55,493 nucleotides of DNA from an uncultured Rickettsiales bacterium (GTDB taxonomy: Bacteria; Myxococcota_A; UBA796; UBA9615): assembly GCA_964492355.1 (NCBI GenBank), contig CAZBKF010000002.1, positions 1-55,493 of the forward strand, read 5' to 3'. Position 1 is the first letter of the stretch, and each line of letters begins with the position of its first letter. The notes below the pieces were generated by a model. That model ran no database searches. It had not been told where the DNA came from and saw only the letters and a list, made by a program, of their open reading frames with translations. This document shows positions 1 through 55,493 of the stretch, piece after piece. Both the position numbers and the translations under genes were made by a program.

Positions 1-130
1 GAAGTCGAAAGCGGTGATCGCCATCGCCCGGAAGCTGGCGATGGCGCTGTGGCACGTCGCCCGAGGAGTGCCCTTCGACCCGGCGCGGCTCTACAACACC
101 GAGCGCCTCGGCCTGGAAGCCCTGGCATGA
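1..130 (+). mobile_element. IS110-family (DEDD) transposase, extreme C-terminal fragment; the gene enters from beyond the left window edge
   Basis: Frame 2 from nt 2 reads KSKAVIAIARKLAMALWHVARGVPFDPARLYNTERLGLEALA, then TGA at 128-130. The ..ARKLAxxxW.. pattern matches the conserved end of IS110/IS1111 transposases. It is absent from the ORF track because no start codon lies in the window. The element's right boundary cannot be identified by eye. Confidence 0.65.
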
Positions 131-220
131 CGCGACATCGCCCAGGAGCCCATCGCGAGGTCAGCGTCGCCCGCACCGCCCGACCGCGTAAAAGACGACC
201 AGCAAGGTCGCCGCCGGCAA

Positions 221-259
221 GCCGGTGCGGGCGAGCGCGCATCCTTGACCCGCACCGGC
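221..259. repeat. Perfect 11-bp inverted repeat (stem-loop, 17-nt loop) in the non-coding tail downstream of the transposase
   Basis: gccggtgcggg (221-231) is the exact reverse complement of cccgcaccggc (249-259). A second, longer-range pairing joins 298-307 (gcgcctccgg) to 352-362 (ccggagg-a-cgc). Confidence 0.85.
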
Positions 260-699
260 AGGCCGGCTGGGTGTGTCTCGCGAGCGATGGACGAGGGGCG
301 CCTCCGGCGGGAGCTCAGGGCCAATGGGCTGCTCGCCCAGGCGCAATCGACCCGGAGGACGCCATGTAGTCGAACCGTCCGAACAGGACCACCAGGCTCC
401 GACAGGGGTACGTCCGAAGCCTAGCTCTGGCCCACCCGAGGCCCTTCCCTAGTCACGACGGCCCCTACGGACGCCAGCCCGGTCATCAACGCTCGACGAA
501 GCTGATTCGATGCCGCCAGCGCGGACATCCGACGTATGGGAGCTTCAGCGGGCCGCCTGGCCTCTCCGCGGTGCCGACCGTGGTCCTCTCCCCACTCCGC
601 TCGAAGCTCTCCTGCCCACAACCGTGTCGCAGCACTGGCTTCGTGCGGCTACACCGGCCCGACAGCCGGCATTCTCACCGCGCTTGACTCCTACGGGAG

Positions 700-3249
700 C
701 TAGAACGAGATGGTCACCACCTCGCTGCTCTGGCCCCCGGGGTTCAGCAGCTGGAAGCCGTGCTCGCCCTCCAGCTGGGCCCACTCGGGCAGCCCGAACC
801 ACACCCGCTCGGTGTCCGGGATCGTCTGCAGGATCCCCTGGTCTTCGAACGAGACCCCGTCCATCAACACCGTCGCGCCGCCGGAGACGCCTGAGCCGAT
901 CAGCGTGTACCCCGGCACCTCTTCGCCGCCGCTGGTCAGGGTGGTGGGCACGACGTCGGTGATCCGCGGGATCGTGGCCGTGGCCAGCACCCGGAAGCCC
1001 GCTCGGCCCTCGCTCATCACCACCGGCTCGTCCAGCAGGACAGCCCCGTGGGGGCCGATCAGCTCGACGGCGTGGGTCGCGTCGACGATCCGGTTTCCGA
1101 AGGCGTCCACCGAGTCCACGGTGGCCCGTAGCTCGGCCCCGGCGGGGATGGACGCGGGCACCCGCAGGCGAAGGTGATCGAAGGCGGCGGCCTCGACGTG
1201 CACCAGGCGGTAGTCGAAGCGCCGGTCCGCGCGGTCGTGCTCGGGGGGCTGGGGCTCGGCGAGGCTGTCGGGGTCGAGCCTCAGGTGCAGCAGCAGGTCG
1301 CCAGCGGTCTCGGTGTCCAGGTAGAGGGGGAAGCCCCCGTTCTCGATCGTGAACGCCGTCGAGGGGATCCGGGGCTCGGCGGACACCAGGAGCGTGGCCC
1401 CCTCGAGCATCGCTGGCTCCAGCGCGGCGTGCCGGTCCGTCAGCTCTTCCACGGCCACGGGCATCACGACCGCCTCGCCCGCCAGCGTCCAGAACTCCTG
1501 GAAGCCCGGCGGCACGGCGTCGGGGTCAGCGGCTGCGGAGGCCCCCAGGGAGACCCCGGCGGACATCGACTCCCAGGCGGGGAACACGCCGCCCATCTCG
1601 GCCCAGAAACCCGGCGGATCCGGCAGCACCCACTCCAGGTCCTGGACCGTGCCCTGGGCCAGGTCGACGAGATCGTCCATCGTGTCCAGGGGATGGGTCG
1701 CCAGGTCGTCTCGATAGCGGACCAGGAAGGCCTCCAGCGAGGTGTCCGGGGCGCCCGACGTGGCGCTGGGCAGCTCCGTGGAGTCCAGGAAGTGGCCAAA
1801 GAGGTCGGCGTTGGACCGGGCGGGGACGCCGTCCTGGGGGCTCCGGCCCTCCCGGAGCGCCATCGTGTCCAGCAGATCGGCGATCCGGCCGGTGGAGTAG
1901 TCCACCAGGGCCGCCTCCGCGGTGCCGGCGGGTCGCGCCGTCTCGTGGGTGCGCAGGGCCTGGGCCATCACCGCCAGGGCGTCGTCCTGGTATCCGACAC
2001 CGTCCGCGTCGGGGCCGAAGGGGGGCTGATCGAGGTCCGGAATCTCCCCCTCTCCACCGGCGATCGCCAGGGGCCGGGGAGGCGGCAGCGCCGTCGAGTT
2101 GACCGACTGGCAGAGCTCCTCGCTGAAGGGCTCGCGCATGGAGAAGCCGTACTTCGCCTCGCTGCCCATGTTCAGGGAGATGCTGACGGGGAAGCTGAGG
2201 CCGGGCACGCCGAACACCAGGAACTGGGACAGCGTCATCCCGTAGCCCGTGCCGTACTGGACCCCCCGGGCGAGCTCGTCGGTGTCGCCGTCGCCGTTCC
2301 GGTCCCGCAGCAGGATCGACACCGAGGCGGTGTAGATGAAGAACTGGAACGAGATGGTGGCCGGCGCGATCCGCTCGAAGTCGCAGATGTGGGCCGCCTC
2401 GGTCTGCATCGGGACCATGCAGCCCACGAGCAGCGAGAAGCTCGCCGAGCCGAAGTCCCAGCCCGGCGCGTAGACGTCCTCGCCCTCCACGTAGGCCGCG
2501 AAAATCCCCTCGGGCGCGAGGTGATCGGTGAACGTGTACGTCTTGCTGAATCCCATCCCGCCGATGGCCGCGGTCCAGCCGTCCCAGCAGGTCCAGCCCC
2601 CGACGGTCCCGATCGAGTCGACCCGCTGGTAGGGCAGCAGGTTGCGGCAGCCCGGGTTCGTGGCGTTCTCGCAGTCCTGGGCGTCGCCGACGCCGTCGCC
2701 GTCGCCGTCCGGATCCAGCACGCAGGGGAGCCCCGAGCCGCCCTCCATGTCGACGTCCCAGTTCAGCTCCTCGCCGTCGGGCACCCCGTCGCCGTCGGTG
2801 TCCGGGTCGAGGGGATCGGAGCCGACGTCGGTCTCGTCGCCGTCGCTCGCGCCGTCGTCGTCCGAGTCGGCGTCGTTGGGATCGGTGCCACCTTCGACCT
2901 CGTCTCCGTCCGAGAGCCCGTCGTCGTCGCTGTCGGGGTCGCTCGGATCGGTGCCCTCGGAGACCTCGTCGACGTCGTCGAGCCCGTCCCCGTCGTCATC
3001 CACATCGCACGCGTCGCCCTCTCCGTCGCCGTCCAGGTCGTCCTGACCGGGGTTTGCGTCGGCGGGGCAGTTGTCGTCGCAGTCCACCGTCTCCTGGTCG
3101 GCGCAGGGCGCGTCGCCGTCGGTGCCCGAGGCGTCGCCGTCGTCGAGGATGCCGTCGTCGTCGGTGTCGCCGGGGCTGGCGGCCAGGGGCACGACCAGCA
3201 CGGAGAGCAGCAGGGCGCCGAGCAGGCCCAGGCGGCGGGGGGCGTTCAC
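700..3249 (-). CDS. Large secreted protein with thrombospondin-type-3-like Asp-rich Ca-binding repeats
   Basis: 849-aa ORF. It has a signal peptide ([27 protein letters not shown]), then about 150 aa of DxDxDGxxDxxD repeats ([24 protein letters not shown]). A large unknown middle region follows, and the tail is Ig/IPT-like. GC3 is high in this frame. The antisense 837-aa ORF is Arg/Gly/His-rich junk. Confidence 0.8.
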
Positions 3250-3620
3250 GGCGCCTCCCGGGTGAACCGCCGGTCCCGGGCGTCCCGGAGGGGCTCCAGG
3301 GCCGGGTCGACGCTCGCCGATCCCTCGGCCGGCGGAATCACGCGCTCGGCGCTGGGCGCCAGGAGCTCGACCTCGACGCCGGGGGTGGTGACGAGCTCCC
3401 CGTCGATCTCGACCCTTGCCTTCATCCCCACGAACCAGCCGGGCACGCCGACGTCGGCTCCTTCGGGGGTCGCCACGGGCTCCTCGTCCGCCGTCGCGTC
3501 GTCGTCGTCCCCGCTGATGTCGTCGTCGTCGTCATCGTCCGCGGTCGCCGGACAGCCCGGCAGGAGCAGGGCGACGAGCCCCAGGCACGCCAACAGGCGC
3601 AGGAACGATCGGCAGGTCAT
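3246..3620 (-). CDS. Small lipoprotein with a poly-Asp tract
   Basis: The internal ATG at 3620 gives [23 protein letters not shown] (lipobox LLPGC), followed by [21 protein letters not shown] overlap with the upstream gene (3617-3620); 4-nt overlap with the downstream gene (3246-3249). The upstream 58 codons of the 182-aa track ORF are Arg/Pro-rich and overlap the neighbouring gene. Confidence 0.7.
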
Positions 3621-4078
3621 GGCGCGGTCCCCTCGGTCTCGAGGATCCGACGATATCGCTCCACGCGCTGGGCGCCAGCGGGCTTGACCTCCAGGAGCCC
3701 CCCGACCAGGCGCAGCTCGACGTCCTGGGCGCCGTGCTCGGGGTGCTGCATGGTGATCGCCAGGTGCTCTGCGCTCGCCTCGCGCAAGCTCCACGTCGTG
3801 CGTTGCGGCTCTCCCGCGATCGTCACCACGATCCGGTCCGTGGTGATGTTCAGGGTGGTGTCGTCGGCCAACTCCAGGACTCGGAGCAGCTCGGCGCCCC
3901 GGGGGTCAGCCGGGTCTGCGGCCGCGAGCTGCCTCATGGTGGCGATCTGCTGCTGCTGCTCGTCGGACAGGATGACCTGCCAGCGTCCCAGCACCCGGTC
4001 CTGCAGGGTCGGCTCGGGCGGGGTCCCGCCACATGCGCACAGGAAGGCCAGGGCGAGCGCGAAGCCGAGGCGTCCCAC
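3617..4078 (-). CDS. Lipoprotein of unknown function
   Basis: GTG start. MGRLGFALALAFLCACGG contains a lipobox (LCAC). 153 aa, same operon as the sigma/anti-sigma pair. Confidence 0.7.
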   Translation of the reverse strand: MGRLGFALALAFLCACGGTPPEPTLQDRVLGRWQVILSDEQQQQIATMRQLAAADPADPRGAELLRVLELADDTTLNITTDRIVVTIAGEPQRTTWSLREASAEHLAITMQHPEHGAQDVELRLVGGLLEVKPAGAQRVERYRRILETEGTAP

Positions 4079-4081
4079 GCA

Positions 4082-4888
4082 TCAGTCCTTGGAGCGAAGG
4101 ATGACCTTGCCGCCCGGCTCTGTCGGCGTGGGCTGCGACGCCTCCAGCGTGACCAGGAGTCTCGCGTCGTCGGAGACTGCCTCCGGCAGGCGGAGGGCGA
4201 TCTGTCCTCCCTGAGCCGAGTAGCCCGGCGGAAGCGCCGTGATCAGCGCGGGATCGCTGTCCACGAGCCACACGTGATGCAGGCGTCCCGCTCCCGGCGG
4301 ACCGAGGGGATCCACGCTCAGCACCAGCCGGCCCCCTTCCACATCCAGGAAGGCCCGTCCCGGCATCCCGCCCTTCAGGTCGAGGATCCGGGCGAGGGGA
4401 TCTGCGGCGGACTCCAGCGAGCCGGCGATGCTGTCCAGCTGCCGGCTCATGAGCTCGGCGTGCTCCACGGCGGTCTTCGTCTTCTGCTCCGCGTAGGTGG
4501 CCTCGCTCGTCAGCCGCTCCACCTCCAGGCCCTGGGCCCGGCCCCAGATCGCCGCGGCCACCACCGCCGCGCCGGCCAGGACGGTGAGCACGATCCACAG
4601 TCGCAGCTGGTTTGTCTCCGGGAACAGGATCGGCGTCTCTACGTCCTCCTGGCCCTGGGTCCTGGCCAGGGCTACCAGCGCCTCGGCGCGCTCCGCCGGG
4701 AAGGGCTCCACCGCGAGCCCCAGGGGCACCGCGTGAAACGCCTCCATCAGCTCTTCGATCTCGATCGCGCAGGCGGGGCACCCGTCGCCCAGGTGCAGAT
4801 GGATCCGCTCGTTGAGCAGGCCGTCGGTCAGCCCCGCGGCGTAGGCGGGGAAGGACGGCTGCAGGTCGCGGCAGCGATCACCCTCCAT
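4082..4888 (-). CDS. Membrane anti-sigma factor (zinc-finger ZAS-type N-terminus, RskA-like extracytoplasmic domain)
   Basis: HLHLGDGCPAC matches the Hx3Cx2C anti-sigma zinc motif. There is a single TM segment (LWIVLTVLAGAAVVAAAIW). The C-terminal domain resembles the anti-sigma-K (RskA) type. It overlaps the upstream ECF sigma gene by 11 nt. Confidence 0.75.
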   Translation of the reverse strand: MEGDRCRDLQPSFPAYAAGLTDGLLNERIHLHLGDGCPACAIEIEELMEAFHAVPLGLAVEPFPAERAEALVALARTQGQEDVETPILFPETNQLRLWIVLTVLAGAAVVAAAIWGRAQGLEVERLTSEATYAEQKTKTAVEHAELMSRQLDSIAGSLESAADPLARILDLKGGMPGRAFLDVEGGRLVLSVDPLGPPGAGRLHHVWLVDSDPALITALPPGYSAQGGQIALRLPEAVSDDARLLVTLEASQPTPTEPGGKVILRSKD

Positions 4889-5390
4889 CCGAGCCTCCCA
4901 GGCGCTTTGCGAAGGCGGTCAGCGCGGGTCCCACGGCGGCGGCGTCGGGGAGCACGATGGAGTCGTCCTGGACGGGGTGGCTGAACCAGGCCGCTTCCAG
5001 GACGTCGCGCCCCGCCGGGTCCTGGGCGAGGCACGCGCCCACCGCCGAGGTGTCGTCGTGGCCCGGGTTCGAGGGGCGCTCGGAGCCGGGGCCGGGCTGG
5101 CGCCGCCGCCGACGATCGTCCAGCCACTCCAGGGCGATCGCCCGTCCCATGGCGAGCACCCACAGCAGGGGTCGCCCCACGTGACGGTCCCACAGGGGGG
5201 CCATCTGCCAGACCTCCATGAAGACCCGCTCGGTCATCGTGTCCACGACCTCCGGGTCCTCCACCATCCGGCGCAGGGCGGCGACCAGCCACGGTCCCGT
5301 GAGGGAGGCGAACTCGCCCAGGGCGGCCGAATCACCGTCGGCGATCCGCGCCATGAGCGCGACCTGCTGCTCGTCGGAAGGGAGGTTCAT
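4878..5390 (-). CDS. ECF-type sigma-70 family factor with divergent region 4
   Basis: Region 2 is clear (ALMARIADGDSAALGEFASLTGPWLVAALRRMVEDPEVVDTMTERVFMEVWQ...PLLWVLAMGRAIALEWL). The C-terminus keeps only RDVLEAAWF and lacks a recognisable HTH with GTVKSR. Confidence 0.65.
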   Translation of the reverse strand: MNLPSDEQQVALMARIADGDSAALGEFASLTGPWLVAALRRMVEDPEVVDTMTERVFMEVWQMAPLWDRHVGRPLLWVLAMGRAIALEWLDDRRRRRQPGPGSERPSNPGHDDTSAVGACLAQDPAGRDVLEAAWFSHPVQDDSIVLPDAAAVGPALTAFAKRLGGSDGG

Positions 5391-5414
5391 CGGACGGAGC
5401 CTACCGCGCGGGCA

Positions 5415-6602
5415 TCACAGTTCGCGCTGCAGGGCCTGCACGATGTCCCAGCGTCGCTGGCTGCCGGCGCCATCGAGCGACACCACGTACCGCACGACGC
5501 CGTGCTCCTTCGTCTCGGCGTAGCCCACGACCGACTTCGTCACCTTGAGCGTGCCCGTCTTGTGCGGGGAGTCGTGGCGGACCCTCAGGAGCGCCTTGTG
5601 GGGCTCGAACAGCTCCAGCGCATGAGCAAACGCCGCGCTGGTCGCCTGGTTGGTGTAGGAGATCCCGGATCCTTCGACCATCACGAACCCCTCCAGCCCC
5701 GGGTTCGCTTCGATGAACGCGACGGACACCTCCACGCTCTTGTCGAGGCTCGCGGGGGCGCCCCTCACGGCGGCTCCCACGGCCAGGAAGACCTGGTTCG
5801 CGATGTAGTTGTTCGAGTAGTAGAGCATCGCCGCGCAGACCTCCCCGATGGTCCGGGAGTTCTGGTGCACGTGCAGGGGCTCGGCGTCCTCGGGCACCGC
5901 TCCGTCGCTGACCTCGGCGCCGACCGTCACCCCGGCGGCGCGCAGCTTGGCGGCGATCAGCTCGGCGGCGTAGCGACGAGAGTCCTTCGGGCTCTTGCCG
6001 ATGTTGATGCGGTTGGTGCCTTGAACGCCCTGCCGCTTCGCGACCTCGGTCGCCAGGGGGGTCAGGGGAGTCTGCTCCTCGGCCGACGCCACCTTGCCGC
6101 CCTTCACGATCACGTTGATGGTGTTGAAGTTCACGGCGGTGGCGGAGTTGAGCGCGTCGTAGGGCTCTGTGGTGGACGTGACCCCCGGGATCTTGATGCC
6201 CGTGGCGAACCAGCCGTCGTCGATGGCCACGCCCTTCAGCTCCTTGCCCTCGAGCTTCTTCGCCAGGTCCGCAGCCACTACGTCCAGCTCTTCGCTCACC
6301 AGGAACGGATCGCCCTTGCCGCGCACGAGGAGCGTGTCCTCGATGAGGTGGAACTCCGTCTCGAAGCGGTTCTCCAGCCCCAGGTGCTCTGCGGCGAGCA
6401 GCGTGGTCATGACCTTGAGGGTCGAGGCGGGCGTGAACGACTTGTCGCCATTGTGGGTGGCCAGCACCGCGCCTTCGGCGTCCACGACATAGACGACGCC
6501 GTTGGTCCCCCCGAGGCGGGCGACGGTCTCGCCGAGCCCCGCCTGGGCGGGGGGAGCGAACAGCAGGAACAGCAGCAGCGCAGCGGCGGAGCGAAGCATC
6601 AA
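5415..6602 (-). CDS. dacB: D-alanyl-D-alanine carboxypeptidase/endopeptidase, PBP4 (peptidase S13)
   Basis: Signal peptide, SxxK (PASTLKV), SxN (YSNN) and KTG (HKTGTL) motifs in the right order; 395 aa. Confidence 0.85.
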   Translation of the reverse strand: MMLRSAAALLLFLLFAPPAQAGLGETVARLGGTNGVVYVVDAEGAVLATHNGDKSFTPASTLKVMTTLLAAEHLGLENRFETEFHLIEDTLLVRGKGDPFLVSEELDVVAADLAKKLEGKELKGVAIDDGWFATGIKIPGVTSTTEPYDALNSATAVNFNTINVIVKGGKVASAEEQTPLTPLATEVAKRQGVQGTNRINIGKSPKDSRRYAAELIAAKLRAAGVTVGAEVSDGAVPEDAEPLHVHQNSRTIGEVCAAMLYYSNNYIANQVFLAVGAAVRGAPASLDKSVEVSVAFIEANPGLEGFVMVEGSGISYTNQATSAAFAHALELFEPHKALLRVRHDSPHKTGTLKVTKSVVGYAETKEHGVVRYVVSLDGAGSQRRWDIVQALQREL

Positions 6603-8083
6603 GGTCCGAATCTCCCGTCGTCCTCAATCCTGAGGGCGGTCTCTCCAAAGTCAACGGTCGACAGCTCGCGGATGACGGCCACGGCCTCTGCCTCGGGGTC
6701 GAGCAGGGGCCCCCCGGGAGGGATCTGCCGGCCGGAGATGATGCGCCCCGAGGCGAGCCGCCCGTCCGGGTGCAGGTCGACCTCCAGGAGCACCGACAGA
6801 CCGTTCATCCCCCGGAGGCTGAAGCCTCCGTAGGTCACGAAGTTCCCGAGGGAGTAGGCGATCAGGCGGTCCTTGTAGACCTCCATGCCCCGGAGCACGT
6901 GAGGGCCATGACCGACGATCAGGTCGGCTCCGGCGTCGACGACGGCGTGGGCGAAGCGCCGCACGTCGCCCCGGTTCTCCCCCAGGAACGTCTCGGTGCC
7001 CATGGGGACACGCTGGGCCTTGGCCCCCTCGGCGCCAGCGTGGAAGGACACGACGATGAGGTCGGACTTCTCGGCCATGTCCTGGACCATCGCCACGGCC
7101 AAGTCCACGTCTCGAACGTCCCCGCCCAGGGGCGAGGTGGCGAACCCCAACACGCCTACGCGCACGCCGCCGACCTCGAGGATCGCGGTCTGATCGAGGG
7201 GTCCGGCGATCTCGATGCCCGCCGCGTTCAGGGTCTTGACCGTGCTCGTGCGGCCCGCCGGTCCGAAGTCGTTGGCGTGGTTGTTGGCGAAGGAGACGAC
7301 ATCGACCCCCGCGTCCACCAGGTTCTGGGCATACCGCACGGGGCTTCGGAAGGCGTAGCAGCTGGTGCTGTCCTCGTCGGGGCACTTGTGGCTCTTGCCC
7401 GAGTCCAGCAGCACGCCTTCGAGATTGAGGAACGTGACGTCGGCTGCCTTCATGGGCTCGAGGTAGGCGTCAAACAGGCTCGCGCCGTCGTCCCTGGGCA
7501 GGCCGGGGCCGGTCAGCGGCGAGCCCATCATCGTGTCGCCGCCGAGGGCGAAGCGTAGCCCCGGTCCGTCCGCTCTCTCGACCGTCTCCGGGCCGGTGTC
7601 GACGACCGGGCCGGCCTCCAGGCGCCGGCGCAGCTCGGCTTTCGTCCGGGCCTCGGCGATGTACCGGGGCACCTCCTCGTGCTCCGGCTCCAGGGTGAGC
7701 ACGCGCTCCCACACGCGCACGACGTCGGACCAGCGCCCCAGCACCCAGTAGGACCAGCCGATCTCGTACAGCGAGGCGACGTGGTCCGGATCCAGGGCCA
7801 GCGCCTCCTCGTAGGCGGCGATCGCCGCGTCGGTCTGCTTGTTCTTCTGGTGCTGGTAGCCCCGCTTGTAGGCGGTCTCGACCGCTGCCGGATCCGCGGG
7901 CGGGGTCGTTTCCTGGGCCTGCAGGAGGCCTCCGCCGAGGAGCAGCCCGAGCGCAAGGGCACCCGCGGCGAGGGCACGCTCTCGCCGTCGGTGGGCGCGG
8001 GTCGGGGTCTGGGGGCGAGCATCTGTCACGGTCGTCACTCTATCGACCCCCGAGGCCGTTGGTTCATTCAACAGGCAAGGCAC
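6599..8083 (-). CDS. TPR-repeat + CapA-family (poly-gamma-glutamate/capsule synthesis type) metallophosphatase
   Basis: N-terminal signal/TM segment, then TPR-like repeats (AIAAYEEALALDPDHVASLYEIGWSYW). The C-terminal CapA signature is FANNHANDFG...HAGAEG...GHGPHV. ATGA overlap with dacB. The start is uncertain; in-frame GTGs at 8038 and 8029 are alternatives because the first codons have low GC3. Confidence 0.75.
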   Translation of the reverse strand: MPCLLNEPTASGVDRVTTVTDARPQTPTRAHRRRERALAAGALALGLLLGGGLLQAQETTPPADPAAVETAYKRGYQHQKNKQTDAAIAAYEEALALDPDHVASLYEIGWSYWVLGRWSDVVRVWERVLTLEPEHEEVPRYIAEARTKAELRRRLEAGPVVDTGPETVERADGPGLRFALGGDTMMGSPLTGPGLPRDDGASLFDAYLEPMKAADVTFLNLEGVLLDSGKSHKCPDEDSTSCYAFRSPVRYAQNLVDAGVDVVSFANNHANDFGPAGRTSTVKTLNAAGIEIAGPLDQTAILEVGGVRVGVLGFATSPLGGDVRDVDLAVAMVQDMAEKSDLIVVSFHAGAEGAKAQRVPMGTETFLGENRGDVRRFAHAVVDAGADLIVGHGPHVLRGMEVYKDRLIAYSLGNFVTYGGFSLRGMNGLSVLLEVDLHPDGRLASGRIISGRQIPPGGPLLDPEAEAVAVIRELSTVDFGETALRIEDDGRFGP

Positions 8084-8118
8084 GGTGCGGTGCCCGCTGG
8101 CTCACACGTACGCGTGGC

Positions 8119-8124
8119 TATACT
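8119..8124 (+). promoter_or_regulatory. Possible -10 element (TATACT) upstream of the poly-Asp/kinase operon
   Basis: A near-consensus AT-rich hexamer in otherwise GC-rich intergenic DNA, 60 nt upstream of the ATG at 8184. No convincing -35 was found. Confidence 0.2.
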
Positions 8125-8183
8125 CGGCGCCGCTCGGGACGGCCCTCGCCTCCCGGGAGCGCGCAGTGTCGCGTAGAGGTTCC

Positions 8184-8561
8184 ATGAAGACGGTTTCGAA
8201 CAGACCCTCCTGGCATCGTCGAGTCCGCTGGCTCGCGTCGATCCTGCTCGTGTTGGCGGCCACGCTGTCCATCCATCTCGCCGGCACCGGCGACGGCCAG
8301 GCCCAGGAGCTCAGCGGGACCTCCGAAGAGGAGCTGTCCCCGGGCATCAAGCTGCGGATCCAGTCCTGCGGCTACGACAAGCCCCGGTTCATTCCGCTCA
8401 GCGACGACGACGACTCGGCCGACGACGACGACGACACCACCGCCGGAGACGACGACTCCGGTGACGACGACGACACCGGCGACGACGACGACTCCGGCGA
8501 TGACGACGACGACTCCGGCGACGACGACGACTCCGGCGACGACGACGACTCGGGGTCCTGA
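8184..8561 (+). CDS. Small membrane-anchored/secreted protein with a C-terminal (DDDDSG)n poly-Asp tail
   Basis: ATG at 8184: MKTVSNRPSWHRRVRWLASILLVLAATLSIHLAG. The tail is DDDDSADDDDDTTAGDDDSGDDDDTGDDDDSGDDDDDSGDDDDSGDDDDSGS. It ends 16 nt upstream of the kinase gene. Confidence 0.65.
   Translation: MKTVSNRPSWHRRVRWLASILLVLAATLSIHLAGTGDGQAQELSGTSEEELSPGIKLRIQSCGYDKPRFIPLSDDDDSADDDDDTTAGDDDSGDDDDTGDDDDSGDDDDDSGDDDDSGDDDDSGS
8400..8555 (+). repeat. Coding (GAC)n-based microsatellite-like tandem repeat
   Basis: Reiterated gacgacgacgac-tcc/acc-ggc units encode the poly-Asp tail. Confidence 0.9.
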
Positions 8562-8576
8562 GGCTTTTCGCACCCG

Positions 8577-10526
8577 ATGAGTGACGACTCTCGCTACGAG
8601 GACTTCGGCGGCTACCAGCTGACCCACCTGCTTGGAAAAGGCGGGATGGCGAAGGTGTATCGCGCCGTGCGCTCGGGGCCGATGGGGTTCGTCAAGGAAG
8701 TCGCGATCAAGCGGATCCACGACTCCCTCGTCGACAACGAGGCGATGATCCACGGCCTGATCAACGAAGCGAGGATCGGAGGCCAGCTCAAGCACCCCAA
8801 CATCGTCGAGGTCTACGAGTTCAACAAGGTCGGCCAGGCCTACTACCTGGCCTTGGAGTTCGTGGACGGCTGGACCCTGGACCGGCTCGTGAAGCTGGCC
8901 AAGGACCAGAACATGCCCCTGCCGCCGTCGGTGATCCTCGAGATCGCTCGGAACATCTGCGACGGGCTGGACTACGCGCACAAGCTGGAGTCCCTGGACG
9001 GCAAGGCGGTCCGGCTGGTGCACCGGGATCTGAAGCCCGCCAACATCATCGTGAGCCGGTTCGGCGTCGCCAAGATCATGGACTTCGGCATCGCCAAGGC
9101 CGCGACGAACCTGTTCCACACGGCGGTCGCGGACGTCACCAAGGGCACGCCGCACTACATGTCCCCGGAGCAGGTGGCGGGGGATCGGGATCTCTCGGGC
9201 TCGTCGGACCTGTTCGCCCTGGGCGCGGTGCTGTACGAGCTGATCACCTCGAAGGTGCTGTTCCAGGGCGAGACGCTGCCCACGGTGCTGTTCAACGTGG
9301 TGCGGGCAGAGGTCGGGCCCCAGATCGCCGAGGCCGACCGGAAGCTGCCCGGCATCGCCCCGCTGCTCACCCGGCTCCTGTCGAAGAGCCCCGCCGAGCG
9401 ACCCACGGACGCGGCCGAGGTCTCCGCCGCGCTGAAGCGGCTGGCCAACGAGAAGTACATCGATGGGCCCCGGGTGCGGGACTACCTGTACGCCGTCCGG
9501 GACCGCATGCTGGTGGGCTCGGGCAAGACGGTGACGGGTCCGTCGAAGGCCGGGCCCGAGGCGTCGGTGGACGCTGGCGGCGAGCCGGAGTTCGCGACGA
9601 TCGTGGGCCCCATGGAGGACGCCCCGGAGGTGGACCTGGGGCTCGCCGAAGCCCGGGCTGCGGCCGACGCGGCCATCGGCGCGGGGGTGGTCTTCGGGGG
9701 CGGCGGCGAGGCGGTGGACCCGAGCGGGGCGACCCGAGCCGACAACGAGCTCGTGGACGAGGAGGAGACCGCTCAGCTGCACCAGCTCCCCGAGGAGCAG
9801 GGTCCGAGCACCCCCGTCCTGACGAATCCGAACCAGAAGGAGACCCGCCGCGTCCCCGGCCCGACGCGTCGGATGAAGAAGAAGCCGGCGAAGAAGACAT
9901 GGTCAACGCCGCTCCTCATCCTGGCGGCCGCGTTGGCCCTCGTGCTCGTCGGCACGGTGGGCTGGATCATCAAGATGTCGCTGGACGAGGAGACGCCGGA
10001 CGCGATCGTCGAGGTGTCGGATCCCACCGCCGCTCCGGCAGATCCCGGGGGCCTGGACTTCCCGGAGCCCGCGACCGCCGCGGTGACGGTCGAGCCGAAG
10101 ACCCCGCGAGCCGAGCCGTCCACGCCGAAGGCCGAGCCGGTCACGGCCGCGCCGGAGCCCGTCACGGCGTCCGAGCCCACGCCCATCCCAGACCTGCCCA
10201 CGCCCGAGCCCACGCCGGAGCCCACGCCGGAGCCCACGCCCGAGCCCGCGACGCCGGAGCGGGTGGCGGTGGTCGAGCCCAAGGGCGAGGGCACCCTGTC
10301 CATCAAGACCAGCAACCCCTACGCCCGGGTGGTGATCGACGGCACGGACACGGGCAAGATGACTCCGGTGATGCGCCTCAAGCTCCGGGCCGGGCCACAC
10401 GACGTCGTGCTCGTCGCCGTTGACATGGCCAACAAGCGCAGCAAACCCCACAAGTTCGTGCTCGAAGACGGGCAGAACCTGAAGCTCGGCCACTACGACT
10501 TCCATTCGGACAACTGGAGCGACTGA
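8577..10526 (+). CDS. Ser/Thr protein kinase with TM segment, Pro-rich linker and C-terminal PEGA-like domain
   Basis: Hanks kinase motifs are present: GKGGMAKVY, AIK, HRDLKPANI, DFGIAK, GTPHYMSPE. The TM segment is LLILAAALALVLVGTVGWII and the linker contains (TPEP)4. The C-terminus GTLSIKTSNPYARVVIDGTDTGKMTP resembles a PEGA domain. Confidence 0.9.
   Translation: MSDDSRYEDFGGYQLTHLLGKGGMAKVYRAVRSGPMGFVKEVAIKRIHDSLVDNEAMIHGLINEARIGGQLKHPNIVEVYEFNKVGQAYYLALEFVDGWTLDRLVKLAKDQNMPLPPSVILEIARNICDGLDYAHKLESLDGKAVRLVHRDLKPANIIVSRFGVAKIMDFGIAKAATNLFHTAVADVTKGTPHYMSPEQVAGDRDLSGSSDLFALGAVLYELITSKVLFQGETLPTVLFNVVRAEVGPQIAEADRKLPGIAPLLTRLLSKSPAERPTDAAEVSAALKRLANEKYIDGPRVRDYLYAVRDRMLVGSGKTVTGPSKAGPEASVDAGGEPEFATIVGPMEDAPEVDLGLAEARAAADAAIGAGVVFGGGGEAVDPSGATRADNELVDEEETAQLHQLPEEQGPSTPVLTNPNQKETRRVPGPTRRMKKKPAKKTWSTPLLILAAALALVLVGTVGWIIKMSLDEETPDAIVEVSDPTAAPADPGGLDFPEPATAAVTVEPKTPRAEPSTPKAEPVTAAPEPVTASEPTPIPDLPTPEPTPEPTPEPTPEPATPERVAVVEPKGEGTLSIKTSNPYARVVIDGTDTGKMTPVMRLKLRAGPHDVVLVAVDMANKRSKPHKFVLEDGQNLKLGHYDFHSDNWSD
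10200..10247 (+). repeat. 4 x 12-nt coding tandem repeat (TPEP)4
   Basis: acgcccgagccc / acgccggagccc / acgccggagccc / acgcccgagccc. Confidence 0.9.
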
Positions 10527-12181
10527 TGTCGGCCCAACGCCTGCTTATCTGCCTGATCCTGTTCGCGCTCCTGGCGCCGTCGTCGGCCTTCGCGAAGAAG
10601 AAGAAGGTCGTCGAAGAAGAGGTCACCCCCGTCAACGACAAGGCGATCCTCGTCTTCGGCGGGCCGGCCACCCAGGAGGACCTGACGCCCCTGGCCATCA
10701 AGGCCCTCGAGGGCCGCCTGGAGGAGGGTGAGCCGCTGCCGTCGCGCACCCTGAGCGTGGCCGACTGGATGGGCTCGGCGCGCTTCCGGATCGGCGGCAG
10801 CGCCCAGGACCTGGCCTGCACCGCGCCTCCTCCCAAGATCAAGTTCGACCCCAACAAGGAGACCGAGATCGAGGCGACGAACCGGGAGGCGAACGTGCTC
10901 CTGAACGACCTCGAGCCCGAGAAGTCCCTCGAGTTCTTCGGAGTCGCCCAGAACCGGTTGGCCTGCCAGAACGTCTACCTGGACCAGGACTCGTTCTGGG
11001 AGAGCTACTTCTACGCCGGCATCGCGGCCTTCTACACCGGGGACAGTCAGCTCGCCCGCGCCCACTTCCGCCAGGCCGCGGCCATCGCCCCGGAGCGGCA
11101 GTGGGACGCGTCCTACCCGCCCGAGCCCCAGTCCACGTTCCTCTCGGCCGTCCAGGACGTGGTGGCTCGCCCCAAGGGGAAGATCTGGGGTGATCTGCGG
11201 GAGACGAACTACCGGGAGGTCTGGCTCGACGGTCGCCCCCTGGATCTGACCAAGGCCTTCGAGCAGGAGGTCTACGCCGGCAAGCACCTCATCCAGGCCG
11301 TCGACGACGACGGCAAGTGGGCCACCTGGTACTACGACATCCGCGAAGGAGCCTCGCTCACCCTGTTCTCTGCCAAGGGTCTGCAGGAGCTCGTGCTCGC
11401 CGGCGCCGACGGTGTGCTGCGCGGCGTCGCCAGGTCCACCCTGACCAAGAAGACCCGGGCCGAGGGCCTCGAGGATGCCTTCATCATCCGCCTGGACGAG
11501 GACGGCGAACCCACGACTGTCTGGCAGTTCACGCGTCGCGGCGCGGTCTGGGCACGGCTGGAGCGCTCGGAGACGGGCCTCGTCACGCGCACCCAGGTGG
11601 CCGCCGAGGAGGTCCTGACCCCCGAGGAGCGCAACCGCCGCGCCTTCCTGCGCAAGCCCGACTACCGCTCCAGCGTCGCGGTCGGCTTCAAGTTCATGAA
11701 CCTGTATCGCTGTGGCCCAGCGGTGGCGACAGCGGTGTCGGGCGTCGACTTCTGCCCCAGCGGACACAAGCGCCAGAACAACTACCTGGGCGGCCTCATC
11801 GGCATCGACGTCAACCTGATCCAGGGGCTCAACCTGGACTTCCGGTTCGGGACCACCGTCACCGACTTCCGGGCCGGCGGCACGCTCCTGCCGGAGTTCA
11901 CGGTCGGACTTCGCTACCGCTTCCTGCAGGGGGTCATGCAGCCGTTCATCGCGGTGGCCGCAGACCTGCTGTTCGGGCTCTACCGGGACACCGAGACCTC
12001 ACCGGACCAGTTCACGCTGTACGTGGGGCCCCAGGGCTACGGCGGCGTCGAGTTCGAGTTCCCGGACGGGTTCCGGCTGAGCATCGAAGGGGGCGGCGGG
12101 ATCATCCTCACCGGCGACGGCACCTCGCAGAGGTGGCCTATGGGTCACCTGATGCTGTCGATTGGTCGGTTCCTGCCTTGA
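10526..12181 (+). CDS. Secreted protein, unknown function, possible C-terminal beta-barrel
   Basis: TGATG overlap with the kinase stop. Signal peptide MSAQRLLICLILFALLAPSSAFA. The C-terminal third has an alternating hydrophobic pattern (GLNLDFRFGTTV, FTVGLRYRF, GVEFEF). Confidence 0.7.
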   Translation: MSAQRLLICLILFALLAPSSAFAKKKKVVEEEVTPVNDKAILVFGGPATQEDLTPLAIKALEGRLEEGEPLPSRTLSVADWMGSARFRIGGSAQDLACTAPPPKIKFDPNKETEIEATNREANVLLNDLEPEKSLEFFGVAQNRLACQNVYLDQDSFWESYFYAGIAAFYTGDSQLARAHFRQAAAIAPERQWDASYPPEPQSTFLSAVQDVVARPKGKIWGDLRETNYREVWLDGRPLDLTKAFEQEVYAGKHLIQAVDDDGKWATWYYDIREGASLTLFSAKGLQELVLAGADGVLRGVARSTLTKKTRAEGLEDAFIIRLDEDGEPTTVWQFTRRGAVWARLERSETGLVTRTQVAAEEVLTPEERNRRAFLRKPDYRSSVAVGFKFMNLYRCGPAVATAVSGVDFCPSGHKRQNNYLGGLIGIDVNLIQGLNLDFRFGTTVTDFRAGGTLLPEFTVGLRYRFLQGVMQPFIAVAADLLFGLYRDTETSPDQFTLYVGPQGYGGVEFEFPDGFRLSIEGGGGIILTGDGTSQRWPMGHLMLSIGRFLP

Positions 12182-13199
12182 CCTTGGCGGGGGGCGCCGG
12201 GGGCGGGAGCTGCGGCGCCGTCATGGGGCCCAGCCAGCGCACGCGCTGGGCCGTCACGTAGGCGAGCTCCTTGCCCGCGCGGGTCTGGAACACCAGCTTC
12301 ACCACGTTGCCGGCGGACTCCTTGCTGAGTCGCTCGAACAGGCGCCGCGCTCCGACCCTCCGCGAGGCCTCGTCCTGGATCAGCCACTCGGGCTTCACCA
12401 GGATGTAGATCACGTCGGGGTGGCGGATGATGCCGAGCACCGGCACCTCGGTGTACTCCGACGCCGCCGGCAGCCCACCGCTCGGCTCGGGCGACAGGGT
12501 GTTGAGCAGGGTGATGGCCAGCACGACACTGGCGGCCATGAAGAGGATGATCTTCAGGGGCACCGCGGAGGTGAAGCTCCGCTTCCGGGGCGCTGCCTTC
12601 TTCGCCTCCTCGGCTTCTCGCTCCCGCCGCTCCCGCCGTTCCCGCTCCTGCTTGTGGCGCCGGTTCAGCACCGCATCGCGAACGTCCTCCTTGCGCTCCG
12701 CGAGGCGGCTCGTGTCCACCGACCGGTCCGTCAGCTGGGCCTGAAGCGAAGCCAGGTGCTTCTCGGCGGGCGAGGCGGAGTCCTCGTGTCCCTCGAGGAT
12801 CAGGTTGACGACGGTGACCATCTCCGCGACCCGGGTCAGGATCACGGGGCTGGGGCCTTCTGTCGGCAGGTGGTGATGCAGGGCCTGTTGACCCTGCAAG
12901 GTGAGGGCGAGGCCCAGGGCCCGGGCGGCCGCGGGCTGCAGCTCCGCCTCGGCCACGTCGGGCGCATCGATCGGGGGAACGAGCCCCCAGAGCTGGTCCG
13001 CCCCCGCCAGAAACTCCGAGCTCTCCTTGTCGCCGAAGTTCTTCGACTGGATCAGCCCGAGCAGATACGGCTCGGACACCATCCCCTTGCTCCACTCACC
13101 CATGAGCTGGACGTAGGTCGAGAGTCCGAGAGGCTCCGGAATCCGGGTGTCGGTCGACTCCACCGGGTCGTTCGCCTGGCTCTCGCGTTCTTCGCCCAC
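12138..13199 (-). CDS. Membrane protein, unknown function (charged coiled-coil segment + single TM)
   Basis: 353 aa with RRHKQERERRERREREAEEAKK followed by a TM segment (LKIILFMAASVVLAITLL). The opposite-strand ORF is Arg/Gly/His junk. The last ~14 codons have low GC3 because they overlap the convergent gene by 44 nt. Confidence 0.6.
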   Translation of the reverse strand: MGEERESQANDPVESTDTRIPEPLGLSTYVQLMGEWSKGMVSEPYLLGLIQSKNFGDKESSEFLAGADQLWGLVPPIDAPDVAEAELQPAAARALGLALTLQGQQALHHHLPTEGPSPVILTRVAEMVTVVNLILEGHEDSASPAEKHLASLQAQLTDRSVDTSRLAERKEDVRDAVLNRRHKQERERRERREREAEEAKKAAPRKRSFTSAVPLKIILFMAASVVLAITLLNTLSPEPSGGLPAASEYTEVPVLGIIRHPDVIYILVKPEWLIQDEASRRVGARRLFERLSKESAGNVVKLVFQTRAGKELAYVTAQRVRWLGPMTAPQLPPPAPPAKVKAGTDQSTASGDP

Positions 13200-13353
13200 T
13201 GGACGGCGCCCCTCCTGGCGGGATCGACCGAAGACGCGTGATAGGATCGCCTAGTCGCGGCCGAGTCTGCTTGTCTCCTCTGAGTCTACGGTAGAGCGAG
13301 GGTCCCCGCGAGGGGCGCCGGCACGGGTTCAGACCCTCGGCGTAGGAGGGTCC

Positions 13354-14202
13354 ATGTCCGAGTCCTCTCGGTCGGACGCCCAGGGGCGCTCGGCCAGCTA
13401 CCGCATCGAGGATCTCGACGCCGAAGCAGAGCTTCGTCGACTCGAGGCCCAGGTCCGCTTGGTGGTGCCCACCGAGCATCGTCTCTTGAAGGAGATCGGC
13501 GTTCGGCCCGAGTCGACGTTCGTCGACGTCGGCTGCGGCCCCGGCTTCTTCGCTGAGCGCGCGGCCCGAGAGCTGCTCGACAGCGGCGCCCGGGGCGGCC
13601 GGATGATCGGCGTGGATGTGGACGAGAAGCTGATCTGGCTCGCACGCAAGCGAGCTGAGGATCTGCGCCTGCCTCTGGAGTACGTGGTCGGGGCCGGCGC
13701 GGAGATCCCGCTGGACGACGGCGTGGCGGACGTGACCTACGCGCGCTTCCTGTTTCAGCACCTCGAGCATCCGATGGACGTGCTGACGCAGATGGTCCGA
13801 ATCACCCGTCCCGGCGGCCTCGTGGCGATCGTGGACACGGACGACGGCAGCCTGGTCATGCACCCCGAACCCGTCGGGTTCCGGCGCCTGGTGGACGCCA
13901 GCGGGCGCGCCCAGAACGCCCGGGGCGGAGACCGGCGAGTGGGCCGCAAGCTCAAGCGGTATCTGGCTGCGGCGGGCCTCGAAGACCCAGGCACCAAGGT
14001 GCACGCGTTCACGAGTGAAGACGTGGGCGTCGATCCCTTCATCGAGATCACGGTTGGCTTCAAGGCCGGGGTCCTGCGCCCGCCGTTCATCACCGCCGCG
14101 GAGATCCAGGAGACTGTCGACGACCTGGACCGTGTGCGGAACACCCCAGGGTTCTTTGGCCACGCGCTCGGCTACCTCGCGTGGGGGCGGAAGCCCACGT
14201 GA
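13354..14202 (+). CDS. Class I SAM-dependent methyltransferase
   Basis: Motif I VDVGCGPGFF, then IGVDVD and a LVIVDTD-like motif (LVAIVDTD). GGAGGG RBS 6 nt upstream of the ATG. Confidence 0.8.
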   Translation: MSESSRSDAQGRSASYRIEDLDAEAELRRLEAQVRLVVPTEHRLLKEIGVRPESTFVDVGCGPGFFAERAARELLDSGARGGRMIGVDVDEKLIWLARKRAEDLRLPLEYVVGAGAEIPLDDGVADVTYARFLFQHLEHPMDVLTQMVRITRPGGLVAIVDTDDGSLVMHPEPVGFRRLVDASGRAQNARGGDRRVGRKLKRYLAAAGLEDPGTKVHAFTSEDVGVDPFIEITVGFKAGVLRPPFITAAEIQETVDDLDRVRNTPGFFGHALGYLAWGRKPT

Positions 14203-16343
14203 CCCCAGCGGGGAAGGACCCCTGGCTCGAGTCCGAGCCTGAGCTGAGCGCGCGCCTGCTGCGGCCGATGCTGCGGTTCTACGAGAAGCGCTGGGGGCGG
14301 AGCTCCCTCGAGCAGTTCGCCAGCCGCATGGGCACGACGCTCGAGGTTCTCCAGGACAAGGACCGCTGGTTCTCCGTCGAGCGTTTCCTCGCCTTCATCC
14401 GTGCGATGGCGGCCGACACGGGAGACCCGGACATCGCCTACAAGGCGGGCCGCGCCTTCGTGGAGCCGGGGATCATCGGCGTCGAGGGGTACCTGATCCG
14501 CGCCCTGCTGACCCCTCGCGCGGTCTACGAGCAGGCGGCCGTGATCAGCGCGCGGTACTCACGGGTCACGGACTGGAAGTTCGACGTCCAGAGCCGCAAC
14601 AGAGCCACCGTGACCTTCCGCCCCAAGAGCCTGGACAAGGACGACTGGCACTTCTGCCGCAACCGGATCGGCACCCTCGAGGCGGTGCCCCTGGCGTTCG
14701 GGTTGCCCCAGGCCCACGTGGAGCACCCGGAGTGCCTGCACGACGGCGGCGAGAAGTGCGTCTACCTGCTGCACTGGACGAACCTGTCTCGGTGGATCCG
14801 CCCGGCCCTCGGGCTCGCCGTGGTCTGCCTGCTGGTCGGAGCCGGTGCGGCCCTCTCAGGGGCCAGCTTCGGTCTGCCGGTGGCCCTGGCGGGGGGCGTG
14901 CTGGGCGCGGGGGCGACCCTGGGAGCCTTCGCCGCGAGCCGGCGCATCGTGACCCAGTCGGCCGAGATCGGGGACGGCCGCGTCGAGACGATGCAGACGC
15001 TCCTGGAGGAGAACAAGCGGCGCGTCGAGCAGCTGCTCCTGCTCCAGGCGGTGAACGAAGAGGTCGCCCGGCACCTCGAAGAGGAGCCCTTGATCGACGC
15101 CGTCCTGGACACGCTGGCCCGCTCCAGCACCTGGGAGCGCGCCATGGTGATGCTCGTGGACGAGGACGCCGGGTTCCTCCAGGACGCCCGGGTCCGGGGC
15201 TTCGCCGAGCCGGCCGCGAAGCGCCTCGGGGCGTTGAGGATCTCCCTCGCCCCGGACGGCGACGACGCCCGGCTGTTCGGCCACATCGTGCGCGACGGCA
15301 ACGCCGTGCTGATCGAGGACGTGGCCGAGTACGCGACGAACCTGAAGCCGGAGAACCGCAAGCTCCTGGAGGATCTGGGGAGCAGCTCACTGGTGGCGGT
15401 TCCGGTGGAAGCCCAGGGCGAGAAGCTGGCGCTCATCATCGTGGACCGGGTCGCCTCGGAGGTCCCCCTGGACACGAAGGACCGCGACCAGCTGCGGTCC
15501 GTGGCGGCGGCCCTGGGCAAGGCGCTGTCCAACGCGCGTCTCTTCGGGCGGGTGCGCCGCGAGCTGGCGAAGAACCAGAAGTTCACCCACTTCCTGCCCC
15601 CTCCGATCGTCGCGAAGATCCAGGACGACCCCGAGGCGGCCCTGCTCCTCGGCGGCACCCGGAAGTCGATGGCGGTGATGTTCTGCGATATCGCCGGCTT
15701 CACCCCGCTCACCGCGAGCTGCCCTCCGGAGGAGGTCGTGCGCGGCCTCAACGCCTGGTTCGCGATCTCGGATCCCGCCATCGAGGCGTGCGGGGGCATC
15801 GTCGACAAGCGCATGGGCGACGGGATCCTCGTGGTGTTCCTGGAGGAAGACAGCCCCGGACGTGATGGCCGACACCCGGTCGAGCGGGCCGCGGCCGCTG
15901 CGGTGGCCATGAGCCAGTCTCTCGAGGCGGCGGGCGCAGCCCTGACGAAGGTCGCTCCCGCGTTCGAGGGCATGAAGGTGCGCTGGGCCGTGCACTACGG
16001 CGAGGTGATCGCCGGCAACCTCGGCTCCCACAGCCGCATGGAGTACACCGTCATCGGCGACGCCGTGAACACCGCCTCCCGACTCGAGGAGCTCACCCCC
16101 GCCGACTCCGCCTGGTTCACCGGCGAGGCGGTCAAGGCGGTGCCCGGCCTGCTCACGAGCGCGGTGTTCGAGCAGGAGGTCACGCTCCGGGGCCGGGACA
16201 CGAGCACCGAGGTCTGGTCCATTCCCCTGGACGCGGCGGCCACCGCGACGGGCACCTGGCAGGCGGAAGACCTGGTGGGGTCGGCCACGGCCGCGGTGCT
16301 GACCTCGATGACGCTGCCGCCCATCAAGGACGACGAAGGCTAG
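14199..16343 (+). CDS. V4R-like sensor / TM / GAF / class III adenylate (or guanylate) cyclase
   Basis: The N-terminal domain ends HPECLHDGGEKCVYLLHW, which is V4R-like. TM helices and a GAF-like region follow. Cyclase motifs are MAVMFCDIAGFTPLT, GDGILVVF and EYTVIGDAVNTASRLE. GTG at 14199 overlaps the methyltransferase stop (GTGA); the track start at 14181 is an alternative. Confidence 0.85.
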   Translation: MTPAGKDPWLESEPELSARLLRPMLRFYEKRWGRSSLEQFASRMGTTLEVLQDKDRWFSVERFLAFIRAMAADTGDPDIAYKAGRAFVEPGIIGVEGYLIRALLTPRAVYEQAAVISARYSRVTDWKFDVQSRNRATVTFRPKSLDKDDWHFCRNRIGTLEAVPLAFGLPQAHVEHPECLHDGGEKCVYLLHWTNLSRWIRPALGLAVVCLLVGAGAALSGASFGLPVALAGGVLGAGATLGAFAASRRIVTQSAEIGDGRVETMQTLLEENKRRVEQLLLLQAVNEEVARHLEEEPLIDAVLDTLARSSTWERAMVMLVDEDAGFLQDARVRGFAEPAAKRLGALRISLAPDGDDARLFGHIVRDGNAVLIEDVAEYATNLKPENRKLLEDLGSSSLVAVPVEAQGEKLALIIVDRVASEVPLDTKDRDQLRSVAAALGKALSNARLFGRVRRELAKNQKFTHFLPPPIVAKIQDDPEAALLLGGTRKSMAVMFCDIAGFTPLTASCPPEEVVRGLNAWFAISDPAIEACGGIVDKRMGDGILVVFLEEDSPGRDGRHPVERAAAAAVAMSQSLEAAGAALTKVAPAFEGMKVRWAVHYGEVIAGNLGSHSRMEYTVIGDAVNTASRLEELTPADSAWFTGEAVKAVPGLLTSAVFEQEVTLRGRDTSTEVWSIPLDAAATATGTWQAEDLVGSATAAVLTSMTLPPIKDDEG

Positions 16344-17413
16344 CCCGCCTTCGCGTTGGCGCCGGGCTGGCTCAGGCCGAGGGCTCGGGCCCGCTGCCAG
16401 TCGCGGCTGACCGCGTCCCTCAGGAGCAGGGCCTCATCGCCGATGACATCGATGCTCGAGATGTCGAGGGCGTCGCAGTCGAGCCACTGGAGCAGGATCG
16501 TGTCCCGGCCATCCAGGTCGGGCACATAGCCACCGAAGAAGAGCCCCGCCTCTTCGAGCAGGGGCAGGTGAGCTGCGACCTCGGGCACGTCCAGGGGGAG
16601 CAGCACGCTGATGTGCTCCATGTGGCCCCCAGCCATCCACATCACCTTGTCCATCACCGCCGACACGAAGTCCTCGTGCGCCGCGCGCACGTGCAGCACT
16701 CCCCGTCGCCGGGAGGGCTCGAACCAGGTGCGGATCACGCTCTCGCCCGGGGGCAGGGTCGCGGACTCGAGGCCCACCGACACCAGGTCGCGCCTCTGGT
16801 TGCTGTCCGAGAGGAGGTCGTGGAGGAACGGCGACCACTTCTCAGGAATGAAGGAGCGGCGGCTGTGCTCGGTGGTGGCCACGTGCATCAACAGCGTGGT
16901 CATGGGCTGGGGCTTGCGCTCGCTGTCGTGGATGACCCAGCCGGGCACGCCGCCCAGGAACATCGCGCCGGCCCGCCCCGCCATGCGTCGGGAGCTCCTC
17001 TGGGACATGAGGTGTCGGGTCAGGCATTTGGTGAAGATCGAGCGAAGGGCTGGGTTCACGGCCCGCTCGTTGGCGACGCACGCCATCGCCATGGCCCCCT
17101 GGATGGCCTTGCCCCGACGGTCCGGGTGCACGATCGACAGCCCCATCTCCACGCAGGTGGTCGGCTGGAGCTGCTCCTCGGTGGTGGCCATCTCGAACCA
17201 GGGGCGGATCGAGCCGAGGTGGCCGATGACCAGGCCCGTGTCGGAGTCGACGGCGAGCATGGACCGGATGAGCCCGCGCGCGTTCAGCTCGAGGAGCCGC
17301 TCGGGCTCGTACATGAAGCTGCGGTGATAGGTCAGGCCGTAGCCGGTGTAGACCAACTCCTGCAGACGCTTGGCGTCGTCGCGGTTGCGCAGAGGTCGTG
17401 TGTCGATTCCCAC
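16340..17413 (-). CDS. GNAT-like acetyltransferase family protein (probable tandem GNAT fold)
   Basis: 357 aa with a GTG start. The sequence around GLSIVHPDRRGKAIQGAMAMA resembles an acetyl-CoA-binding Q/RxxGxG/A motif. The functional call is weak. Confidence 0.5.
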   Translation of the reverse strand: MGIDTRPLRNRDDAKRLQELVYTGYGLTYHRSFMYEPERLLELNARGLIRSMLAVDSDTGLVIGHLGSIRPWFEMATTEEQLQPTTCVEMGLSIVHPDRRGKAIQGAMAMACVANERAVNPALRSIFTKCLTRHLMSQRSSRRMAGRAGAMFLGGVPGWVIHDSERKPQPMTTLLMHVATTEHSRRSFIPEKWSPFLHDLLSDSNQRRDLVSVGLESATLPPGESVIRTWFEPSRRRGVLHVRAAHEDFVSAVMDKVMWMAGGHMEHISVLLPLDVPEVAAHLPLLEEAGLFFGGYVPDLDGRDTILLQWLDCDALDISSIDVIGDEALLLRDAVSRDWQRARALGLSQPGANAKAG

Positions 17414-17464
17414 CGTCCCTACGTCATCGGAAGAGGTGGAAGGGACTTGAGCTTGCCGCGGGCT

Positions 17465-19858
17465 TTACCGCTTGATGGTGAGCTTCTGGCCGGGGCGCAG
17501 GGTGCTGCCCGCGAGATCGTTCCAGCGCTGCAGCTGGGCCACCGTCACGCCGTGCTTCTGGGCGATGCTCCACAGCGACTCCCCGCTCTGCACCTTGTGG
17601 GTCCTGGGGGCGGCCTTGGCGCTGGCCTTGCTGTGGATGGTCAGCTTCTGACCCACGCGGATGTTGGAGCCCTTGAGGCCGTTCCACCGCTGCACGTCGG
17701 AGACCCGAACGCCGTACTTCTCCGCGATGGTGCCGAGCACCTCGCCGCTGGACACCACGTGGGTGACCTTCCTGGTCGTGGGGGCGGGGGCCGCGCGCTT
17801 CGTCTCGTACACGGCGAGCTTCTGGCCCACCTTGATGTTCGTGCCGGACAGGCCGTTCAGGCTCTGCAGCTCGCGCACCGACATCCCGTGGTTCTGGGCG
17901 ATGGTCCCGAGGACGTCACCGCTCCGCACCGCGTAGGTGGTCTTGGTGCGGTTGGAGCTGCTGGCCGTGGTGGACGTGGCGCCGCCGGGCAGCTTCAGTC
18001 GCTGTCCGACCTTCAGCACGTCGCTGGAGAGGCCGTTGGCCTTGCGCAGCGCGGTCCAGCTGGTGCCGAACTTCGCGGCGATCTCCGAGACCGTGTCCCC
18101 CCGCTGGACTGTGTACCAGGACGGCTTGGCGGTGCTGGACGTCCGGGCAGTCTTCGTGGACTTGGAGGCAGCAGCGGCCGGGTTGCCCACCGTCTGCACC
18201 TTGAGGCGCTGCCCGATGGAGATGACGTCGCTGCGCAGCGCGTTCTGCTCCTTCAGGGTCGCCACCGTCGTGCCGTAGCCCTGGGCGATCTTCCCGAGCG
18301 TCTCGCCACGGGCGACCACGTGGATCATCTCCCGGGAGGTCAGGTTCTCGGCTCGTACGGGCACGGTCAGGACCTGGCCGATGCGCAGGCGGCGGGGGTC
18401 GCGCACCGAGTTGAGCTTCGCGATGGCCGCCATGGGCACGCCGTACCGCTGGCTGATCGCGCCCAGGGTCTGGCCCCGGGTCACCTTGTGGCGAACGAAC
18501 GTGATCCGCTCCGCCTTCGGCAGCTTCTCGAACTTCTTGGCGAAGGTCGCGCCCTCGCCCCGAGGGATGTTGAGCTCGTAGTTCTCGACGCCCGGAGGGG
18601 TGAAGCCCCGCTTCAGGTGCGGGTTCATCGCCTGGATCTCTTCGAGATCCCGCTTGGTGATCTTGGCGACGGCGGCCAGATCGGTGGCCTCGGGCACCTG
18701 CACCACGTCGTGGTCCCACAGGGACAGCTGATCCTCGGGCTTCTTCTCCTTCAGCAGGCCGTACCGCTCGGGGTACTTGCTGAGGATGGCGGCGGCCATC
18801 ATCTTCGGCACGTAGTGCTTGGTCTCGGGCTTCAGGTAGCTGCGGTGGGACGCGGACAGCTCCCAGAAGTCATCCGTGCCGTACATCCTGACGGCCTTGC
18901 CGATCTTGCCCTCGCCGGCGTTGTAGGCGGCGGTGGCCAGCTCCCACTGGCCGAACAGGCGGTACAGGTAGGACAGGTACTTGATGGCCGCGACGGTCGC
19001 CTTGACCGGGTCCCGGCGCTCATCGACCCACCAGTCCAGGGTGAGCCCGTAGTACTTGCCCGTTCGGGGCATGAACTGCCAGACGCCCACCGCTGCCGCC
19101 CGGGAGGTGGCGTAGGGGTTGAAGCCCGACTCGATCATCGACTGGGCGACCAGGTCCTGAGGCAGCCCGGCTTCCTTCAGGGCGGTGCGCAGGAGCGGGT
19201 CGTATCGCTCGGAGCGGGCCAGCCACTTCACGAAGTGCCCCCGACCGCGGGTCAGGAAGTAGACCATCCAGTTCTGGGTGCGCTCGTTGAGCACGATGGG
19301 GATGTCGAAGTCCGCGGGATCGACCCGGTCCAGGTGCAGGGCGGGGCGATCGTTCAGGACCTTGAGGGGGTCCTCGTAGTACCTGGTGGACGGATGGAAG
19401 TGGTGGTCCGAGCTGCCGAACCAGTGCTCGGCGAGCTTGCGCTCCTCGTTGAGCTCCGCGGTGGCCCGGGCGATCTGCTCGTCCTGGTGGGCTTCCAGGC
19501 CCGCCAGGATCTCCCGGAGCAGCAGGTCCAGCTCCTCCTCGCTGAGGGGGACCGGGTCCGCCAGGAGGGGTGCCTCCTGGTCGTGGAAGAAGCAGGTCGC
19601 GGCGTCATCGCAGTCCAGCTGGAGCCGGTCCAGGATGTCGCCCCGTTCGTCGTTCGTACGGTTCTTGCGGTTCTTGCGCTGCTTCTTGGGGCGCTTCTTC
19701 CCACGGGTCGCGAGCGCTTGGCCCCCGATCGCACGATCTCCGGAGCCCACTTCGCCTTCCTCGGGCGTCGAGCCGGCCACGGCAGACCCTGCCGGGAGCG
19801 CCAAGGCGGTGGCGAGTACGAGGGTCCGGAGGGCAGTGGTCCAGCGTTGCGAAGACAT
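17465..19858 (-). CDS. mltD: Membrane-bound lytic murein transglycosylase (MltD-like) with six C-terminal LysM domains
   Basis: The real start is the ATG at 19858 (MSSQRWTTALRTLVLATALALPAGSAVA, a signal peptide). SLT motif MIESGFNPYATSRAAAVGVWQFMPRTG. Six LysM repeats are present (e.g. VTRGQTLGAISQRYGV...IGQVLTVP). The upstream 238 codons of the 1035-aa track ORF overlap the divergent kinase gene and are rejected. Confidence 0.85.
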   Translation of the reverse strand: MSSQRWTTALRTLVLATALALPAGSAVAGSTPEEGEVGSGDRAIGGQALATRGKKRPKKQRKNRKNRTNDERGDILDRLQLDCDDAATCFFHDQEAPLLADPVPLSEEELDLLLREILAGLEAHQDEQIARATAELNEERKLAEHWFGSSDHHFHPSTRYYEDPLKVLNDRPALHLDRVDPADFDIPIVLNERTQNWMVYFLTRGRGHFVKWLARSERYDPLLRTALKEAGLPQDLVAQSMIESGFNPYATSRAAAVGVWQFMPRTGKYYGLTLDWWVDERRDPVKATVAAIKYLSYLYRLFGQWELATAAYNAGEGKIGKAVRMYGTDDFWELSASHRSYLKPETKHYVPKMMAAAILSKYPERYGLLKEKKPEDQLSLWDHDVVQVPEATDLAAVAKITKRDLEEIQAMNPHLKRGFTPPGVENYELNIPRGEGATFAKKFEKLPKAERITFVRHKVTRGQTLGAISQRYGVPMAAIAKLNSVRDPRRLRIGQVLTVPVRAENLTSREMIHVVARGETLGKIAQGYGTTVATLKEQNALRSDVISIGQRLKVQTVGNPAAAASKSTKTARTSSTAKPSWYTVQRGDTVSEIAAKFGTSWTALRKANGLSSDVLKVGQRLKLPGGATSTTASSSNRTKTTYAVRSGDVLGTIAQNHGMSVRELQSLNGLSGTNIKVGQKLAVYETKRAAPAPTTRKVTHVVSSGEVLGTIAEKYGVRVSDVQRWNGLKGSNIRVGQKLTIHSKASAKAAPRTHKVQSGESLWSIAQKHGVTVAQLQRWNDLAGSTLRPGQKLTIKR

Positions 19859-19969
19859 GTGCGCCAATATTGTCACACTTTCCCCACGCCGACTGTCACG
19901 AAAACGCCGCGTTCCCGCTGTGTTACTGATCCTGGCTCCGCGTGAGACGCCCCACGCGGCCTCGGATCC

Positions 19970-21090
19970 ATGAATTCGGACACTCTCGAGCAGACCGTGC
20001 TGGACCATCTCCCGGACGGGCTCGTGCTCGTACGGGACGGCCGGATCGCGTACTCGAACCACCGAGCTTCGGAGATCCTCGGGATCTCGAAGCGGCGGCT
20101 CACGGGCGCGCAGGTCTCGGACCTGCTGCCGGGTGCCGCCGAGGTCGTGTCGCGGGTCGTGGGTGGGGCGATGACATGCACAGCGCGTGATCTCTCCTGG
20201 TCCCGTCCTGGCGCAGCGCGTCGTGTGACGTTCGTCGGCAGCCGCGGGCCCGCTACCGGCGAGGTGCTGCTCGTCGTCCGTGTCGCCGGGCTCCCGACCG
20301 ATCCAGGTGCGCGCGAGGCCTTCCGCCGGCGCCTGGAGTGGCTGGATGGACTCGCCGCAGGCATGGCCCACGAGATCCGAAACCCGCTGGGAGGAATCCG
20401 TGGCGCAGCGCAGCTCCTGCGCCGGGATCCCGACCCTGCTGAGGTGGACGAGCTGACCGGCCTGATCATTCGAGAGACCGATCGAATCAACTCGATTGTC
20501 GAACAGTTGATGCTCTTCACCCGTCCCCGTCCTCTTCGGCGCGATCGCGTTCAGCTGAACCGTCTCGTGCACGACGAGGTGGCTTTGTTGGTCGCTCAGC
20601 AGCGCGCACCGTCATCGGACAGCGCCGAGCCGGTGGAGTTCGTGCTCGATCTGGATCCCTCCCTTCCAGAGGTGGAAGGCGACGCCCGCCGACTGCGGGA
20701 AGCGGTCGGCAACCTGCTTCGAAACGGCTGGCAAGCCGCGCGCGCACGCGTGACGGTGCGGACCCGGGTGGAGCCCGAAGCCCGGCTCCGGGAGCAGGGT
20801 CGGGATCGGGGGCTCGCCCTTCGCCTCAGCGTCCAGGACGACGGACCGGGGATCGACCCGGCGCGCCTCCCGGGGCTGTTCGCGCCGTTTGCGACGACCC
20901 GCAACGAGGGCAGCGGCCTCGGGCTGTTCGTCACGCGGCTGTCTATCGACGAGCACGCGGGGATGCTGAGCGCGGATCCGGGGCCCGGGACGGGCGCCAC
21001 CTTCGAAATCCAGCTCTGGGAGCGGCTGCCGGCTGAGCCCGAGACCACCACGGGGGCGCCGGATCGCGTCCCGCTGATGGAGATCGACCG

Positions 21091-21094
<4 letters not shown>
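19970..21094 (+). CDS. Cytoplasmic PAS sensor histidine kinase (NtrB-like)
   Basis: PAS-like N-terminus, H-box GMAHEIRNPLGGI, then N/G boxes (LLRNGWQA, DDGPGI, GSGLGL). Confidence 0.85.
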
Positions 21095-22550
<1,456 letters not shown>

Positions 22551-22554
<4 letters not shown>

Positions 22555-23222
22555 GCGAGGCCATCGCGGGGCTCTACGGGATCGTCGATGTCTCTGGCCA
22601 GCCCGCGCTGGACGAGCTGACCCTGGCCCAGGCCTGGCTCGGAGCCGGGATCTCGGTGCTCCAGCTCAGGATGAAGGGGGCCGCCGAGGCGGACATCGCT
22701 GGGGTCCTGGACGAGCTCGTGCCCCTGTGCGCAGCCGCCGACTGCCTGCTGATCCTGAACGATCACGTGTCCCTCGCCGCGTCCCGCCCGGGGGTGGGCG
22801 TGCACCTGGGTCAGGACGATGAAGACCCGCGCATCGCTCGGGAGCTGCTCGGGCCGGACCGGGTGATCGGCTGGTCGACCCACGACCTGGAGCAGGTGGC
22901 CCGAGCCACGGCGATGGGCGTGGACTACATCGGCTACGGGCCCGTGTTCTCCGCTGCCGGCAAGCACCTCGCTCCCTCCGACGGCCGCGCGCCGATGGGC
23001 CCGCGGGGTCTCGGTTCCTTGTCCGCCGCCGTGGCCGCCGCTACGGTGCCAGTCGTCGCGATCGGGGGGATCGACGCCGCACGGCTCCCCTTCGTGCTCG
23101 CAACCGGGGTGGCCGCCGTCGCCGTGATCTCCGCTGTCGCGCGGTCGTCTGATCCCGAGCAGGCTGCGGCGGACATGTCCGCAGCGTGTCGTCCGAGTGA
23201 GAGGAAGCCATGCGTCCCGTGA
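22551..23222 (+). CDS. thiE: Thiamine-phosphate synthase
   Basis: LYGIVD...VLQLRMKG...LILNDH...VHLGQDD...VDYIGYGPVF...VVAIGGI. The GTG start overlaps the NtrC-like stop (GTGA). Confidence 0.85.
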
Positions 23223-24112
23223 TCCGCTCCTTCTGGTCCCTTCCGCTCCTCCTCCTCGCCATGGGGCTGATCGCCATCGCCTGCGGGCCCACCGAAGAGG
23301 ACGGGTTCAGCCGCGGCGGGCACGACGGCCACAGCGGTGGCCACGATGATGACGACGACGCCCACGGGGCCGAAGAGGACCGCTGGGCCTACGTCGACTT
23401 GGTGCGCACCGCAGCGTTCAACTCGGACGCCGTCGAGATCACCGCCAAGGTGTCGTTCTTCGAGGAGGCCACGCCCCGGTTGTGGCCCCAGCCCGGGGGA
23501 CTGGATGACTGCATCCTGGGGGAGGAGGGCGACGATCCCCACTTCCCGCCCCGATCGACGACGGGTCGAGGCAACCCGGTGATGATCCTGGACGGCGAAG
23601 ACTGGGAGCTCGAGCTCTCCCCTGAGACCGAGGTGTTCCAGCGAGTGCTGCCCGAGCGAACGTGGATTCCCTTCGACGACGTGACCGTGTCGGTGCCCGG
23701 CGGCGAGGAGCCGTCGAACCAGTGGGACGACGTGTTGAGCATCCCGGAGACCCTCGAGGGGGTCTCGGCGGTCCTGACCGAGGACGGGATGGAGCTCGAG
23801 TGGGAAGGCGGCGTGCCCGAGAACCAGCTCCGGCTGATCGTCTCCTCCAAGAGCGGGGGCCAGTACGTGTACGTCGTCTGCCTGCCCGGGGACGATGGAG
23901 CCTTCACGGTGCCCGCCGAAGCGTTCCTCGAGGAGCTCGAGGGCTGGGACATCACCGCCGAGCTGCGGCGGGAGACGATCCGGGACGAGTTCGGGCTCAG
24001 TGAGTTCCAGCGAGGCACGGCCGTCGGCATCTCCGCCCTGCACGCCGAGTTCTCGATCGTCGAGGGCTACTGGTCCGGCGGCGACGACGACGACGACGAC
24101 TCCGCCCGCTGA
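23210..24112 (+). CDS. Lipoprotein with N- and C-terminal poly-Asp tracts
   Basis: MRPVIRSFWSLPLLLLAMGLIAIACG contains a lipobox. GGHDDDDDAHG lies near the N-terminus and GGDDDDDDSAR at the C-terminus. It overlaps thiE by 13 nt. Confidence 0.7.
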   Translation: MRPVIRSFWSLPLLLLAMGLIAIACGPTEEDGFSRGGHDGHSGGHDDDDDAHGAEEDRWAYVDLVRTAAFNSDAVEITAKVSFFEEATPRLWPQPGGLDDCILGEEGDDPHFPPRSTTGRGNPVMILDGEDWELELSPETEVFQRVLPERTWIPFDDVTVSVPGGEEPSNQWDDVLSIPETLEGVSAVLTEDGMELEWEGGVPENQLRLIVSSKSGGQYVYVVCLPGDDGAFTVPAEAFLEELEGWDITAELRRETIRDEFGLSEFQRGTAVGISALHAEFSIVEGYWSGGDDDDDDSAR

Positions 24113-24127
24113 CCGGTCCTACCCCAC

Positions 24128-25552
24128 GTGACCGCGCTGACCTCCCGCCCCGGGGCCCTCTGGCTCGACACCGGCAGCCCTGTGGGCAGCGACGGCACGT
24201 GGAGCTACGTCGCGGCGGAGCCGGCGGTCTGGGTTCGGGGACGCGGGACCTGCCTCGAGGTCCTGCCCGGCCCCCTCGGTGATCGGGGCTGGCTGAGCCG
24301 GATCCACGCGATCGAGCCCGGCGGCGAGGGGGGCGAGGCCTTCGAACGGCTCGCGCACATCGCTCGAGGGCTGTGGCCGGGCCCCGGCGGTCCGACCGTC
24401 GTCACCGAGCGTCCCCTGGCCCGGTTCCTCGGCGGCTTCGCGGGCTTCTTCTCCTACGACCTGGGGCGCCGCTTCGAGCAGGTCCCGGCCTCGATCCCGA
24501 CCAGGCCGAGCGACGTGCCCTGGGACTTCGTGGTGGGCCTGTACGACGAGGTCCTCGCGATCCACTCCCGGACCGGGGAGCGACGGGTGCATCGGCTCCC
24601 CGGCTCACTCCGGCGCCTCTCCCCGGACGACCGGTTGCTGCCGGACCTGCCGGCCGTGGGGGCCAGCTCCACGCCGGAGCCCGAGCTCACCGCGTCCGAG
24701 CACGCCCAGGCCGTGCAGACCATCCGCGAGCACATCGCCGCCGGGGACATCTACCAGGCCAACCTGACGCTGCGCTTTCGGGCGGCATCCACGCACCCGG
24801 CGGCCCCCCTGGCGACCTTCGCGCGCCTCCAGCGGGAGCACCCCGCTCCCTACGCTGCCTACTGCGCGCTCCCCGGGCTGTCCCTGGTGTCCACCTCCCC
24901 CGAGTGCTTCCTGGCCCTGGGCCCCGATGGCCGGGTGCTGTCGCGTCCCATCAAGGGGACCCGGCCCCGCGGGGTCCCGGAAGGCGGCGTCGAGGATGCG
25001 CAGACGCGACTGGCGCTGATCGACTCGGAGAAGGACCGGGCGGAGCTGACGATGATCGTCGACCTGGTCCGCAACGACGTCGGTCGGGTGGCTGCCCTGG
25101 GCTCTGTGAGCCGCGCCCCGGAGATCGAGTGCGAGGGGCACCCCACCGTGTGGCACCTGGTGTCGGATGTGGCTGCGCGCCTGGCGCCCGGCAAGGACGC
25201 CTTCGACCTGCTTCGCGCCTGCTTCCCCCCGGGGAGCTGCATCGGCGCGCCGAAGATCCGGGCCATGTCGGTGATCGAGAGCCTGGAGCGCAGTCGGCGA
25301 GGTCCCTACACCGGCTCCATCGGGTGGATCGGCGCGGACGGCAGCCTGGGCATGTCCGTGGCCATCCGCACGCTGGTGTTCCGGGAGGGTGAAGTGACCT
25401 ACGGCGTCGGGGGCGGGATCGTCTACGACAGCGACGCCGAGTCCGAGTGGGAGGAGGCGCTGCTGAAAGGCCGCGCGCTCGCCAGGGCCCTGTCTCCAAA
25501 GGGGAACTCGGTCGTCGTGCCCTTGACATTGGACTTCCGGACGGGACACTGA
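24128..25552 (+). CDS. pabB: Aminodeoxychorismate synthase component I (chorismate-binding enzyme)
   Basis: GDIYQANLT, PIKGT, and CFPPGSCIGAPKIRAMSVIESLE..RGPYTGSIGW. GTG start. Confidence 0.8.
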   Translation: MTALTSRPGALWLDTGSPVGSDGTWSYVAAEPAVWVRGRGTCLEVLPGPLGDRGWLSRIHAIEPGGEGGEAFERLAHIARGLWPGPGGPTVVTERPLARFLGGFAGFFSYDLGRRFEQVPASIPTRPSDVPWDFVVGLYDEVLAIHSRTGERRVHRLPGSLRRLSPDDRLLPDLPAVGASSTPEPELTASEHAQAVQTIREHIAAGDIYQANLTLRFRAASTHPAAPLATFARLQREHPAPYAAYCALPGLSLVSTSPECFLALGPDGRVLSRPIKGTRPRGVPEGGVEDAQTRLALIDSEKDRAELTMIVDLVRNDVGRVAALGSVSRAPEIECEGHPTVWHLVSDVAARLAPGKDAFDLLRACFPPGSCIGAPKIRAMSVIESLERSRRGPYTGSIGWIGADGSLGMSVAIRTLVFREGEVTYGVGGGIVYDSDAESEWEEALLKGRALARALSPKGNSVVVPLTLDFRTGH

Positions 25553-25591
25553 GCATTCGGCAAGCCACAGGTGCGCTTGTTGGACGAACTG

Positions 25592-25615
25592 ACCGAATCT
25601 CGGTTTTTCTGTTTC
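25592..25615 (+). terminator. Weak intrinsic terminator candidate after pabB
   Basis: ACCGA-atc-TCGGT hairpin (25592-25604) followed by TTTTTCTGTTT. Such a T-tract is rare in this GC-rich DNA. The stem is only 5 bp. Confidence 0.4.
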
Positions 25616-25694
25616 CCGTGTGGGGATCCAGCGGTTCAACCGGTCAGCGAGCTCTCTGTGCGGGCTCGTCCGAACTCATCTGGGAGGTTCCACC

Positions 25695-27371
25695 GTGCGC
25701 GCAACCAATGTGATCAGAGGCCTCGGTCTCGCCTTCGTCCTCGCCTCTCTGGGCGCGATGGCGGGCTGCTCCGAGACCGTCCTCATCTCCAACCCCGACT
25801 CCGCTCCGCCCACCCGGGTCAACGCGGTCATCGAGGTCACCTCCGAGAACCCCGACGACCCGCTGCTGGTCGACTTCGGTGAGGTTCCGGCCGGTGAGTT
25901 CCGGGAGCAGGAAGTCACGATCAAGAACATCGGCACCGACGTGCTGCAGCTCCAGGACTTCGTCCTCAGCAACACCGCGTCCTTCAGCCTCGTCAACCTG
26001 GACGAGCTGGTTCCCCTGCTGACCCCCGAGAGCTCCTGGGTCCTGCGGGTCAAGTACGAGCCCAGCCAGGACGAGACGATCCAGGCTTCGCTCATCGTCG
26101 CCAGCAACGACCGCGAGAACCCCGAGGTTCCGGTCTCGCTGCGGGCCGAGGGCCTCGCCCCCGCCATCGACATCGACCCCGACAGCTTCGACTTCGGTAA
26201 CCGCGAGCTCGGCTGCGTCGGCTCCCTGGACATCCAGATCGCCAACATCGGCCGCGCCGACCTCGTCATCAGCGAGATGACGTTCGACGACCTGTCCGGC
26301 AACGGCGAGATGGCTCTGGGCGCCGGCGTCACGCTGCCCCTGATCCTCCCGCCGGCCGACGCGACGCTGGTCGAGGTGATCTACACGCCCACGGACGTGC
26401 AGCCGGACACGGCCACTCTGACGGTGCTCAGCAACGATCCGCTGCGCCCCGAGGCGAGCGCCACGCAGTTCGGCATCGCCCACCTCGGCGAGTCCAACAC
26501 CGACCAGTTCGCCCAGGACGGCAACAACTCGACGGACATCCTGTTCGTGGTGGACAACTCGTGCTCCATGGGCGACGAGCAGAGCTCCCTGGCCGTCAAC
26601 TTCGCCTCGTTCGTGCAGATCGTCGAAGCGCTCGACATGGACTACCAGATCGGCGTGACCACGACGGACGTCGGTGACAATGGCCAGCTTGAGGGCACGA
26701 CCCGCATCATCACGCCGAACACGCCGGATCCGGCCGGCGCCTTCGCGTCGAACGTCAACCTCGGCACCTCGGGCTCCGGCATCGAGAAGGGCCTCGACGG
26801 CGGGTACCTGGCGCTGTCCAGCCCGAACATCGATCCCGGCGGGTACAACGACGGCTTCCTGCGGGACGAAGCGGGCCTGCGGCTCATCATGGTGTCCGAC
26901 GAGCAGGAGCAGAGCACGCTCCTGAACAACGGTGACCCGGCGTCCTACGTGTCCTACTTCCAGGGCCTGAAGGCCAACCCGGACCACGTGATCGTCTCGG
27001 ACATCACCGGTGGCCTCACGGGCTGCTCGGGCGCCGGCGGCAACGCGTCTTCGGGCTCCGACTACGTGCAGGCCTCGGTCATGACCGGCGGCATCTCCGC
27101 CAGCATCTGCGACCCCAACTGGGTGAGCACGCTGTCCGCCCTGGCCTGGCTCTCCCAGTCCTTCGCCGACACCTTCGAGCTGTCCAAGACTCCGGTCGAG
27201 GAGACCATCGAGGTTCGCCTGTCCACGGACGGCATCAACTTCGTGCCCATCTACGTCGGCTGGACCTACGACTCGGCGCTCAACGCGCTGGTGTTCGACC
27301 TCGATCACATCCGGGACAACGGGGACATCATCGAGGCCGAGTACACCGTGCTCGGTGACTGCGAGGACTAG
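25695..27371 (+). CDS. Lipoprotein with repeated ASH/choice-of-anchor-D-like beta-sandwich domains and a vWA-like domain
   Basis: GTG at 25695, preceded by GGGAGG 7 nt upstream. VRATNVIRGLGLAFVLASLGAMAGC contains a lipobox. Two modules are repeated (VDFGEVPAGEFREQEVTIKNIGTDVLQL and FDFGNRELGCVGSLDIQIANIGRADLVI). DILFVVDNSCSMGDEQ resembles a vWA MIDAS motif. Confidence 0.75.
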   Translation: MRATNVIRGLGLAFVLASLGAMAGCSETVLISNPDSAPPTRVNAVIEVTSENPDDPLLVDFGEVPAGEFREQEVTIKNIGTDVLQLQDFVLSNTASFSLVNLDELVPLLTPESSWVLRVKYEPSQDETIQASLIVASNDRENPEVPVSLRAEGLAPAIDIDPDSFDFGNRELGCVGSLDIQIANIGRADLVISEMTFDDLSGNGEMALGAGVTLPLILPPADATLVEVIYTPTDVQPDTATLTVLSNDPLRPEASATQFGIAHLGESNTDQFAQDGNNSTDILFVVDNSCSMGDEQSSLAVNFASFVQIVEALDMDYQIGVTTTDVGDNGQLEGTTRIITPNTPDPAGAFASNVNLGTSGSGIEKGLDGGYLALSSPNIDPGGYNDGFLRDEAGLRLIMVSDEQEQSTLLNNGDPASYVSYFQGLKANPDHVIVSDITGGLTGCSGAGGNASSGSDYVQASVMTGGISASICDPNWVSTLSALAWLSQSFADTFELSKTPVEETIEVRLSTDGINFVPIYVGWTYDSALNALVFDLDHIRDNGDIIEAEYTVLGDCED

Positions 27372-27402
27372 ACCCCCCGCAAGAGACGACCTCTCAGCGA
27401 TT

Positions 27403-27436
27403 CGGCCTCGGTCTTCGGACCGGGGCCGTTTCGCTT
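27403..27436 (+). terminator. Intrinsic terminator candidate: 11-bp stem, TTCG tetraloop, short T-rich tail
   Basis: cggcctcggtc (27403-13) / ttcg / gaccggggccg (27418-28). This gives 10 Watson-Crick pairs plus 1 G-U pair, followed by tttcgctt. It lies 32 nt after the stop at 27371. Confidence 0.6.
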
Positions 27437-27466
27437 GGGGGGCTCCTGGCGCGACGGCGTTCCGCG

Positions 27467-27637
27467 CCATTTCGGCGGGGGAGCAGACTGTTCAGGCCAC
27501 TTCGGCGGGGGAGCAGTCTGTTCGTGGGGTGAAATGGCGCGGGGCCGGGCTTGGCCGGGCCGTTCCAGGCCACTTCGTCAGGGGAACAGTCTGTTCGTGG
27601 GGTGAAATGGCGCCGGGCCGGGCTTGGCCGGGCGTCG
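27467..27637. repeat. Intergenic tandem repeat: one 30-nt partial copy plus two ~70-nt copies, each carrying a 13-nt near-palindrome
   Basis: Copy A spans 27467-27496, copy B 27497-27569 and copy C 27570-~27637. The shared core is ccaYttcgKcRggggaRcagWctgttc, and B and C continue gtggggtgaaatggcgcSgggccgggcttggccgggc. The palindromes are GAGCAGACTGTTC (27481-93), GAGCAGTCTGTTC (27511-23) and GAACAGTCTGTTC (27584-96). Confidence 0.9.
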
Positions 27638-27653
27638 GCGCTACCCTTCGCTC

Positions 27654-27899
27654 ATGCCGATCACCGAGATCGTGAGGGTGCTCGCCGAGAGCGACACCTA
27701 CGACGGGCGTGTCCTCGAGCTGCTCTACGACGTGGACGGGTCGGCGAAGTCCGACGAGGACACTGTGGGGTGGCCCCGCTTCTGGATCCGCGAGCGCCGG
27801 GCCGGGCGCCTCGAGGCGACCCACGGGCCGTTCGATGACGAGGACGAGGCGGTCGACTTCGCCGTGGGCCTGGGATCCACCCGCTGGCGAGACGGGTAG
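27654..27899 (+). CDS. Small acidic hypothetical protein (81 aa)
   Basis: The frame from the ATG at 27654 (MPITEIVRVLAESDTYDGRVLELLYDVDG...) has G/C at about 76 of 81 third positions, which is a strong coding signal. There is no recognisable family and no obvious SD. The track start at 27624 (TTG) lies inside the repeat. Confidence 0.55.
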   Translation: MPITEIVRVLAESDTYDGRVLELLYDVDGSAKSDEDTVGWPRFWIRERRAGRLEATHGPFDDEDEAVDFAVGLGSTRWRDG

Positions 27900-27916
27900 G
27901 GGGCTCGGAGCGTGCG

Positions 27917-27965
27917 GTGCGTCTGAGCGTGGTGAGCACTGAAAGCTCCCGCCGCTGAGACGCAC
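27917..27965. terminator. Hairpin between convergent genes (possible bidirectional terminator)
   Basis: gtgcgtctgagcg (27917-29) pairs with cgctgagacgcac (27953-65) at 12 of 13 positions, with a 23-nt loop. No U-tract. Confidence 0.4.
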
Positions 27966-27985
27966 TCGTTCGTGCTGCCTCGGCC

Positions 27986-29752
27986 CTATCCCCCCGCCGC
28001 GGCCATGCGCGCGATGCGGTCCAGGGTGGGCGAGCGGTCGGGCCACCGCGAGCGCATGTGATCGAGCACCTCCCGGGCTCGCCCGAGTTCGGCCCGGTGC
28101 AGGAACACATCGAACGCCAGGGCGACGTGGGGCAGGGAGTCGGGCTCCAGCAGCAGCAGCCGCTCCGCCATCTGCTCCCGGTCCGAGGCGAGGGCGCGCC
28201 CTTCACCGAGGTGGAGCTCCGTCCACAGGCGCCAGTACAGGAGCTCCGGCGCGTCCGGCTCCAACACCTCGAGCTCCGCGAGCAGCAGTTCGGCCTGGTC
28301 CCGCTGGCCGAGGCGCGCGAGCTCCGAGGCCAGCACCAGGGCCGAGGCCGGATCGCTCGACGCCTCAGCGGGTGCGCGCTCCCGGGCTCGGGTCAGGGAC
28401 GTCGTGTCGAACAGGTCCAGCGACTCGATGATCGCCTGCCGGACGGGGCCGTAGGTGCGCCAGTGCTCCAGCGGATGCACGAACTGCAGCGTGGTGACGT
28501 GCACGCCCCGCACGCAGCCCAGGTTCAGGGCGCGCAGGGGCTGTCCCTCGACCACCAGATCCATCTCCAGCGTGAAGCAGCGCCCCAGATCCGCCGGCAG
28601 CCGCGGGGCGAGGGCCATCCGTCGGGGGAGCACGATCGCTCCGGATCGCTCCAGCTCGGCGACCCAGACCGCTTCGACCTCGGGCCGGGATGCGGGCTCG
28701 TGCTCCTCCATCCAGGCCGTGGTGGTCACGCGCGCGGCCCCGGTGAGGGAGCGCCAGCTGGGGGCTCCGTCGGCCTCGGCCACGTCCCAGGTGCGGGGGG
28801 GATGGATCGCGTACCCGGCCTGGGGGAACGGGGCCGGATCCGCTGCGGGCAGCACCGTCCCGATGAGCCCCAGCTCCGAGGCGGCGGGCAGGCCGACCGT
28901 CGTGATGAAGACGAGGGCGACCGACGCCCCCGCGCGCGTCAGCCTCCGGGCCGTCATGTCGATCGTCTCGACGTGGGACGAGGGGAGCGTCAGCCCCAGC
29001 GTGGCGCCCACCGCCAGTCCGCCGAGGTGGCAGAAGTTGTCGACGAAGTCGGACCAGATCGCCCCGAACAGGAGGAAGTAGACGATGAAGGGGAAGATCG
29101 ACCACCCGAACCGCTTGCGCGCCGTCTCGGGCATCCAGGTCCCGTAGCGCCAGCCCAGGGCGAGGGCCGCTCCGAACAGGCCGAAGGTGATGCCCGAGGC
29201 GCCCACTGTGGGCAGGGGCGTGGCGACGCTGGAGACGATCATGGAGCCGATGGCCGAGGCGACGATCACCAGCAAGGTGCCCGTGCGGCCCAGCAGCGAC
29301 TCGACGTTCCACCCCACGTACAGGACGTAGAGCAGGTTCGGGATGATGTGGGACCAGCCGGCGTGAAGGAGCGAGGCCGTCAACAGGCGCCACCACTGTC
29401 CCAGCTCGACCTGGTGGGGGAGCGACTTCGCCCCCTGCTCGACGAGTACCGCTCCAGACAGGCTGTCTCCCGTCGCGAGTTGCCAGGCGTAGACCACCAG
29501 CAGCAGCGAGACGGTGGCGAGCGTGACCCAGGCGGGCTGCCGGAAGGTGAAGCGGGCCATGAACCGGCCCTGCTGGTCATCGATCAGATCCTGGAAGATC
29601 TCCATCGAGTCAGCCGACACGAACTCGGTTCCGGTCGCCGGTGGGAACCGGACCTGCGCGTGGCGGGGCACCACCCCCCGACGCACCGCGTCCTCGAAGT
29701 CCTCGTACGACAGCGTCTCGATCGACCCGTCCGGGTGGCGGATCTCGACCAA
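27986..29752 (-). CDS. Rhomboid-family intramembrane serine protease with GYF-like N-terminal domain and long C-terminal TPR-like extension
   Basis: Rhomboid core: WWRLLTASLLHAGWSHIIPN, catalytic Ser in GASGITFGLFGA and His in FCHLGGL. About 300 aa of extra C-terminal sequence carries helical repeats. Confidence 0.85.
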   Translation of the reverse strand: MVEIRHPDGSIETLSYEDFEDAVRRGVVPRHAQVRFPPATGTEFVSADSMEIFQDLIDDQQGRFMARFTFRQPAWVTLATVSLLLVVYAWQLATGDSLSGAVLVEQGAKSLPHQVELGQWWRLLTASLLHAGWSHIIPNLLYVLYVGWNVESLLGRTGTLLVIVASAIGSMIVSSVATPLPTVGASGITFGLFGAALALGWRYGTWMPETARKRFGWSIFPFIVYFLLFGAIWSDFVDNFCHLGGLAVGATLGLTLPSSHVETIDMTARRLTRAGASVALVFITTVGLPAASELGLIGTVLPAADPAPFPQAGYAIHPPRTWDVAEADGAPSWRSLTGAARVTTTAWMEEHEPASRPEVEAVWVAELERSGAIVLPRRMALAPRLPADLGRCFTLEMDLVVEGQPLRALNLGCVRGVHVTTLQFVHPLEHWRTYGPVRQAIIESLDLFDTTSLTRARERAPAEASSDPASALVLASELARLGQRDQAELLLAELEVLEPDAPELLYWRLWTELHLGEGRALASDREQMAERLLLLEPDSLPHVALAFDVFLHRAELGRAREVLDHMRSRWPDRSPTLDRIARMAAAGG

Positions 29753-29759
29753 CTGGGCC

Positions 29760-31511
29760 TCAGCCGTCCAGCCTGCGGAGGAGCTCGGCGGGTCCCGAGC
29801 CGGGCAGCGGGGCCAGACCGGGCTTGCGGTTGTCCCCCCCGAGCGCGCCGACGAGGGCCGTAGCGAGGCGTTCGTGAGCCGCAGCCCGTCCCGGCGCCCG
29901 ATGATCCAGCGCCGCCCGGAGCTTGTCGTGCACCACCCTGCGGGTCTCGCTCTCGGGACGGCTCGGAGCGCCCCGGGCCACCGCCACCTCGGCCTCGCGC
30001 ACCCGCCCGCCGTGCAGCAACACCCGGATCCGAGCGGGAATGGGGAACGTCAAGGCGGCCAGATCGTGCTCCGACAGGTCCGGGCCCCGACGCCGCGCCG
30101 GGGTCTCGAACGTCGGTCCGAGCAGCCTCTGGAGGCCGCGCGCGGCGAGGTCCGAGAGCTTGCCGATGCCCCGGTTGAGCAGCTCCGTGGGCTCTTCGCC
30201 GTCGAGCTCCTGGAACCGCTCACCACCCAGCGCCATGGGCAGCTCGGCGACGGACAGGCCCGCCTCCAGCCCGCCGCCGGCCCGGCACGCCGCGGCCAGC
30301 AGCGGCACCGCGCCGACCCCCGCGAGGAGCTTGTCGATGCCCACCCCGACCTTCAGCGCGTTCCAGGTCTTCAGGGTGAGGCGCCAGTCGTGGTGCAGCC
30401 AGATCCGCGTCGCCAGCTCGGCGATGTCGTGCCCATGCTGCTCCAGGGAGCGCTCGCTCAGGTCGCTGGACCGGATCGAACCGGCGATCAGACGCAGCGC
30501 GAGGCTGCGGGCCACCGAGAAGTTGATCGACACCGGGGTGAGGGGCGCATCGGCCCCCAGGAGCCGCTCCATGGCCATCGTCAGGAGGCCCGCGTCCACG
30601 TCGATCCGCATGACGTCGTCGGCGCGGAGGGCGCGCCCCTCTTCGGCCTCGAAGTCCTCGGCGATCAGATCGAGGGCCTCCAGCGACGTGGCGAGGTACG
30701 CGCAGCCCGGGACCGCCTTGATCGCCAGCGACCAGGTCAGCCACGCGGTCTTCGTCGGATCGTGGGCCGGAAGACCCGTCAGCCAACCCCGCAGGGGACG
30801 TCCCTGGGCGTGCACCGCGAGGAAGTCCGACTCACCGTCGAGCAGCCCCAGGGGCCCGTTCATCCCCGCCTCGGCCAGCTTGGCCATGCGCCAGCCATCG
30901 AGGAGGGGACGAGCCGCCGTCAGCACCTTGCCGCCGCTGCCGAAGAGCCCCCAGTCCACGTGGGGAGCCTGGGCCAGGGCCAGGGCGATCCCGTGGGCGA
31001 GCCGCTCTGCGTCCAGGCCCCGGAGCATGCCGTAGGCGAGCGCTCCCCCGACCGAGTGGATGAAGGACCAGGCCTGTCCGTTCTGACGACCCGCGATGCA
31101 GAGCCCGCCGAGGCGCGCCATGACCTCGTTGGCCGCGAGCTGGGCCCGCAGGGCGTCGTCCCAGGTCAGCCCCGCCTCCGCAGCGCCGAGCCAGGACGCC
31201 CAGACGGCGCTGTGCCCGGTGTGTCCGCAGAGCATCCAGTCGTCGTAGTCGTGGGCCATCGACAAGGTCGAGCCCGCCAGGAGGGCACCCTCCAGGGAGA
31301 GGTCGGCCAGCCCGGGGGCCACCACCAGGTCGCCGGAGCCGAGGCCTCGGGCCATCGCCAGCACCGGGCCGACGTCGTCGCTGTCCAGGCCTGCCGCAGC
31401 GGCGCCGAAGACGGACGCGGCCTGCCAGCGGAGGCGCTCCAGCACCCCGGGAGGGGCGTGGTCCAGCGAGAGGGCGCAGGCCCACTCGGCGAGGTCGAGG
31501 ATGGTGCTCAC
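29760..31511 (-). CDS. MmgE/PrpD-family protein (2-methylcitrate dehydratase / cis-aconitate decarboxylase superfamily), C-terminally extended
   Basis: GTG at 31511 overlaps the upstream stop (GTGA). LAEWACALSLDHAPPGVLERLRWQAASVFGAAAAG and MAHDYDDWMLCGHTGHSAV match the family's N-terminal and HD(F/Y)DD motifs. The 49 upstream codons of the track ORF overlap the Pnkp-like gene and are rejected. Confidence 0.75.
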   Translation of the reverse strand: MSTILDLAEWACALSLDHAPPGVLERLRWQAASVFGAAAAGLDSDDVGPVLAMARGLGSGDLVVAPGLADLSLEGALLAGSTLSMAHDYDDWMLCGHTGHSAVWASWLGAAEAGLTWDDALRAQLAANEVMARLGGLCIAGRQNGQAWSFIHSVGGALAYGMLRGLDAERLAHGIALALAQAPHVDWGLFGSGGKVLTAARPLLDGWRMAKLAEAGMNGPLGLLDGESDFLAVHAQGRPLRGWLTGLPAHDPTKTAWLTWSLAIKAVPGCAYLATSLEALDLIAEDFEAEEGRALRADDVMRIDVDAGLLTMAMERLLGADAPLTPVSINFSVARSLALRLIAGSIRSSDLSERSLEQHGHDIAELATRIWLHHDWRLTLKTWNALKVGVGIDKLLAGVGAVPLLAAACRAGGGLEAGLSVAELPMALGGERFQELDGEEPTELLNRGIGKLSDLAARGLQRLLGPTFETPARRRGPDLSEHDLAALTFPIPARIRVLLHGGRVREAEVAVARGAPSRPESETRRVVHDKLRAALDHRAPGRAAAHERLATALVGALGGDNRKPGLAPLPGSGPAELLRRLDG

Positions 31512-32770
31512 GACGTCCAGGTCTCCCAGCGCGCGACGCCCTCGACCCAACTCCGGGACGCCTGCACGCTCTCGAAGGTCCGCTCGGGCCAGCGCATCGC
31601 GCACAGCGCTCCGCCAAAGACGGCCCCCAGGTCGATGTCCGCGGTGTTGTGGCGCCACTCGGCGCGCCGCACCGGCACGTGTCCATGCACGACCGCCGGC
31701 TCCCCAGAATAGTCAGCCGCCCAGTCGAGCCGCTCGGGATATCCGTCGATCTCCCGGCCCGTCGTCTTCCCGTACAGGCAGAAGGCCCGCACCTTCGGGC
31801 CGACCCGGCCGTGGTCTCGCTCCTCGAGCCCGGCGTGGGTCACGATGAGCGCGCCGCCGTCCAACCACAGGTAGGGAGGAGCGCTCTTCATGAGGCGATC
31901 GAAGCGGGCCCGCAGCTCCCGATCCTCCGCATCCGTCAGGGCGTTCCACTCGGCCACCGTGCTGCCGAGGCCGCCGGACACCGTGACGCCCCGCCCCTGA
32001 AGCCAGCGCCACAGCTTGTCGTCGTGGTTGCCGGGCACGAACAGCGCGCGGCTGTCCTCCAGCCAGGGGAGCACGAGGCGCAGCACGCCGACCGAGGAGG
32101 GGCCCCGGTCCACCAGGTCCCCCAGGAAGACGAGGCGCCGTCCCTCGGGATGCAGTCCGTCCACGTAGCCGAGCTGGTCGAGCAGCGTCTCGAGCTCGGC
32201 CAGGCAGCCGTGCACGTCTCCGATGATGTCGAAGGGCCCGCTCACGTCCAGGCGGAGCGGCGCCAGGGGCTCCCGCTCGACGATGACCTCGTCCAGGTTG
32301 GAGGCGTCGAGGTGGTGCACCCCGTCGTAGCGCTCGTCATCCAGGTCTGAGGTGAGCCGATCCGCGAGCTCGCGATGGGTCCGCAGGACCGAGTCCGGGA
32401 CCTGGCGGGCGCGGGCTTTGTTGCGCTCGCGCAGCGTCTCCAGCTTCGCGTCGAACACCACCAGGTGGACGGGGAGGCGAGCGGATCGAGCGATGCGCCG
32501 GAACTCGGCCCGTCCTTCCTTCTCGAGGTTCGTCGCGTCCACCACCGTGATCCGGCCGTGGGCGAGGCGCGCTTCGCAGAGCTGGTGAACCAGCGCGAAC
32601 GTCTCCTCGTTGATGTCCTGGTTGTCGGGGTCGTCGCAGAGCAACCCCCGCACCGCGTCCGAGGACACCACCTCCGTCGGTGAGAACCAGCGCTGGGCGA
32701 AGCTGGACTTGCCGCTCGCCGCGGGTCCGCACAGGACGACGAGGGACGGCTCTGGGAGTCGGAGCGGCAC
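31508..32770 (-). CDS. Pnkp-type polynucleotide 5'-kinase / 2',3'-phosphatase (kinase + metallophosphatase only, no ligase domain)
   Basis: GTG start. The P-loop (LVVLCGPAASGKSS) and SSDAVRGLLCDDPDNQ are T4-Pnk-like kinase features. The calcineurin-type motifs GDVHGC, GDLVDRGP, GNHD, THAG and VHGHVP follow. From memory, the order and spacing are colinear with the first ~420 aa of bacterial Pnkp. Confidence 0.75.
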   Translation of the reverse strand: MPLRLPEPSLVVLCGPAASGKSSFAQRWFSPTEVVSSDAVRGLLCDDPDNQDINEETFALVHQLCEARLAHGRITVVDATNLEKEGRAEFRRIARSARLPVHLVVFDAKLETLRERNKARARQVPDSVLRTHRELADRLTSDLDDERYDGVHHLDASNLDEVIVEREPLAPLRLDVSGPFDIIGDVHGCLAELETLLDQLGYVDGLHPEGRRLVFLGDLVDRGPSSVGVLRLVLPWLEDSRALFVPGNHDDKLWRWLQGRGVTVSGGLGSTVAEWNALTDAEDRELRARFDRLMKSAPPYLWLDGGALIVTHAGLEERDHGRVGPKVRAFCLYGKTTGREIDGYPERLDWAADYSGEPAVVHGHVPVRRAEWRHNTADIDLGAVFGGALCAMRWPERTFESVQASRSWVEGVARWETWTS

Positions 32771-32839
32771 CGGGGGACGTGTCTAGCAGCGATCCGGGGA
32801 GAGCACGACACCGATGGCAGCCAGCGGCCGCGCCACGCC

Positions 32840-32845
32840 TACAAT
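32840..32845 (+). promoter_or_regulatory. Possible -10 box (TACAAT) 6 nt upstream of the GTG of the CHAT-STAND gene
   Basis: A near-consensus hexamer in the 81-nt divergent intergenic region. No SD is present before either divergent gene, and no good -35 was found. Confidence 0.2.
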
Positions 32846-32851
32846 CGACGG

Positions 32852-35800
32852 GTGCAGAGCCTGGAACTCCACGTTCGTGCAGACGGGGACGTGCTCGCCT
32901 TTCACGTCGTGGATCGTGAGCGGGTGTCCACGGGGACCCCGCAGGGCACGTCCTCGCTGGGGCGGAGCAACGCCCGCGCCCGGGGAGCGCGCCTCGAGCA
33001 GCAGATCGCCGATGCATGCGCTCGGGGAAAGCTGAACGCGGCCGACCGAGAGCACATTCGGGCGCGAGCCCAGCTCCTCCACGATCTGCTGGTTCCCGCC
33101 GCTCTGCGTCCGACGCTCCGGGCATCGGTGGGGTGCCCGCTGTGGCTGCGTTTGCGGGGGTGGTCGAGCGAGCTGCCCTGGGAGTGGCTGCACGATGGCG
33201 TCGGGTACTGGTCCGACCGCTTCGCGGTAGGGCGCGACAGAGGCCGGGGTCGGCCCCGTCCGCTCCCGTCGCCTCCTCGACGGCTGCTGGTCCTGGGCGA
33301 CGAGGCCACCCTCGGCAGGGCCCGGCTCACCACCCTGCGGGGCCGGCTCCAGGAGCGGGGCATCACCACCCGGGTCCAACGAGGTCCGCTCCTGCGAGGG
33401 GACCTCCGGGTCGCGCTCCAGGCCGCCGACATCGTGCACGTCGGGGCAGCCGCTACCGGCCAGGGGCTCGCCTGCGCGGACGGCGCCTTCGGTCTTGGAG
33501 ATCTGCCCGAGGGAGGACCCTGGCCACAGCTCCTGGTGCTGGCTGGCTCGGGCACGCGGGGATTCGGTGAGGCCGCTCACCGGGCGGGGGTGCCCACCGT
33601 CATCGCGACGACGACGCCCCTGGCGAGGGGCGCGGGTGCGTCCGTGGTGGCTGCCCTCTACGCCGGGCTGCTGGATGGAGCCTGCGTGGGGGAGGCGCTG
33701 ACCGCTGCGCGTCGGGACGATCCGGAGGACATCGGGGCCGTCCCGTGGCTCCTCCTCGGTGACCCGTCGGCCATCCTCGGGCGGCCGCGGCCCCCCGCTC
33801 CCCAGGACGGAGCCGCCTGGGTGGGGGTGTGGGTCGACGCCAAGGTGAGCGATCCGGACAAGGCAGCCTCGATCCGGGGCCCCATCCAGGAGCTCGTCCG
33901 GGCGGAGGGACAGCGGCTGGGCCTCGAGCCCCAGGTGTCGGCGGCGGGCCAGGCGGTCCTGTTCGGACTCCCTCCGAGTCGGTTCGGAGATCGCACCGGG
34001 GAGGCTGGGTTGGGCCTCGCCGAGCGGCTGCGGGACACCCTCTCCGAGGATCGCGTGGCAGGTCTCGGGGGGCGGTTCGGCGCGACGCTCGGAGTGGGGC
34101 TCGCGGTGGGGCCGGGAGCCCCGAGCCGGGCGGTGGAGCTCGCGCGTCGAGCGGCGCCGGACGTGTTGATCGTCGACGGGGATGGCAAGGAGTCGAGCCG
34201 CCGGGAGCGGCGGGTCTTCATCGAGCTGAGGCGCCCTGCGTCGGACGGAACCCTCGCCTGGGAAGCGCGGCCGGGGTCGGTGGCTCCGCCCAGGCCCCTG
34301 CTGGGACGGCGGGACGAGCTGCACGCCCTGCAGCGCGGGTTCGACGAAGTGAAGCGCCGTCACGAGACCCGGCTCGTGCTGATCACCGGGTCCGCGGGGA
34401 GCGGGAAGTCGGCCCTCGTGCAGGGATTCGGTCGCCGCCTGGCCGACCGGGGCGTAGAGGTTCAGACCCTCGAGCTCACCGAGCTCGGAGGCCCCACCGA
34501 GCGCTACCCCTCCGAGTCGGCGACCGCGGCCGTGCTGGTCTACGAGGACGCACACCGGCTGGGGGACCGACAGTTCGGAGAGCTCCTGCACCGTCTCGCC
34601 CGGCCTCGGCCTCCGGCGTTGGTCATCGTCACGCTCCGGGCGGACTCGCCACCGCGCCGACTGCGCCTCGCCCAGCTCCAGGACGCGGCGACCGACAGCA
34701 TCCCCCTGCCGGCTCTCTCTGCCGCGGACGCCTCGGCGTTGGCGAGACAGCTCCTGGGGCGCGCGAACCTGTCCCGGGACGAGGAGCGGCTCCTGGGGCT
34801 GGCGGACGGCAATCCGCTGCTGATCCGGTTGCTCGCGGGCCGACTGCGGGGGGCCGGGGTCCAGGGCGACGAGCCGCCTGCGCTCGTCCGCGGGATGATC
34901 ACCGACCGCCTCGCGGGGGCCGGGGCCGAGGTGGCTCGGGTGCTCGAGGGCGTGGCCGTGCTCGGGCAGCCTTGCACCACGGACGCGCTGGAGGCGTTGC
35001 CGGGGGTGACGCCGAGCGCGGTGGCCCAGGCCGCAGCGGAGGGGTGGCTGACTCTGCGGAGTGAGATGCTCGGGGGTCGCCGGGTCGCTCGGTGCCGCCT
35101 GCGCGACCGGATGATGGCCCGCTACCTGGACGCGCTGGTCGACACGGACCGCGGCCCCGAGCTCCACCAGGCCGCGTTTCAGTGGCACAGCAAAGTGGGA
35201 AGCGGCGCCTCGAAGCGTGCTCGCCACGCCCTGCGCTCCGCGGCGCCCCTGCAAGCCGTCGCGCCTCTCTGGGAGGCGATCCTCGCGGGTGGCGGGGAGG
35301 AGCGGTACACCGAGCACATCGACGCTCTGGAGCGCCTGCTGGCGACGACCCCCGAGACGGAGATGCCCGTGGATGCCCCGACGTCCGCCCAGGTCCGGGC
35401 CGTGCGCCATGGGCTGCCAGGGCTGTCCGTCGGTGGCTACCGGGTCCGGGGCCTCATTGCGGTCGACCGGCTGGCCACGCGGTTCCTCGTGGACAGGCCC
35501 GAGGGCGAGCTCGAGCTCCGGCTGGTGCACCCCGAGCTGGTCCCGAACCCGCCGTCCCGTCGCCGCTTCGAGGAGCACCTGCAGCGGCTGCGGGCCCTGA
35601 ACCTGCCGTCGCTGGTGCCCGTCGGCGACTCGCTGGAGATCGACGGGCAGCTCGTCCTGCCTGCTCGGTGGTTCGCCGGTGAGAGCACCCGAACACACCT
35701 GGCGCGGCACGGCGCCCTGGCCCCGGCGCAAGCCGCGGCGGTCGCTGGTGAGGTCCTCGGACTGCTGGCGGCGCTGGCTCAGCGCAGTCCAGAGACGGCG

Positions 35801-35902
35801 TCGGCACTGGACCTGCGCCCCGAGGGAATCTGGTTGGGGGACGACGGGCGGGTCCGGGTGGAGCACCTGACTGCGCTGCAGGGGGGCCGCTGTGGGCGCT
35901 GA
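32852..35902 (+). CDS. CHAT-like / cyclase-like / AAA (STAND, AAA_16-type) ATPase / helical / protein-kinase-like N-lobe giant protein, interrupted by a frameshift
   Basis: CHAT hallmarks are ELPWEWLHD, ADIVHVGAA, QLLVLAGSGT, VPTVIATT and WLLLGDP. Walker A is ITGSAGSGKS and Walker B is VLVYEDAH. The C-terminal kinase-like part (YRVRGLIAV...LDLRPEGIWLGDDGRVRVEHL) stops at TGA 35900-02, in the middle of the kinase fold. Confidence 0.8.
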   Translation: MQSLELHVRADGDVLAFHVVDRERVSTGTPQGTSSLGRSNARARGARLEQQIADACARGKLNAADREHIRARAQLLHDLLVPAALRPTLRASVGCPLWLRLRGWSSELPWEWLHDGVGYWSDRFAVGRDRGRGRPRPLPSPPRRLLVLGDEATLGRARLTTLRGRLQERGITTRVQRGPLLRGDLRVALQAADIVHVGAAATGQGLACADGAFGLGDLPEGGPWPQLLVLAGSGTRGFGEAAHRAGVPTVIATTTPLARGAGASVVAALYAGLLDGACVGEALTAARRDDPEDIGAVPWLLLGDPSAILGRPRPPAPQDGAAWVGVWVDAKVSDPDKAASIRGPIQELVRAEGQRLGLEPQVSAAGQAVLFGLPPSRFGDRTGEAGLGLAERLRDTLSEDRVAGLGGRFGATLGVGLAVGPGAPSRAVELARRAAPDVLIVDGDGKESSRRERRVFIELRRPASDGTLAWEARPGSVAPPRPLLGRRDELHALQRGFDEVKRRHETRLVLITGSAGSGKSALVQGFGRRLADRGVEVQTLELTELGGPTERYPSESATAAVLVYEDAHRLGDRQFGELLHRLARPRPPALVIVTLRADSPPRRLRLAQLQDAATDSIPLPALSAADASALARQLLGRANLSRDEERLLGLADGNPLLIRLLAGRLRGAGVQGDEPPALVRGMITDRLAGAGAEVARVLEGVAVLGQPCTTDALEALPGVTPSAVAQAAAEGWLTLRSEMLGGRRVARCRLRDRMMARYLDALVDTDRGPELHQAAFQWHSKVGSGASKRARHALRSAAPLQAVAPLWEAILAGGGEERYTEHIDALERLLATTPETEMPVDAPTSAQVRAVRHGLPGLSVGGYRVRGLIAVDRLATRFLVDRPEGELELRLVHPELVPNPPSRRRFEEHLQRLRALNLPSLVPVGDSLEIDGQLVLPARWFAGESTRTHLARHGALAPAQAAAVAGEVLGLLAALAQRSPETASALDLRPEGIWLGDDGRVRVEHLTALQGGRCGR
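35879..35887 (+). other. G6 homopolymer / formal X_XXY_YYZ heptamer (caG GGG GGC) at the frame switch inside the kinase-like domain
   Basis: Frame 2 reads ..LTALQGGRCGR*. Frame 1 from the same G-run reads GGPLWALTEMGALRGRVGSIAPELLEG.., which continues the kinase fold. One extra G or a -1 slip would fuse the two. Confidence 0.7.
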
Positions 35903-35907
35903 CCGAG

Positions 35908-36231
35908 ATGGGGGCGCTCCGAGGTCGGGTCGGGAGCATCGCGCCCGAGCTCCTGGAAGGCCACCCGCATCCCGCGAACGGGGTCTGGTCGGTGGGTGCG
36001 CTGCTCTGGGAGCTCCTGACGGGCGCGCCGCTGTTCGCCGGTCGTTCGATCAGGGAGGCCTCAGCGGCCGTTCGCCAGGCGGACCTGACCCCTGCCTTCG
36101 ACCAGGTCGGACAGTCCCACCCGGCGTTCGCTCCGCTGCTGCGGCGCACGCTGGTCCGGGATCCCGATGCCCGGCCGCAGGCTACCGAGCTGGCCGCGGA
36201 CCTGGCCCGGATCAGCGCGGAGCTCGGATGA
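35908..36231 (+). CDS. Protein-kinase C-lobe fragment: out-of-frame continuation of the CHAT-STAND gene (frame is open upstream to at least 35779)
   Basis: SIAPELLEG is APE-like. GVWSVGALLWELLTGAPLF is the DxWSxG helix F, and RDPDARP is the subdomain XI motif. Confidence 0.75.
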   Translation: MGALRGRVGSIAPELLEGHPHPANGVWSVGALLWELLTGAPLFAGRSIREASAAVRQADLTPAFDQVGQSHPAFAPLLRRTLVRDPDARPQATELAADLARISAELG

Positions 36232-37468
36232 CCTTCGTCTGAGCTTCGCCAGCGCCGAGGGCGCCGATGCCCGCCAGTCGCGGCAGCTCGGCCGCCATCG
36301 CACCGCGGATCTCCAGGCTGTGGTGCGCGGCGAGGCCATCGGCCAGATCGAGCTCGGCGTGGCCCAGGACCCTCACCGCGATCTCCCACCCCGCGGCGGT
36401 TCCGGATATCCCGTGCCCCAGCACCTGGGGGGAGAACCGTACGGTCCCGTCGTCGGCGACGAAGGTGGCCCCTCCGGCGTGTTCCGGAGGCAGCTCGGTG
36501 GGCAGGAGCAGCACCGCTTCCGCCGCCGGCTGCAGCATGGCGGGCTCCAGGAACGCCGCCTGGTGCGCCCGGAAGGGGCAGCCAGGGACGGTCGAGGAGC
36601 GGATCTCGCCCACGATCCACGCCGCCGAGAGCCGCCCCAGGGACTCGGCCGTCGGAGCCTCCGCCGCCAGCGGCAGCCCCACCTCGAGTGCCCCCAGCAC
36701 GCCGGGGTGTCCATACACCAGGGTGTGGCGCACGTCGGTGGGCCAGGGCGCGTCGGGGTCTGCCTGCAGGGCGAGCACTCCGCGCCGACGCAGCGCGTCG
36801 ATCGTGTCCGGGAGCAGCGGGTGGCTGCCCCTCTGGATGACGGCGACCGGATCTCCCACATCCAGCTGGTCGAGCGAGGCGGTGCTGCCCCACTCCCCCA
36901 GGGTCTGCTGGGCGCGGTGCCGCAGCCGCCGCTCGGCGTCGGGCACGAGCAGGTCCACCTGGGGAGGCAGTCCGTCCCGATCCCGGCTCCGTCGCTCCAG
37001 CGCTCCAGCTGTGTGCGCCAGGACGTACAGGGTCTCCAGGTCGACGTCCGCGGGGTTCACGAGCAGGGACCAGGCTGACTCGGAGCGGCTGTCCCGAAGA
37101 CGCGCCTCCAGGAGGTGGGTCGCGTCGGTCCAGCTCAGGGGCTCGAAGCCCGCTGTCCCCGCCCGCCAGACCACCGGGGCGGAGAGTCGGCCGAGGCGAT
37201 GGAGCTGGGGTCGGCTCATCCCCCGAAGCGTCGAGACGTCCGCGAGCCGGGCGGGATCCAGGGCGTCGGCGGTGACCCGGGGCAGCCGCCGCAGCCTGCG
37301 ATCGCACAGGTGGCTGCCCTGCAGCACGTCGTCGCGCAGTCCCCCCGAGCCCAGGCTGCAGTCGTTGCACACCCCGTGCTTCAGCACGTCCCACGCGAAC
37401 CGCAGCCGGGCCCGGTTCGTCCAGAGCGCTCCGAAGGCCGGGGCGACGAGTCGGTCAGGTCGTGGCAC
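36212..37468 (-). CDS. Shortened YdeP/FdhF-like molybdopterin oxidoreductase alpha-subunit homologue
   Basis: The N-terminus (LKHGVCNDCSLGSGGLRDDVLQGSHLCDRRLRRLPRVTADALDP...GRLSAPVVWRAGTAGFEPLSWTDA) and a C-terminal block (AVLLLPTELPPEHAGGATFVADDGTVRFSPQV) resemble the ends of ~760-aa Fdh-alpha-like enzymes. This protein is only 418 aa. It lies adjacent and divergent to fdhD. Confidence 0.55.
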   Translation of the reverse strand: MPRPDRLVAPAFGALWTNRARLRFAWDVLKHGVCNDCSLGSGGLRDDVLQGSHLCDRRLRRLPRVTADALDPARLADVSTLRGMSRPQLHRLGRLSAPVVWRAGTAGFEPLSWTDATHLLEARLRDSRSESAWSLLVNPADVDLETLYVLAHTAGALERRSRDRDGLPPQVDLLVPDAERRLRHRAQQTLGEWGSTASLDQLDVGDPVAVIQRGSHPLLPDTIDALRRRGVLALQADPDAPWPTDVRHTLVYGHPGVLGALEVGLPLAAEAPTAESLGRLSAAWIVGEIRSSTVPGCPFRAHQAAFLEPAMLQPAAEAVLLLPTELPPEHAGGATFVADDGTVRFSPQVLGHGISGTAAGWEIAVRVLGHAELDLADGLAAHHSLEIRGAMAAELPRLAGIGALGAGEAQTKVIRAPR

Positions 37469-37491
37469 ACGCCGATGCTATATCGCCGCTG

Positions 37492-38316
37492 ATGAACCGA
37501 CCGATCAGAGAGCCGATCGCCCAGCGAGACGTCACGCGTGTCCAGGAGGGGCACGGGCAGCTGGTCTCTGACGACCTGGTCGTCGAAGAGCCCCTCGAGA
37601 TTCGCCTCGGGGACGAGTCGATCGCGGTGGTCATGAGGACCCCCGGGCACGACATGGAGCTGGCCGTGGGGTTCCTGTTCAGCGAGGGGATCCTCAAGGA
37701 TACCGACGACCTGAAGGCGGTGGAGTACTGCTCCGACGTGACGGCCGACGCCGCGGGCAACATCGTCCGGGTCATCGCCCCGTCCGCGGATCGGGCTGCC
37801 GCCGAGAAGGCCCGTCGGGACATCTACGCCTCCTCCTCCTGCGGACTCTGCGGAAAGACCACGCTGGACGCCGTGCGCCTCCTCGCCCCGCCTCTCGCGC
37901 CCCCGCAGGAGTACTCGGCATCGATCCTGGCGTCGCTCCCGGAGCGCATGCGGGCGGCCCAGTCGGTCTTCGCGCGCACCGGCGGCCTGCACGCGGCCGG
38001 GCTGTTCACTCCCCAGGGCGACCTGGTCCTGTGCCGGGAGGACATCGGACGCCACAACGCGTGTGACAAGGTCCTGGGGGCCATGGCGATGCGGGAGCTG
38101 TGGCCGCTGCCCAACCGGATCCTGATGCTGTCGGGGCGCGCCTCCTTCGAGATGCTCCAGAAGGCCGCGATGGCGGGCATCGGCACCGTGGTCGCCGTCT
38201 CCGCCCCGAGCTCGCTGGCCGTCGACTACGCCCGGGAGGCGGGCATGACCCTGGTGGGCTTCCTGCGCGGTTCGAGCATGAACGTGTACGCCGGGCAGGT
38301 GCTCCCTACGGGCTGA
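37492..38316 (+). CDS. fdhD: Formate dehydrogenase accessory sulfurtransferase FdhD
   Basis: MRTPGHDMELAVGFLFSEGI, SSSCGLCGK, GGLHAAGLF, EDIGRHNACDKVLG, LSGRASFEMLQKAAMAGI. The ATG at 37492 is preferred over the GTG at 37462, which would overlap the divergent gene. Confidence 0.9.
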   Translation: MNRPIREPIAQRDVTRVQEGHGQLVSDDLVVEEPLEIRLGDESIAVVMRTPGHDMELAVGFLFSEGILKDTDDLKAVEYCSDVTADAAGNIVRVIAPSADRAAAEKARRDIYASSSCGLCGKTTLDAVRLLAPPLAPPQEYSASILASLPERMRAAQSVFARTGGLHAAGLFTPQGDLVLCREDIGRHNACDKVLGAMAMRELWPLPNRILMLSGRASFEMLQKAAMAGIGTVVAVSAPSSLAVDYAREAGMTLVGFLRGSSMNVYAGQVLPTG

Positions 38317-39481
38317 CGTTCACCGCTGACCGCTGGTGCAGCGCGCGCCAGGTGTAGGCGGACACGTGCTTGTCGCCGCAGTACCCCATGAAGTCCGAGC
38401 ACTCGCCCGGCGGGTGCAGCTCGCCGGTGATCAGGTTCCAGCCCCACTCCTCGATCATCCCGTCGTCCCGGGGGTAGTCCAGGTCCGGGTCCGGCGGCTC
38501 GTTTCCCCCGGTGCAGGGGGCGTGGTAGCGCCCGTGGGCGTGGCCGAGCTCGTGGATGGCGATGTCTGCCAGGCGCTCCGGGTAGCCGAGCCCGGCGCCG
38601 ATGCGCTGGGTGGGGGTGCCCAGCCCGTCGGGTCCGTCGGGGTTCACCGGAGCGATGCCGCCGATGCAGAACGAAGAGCCGGAGCAGAACTCGTCCCGGG
38701 TCTCTGCCGGGTTCACCAGGCCGTAGTAGTAGACGTCGTCGGTCGGCGCCTCGAGGTCTCGAAGGGCGGCGACCCGCAGCGTCATGCCCAGCCACGACGC
38801 GTACTCGGGCCCGATGTCCGTCGTCAGCGGGACGGGCTCGTGCACGTCGATCTGCACGTCGGAGACGGGGTACACGCTCAGGATCCGATCCCGCAGCTCA
38901 TCGAGCATGGTCTCCGACGTGTCGGGCATGCGCCCCGAGCCGTCCGCCTCGTAGGAGTAGGGGACCAGGGTCATGCGCAGGACGTTCGCCCGGCCCTCGA
39001 TGTTGGTGCTGACGACGCCCTGGGCGGGGTGACGCGCGTCCAGGTTGTCCCCCGGCCCGTCGACCTGGAGCAGCTCCACCGACCAGTCGAGGGTCGGGCC
39101 CACCAGGTCGGCGGGCACCTCGAGGTTCACCGTGCTGTCGATGTCTCCGCGGTCCGAGGCCTCGGGGAGCCTGTCCAGCTCGACCTCGAAGGGCTCGCCG
39201 CCCACGGTGAACAGGGCCGTCACGGGGCCTCGGTCGTAGTCGCCGTCGGTCGTCACGAACACCCGCAGCAGCGTCGTGCGCTGCTCCACGAACGGCACGT
39301 CGCTGATCACGTCTTCGCCATCGACCACCAGGGTGCGCTCGACAGCCTGGTAGGCGGCGACCTCGTCGATGTGCACGCCCGCCGCGAGGTCCAGGGTGGG
39401 CTCCAGGCCCACGCAGCCAGCGAACAGGACGAGCACAGCCCCCAGGAGGAGCGACGGAGAGGGGCGCGCGGTCTGGATCAC
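38306..39481 (-). CDS. Metzincin-type zinc metalloprotease lipoprotein
   Basis: GTG at 39481 overlaps the hybrid kinase stop (GTGA). VIQTARPSPSLLLGAVLVLFAGC contains a lipobox. A perfect HExxHxxGxxH motif (HELGHAHGRYH) is encoded at 38522-38554. The rest of the 1022-aa track ORF is an out-of-frame read through the kinase gene. Confidence 0.8.
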   Translation of the reverse strand: MIQTARPSPSLLLGAVLVLFAGCVGLEPTLDLAAGVHIDEVAAYQAVERTLVVDGEDVISDVPFVEQRTTLLRVFVTTDGDYDRGPVTALFTVGGEPFEVELDRLPEASDRGDIDSTVNLEVPADLVGPTLDWSVELLQVDGPGDNLDARHPAQGVVSTNIEGRANVLRMTLVPYSYEADGSGRMPDTSETMLDELRDRILSVYPVSDVQIDVHEPVPLTTDIGPEYASWLGMTLRVAALRDLEAPTDDVYYYGLVNPAETRDEFCSGSSFCIGGIAPVNPDGPDGLGTPTQRIGAGLGYPERLADIAIHELGHAHGRYHAPCTGGNEPPDPDLDYPRDDGMIEEWGWNLITGELHPPGECSDFMGYCGDKHVSAYTWRALHQRSAVNVSP

Positions 39482-41583
39482 GCCAGCAGCGTACGGATCC
39501 GCTTGGTGAGCTGGGCGATCGTGAACGGCTTCTGGATCCAGCCGAGCCGGTCCGAGTCGTGCCCGATGTCGTCCAGGATCCCCTCGTCGTAGCCGGTCAT
39601 GAACAGGACGTGGGTGTCGGGAGCGAGCCGCGTGATCTCGGCGCAGACCTCGGCGCCGTTCATGTGGGGCAGCACCACGTCCACCAGCACGAGGTCGTAT
39701 CGGGCGGGATCCTCGGCGAAGCGGCTCACCCCCTGCTCGCCGTCCGCCGCCTGCCAGACCTCGTGGCCCAGGCGCATCAACGCGTTGACCACCGAGTTCC
39801 GCACGAACGCGTTGTCCTCCACCACCAGGATCTTGAGCGCCTCTTCGGGCCCCACCGGCGTCGCCGCCGCCGAGGCTGGCCCTGCGAGCTTGCCGGGATC
39901 GCACAACGGCAGATACACCGAGAACGTCGTGCCCTCGGCCGCCTCGGTGGTGAACGTGATGCTCCCTCCGTGGCGGGTGACGATGCTGTAGACGATCGAC
40001 AGCCCCAGCCCCGTGCCCTTCCCCAGCTTCTTGGTCGTGGCGAAGGGATCGAACAGCCGGTCCGCGATCTCCGCCGGGATGCCCGTGCCTTCGTCCGAGA
40101 TGGTGATCACCCCATAGGAGCCGGGAGCCAGCAGCTCCTTGCCGACGATGGTGGGCTCCGACAGCTCCTCCCGGCCGGTGGTGACGCGGATCCGGCCTCC
40201 GTCGGGCATCGCGTCCCGGGCGTTGCTCACCAGGTTCATCAGCACCTGGTCGATCTGACCTCGATCGACCTCGGCCGGGAGCACCTCCGGTGGTCCGAGG
40301 ACCATCTCGATGGGGACATCCGCCCGCAGGATCCGACCGAGGAAGCCCCGCAGGTCCTGGACGACGACGTTGAGATCCTGGGGTGCGACCACCGTGACCT
40401 GCTTGCGACCGAAGGACAGGAGCCGCGCCGTGAGCTCCGCCGCCATCCCCCTCAGCGAGCGCATCTCGTCGCAGTGGCCTCGGAGCTCGTCCGGCGCGCC
40501 GTCGATCATCGCGATGAGGTCGGTGACGCCCGCGATGCCCGTGAGGATGTTGTTGAAGTCGTGGGCGACGCCGCCGGCGAACTGTCCGATGGACTCCATC
40601 CGCCGCGCCTGGAGCAGGGTCTCTTCCAGGGCCCGCTGCTCGGTGATGTCGAGCGCCACGCTGACCAGGTAGACGACGGGCCCATCGGACTGCTCGGTCA
40701 GGGCGAAGCGGCCGGTGAGGTACCTCCGGTCTTCCCCGCCGGCCCTCAGGGTGCGCTCCCGGCGGGGCACCGCCCGCCCTGCCCTCAGCTCCTCGTCCTC
40801 GGCCAGCAGCGCGTCCCGCTCCACGCGGCTGACCAGGTCCGCGAGCTTGCGGCCTTCGACCGGACGCCCGCCCCCCAAGTCCTCCTGGAACCTCGAGCTG
40901 ACCCGGACGATGACCCCGTCCCGGTCCTGGATGCACAGCGGCAGCGGGGTGTGCGCGAGGATCCCCGCAAACTCGGTGGCCAGCGACTGCACGGGCCGCG
41001 AGACCGCCCGGCTGACCCGCACGACCACCACCATGCCCGCCACGGTCGCCAGCAGTCCGAACACGATCAGGGCGATGACGCCGGTTCGGAAGCGGTTGGC
41101 TGCTCGCTGGTGGGAGATGCCAACGCGGATCACGCCGATCACCCGATCCTCGAAGCCTCCCCGAAAGACCGTGACGACCTCTCGAACCGGCTGTCCGCCG
41201 ACCACGAGATCCCGGAACGCGGGCGACCCAGCCGTCGCGACAGGCGCCGGACCGAAGACCTCGGGCAGCTCTCCGGCCGCGGCGAAGACCGAGCCGTCCT
41301 TCTCCTCGATGCGCAGGTAGACGAGATCGGGCTGCTCTTCGATGTACTCCTCGATGAGGAGCTGGGCGTGCCACTTGCCCGAGAAGCTGACCCGGTGGAT
41401 CGACTTGCTCACCACCTGGGCGAGGGTGGCCGCGAGCTGGTTCTCATCCCGTTCGAGCTGTGCGTCCACGTAGAGCCAGCCCGCCCCCATGGCCGCCAGG
41501 ACCACGAGCAGCAGGCTGGCGCCAAATCGGAGCACCAGTCGTCGCTGGAGCGACCTGACGTACTGCAGCTCGGTCGTGGGCAC
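39478..41583 (-). CDS. Hybrid sensor histidine kinase / response regulator
   Basis: Two TM segments flank a periplasmic domain, followed by a PAS-like region. H-box GGVAHDFNNILTGI; HATPase motifs (NLVSNARDAM, DEGTGI, GTGLGL). C-terminal REC domain (ILVVEDN...DLVLVDVVLP). GTG start. Confidence 0.9.
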   Translation of the reverse strand: MPTTELQYVRSLQRRLVLRFGASLLLVVLAAMGAGWLYVDAQLERDENQLAATLAQVVSKSIHRVSFSGKWHAQLLIEEYIEEQPDLVYLRIEEKDGSVFAAAGELPEVFGPAPVATAGSPAFRDLVVGGQPVREVVTVFRGGFEDRVIGVIRVGISHQRAANRFRTGVIALIVFGLLATVAGMVVVVRVSRAVSRPVQSLATEFAGILAHTPLPLCIQDRDGVIVRVSSRFQEDLGGGRPVEGRKLADLVSRVERDALLAEDEELRAGRAVPRRERTLRAGGEDRRYLTGRFALTEQSDGPVVYLVSVALDITEQRALEETLLQARRMESIGQFAGGVAHDFNNILTGIAGVTDLIAMIDGAPDELRGHCDEMRSLRGMAAELTARLLSFGRKQVTVVAPQDLNVVVQDLRGFLGRILRADVPIEMVLGPPEVLPAEVDRGQIDQVLMNLVSNARDAMPDGGRIRVTTGREELSEPTIVGKELLAPGSYGVITISDEGTGIPAEIADRLFDPFATTKKLGKGTGLGLSIVYSIVTRHGGSITFTTEAAEGTTFSVYLPLCDPGKLAGPASAAATPVGPEEALKILVVEDNAFVRNSVVNALMRLGHEVWQAADGEQGVSRFAEDPARYDLVLVDVVLPHMNGAEVCAEITRLAPDTHVLFMTGYDEGILDDIGHDSDRLGWIQKPFTIAQLTKRIRTLLA

Positions 41584-41586
41584 GCC

Positions 41587-42651
41587 TCAGTCGCCGTGCC
41601 GCAGCACCCACTGCCAGGTGGGCTGGGTGCTCGGCCAGGGCTTCACGAAGGGCTCCGGCGGAGGCTGGTTCCAGCCGCGGAACTGCTGATGGGTCTCCTT
41701 GGTGATCGGGAAGACGGGCAGCAGCACCAGCGGCGGGACCTTGTCCCCCTGGAGCACTCGCCAGCCGAGCTTCATGCTCTCTGCGCCCAGCGCGCCGCAG
41801 AACTGCGCGGAGTCGATTCGCGTGATGCGCCCCGCGACGATGTTGGCCACCGAGGCGCTGTCGCCGTCGATGGTCGCGGCGATGATCTCGGTGCGGCCCG
41901 CCGCCGCCAGCGCGTCGACCACCGCGAGGCCCCCGCCGTCGTTCACGGTGAACACCGCGTCGATGGAGCCCTTGTCCGGGAAGGCCGCGAGCATCTTCTT
42001 GCCTGCCGCGGCGCCCCCCACCGGCTCGACCGCTTCGTAGCTCGCGAGCACCTTGAAGGGCTGCCCCGCGTCGCGCAGCGCGTCCATCAGCCCGTTGACC
42101 CGCTCCACCGTGGAGGACACGTGGGGGTACTCCACGAGCACGAGCCGGATCTCGTGCTCGGGGTGGAACATCGAGGCCAGGTACTCACCGTCGAGGTACC
42201 CCGCCTGGTGGTTGTCCGAGGTGAGGAAGGACGTGAGCTTGCCCTTGCCGGAGATGTACTGGTCGTAGGCGACGACGGGGATCCCTGCCTCGTTGGCCTT
42301 CACCAGGGGCGCCGCGAGGGCAGCGTTGTCCGTGGGCTGCACGATCAGCAGATCTGGTCGGAGATCGACCAGCTCGTTCATCTGCACGATCTGTCGTGCG
42401 ATGCCCTCGGGACCGTCGCCGGCGACCCGGGGGATCAGCTCCAGGCCTCGGGTCCCGCTGGCGGCGGCGGCGGCGTTCAGGGCGGTCGCTTCCCGCTCCA
42501 GGCCCTCCCGCATGGCCACCTGCCCGGGGATCTGCATGGACCAGTACAGGACGCCGACCCGGTATGGCGCAACGAGCGCCTCCCCAGCCCCCGACGTCGA
42601 GGGCAGGCAGAGGGTGACGGCGAGGAAGAGGAGGAGGAGCGGTGCCTTCAT
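41587..42651 (-). CDS. Periplasmic sugar-binding-protein-like (Peripla_BP/RbsB-type) solute-binding protein
   Basis: The ATG at 42651 gives the signal peptide MKAPLLLLFLAVTLCLPSTSGAG. The type I PBP pattern is present (VGVLYWS..., IVQPTDNAA, IPVVAYDQ, SDNHQAGY). It ends 3 nt before the hybrid kinase start. Confidence 0.75.
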   Translation of the reverse strand: MKAPLLLLFLAVTLCLPSTSGAGEALVAPYRVGVLYWSMQIPGQVAMREGLEREATALNAAAAASGTRGLELIPRVAGDGPEGIARQIVQMNELVDLRPDLLIVQPTDNAALAAPLVKANEAGIPVVAYDQYISGKGKLTSFLTSDNHQAGYLDGEYLASMFHPEHEIRLVLVEYPHVSSTVERVNGLMDALRDAGQPFKVLASYEAVEPVGGAAAGKKMLAAFPDKGSIDAVFTVNDGGGLAVVDALAAAGRTEIIAATIDGDSASVANIVAGRITRIDSAQFCGALGAESMKLGWRVLQGDKVPPLVLLPVFPITKETHQQFRGWNQPPPEPFVKPWPSTQPTWQWVLRHGD

Positions 42652-42697
42652 GGCTGCGCGGCAGGCTACCAAGGGCGGGGCCGAGTACACCCCGGGC

Positions 42698-43711
42698 TCA
42701 CCCCCCGATCTGGATCATGTTCCCCTCGAAGGGGTTGGTGCCGTCCTCGCCCGTGATGTGGGCGATGGGCTTGCGGAGGATCCCGGCGCGGATCGTCAGC
42801 TCCAGGTCGTCGTCGGACCCGCCGTTGCGCATCACGTCCCGCACCGAGACCATCTGGGGCTCGTAGGCGAGGCAGTTCTTCAGCCGGCCGTCGGACGTAA
42901 TCCGCACCCGGTTGCACGCCTCGCAGAACTGCCGGGAGAGCGCCCCGATGGCGCCGACGGTGACCTGGGTGCCGGCCACCGACCAGTAGTTGGCGGGGCC
43001 CGAGCCCTGGGGCCCTTGCACCGGCAGCAGCTCGAAGCGCTTCTCCAGTCGCTCCCGGGTCCGGGACCAGGGCACGAGGCTGAATCGGCTCTCTCCGAAC
43101 GGCATGTACTCGATGAACCGCACCGTCACCGGCAGGTGGGCGAATCGCTCGACGAAGGCGGTGACCTCGAGCTCGTTGAGGCCCTCGCAGACCACCACGT
43201 TCAGCTTCAGCGGGAGCCAGTCCAGGGCCACCACGGCCTCGATGCCCGCGAGCACGTCGTCCAGCCGATCCACCCGGGCCAGGGAGATGAAGCGCTCCCG
43301 GTCCAGGGTGTCGATGCTGATGTTCAGGCGGGTGAGGCCCGCTTCCTTGAGGGCGGGACCGATCTTCGCGAGGTTCCACCCGTTGGTGGTCATCGCCAGA
43401 TCCCGGAGCAGGGGCAGCGCTCCGAGGCGGCTCACCAGCTCGAGGATGTCCCGGCGCACCGTGGGCTCGCCGCCGGTGAGTCGGATCCGGTCGACCCCCA
43501 TCTCGGAGAGCACCCGACCGAGCCGTTCGATCTCCTCGAACGTCATCAGCTCGCTGCGCGCGGTGAACTCCACGCCCTCTTCGGGCATGCAGTAGACGCA
43601 CCGGAAGTTGCACCGGTCCGTCACGGACAGCCGGACGTAGTGGATGCGACGCCCGAAGGGGTCGATGATCGCGCCCCGAGGCGGCCGGGGCGGTGGAGGC
43701 GGTTGTCCCAT
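42698..43711 (-). CDS. moaA: GTP 3',8-cyclase (molybdenum cofactor biosynthesis protein A, radical SAM)
   Basis: ATG at 43711 (TGATG overlap with the mrp stop). YVRLSVTDRCNFRCVYCMPEEG contains CxxxCxxC. The C-terminus ends ...MIQIGG. 337 aa. Confidence 0.9.
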   Translation of the reverse strand: MGQPPPPPRPPRGAIIDPFGRRIHYVRLSVTDRCNFRCVYCMPEEGVEFTARSELMTFEEIERLGRVLSEMGVDRIRLTGGEPTVRRDILELVSRLGALPLLRDLAMTTNGWNLAKIGPALKEAGLTRLNISIDTLDRERFISLARVDRLDDVLAGIEAVVALDWLPLKLNVVVCEGLNELEVTAFVERFAHLPVTVRFIEYMPFGESRFSLVPWSRTRERLEKRFELLPVQGPQGSGPANYWSVAGTQVTVGAIGALSRQFCEACNRVRITSDGRLKNCLAYEPQMVSVRDVMRNGGSDDDLELTIRAGILRKPIAHITGEDGTNPFEGNMIQIGG

Positions 43712-44844
43712 CAAGCGGGATCGATAGCCTGCTCCAGCCCCTTCAGCCACTCGGCGATGTTTCCTGCGAGGGTCCCGAAGGCGTTGCTCGCGTCCGACTC
43801 CGGGGCGTCGAGCAAGACGGGGCGGCCCTTGTCGCCCGCCGCGCGCACCCGCGAGTCCATGGGGATCCGGCCCAGGAACGGTACCTCGAGGCGCTCCGCT
43901 TCCCGCTCGCCACCGCGCTCGCCGAAGGGATGGGAGAGCGCGTCGCAGTCGGGGCACCGCCAGCTGGCCATGTTCTCCACGAGCCCGATCACCGGCACGT
44001 CGAGGTTGCGGAACATCTCCAGACCCCGCGCCGCGTCGATCAAGGCGATGTCCTGGGGGGTGGAGACGATGATCGCCCCGTCCAGCACGGCCCTCTGCAC
44101 CAGGCTCAGCTGCACGTCGCCCGTGCCCGGGGGCAGGTCGATGACCAGCACGTCCAGGCCCGGCCACGCCGTCTTCTGGAGCATGTCCCGGACCATGCGC
44201 TGGACCAGCGGACCGCGCCACATGACCGACTTGTCGGGGTTCACCATCAACCCCAGGGAGAGGAACGGCAGCCCGTGGGCGCTGGGGGGCTGGAACACCC
44301 CCTCGGCGCGGGTGGGCGAGGCGAAGGAGCCGAGCATGGTCGGCAGCGACGGTCCGTAGACGTCCGCGTCGAGCAGCCCGGTGCGCAGCCCGCAGTCCCG
44401 CAGGGCCAGGGCGAGGTTCACGGCCACCGTCGACTTGCCGACGCCGCCCTTGCCGGACGCGACGGCGAGCACGCGACGCGCCCCCTGCACCGGCTTGGGA
44501 GTTGGCGTGCGGCCCCCCTTCTTCGGTCCGCTGATGCCCGCGCGCGAGCCGATCTCCTGGGGCGGCCCCCCTCGAGGGGCGATGCCCAGTCGGCCCCGAG
44601 CGCGCTCCTTGGGTGACGAGGTCGGTCGAGGCGCGAGCCACTGCAGATCTGCCTGGGCGGCGTCTGGTCCCAGGCGGCTGGCCAGGGCCGTCTCGAAGCG
44701 CAGCCGCTCGCTCCAAGACGCCGAGGAGCGCCCGCGGAGGACGAAGCCGCCCGAGTCTCGGGGCGCCGCGGCCACGAGGTGAGCGCCGACGTCGGTCGCC
44801 TCTGCGACCTCGAGCCAGGTGCGCCGGAGCTGATCGATGTTCAT
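43711..44844 (-). CDS. apbC: Mrp/ApbC/NBP35-family Fe-S cluster carrier ATPase
   Basis: VLAVASGKGGVGKSTVAVNLALAL, DADVYGPS, DLPPGTGD, and CPDCDALSHPFG (CxxC). Confidence 0.85.
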   Translation of the reverse strand: MNIDQLRRTWLEVAEATDVGAHLVAAAPRDSGGFVLRGRSSASWSERLRFETALASRLGPDAAQADLQWLAPRPTSSPKERARGRLGIAPRGGPPQEIGSRAGISGPKKGGRTPTPKPVQGARRVLAVASGKGGVGKSTVAVNLALALRDCGLRTGLLDADVYGPSLPTMLGSFASPTRAEGVFQPPSAHGLPFLSLGLMVNPDKSVMWRGPLVQRMVRDMLQKTAWPGLDVLVIDLPPGTGDVQLSLVQRAVLDGAIIVSTPQDIALIDAARGLEMFRNLDVPVIGLVENMASWRCPDCDALSHPFGERGGEREAERLEVPFLGRIPMDSRVRAAGDKGRPVLLDAPESDASNAFGTLAGNIAEWLKGLEQAIDPA

Positions 44845-44857
44845 CGAGATCCCGTGC

Positions 44858-46099
44858 TCATGAGCCGCCGATCCCGGGGGTCGCCTGACCGACGCCGAGC
44901 CCTGCCCCGGGCAGCATCTGCACGGTCACGCGGGTGCCCGCGGGAAGCTCGCTCGCCTCCTCGGGCGTGGCGATCAGGCAGTCCGCCTTCAACATGGAGC
45001 TCAGGATCCCCGAGCCCTGGGCGCCGGTGGTGCTGACCGTGTACTGGCCTGCCTCGGAGTCCCACGAGAGCACGCCCCGGAACAGGATCAGGAAGCCTGC
45101 CCGCTTGCTCAGATCCTCCTGGAGGATGGCCGTGCGGGTCGGCAGGAACAGGTCGCGCCGCCCCTGGAGCTTCATCAGCGACGGCCTCACGTACTGATAG
45201 AAGGAGACCGTGCAGGACACCGGGTTCCCGGGCAGTCCGAACCACCAGGTCGTGCCCAGCTGGCCGAACGCGTTGGGCTTGCCGGGCCGGACCCGCACCT
45301 TCCAGAACTCCTGGCTGCCCCCGAGCTCGTCGATGGCTTCCTTCACGAAGTCGTACTCGCCGACGGACACCCCGCCGATCGTCAACAGCACGTCCGCGTG
45401 CTTGATGCCGTCCAGCGCGCGCCGCAGCGACTCCCGGTCGTCCCGGGCTACGCCCAGCATTCGGACCTCGGCGCCGGCTTCGGTGGCCGCGGCGGCCAGG
45501 GCGTGGGAGTTGCTGCTCCAGATGTGGCCTTCGGGCAGCGGGTCGCCGGGCTCGTGCACCTCGTTGCCGGTGGCAAGGATGGCGACCACGGGGCGGCGGG
45601 TCGCGTCCACCCAGGTCATGCCCTGGCCCGCGAGCATGCCGATCGCCGAGGCGGTCACGGAGTCGCCGGGGGACAGGATGAGGGAGCCCTCGTCGATGTC
45701 TTCGCCCCGGGGTCGCACGTTCGCGCCCAGGGTCCCGGGCTCGAGGATTCGCACGGTGTCACCAGTCCGCTCGGTGCGCTCCTGGGCCACGACCACGTCG
45801 GCCCCCGGCGGAACCGGCGCGCCCGTGAAGATCCGCGCCGCCTCCCCGGCCACGACGGTCTTCTCAGGTCGGCCCCCGGCGGGGATCACCTGGGTGACGC
45901 GCAGGGGTTCTCCCTGATCTGCGAAGCGGAGCGCGTACCCGTCCATGGCGGAGTTGTCCTCGGGCGGGAGCGCGTGGCGGGCCCGGACGGGGAGGGCGAC
46001 GATGCGACCCAGTGCGTCCTTCAGGGGCACTCGTTCGACCCCGAGGGCCTCGAGGCCGCCGAGGATCCGGTCCAGTGCTTCGGTGTAGCTGAGCAGCAC
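44858..46099 (-). CDS. moeA: Molybdopterin molybdenumtransferase
   Basis: GTG at 46099 is preceded by GGAGA 4 nt upstream. LLSYTEALDRIL..., NSAMDGYALR and the GGVSVGEYDF motifs are present. 413 aa. Upstream codons of the 500-aa track ORF would overlap the divergent gene. Confidence 0.85.
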   Translation of the reverse strand: MLLSYTEALDRILGGLEALGVERVPLKDALGRIVALPVRARHALPPEDNSAMDGYALRFADQGEPLRVTQVIPAGGRPEKTVVAGEAARIFTGAPVPPGADVVVAQERTERTGDTVRILEPGTLGANVRPRGEDIDEGSLILSPGDSVTASAIGMLAGQGMTWVDATRRPVVAILATGNEVHEPGDPLPEGHIWSSNSHALAAAATEAGAEVRMLGVARDDRESLRRALDGIKHADVLLTIGGVSVGEYDFVKEAIDELGGSQEFWKVRVRPGKPNAFGQLGTTWWFGLPGNPVSCTVSFYQYVRPSLMKLQGRRDLFLPTRTAILQEDLSKRAGFLILFRGVLSWDSEAGQYTVSTTGAQGSGILSSMLKADCLIATPEEASELPAGTRVTVQMLPGAGLGVGQATPGIGGS

Positions 46100-46175
46100 G
46101 ATGTCTCCAGGTTCTGGGTGGCGAAGAATAGACCCGTTTGCCTGTGTGGGATGGAGGCTGCGACAATGAGCGTCC

Positions 46176-47042
46176 GTGACGCTCCGCATCCTGTCGCTGA
46201 CCCTCCTCGTCGTCGCTCTCGCGCTCCCTGTCACGGTGCGCGCAGCGGGTTCGGCGGACATCGTGGTCAACGCGCTGGAGAACGTCGAGCCGGCTCGCCG
46301 GCAGGCGCGGTTCGATTTCGTCGTGCGTGAGCTGGCGATGAGCATCCTCAGCCCGCCCAACTACGCGGTCGCCGCCATGGGCCTGTACGAGGGCGAGGTG
46401 GCGTTCGACAACCGCGTCTCGTTCATCCACGTGGCTGCGTCGACGGGCGAGTCGAGCTCTCCCTGGCAGGAGCTGACGGAGAGCGGCGAGCCCAGCCAGG
46501 TCGTCTTCATGCCGTCCCTGACCGTGCGCAAGGGGCTGCCCTGGTCGTTCGAGGTGGGCGGTGACGTGGGCTGGGTCGGCGGAAGTCGCCAGTTCCTCGT
46601 CGGCGGCTTTGGACGCTGGGTGCCCTTCGGGAACTGGGAGAAGATGCCCGACGTCGGCGTCGGCCTGGGCTACCGGGGACTGATCGGCAACGACGAGCTC
46701 GAGCTCGGGGTCTTCCATCTCGATCTGAACATCGGCTACAGCTTCCGCATGAACAGCCGCGCGACCCGGCCGGGCACGAAGTTCTCGCCCTACGGCGGCT
46801 ACCAGTTCCTCCAGTCCCACGCGAAGCCGGGGGTCACGGTGGACCAGGTGAGCGCCGTCAGCGGCTGGGCCAACCGCGCCGCGACCGGGGTCGACCCCCG
46901 CGCCTTCATGTTCCACCGGGGCTTCATCGGGATGGAGGTGCGCAGCGGCTCCTTCGCGTTCCGCATCGCCGGCAGCGCGACGTTCCCCCGCAAGGCGCCG
47001 GTCGTCGCGGGCCTGGACGTCTCTATTGGGCTCAGGTTCTAG
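46176..47042 (+). CDS. Outer-membrane beta-barrel protein (unknown family)
   Basis: GTG start. Signal peptide MTLRILSLTLLVVALALPVTVRAAG. Alternating beta-strand pattern, with a C-terminal ...GLDVSIGLRF ending in Phe. Confidence 0.65.
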   Translation: MTLRILSLTLLVVALALPVTVRAAGSADIVVNALENVEPARRQARFDFVVRELAMSILSPPNYAVAAMGLYEGEVAFDNRVSFIHVAASTGESSSPWQELTESGEPSQVVFMPSLTVRKGLPWSFEVGGDVGWVGGSRQFLVGGFGRWVPFGNWEKMPDVGVGLGYRGLIGNDELELGVFHLDLNIGYSFRMNSRATRPGTKFSPYGGYQFLQSHAKPGVTVDQVSAVSGWANRAATGVDPRAFMFHRGFIGMEVRSGSFAFRIAGSATFPRKAPVVAGLDVSIGLRF

Positions 47043-47890
47043 GGAGCCGCCCCGGCGAACGGGTCGATCTCGTCCACGACCCGGAGCGCGACATCGGGGA
47101 AGTCCGTGATCAGCGCGTTGACCCGCAGTCGGATCAGCTCACGCATGCGCGACTCCTCGTTGACCGTCCAGGTGTTGACGGCGAGGCCGCGCAGATGAGC
47201 CTTGCGCACGAGGTCCTCGGTGACGACTCTGTGGGCCGGGTGGAGCGCGTACACCGACAGAAGGGGCGCGAGCCAGGGCCGACGCAACAGGCGATCGCGT
47301 AACCCCGTGCCTTCCGTGGGGTACACCAGGGAGAGCGGAACGGAGCTGTTCAGCTTCACGCGGAGCAGTGAGCCGGGGTTGAACGAGCTGACGATGCACT
47401 CCGAGGACAACGCCATCCGATCGATGAACGCCGCCAGCGCGGTCGCCGTGCCGTCACCCCGGGCCGAGTCCTCCTTGATCTCGATGTTCAGTCGCACCCG
47501 GTCCCGGAAGACCTCCACCACCTCTTGCAGCAGCGGGATGGGCTCCCCCGCGAACTCCTCGCTGAAGTGGGAGCCCACGTCGATCTTCTTCAGCTCGCTC
47601 CAGGACATCGTGGTGACGTCCTTCTTGATGCCCGCGACCCGCTCCAGGGTCCGGTCGTGAAAGACGATCAGCTCCCCCGTCGCGCAGCGGCGCACGTCCA
47701 GCTCGAACCACGGCACACCGAGGTCGGCGGCGTTCCGGAAGGCCGCCATGGTGTTCTCGGGAGCGAGCCCGGCGCCGCCCCGGTGGGCCTGGATCTGCAC
47801 GTAGGGGGCGCGCTTGGGCGCTGCCTTGGGGCTCGGCGTAGAGGCCCGGCCAGGCTTGCGCGGCGTCTCGGCGGGGGTGTGGGCGCTCAC
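47039..47890 (-). CDS. Glycerophosphodiester phosphodiesterase (GDPD family)
   Basis: IQAHRGGAGLAPENTMAAF, ELDV, and IVFHDRTLER are present. GTG at 47890 is the only start that retains the HRGG motif. The start is uncertain and would overlap the divergent gene start by 12 nt. Confidence 0.75.
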   Translation of the reverse strand: MSAHTPAETPRKPGRASTPSPKAAPKRAPYVQIQAHRGGAGLAPENTMAAFRNAADLGVPWFELDVRRCATGELIVFHDRTLERVAGIKKDVTTMSWSELKKIDVGSHFSEEFAGEPIPLLQEVVEVFRDRVRLNIEIKEDSARGDGTATALAAFIDRMALSSECIVSSFNPGSLLRVKLNSSVPLSLVYPTEGTGLRDRLLRRPWLAPLLSVYALHPAHRVVTEDLVRKAHLRGLAVNTWTVNEESRMRELIRLRVNALITDFPDVALRVVDEIDPFAGAAP

Positions 47891-50743
47891 GGGCCGCAAC
47901 CTAGCGTCATCGCGTTCCTCCTGGCGCTCGTGTCGGGCTTGCTGGTGCTCCCCGCGCTCGCCGACGAGGTGGATCCCGGCGCGACCTGGTCCGTGCACAT
48001 CGACGCCACCGTGTCTCCCGACGAGCGGCGGATCTTCGGCACCACCACCCTCACTCTCTGGAACCCGACCTCGTCTCCCCTGACCGAGGTCCGGTTTTTC
48101 CGCTACCCGGACCACTACGACGACCGACCGGCCCTGGACGACATCCTCTGGGAGCGGGTCTATCCAGGGGTCTGGGAGCCCGGGGTCATCACCATCGGGC
48201 CCGTGGTGGTGCGCGACGCCGAAGGCACCGAGGCCACGGTCGAGGCGACCGCCGCCGACGTGGGAGAGGTGCCGATCAGCCGGGTCGCGCTGCCGTCCCC
48301 GCTGCTCCCCGGGGGCACCGTCGAGGTGGAGATCCCGTTCGAGACCCTGGTCCCCAAGAAGTACGGCACCTTCGGCGAGTTCCGGGGCGTCCTGACCGCC
48401 AGCGGGGGATGGCACCCCATCCCCGTGGGGCTCTCCTCCGAGGGTGACTGGCTCCACGACAGCCTGCCGCCGCCCTCGGACTGGGACGTGCGGCTGACGG
48501 CGCCCCGCCGCTCCGGCCTGGTGCTGGGGGACGGGGTCCTGCCTCCGGTCTCGGGCTCCACGATCGGGTCCGGCGGCGGGCACGGGTGGGTCGGGGCCCG
48601 CTCCCATCGCACGGTTCGCCCCGACGCCTTCGTGCCCGACGCGGGGCACGAGCTGGCGGTGATCTCAGAGGATGGCGAGGCCCGCACGGTGCGCTACCAG
48701 GCGGCCGGCGAGCGGTTCGTGGGCCTGACCACTCGGGCTGGCTTTCACCAGCGGAACATCCCCCTGGTCGACGGCACCTCCGTCACGTTCGTCGGCAGGC
48801 CGCTGGGGCGGGCCCAGGTGCGCTGGCTGCGACAGGCCGCCGAGTCCGCGCGCCAGACCCTCTCGGAGCTGGGCGTGCACTCCGAGCCGGCGGGCCTGCT
48901 GCTCGTCGAGGCCCCCCTGCGCCGCAAGCTCGTGGAGCTCGGCGACCACGTCATCTACGTCTCCGATCGGTTCCTCGAGGTCGAGTTCCCCTTCTGGCGC
49001 TACCACGACACCCACCTCGCCCGGGCCATCATGGCCGTGGACCTGGAGCCGTCGGTGCTCGACCGAGAGCCGGCGGAGCAGGGCGACCTGACCCTGGGCG
49101 GAGTCTCCTGGGCCCTCGTCGAGGACTACCTGCGCACCCGCTGGCGCAACCACACCAACCTCAGGAGGCTGCTCGAGCGGTTCTCGTTCTTCCCCCAGGT
49201 GGAGTCCCTCCTGGAGACGCCGGCCTTCCCGTTCGCCGACCAGATCTTCGACAACCCCTGGATCGTCGATCCCCTCCGGGCCGACATCCGGCGCTTCAAC
49301 CGCCCCCTCCGCTCGGGGCGCGCCCTCTTTCTCCGGTTGGGAGACCGGACGGGCCCCGGCACACTGCGACAGACCGCCCTGCGCTACCTCCGGGCGGGTC
49401 CCCAGGATGTCCCCCGCCCCGACTTCCTGACCGCCCTGCACACCGCATCGGGGCTGGAGGTCCACGACTTCGCAGAGGCCTGGCGGGGACGGGCGCCCCG
49501 GGTCGACTTCTCCCTGGAGCAGGTCGAGCGGCGCCGCACCGAAGACGGCTTCCAGCGCACCATCGTCACCGTCCGACGGCGGGAGCTGGAGGGGGCTGCC
49601 CCCGACGAGGTGGTGGAGATCCGCCTGCGCCCGGGCCCCGGACGCAAGGGTCACGTCTGGCTTCGGTGGGACGGCCGGGACGAGGTGGCCACCTGGGATG
49701 TGATCACGAAGCGCCGGATGTCCGTCGTCGAGATCGATCCCCGGGGACGCCTGCTCGAGATGGACGAGCACGGCCTCAGCCTGAAGCAGGACAACCGCCT
49801 GCCCGTGCCCCTGAGGCTGAGCGGGTACGGGTACGCGGGCCTGTCGATCACGGGACAGGGCTTCGAGGCCTACGGGCTGCTCAACGTGCGCCCCCGGCAC
49901 AACGCCCGCAACCAGGTGAACGCCCGGGCCTTCACCAACGAGCAGGTCATCGCGGGCGGAGGCCTGACCTACGCCCACTACTTCGGCCCCCCTCGCTGGG
50001 GCCTGTCGCTGCGCCACCGGCTGGTCTTCACCACCAACGTGGTGTGGCTGAATCGCCGCTTTCGGGAGACTGAGGCGCCCCTGCTGGCGGAGGTGTCCGC
50101 GGGCTACGTGTACGAGAGCCGGTCCAACAGCTTCATGCCGAGCAAGGGGGGGCGCTTCTCGGTCCTGGCGACCGTCGGCAAGGACTTCGCCCTGGATCCC
50201 CAGGTCGATCGCCAGCTCCGGGACACGGCCTTCGTCGGCGTGGACGTCCAGGCGATTCGCCTCCTCCGCCTGCACCCCTTCCACGTCCTCGCCCTGAAGG
50301 CCAAGGCTGGCTTCGTGCTGGGGAACGTCGAGCACAGCCACTACCCGGTCGGGGGAAACCGGGATCTGCGGGGCATCCCCGAGTCGGAGCTGCTCTCCCC
50401 CGGGCGTGTCGCCGGGACGGTGGAGTGGCGCCACTTCTTCTTCAAGGACGCGGACCTGCCCAACGTGCTGCACCGCGTCCGGGCCCTGCAGGGCGCGTTC
50501 TTCGTGGAGGGGGCGGCGGCGGCTCGCAGCCTGTCCACGGCTCCGACGGTCGAGGATCTGCACGTCTCCATCGGCTACGGCTTCCGCTGGTTCATGGACT
50601 GGTTCGGGGTCCTTCCGGCAGCCTGGGGCATGGACTTCGCGTGGTCCCCGGGAGCTCCGAAGGGGCTGCTTCCCATCGGTCTGCCCGGAGACTGGCCGGA
50701 GGTCCCGTTCCAGGTGTACTTCGTCGGATCCCAGAGCTTCTGA
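47879..50743 (+). CDS. Large outer-membrane protein with C-terminal Omp85/D15 (bacterial surface antigen)-like barrel
   Basis: The signal-like segment VIAFLLALVSGLLVLPALA follows GTG 47879, but the start is uncertain. The long N-terminal region is of unknown function. The C-terminal ~300 aa show a beta-strand pattern (GGNRDLRGIPESE..., VSIGYGFRW) and end VYFVGSQSF. The upstream part of the 1072-aa track ORF overlaps the GDPD gene. Confidence 0.6.
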   Translation: MGAHGPQPSVIAFLLALVSGLLVLPALADEVDPGATWSVHIDATVSPDERRIFGTTTLTLWNPTSSPLTEVRFFRYPDHYDDRPALDDILWERVYPGVWEPGVITIGPVVVRDAEGTEATVEATAADVGEVPISRVALPSPLLPGGTVEVEIPFETLVPKKYGTFGEFRGVLTASGGWHPIPVGLSSEGDWLHDSLPPPSDWDVRLTAPRRSGLVLGDGVLPPVSGSTIGSGGGHGWVGARSHRTVRPDAFVPDAGHELAVISEDGEARTVRYQAAGERFVGLTTRAGFHQRNIPLVDGTSVTFVGRPLGRAQVRWLRQAAESARQTLSELGVHSEPAGLLLVEAPLRRKLVELGDHVIYVSDRFLEVEFPFWRYHDTHLARAIMAVDLEPSVLDREPAEQGDLTLGGVSWALVEDYLRTRWRNHTNLRRLLERFSFFPQVESLLETPAFPFADQIFDNPWIVDPLRADIRRFNRPLRSGRALFLRLGDRTGPGTLRQTALRYLRAGPQDVPRPDFLTALHTASGLEVHDFAEAWRGRAPRVDFSLEQVERRRTEDGFQRTIVTVRRRELEGAAPDEVVEIRLRPGPGRKGHVWLRWDGRDEVATWDVITKRRMSVVEIDPRGRLLEMDEHGLSLKQDNRLPVPLRLSGYGYAGLSITGQGFEAYGLLNVRPRHNARNQVNARAFTNEQVIAGGGLTYAHYFGPPRWGLSLRHRLVFTTNVVWLNRRFRETEAPLLAEVSAGYVYESRSNSFMPSKGGRFSVLATVGKDFALDPQVDRQLRDTAFVGVDVQAIRLLRLHPFHVLALKAKAGFVLGNVEHSHYPVGGNRDLRGIPESELLSPGRVAGTVEWRHFFFKDADLPNVLHRVRALQGAFFVEGAAAARSLSTAPTVEDLHVSIGYGFRWFMDWFGVLPAAWGMDFAWSPGAPKGLLPIGLPGDWPEVPFQVYFVGSQSF

Positions 50744-51345
50744 TGGCGCGCACGGTGCTCGCAGTGCTGGTCTGCTCGCTGCTCCTCGGGGCGGGCTGTG
50801 CGACGACGCGCGGGGCAAAGAAGAAGGAGGTCGACCCCCTGGACCAGGTGCTGGCCACCGCGGCGCAGCTGGTCGGCGAGACCTCGGTCATGGTGCAGGG
50901 ACGGTCCTTCCGGTCCGACTGCAGCGGCTTCGTGTGCGCCGCCTACCACGCGATCAACCTGGACCTGATCGATCCGGAGGCCCGGGGCCGATCGGGCACC
51001 GAGTTGCTCTATCGCACCTTTCAGAAGGAGGGGCGGATCCAGAGCGGGGCGGCGCTGAAGCGGGGTGACCTGCTGTTCTTCCACAACACGTGGGATCGAA
51101 ACGGCAACAAGCTGAGGGATGACAGGTTCACCCACGTCGGCCTGGTCGAGGCGGTCGAGCGCGATGGCCGGGCGACGTTCCTGCACTTTGCGTCGGGCCG
51201 GGTGAAGCGGGGCGTCCTCAACCTGAGACATCCCCACGTCTCCCGTGACCCGGACTCCGGCGTGGAGTGGAACTCGCACCTGCGGCGGGGAGCGGGGAAG
51301 ACCCTGACCGGGCAGCTGTTCTTCCGCTCGGCCCGACCGCTGTAA
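50743..51345 (+). CDS. NlpC/P60-family cell-wall hydrolase lipoprotein
   Basis: ATG at 50743 (TGATG overlap with the upstream stop). MARTVLAVLVCSLLLGAGC contains a lipobox. The catalytic Cys lies in RSDCSGFVCAAY and the His in FTHVGLV. Confidence 0.8.
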   Translation: MARTVLAVLVCSLLLGAGCATTRGAKKKEVDPLDQVLATAAQLVGETSVMVQGRSFRSDCSGFVCAAYHAINLDLIDPEARGRSGTELLYRTFQKEGRIQSGAALKRGDLLFFHNTWDRNGNKLRDDRFTHVGLVEAVERDGRATFLHFASGRVKRGVLNLRHPHVSRDPDSGVEWNSHLRRGAGKTLTGQLFFRSARPL

Positions 51346-51522
51346 AGGCTGGGCGCAGTGGGGCCTTCGTTGGATGCTCGTACTCCAAGGGCACCGATCC
51401 GCCTGGGGTGATTCAAGCCTCGAAGTGGATCCCCTGGGGTGGAGTGGGGTATGAGTGCTTCGATTCCCGCCTCGACCGGCGCCTTTCGGCTGGGGGAGTC
51501 GACGCTGTTAAATGAGGCGGGT

Positions 51523-51527
51523 GGAGG
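51523..51527 (+). promoter_or_regulatory. Shine-Dalgarno (GGAGG) 6 nt upstream of the ATG at 51534
   Basis: ggtGGAGGatactgATG. Confidence 0.6.
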
Positions 51528-51533
51528 ATACTG

Positions 51534-54500
51534 ATGCCGTCCTGTCTGCGTTCTACCCTCGCCACCATGGCGGGCCTCTTCATTCTCGCGCCTGCCGCTG
51601 CCCTCGCTCAGGGTGGCCCCGATGCCGGCGGACACATCTGGAACACCACGACGTACGACTTCGTGGTGCTCGACCCCGCGAGCAGCGGTTCCGGCACGGC
51701 GCTGGCGCTGACGACCTCGGACCAGGAGTTCGACGTCACGCTGCCCTGGCAGTTCGCGTTCTACGGGAACAGCTACTCGACCATCACCGTCGGTGAGAAC
51801 GGCGCCATCGCCATGGGCGGCGGGGCCAACCTCTTCAACGGAAACGGCTCGCTGCCCGACACGTCGACCGACTCGGCAGACATCGCCGTGTTCTGGGACA
51901 GCCTGGACGCGTGGGACAGCGGTGCGAGCGCTGCCGTCGGCGGCATCTTCACCTACGACGACACGGCGAACTCGCGCTTCATCGTCTCCTGGGAGAACGT
52001 CGGCTACAGCAGCGACAACACCCCGGGCGGTTCCTTCCAGGTGCACCTGATGGCTGACGGCACCATGTCGTTCCACTACGCGGACACCGACTTCGGTGGC
52101 TCCGGCGACTTCGGCGCGAGCGCCACCGTCGGCATCCAGGACTTCACCAACGGCACCGCCGATCAGGGCAACGCCCTGGAGATCTCGTACAACACGGCGA
52201 GCATCACCGACGGCGTCACCGCCTACGGCATCAGCTTCTGCGCCGACGGCGACGTGGACGGCTTCTACGACATCGCCTGCGGCGGCGACGACTGCGACGA
52301 CGCGGCGGCGGCGATCAACCCGGCCGCGGCCGAGACCTGCAACGACGGCATCGACCAGGACTGCAGCGGCGCCGACTCCCTGGACGACGTCGCCGCGGAC
52401 GGCGGCATCAACACCGACTGCGGCGGCGACGCCAGACACGAACTGGACGCGACGATCAACCCGCCCACCGCCGAGGTCTGCGACGACAGCATCGACAACG
52501 ACTGCGACGCGACCACGCCCGACATCTTCGACGCGGACGCGGACACCTACGACTGCGATGACGACTGTGACGACTCCGACGCCGCCGTGAACGCCGGCGC
52601 CACCGAGGTCTGCTCCGACGGCATCGACAACGACTGCGACGGCATCCCCCTGCTGTCCGACACGGACCTGGACGGCGACATCGCCATCGCGTGCGGCGGC
52701 ACCGACTGCGACGACTTCGACGCGTCCCTGAACACCCTGACGGACGCCGACGGCGACGGCTTCGACTCCTGCTCTGACTGCGACGACACGAGCGCCGTCT
52801 CGCTGCCCGGCGGCACCGAGGTCTGTGACGGCCTCGACAACGACTGCGACGGCATCGGCGCGGGCGTCGCCGAGTTCGGCGGCACGAACTCGACGAGCAT
52901 GTTCGGCCCCGGCTCGAACCGCGGCCGCGGTGGCATCTGGGCCATCACCTCGACCACCATCCTGAACAGCGTCGGCGCGCGCTTGGACGTGCCCGTCGGC
53001 TCCGACGTGGTCTTCGCGGTCTACGCGGGTCCCGCCACGGGCGTCGCGACCGGCCCCTCCGACTTCAGCCTGATGGCCACCGCCACCTACACCTCGGCGG
53101 CCGATGGCCTGATGGACCGCATGGTCGACATCGGCGTCACCCTGGACGCGGGCTTCGACTACGGCTTCATGTACTACTGGACCGACAGCGTCGGCTACGG
53201 CTACACGAGTGGGACCAGCTTCCCGATCGTGGCCCCGTTCGGCGGCCAGTACACCTCGGTCTTCGACTCGAGCAACAGCTCGCCCCCGGCCGTGGGCTCG
53301 GGCAGCACGAGCAGCACCCACTACTCGCTGATCCTCGGCGTGGGCGACGAGCTGGCCGACGCGGACGCGGATGGCGTCACGGCCTGTCTCGGTGACTGCA
53401 TCGACAGCGACGCCACGGTGAACCCGAGCGCCGTCGAGGTGTGCGACACCCTGGACAACAACTGCGACGGCAACACCGACGATGTCGACCTCGACATCGA
53501 CGGCGAGGTCGACGAGGCGTGCGGCGGCACCGACTGCAACGACGCGGACGCCGCGATCAACACCGCGGCCACCGAGGTCTGCGACGGCGTCGACGGCGAC
53601 TGCGACGGCCTCGACGACACGATGGACACGGACCTGGGCCCGCCGATCGTGGCGAACGCCCCCGAGACCCAGAGCAGCACCCCGGGCGCCGGGATCAGCG
53701 ACAGCAACCCGACCACGACGGACACCGTGACCTTCGCCACGGTGGGCGCGGTCACGGACATCAACGTGTCGGTGGACATCACCCACACCTGGGATGGGGA
53801 CATCGACATCGTCCTGACGGCGCCCTCCGGCAACTCGGTGACGCTGGCCGACCGGATCGGTGGCAGCGCGAACGACTACACGGGCACGACCTTCGACGAT
53901 GAGGCGACCGGCCCGATCACCGCGAGCTCCCCGCCGTACACGGGCACCTTCCAGCCCCAGAACGCCCTCAGCGCTCTCGACGGCGAGTCGGTCGCGGGTA
54001 CCTGGTCGCTGTCCATCACGGACTACGCGGGTGGCGACAACGGCACCCTGAACTCCTGGTCCGTGACCATCGAGTCCGGCTCGGGCGGCGCGGACATCGA
54101 CTTCGACGGCTTCATCGACAACTCGCTCTGCGCGACCATCGACGCCGACTGCGACGACACCGACGCCACGATCTACCCCGGCGCCCTGGAGATCTGCGGC
54201 GATTCGATCGACCAGGACTGTGACGGTGTGGACACCACGGGCGACGTGGACACCGACACGTACGCCTCGGTCGAGTGCGGTGGCACCGACTGCGACGACA
54301 ACAACATCCTCGTCTTCGACGGCTCGGACAACGACGGCGACTCGGCCCTGGGCTGCCAGGACGACTGCGACGACACCAACGCCGCGGTCGGCCCGTTCGC
54401 GACCGAGGTCTGCAGCGACGGCATCGACAACGACTGCGACGGCATCGCCTTCGAAGGCGCCGACGTCGACCTGGACGGCGAGACCGACTGCACCGACTGC

Positions 54501-55493
54501 GACGACAACGACCCGCTGATCAACTCCGCGGCGACCGAGGTCTGCGGTGACGGCATCGACAACAACTGCAGCGGCACGGCCGATGACCTCGACGTCGACC
54601 TCGATGGTGGCATCAGCGGCGACTGCAACGGCGACGACTGCGACGACGCGGACGCGACGGCCTTCGTGGGCAACACCGAGGTGTGCGACGGCGTCGACAA
54701 CGACTGCGATGGCCTCGAGGACGGTGCGGACTTCGACCTGGACACGACGGTGGTCGCGGCGGCTCCCGAGACGGTCGCCAGCACCCCCGGCACCACCATC
54801 GACAGCTCCACCCCGGCGATCACGGAGGCCTTGACCTTCGCGGGCACGGGCTACGTGACCGACGTGACGGTCACGATCGACATCACCCACGAGTGGGACG
54901 GTGATCTGAACATCTCCCTCATCTCGCCGACCGGCACGTCCGTCGACCTGAGCTCCGGCAACGGCGGCAGCTCGGACGACTACACCGCGACGGTGTTCAG
55001 CGACTCGGCGGCCACCTCGATCACCTCGGGCAGCGCTCCCTTCACCGGCACGTTCCAGCCCGAAGAACCCCTCAGTGGCTTCTACGGCGAGCTCGTGACG
55101 GGCGACTGGACGCTCGACGTCACGGACACCTTCCCGTCCGGCGACGACGGCGTGCTGAACTCCGTCTCGGTCACGATCGAGTCGAGCGTCGGGCTGTCCA
55201 CGGCTGACGTGGACCAGGATGGCTGGATGGGCTCCGCAATCTGCGCGGTGGGTCCGAGCGACTGCGACGACGCGGATGCGACCATCAACCCCGACGCCTT
55301 CGACATCTGCGGTGACACCATCGACCAGGACTGCGACGGCGCGGACGCGGCCGGTGACGTCGACGCGGATACGTTCATCGCCGAGGCTTGCGGCGGCGAC
55401 GACTGCGACGACGCGGACGCGACGGTGAACCCCGACGCGATCGAGGTCTGCAACGACGCGATCGACAACGACTGCGACGCCACGACCGACGAC
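51534..55493 (+). CDS. Giant secreted Cys-rich-repeat (MopE-type putative metal-binding motif) protein with two proprotein-convertase P-domains; 3'-truncated by the window edge
   Basis: Hand translation of all 1320 codons from ATG 51534 to the window end found no stop, and GC3 is close to 100%. The signal peptide is MPSCLRSTLATMAGLFILAPAAALAQ. About 14 modules fit CGG.DCDD.DA.INP.A.E.C.D.IDNDCDG. The P-domain signatures are DITHTWDGDIDIVLTAPSGNSV...GTWSLSITD...LNSWSVTIE and DITHEWDGDLNISLISPTGTSV...GDWTLDVTD...LNSVSVTIE. It is not in the ORF track because it has no stop in the window. Confidence 0.85.
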   Translation, partial: MPSCLRSTLATMAGLFILAPAAALAQGGPDAGGHIWNTTTYDFVVLDPASSGSGTALALTTSDQEFDVTLPWQFAFYGNSYSTITVGENGAIAMGGGANLFNGNGSLPDTSTDSADIAVFWDSLDAWDSGASAAVGGIFTYDDTANSRFIVSWENVGYSSDNTPGGSFQVHLMADGTMSFHYADTDFGGSGDFGASATVGIQDFTNGTADQGNALEISYNTASITDGVTAYGISFCADGDVDGFYDIACGGDDCDDAAAAINPAAAETCNDGIDQDCSGADSLDDVAADGGINTDCGGDARHELDATINPPTAEVCDDSIDNDCDATTPDIFDADADTYDCDDDCDDSDAAVNAGATEVCSDGIDNDCDGIPLLSDTDLDGDIAIACGGTDCDDFDASLNTLTDADGDGFDSCSDCDDTSAVSLPGGTEVCDGLDNDCDGIGAGVAEFGGTNSTSMFGPGSNRGRGGIWAITSTTILNSVGARLDVPVGSDVVFAVYAGPATGVATGPSDFSLMATATYTSAADGLMDRMVDIGVTLDAGFDYGFMYYWTDSVGYGYTSGTSFPIVAPFGGQYTSVFDSSNSSPPAVGSGSTSSTHYSLILGVGDELADADADGVTACLGDCIDSDATVNPSAVEVCDTLDNNCDGNTDDVDLDIDGEVDEACGGTDCNDADAAINTAATEVCDGVDGDCDGLDDTMDTDLGPPIVANAPETQSSTPGAGISDSNPTTTDTVTFATVGAVTDINVSVDITHTWDGDIDIVLTAPSGNSVTLADRIGGSANDYTGTTFDDEATGPITASSPPYTGTFQPQNALSALDGESVAGTWSLSITDYAGGDNGTLNSWSVTIESGSGGADIDFDGFIDNSLCATIDADCDDTDATIYPGALEICGDSIDQDCDGVDTTGDVDTDTYASVECGGTDCDDNNILVFDGSDNDGDSALGCQDDCDDTNAAVGPFATEVCSDGIDNDCDGIAFEGADVDLDGETDCTDCDDNDPLINSAATEVCGDGIDNNCSGTADDLDVDLDGGISGDCNGDDCDDADATAFVGNTEVCDGVDNDCDGLEDGADFDLDTTVVAAAPETVASTPGTTIDSSTPAITEALTFAGTGYVTDVTVTIDITHEWDGDLNISLISPTGTSVDLSSGNGGSSDDYTATVFSDSAATSITSGSAPFTGTFQPEEPLSGFYGELVTGDWTLDVTDTFPSGDDGVLNSVSVTIESSVGLSTADVDQDGWMGSAICAVGPSDCDDADATINPDAFDICGDTIDQDCDGADAAGDVDADTFIAEACGGDDCDDADATVNPDAIEVCNDAIDNDCDATTDD
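52227..55493 (+). repeat. Dispersed coding repeats (~90-100 nt Cys-rich modules) within the giant gene
   Basis: gactgcgacgac occurs at least 10 times (near 52290, 52696, 52772, 54151, 54286, 54361, 54493, 54636, 55258 and 55398). atcgacaacgactgcgacgg-type strings also recur. Confidence 0.85.

Follow-up and report, generated by a model that had tools for sequence, protein, structure and literature searches.

Bacterial Pnkp enzymes have, to our knowledge, been studied almost only as kinase–phosphatase–ligase proteins that act with Hen1. The window analysed here, a single stretch of DNA of 55,493 nucleotides (nt) taken at its full length, encodes a Pnkp-like protein that consists of the kinase and phosphatase domains and heads a cluster with an MmgE/PrpD-fold protein and a rhomboid protease. 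What such an end-healing enzyme does, and whether the three genes form one functional unit, are the questions raised by this locus, which comprises the following features.

27654–27899, plus strand: small conserved open reading frame (ORF) of ~81 aa, convergent with the rhomboid gene, located by tblastn with its L001 homologue (65% identity)
27986–29752, minus strand: gene 3, rhomboid intramembrane serine protease, 588 aa, with a predicted cytoplasmic N-terminal region (aa 1–72), a 6+1 transmembrane (TM) core (aa 73–297) and an extracytoplasmic C-terminal domain with TPR-like helices (aa 298–588)
29753–29759, minus strand: 7-nt spacer between the gene 2 stop codon (29762–29760) and the TTG start codon of the rhomboid gene (29752)
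29760–31511, minus strand: gene 2, divergent MmgE/PrpD-fold protein, 583 aa
31508–31511, minus strand: GTGA at which the stop codon of the Pnkp-like gene overlaps the start codon of the PrpD-like gene, as seen in the sequence itself
31508–32770, minus strand: gene 1, Pnkp-like kinase–phosphatase, 420 aa, no ligase domain
31532–32251, minus strand: binuclear metallophosphoesterase domain of gene 1 (~aa 174–413)
32267–32770, minus strand: kinase domain of gene 1 (~aa 1–168)
32771–32851: short divergent intergenic region, delimited by ORF coordinates and presumed to hold the promoter of the trio
32852–35902, plus strand: CHAT-STAND(-kinase) gene with CHAT and STAND/AAA_16 domains

The original prediction had described gene 1 as a T4-Pnk-like kinase fused to a calcineurin-type phosphatase, and all of the motifs on which that description rested can be read: GPAASGKS (residues 15–22) and SSDAVRG (residues 36–42) in the kinase, and GDVHGC, GDLVDRGP, GNHD, THAG and VHGHVP in the phosphatase, with Pfam matches to AAA_33 (7e-29) and Metallophos (3e-16). 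The NCBIfam model TIGR04075 (bacter_Pnkp) matches both domains with 439.6 bits (2.4e-131), below its curated equivalog cut-off of 750 bits. Because this match spans profile positions 2–422 of 851 and the protein ends at residue 420, gene 1 stops at the start of the ligase half, as had been claimed. The best PDB matches are structures of C. thermocellum Pnkp (CthPnkp) (4j6o for the phosphatase, 9e-58; 4jst for the kinase, 6e-30), and residues 1–413 are ~45% identical to canonical full-length Pnkps. The kinase catalytic and contact residues K21, S22, D38, R41, T80, R120 and R122 are present, as are V128 and H132, the equivalents of the CthPnkp acceptor contacts Val129 and His133; the kinase differs in having Ala for Ser17 and Glu for Gln83. 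The phosphatase residues D185, H187, D218, R222, N248, H249, H312, H364 and D380 are likewise all present, as judged against the CthPnkp phosphatase reference residues Asp187, His189, Asp233, Arg237, Asn263, His264, His323, His376 and Asp392. The essential residues are intact in all of the proteins P0001–P0027 that cover them, save a Ser22-to-Thr change in P0009 (P0002 lacks its N terminus). Across the clade, K21, S22 (Thr in P0009), D38, R41, T80 and V128 are kept, and four members have Gln or Asp at the His132 position. Judged from its sequence, gene 1 is the kinase–phosphatase half of a bacterial Pnkp and retains all of the essential catalytic residues. As far as the sequence goes, its substrate may be RNA or DNA; the CthPnk Michaelis complex structure was obtained with a DNA oligonucleotide.

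Gene 2 matches the Pfam model MmgE_PrpD_N (1.3e-16; 61 bits, cut-off 32), in line with the family assigned to it originally, and its match to the C-terminal MmgE/PrpD model falls below the cut-off (28.2 against 32.1). A PDB search with the single gene 2 sequence retrieved nothing and a family profile was needed, which matched IRG1 (5e-23) and iminodisuccinate (IDS) epimerase (3e-21). In an AlphaFold2 model of gene 2 (pLDDT 89.6), an insertion of ~80 residues at about aa 400–480 has low confidence. Foldseek aligned this model with cis-aconitate decarboxylase (CAD) at TM scores of up to 0.83 (target-normalized), and the best 23 matches (E ≤ 0.001) were all PrpD, IRG1, CAD or IDS epimerase. By profile alignment, Gly99 of gene 2 occupies the place of the catalytic HPS-motif His (His102 in Bacillus subtilis IRG1) and is flanked by His97 and His100 within a distinctive GHTGHS motif; the Lys residues of the GxxxK and K..P.C motifs are conserved, and the later His is missing. 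A near-invariant signature that is the subfamily's own is intact in gene 2. Gene 2 is thus a complete MmgE/PrpD fold from a subfamily without a characterized member, and the enzyme probably acts on a small carboxylate.

The rhomboid gene follows gene 2 after 7 nt and carries the GASG and His motifs and the additional N- and C-terminal regions that had been noted. It matches the Pfam Rhomboid model (1.9e-27, 96.7 bits), and stays under the cut-offs of the GlpG equivalog (49.9; cut-off 250) and rhombosortase (37.3; cut-off 84) models. The motifs GASG and CHLGG, which in rhomboids hold the catalytic Ser of TM4 and His of TM6, the WR loop (QWWR) and the TM2 motif HxxxN (SHIIPN) are conserved in seven loci, as is the hydropathy profile, which indicates a seventh helix. 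The C-terminal domain has a weak TPR_14 match (18.6 bits, under the cut-off of 23.5). As a word-index search with this domain returned two proteins, we relied on an exhaustive search, which placed it in only ~6–10 representative clusters; the six strongest carriers are 511–603 aa long and have the domain at their C-terminal end. An AlphaFold2 model of the rhomboid built from two sequences (pLDDT 40) was too poor to use. We predict that gene 3 encodes a rhomboid with an intact catalytic site, a domain layout like that of YqgP and a C-terminal domain restricted to the clade.

The three genes are tightly spaced. The TGA stop codon of gene 1 (31510–31508) overlaps the GTG start codon of gene 2 (31511–31509), as originally noted, and gene calls place the same 4-nt overlap in L001, L004, L006, L010 and L094, such overlaps being usual among the trio loci; a GAGG sequence overlaps the stop codon of the PrpD-like gene ahead of the rhomboid TTG. 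The Pnkp-like and PrpD-like genes are therefore probably translationally coupled, and all three are almost certainly co-transcribed. No sigma-70 consensus promoter was found at the trio, and the window contained no Rfam families or tRNAs. The small ~81-aa ORF is co-inherited with the cluster: a gene of 77–84 aa occupies its position in L001, L006, L008, L010 and L094. We discounted hyp418 (36212–37468) as a fourth operon member: its sequence is similar to a portion of a molybdopterin-oxidoreductase-like gene, it is paired with FdhD, and in L008 and L095 it is found at a different location. In L008, the trio is preceded by an ECF-sigma-like gene and a 207-aa gene, both confined to that subclade and without a match in the window or in the loci of other subclades; L095 and L103 also have the 207-aa gene.

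On the other side of the intergenic region, whose length falls to 54 nt should 32825 be the CHAT start, the CHAT-STAND gene is frameshifted near 35881 (frame 32825–35884, then 35881–36108). This gene, which the original prediction had tied to the trio, is missing in five relatives (L006, L010, L094, L097 and L098) and lies two genes away in L008; it is a variable neighbour rather than a constant component of the cluster, and probably an unrelated insertion. In PADLOC, it weakly matches PD-T4-6 kinase models.

Conservation of gene order, which had been posed as a test, was found in 13 distinct loci from three or four subclades, down to 56% identity for the Pnkp-like protein and 35% for the PrpD-like protein. 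The dN/dS values against L001 are 0.14–0.22 for all three genes, which are therefore under purifying selection. The trio is a genuine cluster, maintained within a single clade of myxobacteria-like bacteria that is probably marine. It remains contiguous where the flanking genes have changed (L008 and L094), and the surrounding housekeeping synteny is conserved in relatives as well. The components erode independently of one another. In L095, the PrpD-like and rhomboid genes are kept and the Pnkp-like gene is cleanly absent; in L103, the Pnkp-like protein has lost its kinase P-loop and is kinase-dead, and the other two genes persist. Conversely, P0127, P0128, P0130, P0131, P0139, P0158 and L094 have an eroded PrpD signature, whereas the Pnkp-like protein is intact in the loci read for signature-eroded lineages (L010 and L094). 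The Pnkp-like and PrpD-like families each occur alone outside the clade, and in eight loci where the flank reaches at least ~2.9 kb on each side, stand-alone PrpD-like homologues lack both partners. Because synteny extends beyond the trio, the families occur alone, the CHAT gene is variable and the components erode independently, an obligate module is disfavoured. In line with the earlier view of the trio as undescribed, the literature searched did not mention Pnkp or Hen1 together with PrpD; an obligate three-part association is not supported.

We therefore favour, with a probability of roughly 55%, the reading that the trio consists of lineage-specific, co-expressed but separable genes, of which gene 1 heals ends alone, and that it is neither a single machine nor a defence system. 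The Pnkp-like P-loop kinase would phosphorylate 5′-OH polynucleotide ends, with Asp38 as the general base, Arg41 and Thr80 holding the first phosphodiester, and Lys21, Ser22 and Mg binding the NTP, and the Mn-dependent binuclear metallophosphoesterase would open and remove 2′,3′-cyclic or 3′-phosphate ends. In the absence of a ligase domain and of Hen1, the healed 5′-P and 3′-OH ends would probably pass to general cellular pathways, such as 5′-monophosphate-dependent and 3′-exonucleolytic decay or an unlinked ligase, rather than to methylation-protected repair. The PrpD-fold enzyme, which probably acts on a small carboxylate, and the YqgP-like rhomboid, cleaving some membrane substrate, would be co-expressed and co-inherited with gene 1 yet catalytically independent of it and of each other.

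Several observations count against separable genes and speak for an integrated module, in which the Pnkp-like and PrpD-fold proteins form a complex that the rhomboid ties to the membrane, as a stress or conflict response linking end processing to a metabolite. The conserved start/stop overlap hints at a stoichiometric complex, the trio is contiguous in 13 loci even though the flanks differ, and the C-terminal domain of the rhomboid is clade-specific. Moreover, purifying selection maintains a full-length PrpD-like ORF also in lineages with an eroded signature, which is unexpected for a purely independent enzyme and suggests a structural role. Citrate, a tricarboxylate like the substrates of the PrpD family, is bound as an inhibitor in the phosphatase active site of CthPnkp, which is suggestive only. 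Yet the PrpD-like and rhomboid genes outlast the deletion of their Pnkp-like partner (L095) or the loss of its kinase activity (L103), each family is found alone outside the clade, and the CHAT gene is variable and frameshifted. The stress or conflict role proposed originally also sits poorly with the absence of any PADLOC-DB 2.0 match for the three trio proteins and with flanks made up of housekeeping genes whose synteny is itself conserved. We regard such a module as unlikely; a gene 1–gene 2 complex, if real, would for the first time connect a protein of the PrpD fold with the processing of nucleic-acid ends. A bolder version, in which the PrpD-fold protein was recruited as the Pnkp-like partner in place of the ligase and Hen1, a tricarboxylate-type metabolite gates healing or the PrpD-fold protein acts on the healed end, and the rhomboid couples an envelope signal, would define a new kind of RNA-end processing module and seems to us distinctly improbable.

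Canonical RNA repair in trans, with Hen1 and ligase genes at other genomic sites and coincidental local neighbours, deserves little credence. It draws on end-healing residues identical to those of repair Pnkp and on a view of the genome limited to 55 kb. As originally reported, the window contains neither partner: Pfam detected no Hen1 or ligase domain in 34 window ORFs (all of the long ones with coding-type GC3), and tblastn with one Hen1 and two Pnkp ligase domains from canonical loci gave no match. Neither was found in L001–L010, L094, L095 and L014, neither lies within 10 kb in relatives, and no locus of the trio clade has Hen1 in that range. As a control, we used the matches listed from a contig profile search with the Pnkp-like alignment, which are almost only full-length Pnkp loci and include none of the trio clade; among 80 canonical full-length loci taken from them, 76 had a Hen1 match, in most directly upstream of Pnkp, and 79 a ligase-domain match. 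Hen1 acts as the activator of the fused ligase domain in systems of the CthPnkp type, and the myxobacterial Pnkp-like clade is monophyletic and uniformly ligase-less. Other phyla also have ligase-less Pnkp-like proteins in unrelated contexts (L014, L009 and L128). The genes upstream of the short Pnkp-like genes in L128 (319 aa; no Pfam match on record) and L009 (516 aa; no Pfam match on scan) have no PDB match, and hence no hidden ligase was identified there.

Equally hard to sustain is a small-molecule function for gene 1, as an ApaH/PrpE-type dinucleoside polyphosphate hydrolase joined to a kinase that phosphorylates a nucleotide or metabolite, possibly one related to the substrate of the PrpD-like enzyme: the PrpE equivalog (6e-69) and ApaH models do match, and the relative P0095 is fused to NmrA/epimerase-like domains, but PrpE reaches 232 bits (cut-off 340) over the phosphatase part only and the ApaH models 38–69 bits (cut-offs 176–223), a Pnk-type kinase is fused N-terminally, TIGR04075 scores far higher across both domains, and the polynucleotide-acceptor residues Ser37, Arg41, Thr80, Val129 and His133 are conserved (the His varies in four members).

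The trio locus represents a monophyletic clade that keeps only the end-healing half of Pnkp, with both active sites under purifying selection. Together with the ligase-less forms in other phyla, this points to end-healing without dedicated sealing, for instance in preparing nuclease-cut RNA for decay. The locus also defines an uncharacterized PrpD-fold subfamily, recognizable by its own near-invariant signature, and a rhomboid whose extracytoplasmic domain is restricted to the clade.

A comparison with known systems places each protein. Gene 1 shares with canonical bacterial Pnkp the N-terminal P-loop 5′-OH kinase and the central binuclear metallophosphoesterase, and lacks both the C-terminal adenylyltransferase/ligase domain and the adjacent Hen1; unlike canonical Pnkp, its gene forms an operon-like cluster with those for a PrpD-fold protein and a rhomboid. 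The Capnocytophaga Pnkp1–Rnl–Hen1 split complex, the precedent implied earlier, also contains a kinase–phosphatase polypeptide without a ligase of its own, but Pnkp1 works with adjacent Rnl and Hen1, neither of which was found in the window. Furthermore, Pnkp1 is a homologue of T4 Pnkp, whose phosphatase is of the HAD type and not a metallophosphoesterase, and it therefore belongs to a different family from gene 1; we rejected a T4-type assignment, as the gene 1 phosphatase is a Metallophos rather than a HAD (DxDxT) domain. Gene 2 has the complete MmgE/PrpD fold of cis-aconitate decarboxylase/IRG1, iminodisuccinate epimerase and 2-methylcitrate dehydratase, with alignable DxDD, K...PxC and C-terminal strand motifs, and differs from these characterized members in its identity of only 11–18%, its own signature and its ~80-residue insertion. 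B. subtilis YqgP (GluP) has a cytosolic N-terminal domain, a 6+1 TM core and an extracytoplasmic TPR C-terminal domain (PMC7231995). Gene 3 has a much shorter N-terminal region (~70 aa against ~170 aa), an extra ~150 residues between TM7 and the TPR-like helices, and no detectable sequence relationship to YqgP beyond the rhomboid core, yet it probably resembles that protease in its predicted cytosolic N terminus, seventh helix and extracytoplasmic C-terminal TPR-type domain.

Genes 1–3 are contiguous on the minus strand of the window, which has a G+C content of about 70% and in which true genes were distinguished by their high GC3:

31508–32770, minus strand: gene 1, Pnkp-like kinase-phosphatase, 420 aa
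29760–31511, minus strand: gene 2, PrpD-like protein, 583 aa
27986–29752, minus strand: gene 3, rhomboid, 588 aa

The stop codon of gene 1 overlaps the GTG start codon of gene 2 (GTGA at 31511–31508), and the stop codon of gene 2 is followed, after 7 nt, by the TTG start codon of gene 3. This overlap and spacing agree with the original prediction, and every motif quoted there was found in the sequence of the window.

The gene 1 product matches the Pfam models AAA_33 (7e-29) and Metallophos (3e-16), and the NCBIfam bacterial Pnkp equivalog matches it at 2.4e-131 over profile positions 2–422 of 851. Because it has no ligase half, the protein scores 440 bits, short of the 750-bit cut-off; the PrpE model reaches only 232 bits, on the phosphatase part alone. 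Among solved structures, the best matches are to the phosphatase (4j6o, 9e-58) and the kinase (4jst, 6e-30) of C. thermocellum Pnkp (CthPnkp). A check against the residue lists of the CthPnkp structural papers revealed that the kinase essentials (Lys21, Ser22, Asp38 and Arg41) and all nine phosphatase essentials (D185, H187, D218, R222, N248, H249, H312, H364 and D380) are present, and that the acceptor contacts Ser37, Thr80, Val129 and His133 (the latter two being V128 and H132 in gene 1) are retained along with the lid arginines. Together, the equivalog match, the structure matches and the catalytic residues identify the gene 1 product, at the sequence level, as a Pnkp-type end-healing enzyme, and rule out a PrpE/ApaH phosphatase joined to a generic kinase. 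In a neighbour-joining tree, the representatives P0001–P0027 group in a single clade, all of whose proteins are short. Among them, the residues essential to kinase and phosphatase are conserved (P0002 lacks its N-terminus), except that Ser22 is replaced by Thr in P0009 and that a few members differ at His132 and Arg116.

Gene 2 passes the Pfam MmgE_PrpD_N threshold, and a single-sequence search returned no PDB relative. Its family profile matches B. subtilis IRG1 (5e-23), iminodisuccinate epimerase and cis-aconitate decarboxylase. An AlphaFold model based on 71 sequences (pLDDT 89.6, pTM 0.90) is confident except for an insertion at around residues 400–480, and every one of its best Foldseek matches belongs to the PrpD superfamily (TM up to 0.83). 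Members of the subfamily share a near-invariant signature (DD, GHTGHS, NE..R, NGQ, H, K, K..PGC.Y, T..M, S, HD and T), which is wholly intact in gene 2 and unlike that of characterised members, the catalytic His of IRG1 aligning with Gly99 of gene 2.

The gene 3 product contains the rhomboid catalytic Ser (GASG) and His (HLGG), the WR loop, HxxxN and a seventh hydrophobic helix, owing to which its C-terminal domain (about 290 residues with TPR-like helices) is predicted to lie outside the cytoplasm. This predicted layout resembles that of B. subtilis YqgP (PMC7231995). When 1.84 billion representative proteins were searched exhaustively, the C-terminal domain turned up in only 6–10 clusters, the six strongest of which comprise proteins of 511–603 aa carrying it at the C-terminal end. 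Convergent with the rhomboid gene is a small ORF (27654–27899, plus strand, about 81 aa), which occupies the same position in the related loci L001, L006, L008, L010 and L094. A terminator-like hairpin (27403–27428), in the intergenic region that follows an ASH-domain gene, is followed by two tandem repeat copies (27493–27633; 68 nt aligned, 73-nt spacing, 94% identity) containing internal inverted repeats.

The gene order proved to be conserved in relatives. The Pnkp-like gene precedes the PrpD-like gene in 13 distinct loci (the window, L001, L004, L096, L006, L010, L097, L098, L094, L008, L100, L103 and L099), and the rhomboid gene comes next in all of those long enough to show it. Identities across these loci range from 56 to 100% for the Pnkp-like and from 35 to 100% for the PrpD-like proteins, and the 4-nt overlap between the two genes is retained in L001, L004, L006, L010 and L094. 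Between the window and L001, dN/dS is 0.22, 0.14 and 0.14 for genes 1, 2 and 3, respectively.

The best-supported view of the trio is that of an operon specific to the lineage, whose three functions are separable. An obligate form of the three-gene module originally proposed is opposed by the separability of the components, their independent erosion, the wider synteny and the PADLOC result. PrpD-like homologues outside the clade (31–40% identity) stand alone; eight of their loci extend for at least about 2.9 kb to either side of the gene. In other phyla, short Pnkp-like genes occur in unrelated contexts. Within the lineage, the components appear to erode independently of each other. The Pnkp-like gene is exactly missing from L095 (GCA_024229515.1, 9291–10001) and L104, which retain the PrpD-like and rhomboid genes, and the L103 copy (446–1567) lacks the kinase P-loop and acceptor residues and keeps the phosphatase motifs. 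The PrpD signature is partly or mostly lost in P0127, P0128, P0130, P0131, P0139, P0158 and L094, and the Pnkp-like gene is intact at the loci read for such lineages (L010 and L094). Synteny is also kept beyond the trio, encompassing molybdenum-cofactor genes, FdhD, the ASH-domain protein, a chorismate-binding enzyme, ThiE and a sigma-54 activator.

A physical partnership between the Pnkp-like and PrpD-like proteins is a minority reading, which stays viable because their putative translational coupling is conserved and full-length PrpD-like ORFs are kept despite the eroded signature. None of the papers searched links Pnkp or Hen1 with PrpD. The suggested conflict or defence role found no support, as PADLOC defence models match none of the three proteins. 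Nor was the proposed link to the divergent CHAT-STAND gene supported: the window, L001 and L004 are the only loci in which this gene adjoins the trio, it lies two genes away in L008, and in L095 and L104 the CHAT-STAND-kinase gene is reduced to a C-terminal fragment. It is absent from the L006, L010, L094, L097 and L098 loci, where the place immediately upstream of the Pnkp-like gene is taken by a hypothetical gene (36212–37468 in the window). In the window, the CHAT-STAND-kinase gene (32825–36108) shifts frame near 35881 relative to its 1148-aa L001 homologue; it may be a pseudogene, or the shift may come from an error in the MAG assembly. The CHAT-STAND gene looks like a variable insertion.

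Genes other than the trio were also recorded. The C-terminal part of the CHAT-STAND-kinase weakly matches PD-T4-6 defence kinase models. The hypothetical gene at 36212–37468 (minus strand, 418 aa, no Pfam match) forms a divergent pair with FdhD, and its product is similar to part of what is annotated in L008 and L095 as a 'Molybdopterin' oxidoreductase gene. In the L008 subclade, the trio is immediately preceded by an ECF-sigma-like gene and a 207-aa gene (L008 8575–9973); the latter also occurs in L095 and L103, and no counterpart of either was found in the window. A very large secreted-type protein (51516–55493, plus strand), open at the window end, carries 11 MopE-like metal-binding repeats and two proprotein-convertase P domains.

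Elsewhere, L009 (GCA_032942435.1, 8454–17131) contains a different short Pnkp-like gene, which overlaps an upstream 516-aa hypothetical gene and is followed by genes for 915-aa and 831-aa hypothetical proteins, with a MazEF pair nearby. Neither protein has a convincing Pfam domain (the former has a sub-threshold HSP70 match), and the locus may be another uncharacterised short-Pnkp context. In L128 (5730–8299), from another short Pnkp-like clade, the Pnkp-like gene comes after those for a cold-shock-domain protein and for a hypothetical protein of 319 aa, with a 4-nt gap. P0095 (665 aa; 19 contigs) is a Pnkp-like kinase-phosphatase fused to NmrA/NAD-dependent epimerase-like domains.

The predicted absence of Hen1 and a ligase from the window was upheld. 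A Pfam scan of 34 window ORFs (all long ones with coding-type GC3) detected no Hen1 and no ligase domain, the sole methyltransferase being of a generic type (13255–14202). Queries from canonical loci of the genome scan (one Hen1 gene and two ligase domains) found neither in the window, nor in up to 10 kb of flank on either side at the loci of relatives, nor around a Peptococcaceae short Pnkp form. Among the matches listed, Hen1 was matched in 76 of 80 canonical loci, directly upstream of Pnkp where positions are given, and a ligase domain in 79 of the 80. Within the lineage-specific operon, gene 1 would heal 5′-OH and 2′,3′-cyclic or 3′-phosphate ends autonomously, and the healed ends would pass to decay or to an unlinked ligase; its substrate would be RNA or DNA. 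The split system invoked as a precedent, Pnkp1–Rnl–Hen1, is indeed published, but its Pnkp1 is a T4-Pnkp homologue from a different family, and the system therefore sets no precedent within the family of gene 1.

Follow-up and report, generated by a model that had tools for sequence, protein, structure and literature searches.

Proteins in which a class III cyclase is fused to an AAA_16 (STAND) NTPase and a TPR or LuxR output occur in actinobacteria and myxobacteria, for example Rv0386, Rv1358 and Rv2488c of Mycobacterium tuberculosis. The gene described here lies in a 55,493-nucleotide stretch of DNA from an uncultured bacterium (the window), and its product resembles those proteins in placing a class III cyclase fold directly N-terminal to an AAA_16 NTPase, as well as in the GR-x-E-L lead-in, the Walker A and B motifs and the GNP-containing helical arm. 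Unlike them, its cyclase domain is unrecognisable by sequence and seems to be devoid of the metal-binding Asp pair, its family has no TPR or LuxR output, and a CHAT domain and a kinase domain are added at the N- and C-terminus, respectively. A Hanks-type kinase and an AAA_16 STAND NTPase are also combined in one polypeptide in the kinase-AAA_16-TPR (PknK-like) proteins of the same bacterial groups, to which we found weak matches (P0006, P0008 and P0009, of Sorangium or metagenomic origin; 25-32% identity over 14-23% of the query). However, the order is reversed in the window protein, with the kinase at the C-terminus, and its kinase is degenerate.

TPR-CHAT proteases control an ECF sigma factor in two described systems, through an anti-sigma factor in DdvA/DdvS of Myxococcus xanthus (PMC11506125) and in Csx29-Csx30-CASP-sigma of type III-E CRISPR (PMC10028731). 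In both, the protease has its His-Cys dyad intact, and TPR domains, RNA or periplasmic signals act as the gate. The family of the window gene comprises a long and a short clade, and the CHAT gene of the long clade likewise adjoins genes for a sigma-factor-like protein and its putative inhibitor; in this family, however, the gate would be the STAND NTPase, and the window's own (short) clade has lost the dyad as well as the sigma pair. Bacterial pseudokinases have been reviewed as the families ActPs1-3, GLW, CP1, DLHK and DYD (PMC12599244). Like some of these, the window pseudokinase has substituted the ATP-binding Lys and the metal-binding Asp while retaining the HRD Asp, and it is conserved as a family instead of being a sporadic mutant. 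Its motifs (ELR, ALDLRPEG and EHLT) and its CHAT/cyclase-like/STAND fusion do not feature in the architectures that the review covers; AAA, STAND and cyclase domains go unmentioned in it, and of three word-start matches to "chat" in its text not one is shown as a CHAT domain.

The original prediction described a single protein of about 1125 residues, which silently bridged a frameshift. The interval is not a multiple of three, and ORF analysis gives a product of 1016 residues, with the final 114 residues of the reconstructed protein read in the other frame (Table 1). The 1016-aa ORF (GC3 0.86) contains the N-terminal region, the dead CHAT domain, the cyclase-like domain, the STAND NTPase, the helical/winged-helix arm and a truncated kinase-like domain that breaks off directly past the degenerate DFG position. 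Since the 107-codon ORF carrying the C-lobe begins with an ATG 5 nt downstream of the TGA, re-initiation is possible. In the JGI annotation the 3' 770 codons of the main ORF are one gene (P0001), and the 107-codon ORF is a separate gene with a Pkinase match.

Table 1. Coordinates of the window gene, its domains and motifs, and its divergent neighbour
Feature	Position	Strand	Remarks
Ligase-less polynucleotide kinase-phosphatase-like neighbour (AAA_33 + Metallophos)	31508..32770	-	420 aa, divergent; Pfam
-10-like box TACAAT	32840..32845	+	6 nt upstream of GTG start; read from sequence
Interval of the reconstructed protein	32852..36231	+	3380 nt
ORF as found	32852..35902	+	1016 aa; GTG start, TGA stop (35900-35902)
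N-terminal beta + helical region	32852..33136	+	aa 1-95; kept in both clades (alignment)
CHAT (caspase-like) domain, catalytically dead	33137..33757	+	aa 96-302
CHAT His site	33431..33454	+	IVHVGAAA, aa 194-201
CHAT Cys site	33533..33556	+	LVLAGSGT, aa 228-235
Class III nucleotidyl-cyclase-like domain	33815..34273	+	aa 322-474; AF2 + Foldseek
Asp2 metal position	33947..33970	+	G366-Q367
STAND/AAA_16 P-loop NTPase	34298..34711	+	aa 483-620
NTPase lead-in	34298..34321	+	GR-x-E-L
Walker A	34388..34411	+	GSAGSGKS, aa 513-520
Walker B	34532..34549	+	VLVYED, aa 561-566
Helical lid, winged-helix-like hairpin and helical arm	34712..35416	+	aa 621-855; full-length AF2 model
GxP motif	34802..34822	+	ADGNPLL
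Hanks-type kinase-like domain, degenerate, frameshift-split	35429..36231	+	reconstructed aa 860-1125
Gly-loop position	35456..35485	+	AVDRLA
beta3 Lys position	35510..35527	+	LELRLV, aa 887-892
Kinase catalytic loop	35804..35827	+	ALDLRPEG, aa 985-992
DFG position	35858..35872	+	VEHLT, aa 1003-1007
Frameshift site	35882..35886	+	GGGGG; GGG CGG or GGC AGG (Gly-Arg) in orthologues
Final 114 reconstructed residues	35887..36231	+	other frame
Shifted-frame ORF	35908..36231	+	107 codons, activation segment + C-lobe (MGALRGRVGSIAPE...)
APE motif	35938..35949	+	kept

The four-domain architecture itself (CHAT, cyclase-like, STAND NTPase, kinase-like) is real. Searches of the reconstructed 1125-aa protein against Pfam at curated cut-offs, together with structure prediction, give the order N-terminal region, CHAT, class III cyclase-like domain, P-loop NTPase, helical/winged-helix arm and Hanks-type kinase domain, and the full-length AlphaFold2 (AF2) model shows contiguous confident domains (pLDDT 82, pTM 0.75), with strands at aa 4-35 and helices at aa 38-91 in the N-terminal region. 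CHAT (PF12770) scores 31.7 bits over aa 71-288, above its cut-off of 24, and is matched in eight of nine family members (best E 2e-28). Catalytic positions were fixed by alignment with PknB and with relatives bearing canonical motifs (P0004 and P0014: H[IL]AAHV..LNGC; ALK, HRD, DFG), in which the second His of the CHAT site corresponds to Ala and the Cys to Ser, as had been proposed; the CHAT, Walker and kinase motifs quoted in the original prediction were all found where it had placed them. The AAA_16 match spans aa 483-647 (35.2 bits, cut-off 32.6), accompanied by weaker nSTAND1/5 and NACHT matches. Both Walker motifs are intact, again as predicted, with E-D rather than D-D/E in Walker B, and G513, G516, G518, K519, D566 and R596, the last being the arginine kept where the sensor strand ends, are invariant across all members, as is G653-N654-P655 of the GxP motif. 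The arm that follows is modelled as helices 624-714, a hairpin at 733-750 and helices 753-852, mostly at pLDDT 85-95.

A class III cyclase domain normally serves as a dimerisation module. The proposal of a cyclase fold here holds by structure prediction, whereas sequence methods detect no cyclase: the segment has no Pfam match at E<=10 in three members searched, none at E<=0.1 in any of nine members, and no PDB match by sequence search. The AF2 model of aa 296-492 (pLDDT 78, pTM 0.74) retrieves exclusively class III adenylyl/guanylyl cyclase domains among its top 50 Foldseek matches (E 3.5e-7, TM 0.55-0.67). The residue mapping comes from an hhalign alignment of low significance (E 0.016, probability 3%) combined with the secondary-structure register, not from a superposition, and places G-D-GILVVF opposite G-Q-AVLFGL. 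In this register the Asp2 position reads Gln and the transition-state Asn position is E429. The claim that the Asp pair is missing is correct for Asp2, but the Asp1 position of the window protein is occupied by D329, an Asp not conserved across the family; the domain appears to be without a conserved metal-binding pair.

The Pkinase match covers aa 910-1114 (36.2 bits, cut-off 31.7), and the domain superposes on PknB/PknA with a Foldseek TM of about 0.8. According to profile alignment to PknB and the family alignment, the Gly-loop is lost, the beta3 Lys is replaced by Arg, the Asn of the catalytic loop by Gly and the DFG Asp by His. These losses agree with the dead kinase originally predicted, but the DFG position reads H-L-T and not E-H-L, and the HRD Asp, D987, is retained and invariant. 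The GxGxxG loop is gone from the window protein and P0003, and still present in the other short-clade members P0015, P0016 and P0018.

An exhaustive HMMER scan over 1.84 billion protein representatives yielded only P0002, P0003, P0014-P0018 and fragments, the remaining matches being generic kinases. About nine lineages, all metagenome-derived, share one chromosomal position, and no member was found in the GTDB species-representative genomes; these STAND-type (AAA_16) NTPases form a very rare family, found in one uncultured lineage only. The CHAT dyad is present in all three long-clade members and an intact kinase in two of them, whereas the short clade has lost the dyad, the beta3 Lys, the Mg-binding Asn and the DFG Asp, seems to lack the cyclase Asp pair, and retains both Walker motifs, the GxP motif and the sensor-strand arginine. 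The sigma-factor-like gene and its partner gene of ~200 aa are found at 3/3 long-clade and 0/6 short-clade loci; the sigma-like calls consist of two domains that follow the expected order at E about 1e-4, short of the Pfam gathering scores, and a zinc-finger anti-sigma motif is seen in the partner at one of the three loci. The survey of orthologues finds the catalytically dead state shared by 5-6 lineages that are only 42-78% identical to one another. As dS is constrained at a genome GC3 of about 0.9, dN/dS is only a rough guide here; it is 0.22 against L010 (CHAT 0.20, cyclase-like 0.16, NTPase 0.24, kinase 0.28) and 0.33 against L003, compared with 0.08-0.25 in neighbouring genes. Because it is common to such divergent lineages at these ratios, the catalytically dead state seems to be old and under purifying selection, which is consistent with a pseudoenzyme scaffold. 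The best-conserved parts are the degenerate catalytic loop and the activation segment, with short-clade mean pairwise identities of 79% in the loop and 73% from the DFG-like site to APE, against 47% for the whole protein.

We favour, with about even confidence, a non-catalytic NTP-switch scaffold that descended from a protease/kinase signalling protein and was recently truncated or split in the window. The ancestor would have been an NTP-gated signalling protein, in which the CHAT protease, the kinase or both targeted the neighbouring sigma/partner pair in the manner of the known CHAT-protease/anti-sigma systems, and its outputs would have turned non-catalytic in the short clade. The present protein may be a nucleotide-dependent conformational switch or an oligomerising scaffold, with NTP binding, hydrolysis and oligomerisation predicted from its motifs, and the cyclase-like domain, the degenerate catalytic loop and the activation segment could offer interaction surfaces. 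The scaffold or sensor role put forward in the original prediction, which we infer likewise, is in keeping with three dead modules, retained NTPase motifs and purifying selection; the gene, however, is split by a 1-nt deletion. Since the deletion ends the protein within the pseudokinase, at residue 1016, and leaves the C-lobe as a separate ORF, the window copy would be either a protein in two pieces or an allele that lost its function very recently. We regard it as a well-documented curiosity of pseudoenzyme evolution, not a new kind of system.

A less probable explanation, though one to be taken seriously, is that the window gene is a recent pseudogene, with the C-lobe lost, the product non-functional or degraded and the locus starting to decay. 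The frameshift is shared by three assemblies, and the closest relative, L010, has independently lost 8 nt in the stretch that joins the CHAT domain to the cyclase-like domain, so that of the three nearest short-clade lineages two carry frameshifts of separate origin and the gene could be dispensable and decaying in this sub-clade; the missing GxGxxG loop and a dN about twice that of neighbouring genes point the same way. On the other hand, both frames are otherwise open and free of lesions, the -10-like box and start codon are conserved, and the ATG past the stop could permit expression of the C-lobe. Any inactivation would be very recent, because coding GC3 is retained and dN/dS downstream of the frameshift is still 0.19 against L010, with the same caution about dS. 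It is unlikely that an error of sequencing or assembly created the frameshift and that the organism makes an intact protein of about 1126 aa. The site is G-rich, reading GGGGGG once the base is deleted, the surrounding DNA has 73-75% GC, and the three assemblies are perhaps from related samples; yet the identical deletion recurs in the window, L001 and L002, contigs told apart by 1-4 SNPs (1 and 4 sites besides the deletion) that so represent distinct haplotypes or assemblies. Judged against L010, the lost base is a C between G runs and not a homopolymer miscount, and on these grounds we regard the deletion as real.

Defence systems repeatedly employ CHAT domains, STAND NTPases and kinases, and the original prediction hinted at a conflict system. 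PADLOC does match the window gene to its PD-T4-6, mad6 and MkoA models, and a VapBC pair adjoins the long-clade locus L007. That the protein senses or executes an anti-phage response, or serves so in another conflict system, is nevertheless very unlikely, and a defence role for the window gene is without support: the matches are generic and confined to the kinase domain (205 bits for the intact P0004, 33 bits for the window), no neighbouring gene is matched by PADLOC, the effector domains are dead, and in every lineage the locus is fixed between housekeeping-type genes (MmgE/PrpD, rhomboid, FdhD, MoaA, Mrp, MoeA) and not in a variable island. We find it hardly credible that one of the dead modules is still enzymatic through non-canonical residues, for example as a pseudokinase that binds nucleotide atypically via Arg889 and Asp987 or as a Ser hydrolase at the CHAT Cys position. 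The invariant HRD Asp, the GxGxxG loop of three relatives, the catalytic loop as the most conserved segment and the Ser at the CHAT Cys position of most short-clade members are in its favour, and non-canonical activities do occur among pseudokinases, SidJ being one example (PMC6858067). But the window copy has none of the Gly-loop, beta3 Lys, Mg-binding Asn and DFG Asp left and its kinase domain is split, and no alternative general base is conserved at the CHAT His site, because the residue there varies (A/D/L/P).

Upstream of the gene, the TACAAT box is probably the promoter of a leaderless mRNA, to judge from its recurrence as TA[CGT][AG]AT 6-7 nt before the start codon at the orthologous loci L010, L003, L012 and L007; the counterpart in L014 is TAGACT, and a generic sigma-70 scan detected no promoter at the window gene. 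As the original prediction noted, an 81-nt gap separates the gene from a divergent Pnkp-like operon, in which the AAA_33 + Metallophos gene heads the string Pnkp-like / MmgE-PrpD-like / rhomboid. This adjacency is conserved solely within the synteny of the window lineage, and a functional link cannot be inferred from it because the Pnkp-like family is widespread on its own. The 420-aa neighbour shares 45-48% identity with Streptomyces homologues that bear the name polynucleotide kinase-phosphatase and have an extra ligase domain.

The 1125-aa protein reconstructed from window 32852-36231 (+) carries CHAT, AAA_16 and Pkinase domains above the curated Pfam cut-offs, together with a cyclase fold recovered by AF2 modelling and Foldseek, and the domain anatomy of the original prediction is therefore largely right. 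In the window protein, nSTAND1, nSTAND_NTPase5 and NACHT give weaker matches than AAA_16. Across the family, Pfam matches AAA_16 and Pkinase in nine of nine members and CHAT in eight (best E 2e-28), the ninth being an N-terminally truncated gene call. The full-length AF2 model (pLDDT 82, pTM 0.75) resolves six consecutive regions, as listed in the table; Foldseek searches with this model returned kinases only, with no match for the STAND arm. STAND NTPases, CHAT proteases, cyclase-homology domains and bacterial pseudokinases are all known, and it is their combination that is new: the literature searched holds no description of the four-domain architecture, the closest described being cyclase-AAA_16-TPR/LuxR and kinase-AAA_16-TPR proteins.

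Coordinates of protein domains (residues of the reconstructed protein) and of adjacent or associated genes (nucleotides of the window or of the contig named)
Feature	Position	Strand	Basis or remark
CHAT	aa 71-288		Pfam PF12770, E 1.4e-7, 31.7 bits vs cut-off 24
AAA_16	aa 483-647		Pfam PF13191, E 2.2e-8, 35.2 bits vs cut-off 32.6
Pkinase	aa 910-1114		Pfam PF00069, E 5.6e-9, 36.2 bits vs cut-off 31.7
N-terminal β/helical region	aa 1-95		full-length AF2 model
CHAT α/β domain	aa 96-302		full-length AF2 model
Cyclase-like domain	aa 322-474		full-length AF2 model
P-loop domain	aa 487-620		full-length AF2 model
Helical lid, winged-helix-like hairpin and helical arm	aa 621-855		full-length AF2 model
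Complete bilobal kinase fold	aa 860-1125		full-length AF2 model; Foldseek TM ~0.8 to PknB and PknA
Long rhomboid protease	27986-29752	-
MmgE/PrpD-like protein	29760-31511	-	4-nt overlap with Pnkp-like gene
Ligase-less Pnkp-like kinase-phosphatase	31508-32770	-	420 aa, AAA_33 + Metallophos
Sigma-like + partner pair	L007 8473-9932; L016 6458-7869; L017 6241-7501	-	long-clade loci; strand relative to CHAT gene

The family is rare. An exhaustive HMMER scan over 1.84 billion representative proteins yielded only seven further entries (P0002, the fragment P0003, and P0014-P0018), the remaining matches being generic kinases at no more than 400 bits. When these entries are analysed with P0004, found in the first search, two clades emerge: a long one of 1254-1304 aa (P0004, P0014, P0017) and a short one of 1111-1148 aa (the window protein, P0002, P0003, P0015, P0016, P0018). 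The GTDB species-representative genomes scanned contain no family member and gave one unrelated kinase, and no relatives were added when the N-terminal 488-aa profile was used in a word-indexed search. In P0049 (476 aa), the 245 residues of the family's N-terminus, in which the His is intact, are fused with a P-loop region of unrelated sequence; this may represent a different architecture or a chimeric contig.

The NTPase motifs are retained throughout. Walker A (GSAGSGKS, aa 513-520) has G513, G516, G518 and K519 invariant in the family, and Walker B (VLVYED, aa 561-566) has an invariant D566, its first acidic residue being Glu rather than Asp. The GR-x-E-L lead-in and R596 are likewise conserved, and the GNP of the helical lid, its GxP motif, is invariant (G653, N654, P655). 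In the AF2 model the lid helices (624-714) are followed by a winged-helix-like β-hairpin (733-750). The AAA_16 match and the family-wide conservation of both Walker motifs bear out the claim that the NTPase is intact, and the protein, which carries the core features of the class, is predicted to work like an AAA_16-type STAND NTPase. Pfam matched no TPR, WD40, LRR or other repeat family as a C-terminal sensor on the reconstructed protein; where STAND proteins carry repeats, it has the helical arm followed by the kinase-fold domain.

The CHAT and kinase active sites have a different history. In the window, the CHAT His is replaced by Ala (IVHVGAAA) and the Cys by Ser (LVLAGSGT); the family alignment places H[IL]AAHV … LNGC of the three long-clade proteins at the same columns, confirming that the His-Cys dyad is dead, and the six short-clade members have A, D, L or P at the His position and S or E at the Cys position. 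The kinases of P0004 and P0014 are intact in their motifs (GxGxxG loop, ALK, HRD, DFG). P0017 (L016 8001-11765), with an intact CHAT dyad and a kinase altered from Lys to Leu and from HRD to HRA, is an evolutionary intermediate. The short clade has ELR for VAIK (Lys to Arg), ALDLRPEG for HRDxKPxN (Asp kept, Asn to Gly) and E-H-L-T for x-D-F-G (Asp to His), with APE kept, and aligning the family profile to PknB gives the same register. The window has additionally changed its Gly-loop to AVDRLA, GVGRLG being still present in P0015, P0016 and P0018. Its kinase, described originally as dead, has indeed lost the Gly-loop, the Lys (Arg889), the Asn (Gly992) and the DFG Asp (His1005), but the HRD Asp (D987), alone among these residues, is still there. 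One syntenic gene thus exists in three states, catalytically intact, degraded in part (P0017) and fully dead, an unusually clean evolutionary series.

Short-clade members share on average 79% pairwise identity in the degenerate catalytic loop and 73% from the DFG-like motif to APE, against 47% for the whole protein and 45% at the CHAT His site. Since the catalytic loop and activation segment exceed the protein as a whole, the active-site region of the pseudokinase has come under new constraint, while the CHAT active site is simply dead.

The cyclase-like module is visible to structure prediction and to no sequence method. Its segment gave no Pfam match at E<=10 in three members, Guanylate_cyc (PF00211) was found in none of nine family members at E<=0.1, a PDB sequence profile search returned no matches, and hhalign against four genuine cyclases reached a probability of only 3%. 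The AF2 model of aa 296-492, built from an eight-sequence alignment (pLDDT 78, pTM 0.74), has the topology β-α-β-β-α-β-α-β, and its top 50 Foldseek matches in the PDB are all class III adenylyl/guanylyl cyclase catalytic domains (E down to 3.5e-7, TM 0.55-0.67), including Cya2 (2w01), Rv1900c, Ma1120, Rv1625c, CyaB, soluble AC and soluble GC. Therefore, the proposed class III cyclase fold is supported, but at the structure level only.

The metal-binding Asp pair is absent, as had been claimed, but a single Asp is present at the first position in the window alone: Asp329, at the end of β1, is missing from every relative. Gln takes the place of the second metal Asp (G366-Q367-AVLFGL against the canonical G-D-GILVVF, in a register taken from the weak hhalign match and secondary structure), and relatives have G, A, Q, E or D in the column of Gln367. 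In the VNxAxR helix, aligned by eye and secondary structure, AVELARRA stands against AVNTASRL, with Asn changed to Glu and the Arg kept. The domain is degenerate in both clades. A protein encoded elsewhere in the window (14181-16343, +), with arabinose-binding-like, GAF and class III cyclase domains, has the canonical metal Asp residues (FCDIAGFT, MGDG), Asn and Arg, and served as the internal positive control in the cyclase comparison. The study protein folds like a CHAT protease, a class III cyclase and a Hanks kinase but lacks their full sets of catalytic residues, and it should not be filed as any of these enzymes.

The gene is not a single open reading frame. The main ORF runs from GTG at 32852 to TGA at 35900-35902 (+) and encodes 1016 aa, and the interval 32852-36231, at 3380 nt, is no multiple of three. 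A different frame, from 35887 to the end at 36231, encodes the C-terminal portion of the kinase-like domain (…PLWALTEMGALRGRVGSIAPELLEG…). Fused at the G run 35882-35886, the two frames encode exactly 1125 aa; therefore, the original prediction of one ORF of about this length had bridged an unstated frameshift. Orthologues read LQG-R-PLW at this site, and the DNA is CAGGGGCGGCCGCTGTGG in L010, the contig of the closest relative, and CAGGGG-GGCCGCTGTGG in the window, from which one C is absent. The identical deletion occurs in L001 and L002, both JGI metagenome contigs, which show 1 and 4 further differences from the window, and it is therefore a real allele and no one-off assembly error.

Because of the deletion, the N-lobe and catalytic loop lie in one frame and the activation segment and C-lobe in another, so that no single frame encodes the kinase domain. 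An ATG at 35908, five nt past the TGA, begins a 107-codon ORF for the activation segment and C-lobe, which the JGI annotation treats as a separate gene with a Pkinase match. Programmed -1 frameshifting on the heptamer G_GGG_GGC is disfavoured, and we do not propose it, because downstream RNA structure is at chance level (z = 0.07) and the site is a recent deletion. The window copy, cut at residue 1016 within the pseudokinase, is a protein in two pieces or else a null allele that arose very recently.

Despite its dead active sites, the protein's evolution is clearly non-neutral. By the Nei-Gojobori method, dN/dS between the window and L010 (78% aa identity) is 0.22 overall, with 0.20 for CHAT, 0.16 for the cyclase-like domain, 0.24 for the NTPase, 0.21 for the helical arm and 0.28 for the kinase-like domain; against L003, the locus of P0002 (62% aa identity), the corresponding values are 0.33 overall and 0.28, 0.36, 0.47, 0.23 and 0.36. 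Four neighbouring genes compared in the same genome pairs give 0.08-0.25, and the gene's dN is about twice theirs. In L010 (GCA_024449875.1, JAANSZ012130074.1, ~4700-4705), 8 nt have been lost independently, after EALSAA and between the CHAT and cyclase-like domains, so that its annotation holds only the C-terminal 690 aa (P0003). The gene is thus disrupted in two of the three closest lineages, which leaves room for relaxed selection in the window's sub-clade.

The window is the entire 55,493-bp NCBI/ENA contig, and every short-clade locus repeats its gene order: the rhomboid, MmgE/PrpD-like and Pnkp-like (AAA_33 + Metallophos) genes diverge from the study gene, and downstream a convergent gene for a ~410-aa conserved protein precedes FdhD, in the study gene's direction, and molybdenum-cofactor genes. 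The upstream string is tightly packed and kept in all lineages examined. Pnkp/Hen1 RNA repair, which calls for kinase, phosphatase and ligase domains and an adjoining Hen1 methyltransferase, fails for the neighbour: the ligase domain PF16542 is found in Streptomyces homologues and absent from the window's protein, and the genes following the Pnkp-like gene are those for the MmgE/PrpD-like and rhomboid proteins, with no Hen1. Since the Pnkp-like family is widespread without the study gene, the adjacency noted in the original prediction is synteny within a single lineage and no evidence of a functional link. The hint at a conflict system is unsupported: PADLOC-DB gave matches to the kinase domain only, with no full-length match and none for the neighbours. 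The convergent gene (36212-37468, -; 391-418 aa), which overlaps the study gene's 3' end by 20 nt, has no Pfam or PADLOC match; its syntenic position is kept throughout the short-clade loci and probably in L016.

A -10-like box, TACAAT, lies at 32840-32845, 6 nt upstream of the GTG, and such boxes (TACAAT, TATGAT, TAGAAT) occur 6-7 nt 5' of the start codon in the window, L010, L003, L012, L014 and L007. This conserved box suggests transcription as a leaderless mRNA and supports 32852 as the start; with a leaderless start in L003, the 10 additional N-terminal residues annotated in P0002 would be spurious. A generic promoter/terminator scan found none, and Rfam has no match within the window.

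The clades also differ in gene content. Each of the three long-clade loci has two additional genes that separate the CHAT gene from the upstream operon and diverge from the former; the pair is present in none of the six short-clade loci and has no homologue in the window. One encodes a sigma-like protein of 191-258 aa, with Sigma70_r2 and r4_2 matches in the right order (E ~1e-4, below gathering scores), and the other a soluble partner of ~200 aa, one of whose three copies has the zinc-finger anti-sigma motif HxxxCxxC. Next to P0004, in L007, the sigma-like gene is at 9156-9932 and the partner gene at 8473-9108. A gasdermin-like CHAT substrate was considered for these genes and rejected, as they encode a sigma-like protein and a small soluble partner. 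That CHAT proteases free ECF sigma factors by cleaving an inhibitor is established for Csx29/Csx30/CASP-σ (PMC10028731), and Myxococcus offers a precedent in the TPR-CHAT anti-sigma DdvA with DdvS (PMC11506125).

These data suggest that in the active relatives a pathway leads from a STAND-gated CHAT/kinase to a sigma factor, and thus a testable hypothesis of a protease or kinase acting on the sigma/partner pair. On the simplest reading, the ancestor would have been such a STAND-gated CHAT protease/kinase, and the pair as well as the catalytic residues would then have disappeared from the short clade. The coincidence of the two losses makes a natural experiment in the passage from multi-enzyme signalling protein to pseudoenzyme scaffold. 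The short-clade protein may be a nucleotide-driven switch or an oligomerising scaffold, in which the cyclase-like domain would serve dimerisation and the conserved pseudokinase surface partner binding. We consider it improbable that the protein, having lost all three enzyme activities and the sigma pair, has long been kept under selection as a non-catalytic NTP machine and bacterial counterpart of the integrated decoy domains of plant NLRs, its dead CHAT and kinase folds being baits or docking platforms and ALDLRPEGIW / EHLT..GALRGRVG..APE a binding surface; the split allele would then demonstrate that a pseudokinase of this kind can function as two fragments. With the family restricted to a small number of uncultured marine-type Myxococcota-like lineages and the window copy broken, practical impact is limited.

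Gene content is of Myxococcota type, with a PEGA-domain Ser/Thr kinase, a sigma-54 activator, MopE-type and TSP3 repeats and, in an orthologous contig, Omp85. A Myxococcota-like genome rich in signalling is also indicated by window segments 8577-12181, 21091-22554 and 51534-55493, where there are genes for a PEGA-domain Ser/Thr kinase, a TPR protein, a sigma-54 enhancer-binding response regulator and a very large MopE-repeat/proprotein-convertase P-domain protein. For the neighbouring gene, the closest homologues that have names belong to MAGs labelled 'Deltaproteobacteria bacterium' and 'Myxococcales bacterium'.

Follow-up and report, generated by a model that had tools for sequence, protein, structure and literature searches.

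TraA of Myxococcus xanthus combines a PA14 domain, TIGR04201 cysteine-rich repeats and a MYXO-CTERM tag (PMC3325183, PMC11980579), an architecture of domain, cysteine-rich stalk and MYXO-CTERM (PMC3325183) in which the repeat region has been proposed to form a rigid stalk. Residues Cys686-687 of TraA lie within the C-terminal tag, and the MYXO-CTERM pathway has been described, including a cleavage test in which TraA was combined with MrtX of M. xanthus, a myxosortase of the CPBP protease type (PMC11980579). The short C.DG.DNDCDG-type motif that defines Pfam family PF11617 is found in MopE of Methylococcus capsulatus (PDB 2VOV), and P-domains occur at the C-terminus of kexin/furin-type subtilases. 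In high-GC bacterial genomes, shadow ORFs are the complement of genes with high GC3; they show high GC1, encode Val/Ala/Gly/Arg-rich products without homologues, and owe their length to the absence of TTA, CTA and TCA codons from the gene. The locus analysed here was compared with each of these systems. It lies at the end of a 55,493-nt stretch of DNA (CAZBKF010000002.1:1-55493), referred to as a whole as the window. A preliminary description had proposed that the longest ORF tracked there, a minus-strand frame of 1289 aa, is an antisense artefact and that the real gene is an untracked plus-strand gene leaving the window. The data support this proposal. The plus strand is almost certainly the coding strand, as judged from sequence, with the window carrying codons 1-1320 of a 2067-codon ORF, and a real plus-strand gene for a surface protein accompanied by an antisense shadow ORF is very probably the correct explanation overall.

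The plus-strand frame starting at ATG 51534 was translated and remained open for 1320 codons through base 55493; no stop had been missed. A Shine-Dalgarno sequence, GGAGG (51523..51527, plus strand), was read directly at exactly 6 nt 5' of the ATG, as had been claimed, and it was retained in the orthologous loci L001 and L002, as were ATG 51534 itself and the N-terminus MPSC(L/M)RS. The GC contents at codon positions 1, 2 and 3 were 0.60, 0.51 and 0.95, in line with the description of third positions as almost exclusively G/C. A near-identical public JGI metagenome contig, L007, carried the full-length ORF of 2067 aa at 9968-16171, with the stop after codon 2067, and its product (P0003) was 99% identical to the window product (1300/1309). 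JGI called the plus strand as the gene on this contig, starting from an internal ATG (M12) that has no counterpart in L002. The window portion (51534..55493, plus strand) thus holds the 5' 1320 codons, or 64%, of the gene. The 3' third was inferred from L007, which comes from an assembly other than that of the window. The gene had been expected to be far longer than the visible 3.96 kb; it does exceed it, by 747 aa (2.24 kb), and 'far longer' was an overstatement for a gene 1.57 times the visible part. It had gone untracked because the ORF list omits frames that run off the window end. Upstream of the gene, an Rfam search for regulatory RNA returned no match, and no sigma-70 promoter consensus was found. 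When a conserved block there was tried by eye as a sigma-54-like GG...GC element, the spacing was off by one.

No closed ORF in the window was longer than the minus-strand ORF (51021..54890, 1289 aa from the first GTG), whose frame, free of stops, extends from 55493 to 51024. Codon by codon, the ORF is the exact reverse complement of the plus gene, with plus position 3 falling on minus position 1. That both strands code, the minus ORF being a genuine antisense gene inside the giant gene, could be argued from the openness of the antisense frame, which spans the entire gene both in the window and equally in L001, L002 and L007 (2314 aa on the full L007 contig), and from two weak database matches to its product. 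The openness, however, is explained by the plus gene, which at 95% GC3 contains none of the rare codons TTA, CTA and TCA. Given the plus gene's own position-specific base composition, the probability of encountering no antisense stop in 1320 codons was 0.41, and therefore the long minus ORF needs no biological explanation; the frame is open across the orthologues because composition predicts it to be. The minus-frame GC contents (0.90/0.53/0.62) mirrored the coding bias, with high GC1 and lower GC3. As had been noted, the minus product was of low complexity (V273, A210, G182, R175, D102); it belonged to no Pfam family and had no significant homologue, its two database matches being marginal (E 3.5e-7 and 1.3e-5, with 8% and 1% query coverage), compared to 5294 matches with a top E of 0 for the plus product. 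The minus frame also suffered more amino acid changes: identity to L001 was 66.7% in the plus frame vs 55.6% in the minus frame, and 241 of the 678 codons differing from L001 were synonymous in the plus frame vs 96 in the minus frame. Moreover, the 3' end of the minus ORF would overlap the NlpC/P60 gene (50743..51345, plus strand; PF00877, 27.4 bits, cutoff 23; called by JGI on L007) by 325 nt, as the preliminary description had pointed out for the overlap itself, and the minus ORF was called by neither the JGI nor the NCBI gene callers. Coding on both strands is thus exceedingly improbable. The minus ORF is a shadow ORF, an annotation artefact routine in GC-rich genomes that represents no new biology. 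It does not differ in kind from other shadow ORFs of high-GC genomes, sharing their GC1 bias, product composition and dependence on absent codons, and is notable for its length alone.

Other long closed ORFs of the 70% GC window were also shadows. Choosing the longest ORF led to the wrong strand in this case and in two or more others within the window, and an ORF track that drops frames leaving the window end additionally hides the real gene. The frame-specific GC3 test resolved all such wrong-strand cases, and the main value of the observation lies in quality control; neither the gene nor the shadow ORF opens a long-standing question.

To the extent covered by the window and L007, the product of the plus gene is a protein of about 2067 residues, acidic and cysteine-rich (calculated pI 4.05; 269 acidic vs 8 basic residues; 53 Cys; 16 D.D.DG motifs), from a marine myxobacteria-like bacterium, and its location is probably the cell surface. 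HMM searches of both translations found families in the plus product, where a signal peptide and recognisable domains had been described. The window part contained 12 PF11617 MopE repeats (303.7 bits, cutoff 27) and two PF01483 P-domains (112.7 bits, cutoff 21); over the full-length protein, PF11617 scored 589.8 bits in 23 stretches. An NCBIfam scan of the window part returned no family. All features that follow lie on the plus strand. The N-terminus reads MPSCLRSTLATMAGLFILAPAAALA followed by QGG, a Sec-type signal by inspection, with a signal peptide of residues 1-25 (51534..51608), cleavage after ALA, and an N-terminus kept in orthologues. The adjoining residues 26-236 (51609..52241) form a conserved beta-rich, NIDO-like domain with 43-79% identity among 19 homologues. 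Its match to PF06119 (NIDO) was weak, at 18 bits in the window part, below the cutoff of 25, and at 33.4 bits in the full-length protein as a sum of weak stretches, none significant alone. AlphaFold modelled the domain with an all-beta core (pLDDT 70.5), and the fold had no PDB match (best E 0.7).

The first block of MopE-type Cys-rich/DxDxDG repeats (residues 237-439, 52242..52850), mapped by PF11617 and by regular expressions for the repeats and D.D.DG motifs, is followed by a central lectin/CBM-like beta-sandwich (residues 440-608, 52851..53357). AlphaFold models this domain confidently (pLDDT 86.5, pTM 0.84) in a form resembling CBM6, PHR and phage decoration beta-sandwiches, and in a Foldseek search (E 2e-4 to 5e-3, TM 0.37-0.61) it matched a cyanophage capsid protein as well as PHR domains and CBM6. 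It was the most variable domain, with 15-69% identity among homologues. Repeat block 2 (residues 609-700, 53358..53633; PF11617 and the regex map) precedes P-domain 1 (residues 741-845, 53754..54068), which coincides with the best PF01483 stretch. Repeat block 3 was mapped in the same way to residues ~855-1060 (54096..54713), and P-domain 2 to residues ~1100-1217 (54831..55184), with approximate boundaries drawn from similarity to P-domain 1 and from stretch 1105-1209 of the orthologue P0002. Only the start of repeat block 4 (55206..55493; translation and regex map) is present before the window end cuts it; it goes on in P0003/L007, whose sequence past the window has further repeats on either side of a second NIDO-like domain and ends in an apparent MYXO-CTERM-type sorting signal. 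Unlike kexin/furin-type subtilases, with which it shares the PF01483 P-domain, here in two copies, the protein contained no Peptidase_S8 or other peptidase domain in a Pfam search of the window part and the full 2067 aa. With no catalytic domain to accompany them, the P-domains stand alone as beta-sandwich modules.

The full-length product appears to end in a MYXO-CTERM-like sorting signal. The C-terminus of the 99%-identical P0003, outside the window, reads ...CADCNSSLSGDGAPSALMLFLGLAGLLGMRRRRVL, and the tag within it, CADC...LMLFLGLAGLLGMRRRRVL, comprises a Cys motif, a hydrophobic helix and RRRR. The MYXO-CTERM model TIGR03901 matched the orthologues P0002 (21.0 bits) and P0010 (20.7 bits) above the cutoff of 20; the C-terminus of P0003 itself gave no match to it at E<=0.01. 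As in TraA, a signal peptide is followed by beta-rich binding domains in the N-terminal part, by Cys-rich repeats and by an apparent C-terminal Cys/TM/Arg tag, and by analogy this likeness suggests that the protein may take the same route to the surface. Such a protein would be exported by Sec, receive a lipid at its C-terminal Cys, undergo cleavage by a myxosortase and then reach the cell surface. Its very acidic, disulfide-bonded repeats, stabilised by Ca2+, would there form a long rigid stalk displaying the beta-sandwich modules for binding, as an adhesin or a receptor and not as an enzyme. We lean towards this reading, in which the product is a lipid-anchored adhesin or receptor stalk at the surface, stabilised by calcium and lacking a protease domain, with Ca2+ binding and adhesion predicted from motifs and folds.

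Membership of the repeats in a family that Pfam names 'Cu-binding_MopE', together with MopE (2VOV, E 0.001) as the sole PDB sequence match, would be in keeping with a secreted, MopE/CorA-like copper-acquisition protein instead of an adhesin stalk. However, that match spanned 48 residues (query 402-449 vs chain 5-52) with no further MopE region aligned, so that homology did not extend across the MopE fold with its copper site, and the full-length protein repeats the motif 23 times or more. The same short motif is present in the teneurin Cys-rich domain (PMC3278476), and the C-terminus points to a surface anchor rather than release, which leaves the copper function very improbable. It is a little less improbable, though still unlikely, that the product acts as a polymorphic self-recognition receptor of the TraA type, with specificity set by the variable central beta-sandwich. 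The two proteins share a plan with a signal peptide, a lectin-like beta-sandwich and a Cys-rich stalk, to which the apparent MYXO-CTERM tag may be added, and the central domain is far less conserved than the N-terminal domain (15-69% vs 43-79% identity). This variability, however, lies between species-level orthologues and not within a population. Furthermore, Pfam and NCBIfam scans found neither PA14 nor TIGR04201 repeats, the repeats being of the PF11617 type; the gene adjoins Omp85-like and NlpC/P60 genes and no traB (OmpA-like); and the product, which carries two P-domains and two NIDO-like domains unlike TraA, is about three times the size of TraA as judged from TraA residue numbering.

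The giant gene, for the ~2000-aa MopE/P-domain protein, belongs to a conserved four-gene block whose other members are a divergent 950-1150-aa Omp85-like barrel, the upstream NlpC/P60 hydrolase and, downstream, a MopE paralogue of 1200-1450 aa. Public records already contained plus-strand gene calls for orthologues with 52-66% identity over the full length, and the best identity among matches in genome contigs was 66%. These orthologues include uncharacterised 'proprotein convertase P-domain-containing' and 'MYXO-CTERM domain-containing' proteins of deltaproteobacterial/Myxococcota MAGs, the former being the NCBI name of one orthologue, with the same domain order and, as in P0010 (contig JAGSHC010000001), the same Omp85-like, NlpC/P60 and MopE-paralogue neighbours. 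P0004, a further MAG example, is as long as the L001 ORF (CALAGR010000207) and similar to it in identity. Compared to these proteins, the window gene represents a different species-level lineage, and it enlarges by one an extensive, uncharacterised family of acidic, Cys-rich surface proteins of the MYXO-CTERM type in marine deltaproteobacteria-like MAGs. A more speculative and doubtful view is that an uncultured marine Myxococcota-like clade uses the block as a dedicated module to export and display its giant surface proteins, in which the Omp85-like barrel together with the wall hydrolase would aid envelope crossing and the hypervariable central beta-sandwich would serve as a polymorphic recognition domain.

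The window copy further differed from the MAG proteins by a patch of 12 clustered substitutions (52380..52464, plus strand), revealed by alignment to the otherwise identical public contig L007. The patch removes a repeat cysteine, with GGDARHELD replacing GGDDCNDLD. DGR-type hypermutation was considered and rejected, the changes not being adenine-specific, as was gene conversion from another repeat, for which no donor was found; the variant occurred once in the window and in none of the loci compared. The sequencing runs in which the sequence occurs were of DNA only. Among the four sequencing runs compared, the sole contig spanning the patch (run X1) carried the version of the public contig.

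The plus-strand frame opening at ATG 51534 was uninterrupted for 1320 codons, right up to the window end (51534-55493), as the preliminary description had it, and a check for an overlooked stop found none. The reported ribosome-binding site was located as GGAGG at 51523-51527, 6 nt ahead of the ATG, and GC1/GC2/GC3 values of 0.60/0.51/0.95 bore out the G/C-rich third positions. The frame was listed in an ORF scan once open ends were allowed. The ATG, its GGAGG and an N-terminus reading MPSC(L/M)RS were kept in L001 and L002, two loci carrying orthologues. The JGI gene call on the near-identical metagenome contig Ga0115650_1003221 (L007) begins at 10001 (window 51567), at Met12, 11 codons 3' of the conserved ATG and ribosome-binding site; this start would deprive the signal peptide of its charged n-region. 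Since L002 has no ATG at the Met12 position, 51534 is the better start.

The top database match, P0003 (2056 aa), is encoded on L007 and was identical to the window product at 1300 of 1309 residues. From the upstream ATG, the ORF on L007 spans 9968-16171 (2067 aa), which places 747 codons (2.24 kb) beyond the window when L007 is taken as proxy; orthologues measured 1966-2065 aa. The gene is therefore large, but the claim that it is far longer than its visible 1320 codons did not hold.

To determine which strand is under selection, the window gene was compared with its L001 orthologue. Among 1312 aligned codons, 678 differed, and the differences were synonymous in 241 cases in the plus frame versus 96 in the minus frame; amino-acid identity was 66.7% and 55.6%, respectively. 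Pfam assigned the plus product 12 MopE-type Cys-rich repeats (PF11617, 303.7 bits) and two P-domains (PF01483, 112.7 bits), whereas a Pfam scan of the minus product returned no family. Against 5.8 billion proteins, the plus product yielded 5294 matches, many with E = 0, while a search for significant homologues of the minus product gave two marginal matches (E 3.5e-7 and 1.3e-5; query coverage 8% and 1%), both without Pfam. The data support the reading of the minus ORF as an antisense artefact. Public records of the near-identical contig and the orthologues already call the gene on the correct strand.

The minus ORF (51021-54890, 1289 aa) was confirmed as the longest closed ORF in the window; with open ends allowed, its frame ran uninterrupted up to 55493. 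Its product was of low complexity as described (273 Val, 210 Ala, 182 Gly, 175 Arg and 102 Asp among 1289 residues), and the ORF shared 325 nt with the NlpC/P60 gene at 50743-51345 (PF00877, 27.4 bits). It lies codon-for-codon antisense to the plus gene, with minus position 1 opposite plus position 3, and for this reason shows the mirror-image GC profile (GC1/GC2/GC3 of 0.90/0.53/0.62). In this register, a minus-strand stop is possible only opposite a TTA, CTA or TCA codon, and none occurred among the 61 Leu and 111 Ser codons of the plus gene. Given the base frequencies of the gene itself at each codon position, 0.9 such codons would be expected in 1320 (P(0) = 0.41); codon usage in 21 other frames of the window with high GC3 gives an expectation of 2.8 (P(0) = 0.06). 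The antisense frame was equally open opposite the orthologous genes, extending for 2169 aa in L001 and 2314 aa in L007, which exceeds the gene length, and without a stop in 1973 codons in L002. Such an artefact is textbook behaviour for genomes rich in GC. The window, at 70% GC, shows the pattern generally: almost all frames whose GC3 is near 0.9 are paired with a long one whose GC1 is near 0.9. The shadow signature (GC1 ~0.91, GC3 0.63-0.70) was also observed in 16568-19945 (+, 1125 aa), the second-longest closed ORF, and in 39559-42756 (+, 1065 aa), both opposite minus-strand frames with GC3 near 0.9.

The plus product carries the signal peptide (residues 1-25) and recognisable domains that had been described. 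A conserved beta-rich, weakly NIDO-like domain (residues 26-236) is followed by MopE repeats, a confidently modelled beta-sandwich (residues 440-608, window 52851-53357), further repeats, P-domain 1 (residues 741-845), repeats, P-domain 2 (residues ~1100-1217) and another set of repeats cut off by the window end. The NIDO (PF06119) match scored 18 bits on the window part and 33.4 bits on the full-length protein (cutoff 25). Residues 26-236 were 43-79% identical to 19 homologues (AlphaFold pLDDT 70.5), and Foldseek found no relative of this domain in the PDB. The beta-sandwich (pLDDT 86.5, pTM 0.84) resembled a cyanophage capsid protein, PHR domains, CBM6 modules and the Cwp84 lectin-like domain (E 2e-4 to 1e-2, TM 0.37-0.61). 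It varied more than any other part of the family, with 15-69% identity among homologues versus 43-79% in the N-terminal domain, and the sequence variability of this central lectin-like module hints at a role in determining specificity. Beyond the window, P0003 has additional repeats (23 in all) on both sides of a second NIDO-like region and ends in the tail ...CADCNSSLSGDGAPSALMLFLGLAGLLGMRRRRVL. Orthologous C-terminal tails passed the MYXO-CTERM (TIGR03901) cutoff of 20 bits, at 21.0 and 20.7 bits; the tail of P0003 itself gave no match at E<=0.01, and the tripartite plan is nonetheless visible by eye. In its mature form, the part encoded in the window is very acidic (calculated pI 4.05; 269 acidic versus 8 basic residues) and contains 53 Cys and 16 D.D.DG motifs. 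A domain scan of all 2067 aa found neither a peptidase nor any other catalytic domain. The protein belongs to a named, uncharacterised family.

MYXO-CTERM proteins undergo Sec export while their C-terminal helix keeps them in the inner membrane, and lipidation is thought to occur at the invariant Cys (PMC11980579). Their prototype, TraA, has a lectin-like domain at its N-terminus, Cys-rich repeats for which a rigid-stalk role has been proposed, and MYXO-CTERM (PMC3325183). The giant protein is built along the same lines but is larger; we infer surface anchoring, Ca2+ stabilisation and a binding role, in which a lipid-anchored stalk stabilised by Ca2+ and disulfides would present several binding modules of the beta-sandwich type. 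The family name in Pfam, 'Cu-binding_MopE', was not accepted as evidence for copper binding, because the PF11617 model spans only a short part of MopE without specificity (PMC6189053), the Cys-rich domain of teneurin is formed by a motif of similar type (PMC3278476), and the MopE structure 2VOV could be aligned to the giant protein over 48 residues only.

Over the compared gene, the sole differences between the window and L007 were 12 substitutions clustered in 85 nt (52380-52464). They altered nine residues, with loss of a conserved repeat cysteine (GGDARHELD in the window, GGDDCNDLD in L007); the L001 orthologue reads GGDDCDDLD, as in L007. In sequencing run X1, the sole assembled Logan contig spanning the patch (300 nt, depth 3.6) carried all 12 L007 letters, and the window version occurred in no contig of four marine runs. 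The substitutions were not adenine-specific, and no donor for the variant sequence was found in the window or the compared loci. The patch represents a strain allele from a different sample, or else an error of consensus or assembly. A second haplotype, with 7-15 differences in each contig, was present at window 52146-52234 in the Logan contigs of three of these four runs and indicates co-existing strains at low depth (~4x).

The gene order Omp85-like, NlpC/P60, ~2000-aa MopE/P-domain protein and second MopE-repeat protein (1200-1450 aa) was kept in three lineages: window/L007 (window 47879-55493; L007 6313-20207), L001 (66% identity; 6031-20483) and L002 (52% identity; 5744-19640). The Omp85-like protein (~950-1150 aa) is divergent, with PF01103 sub-threshold. 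The orthologue-bearing MAGs are labelled uncultured proteobacterium and Deltaproteobacteria bacterium, and the runs containing the sequence are marine metagenomes. A non-coding block, GGGGTATGAGTGCTTCGATTCCCGCC, at window ~51443-51475, 60-90 nt upstream of the start, matched no Rfam family and showed no sigma-70 consensus. L001 and L002 carry it nearly unchanged even though protein identity is only 52-66%; it may serve as an operator or as a promoter for an alternative sigma factor.
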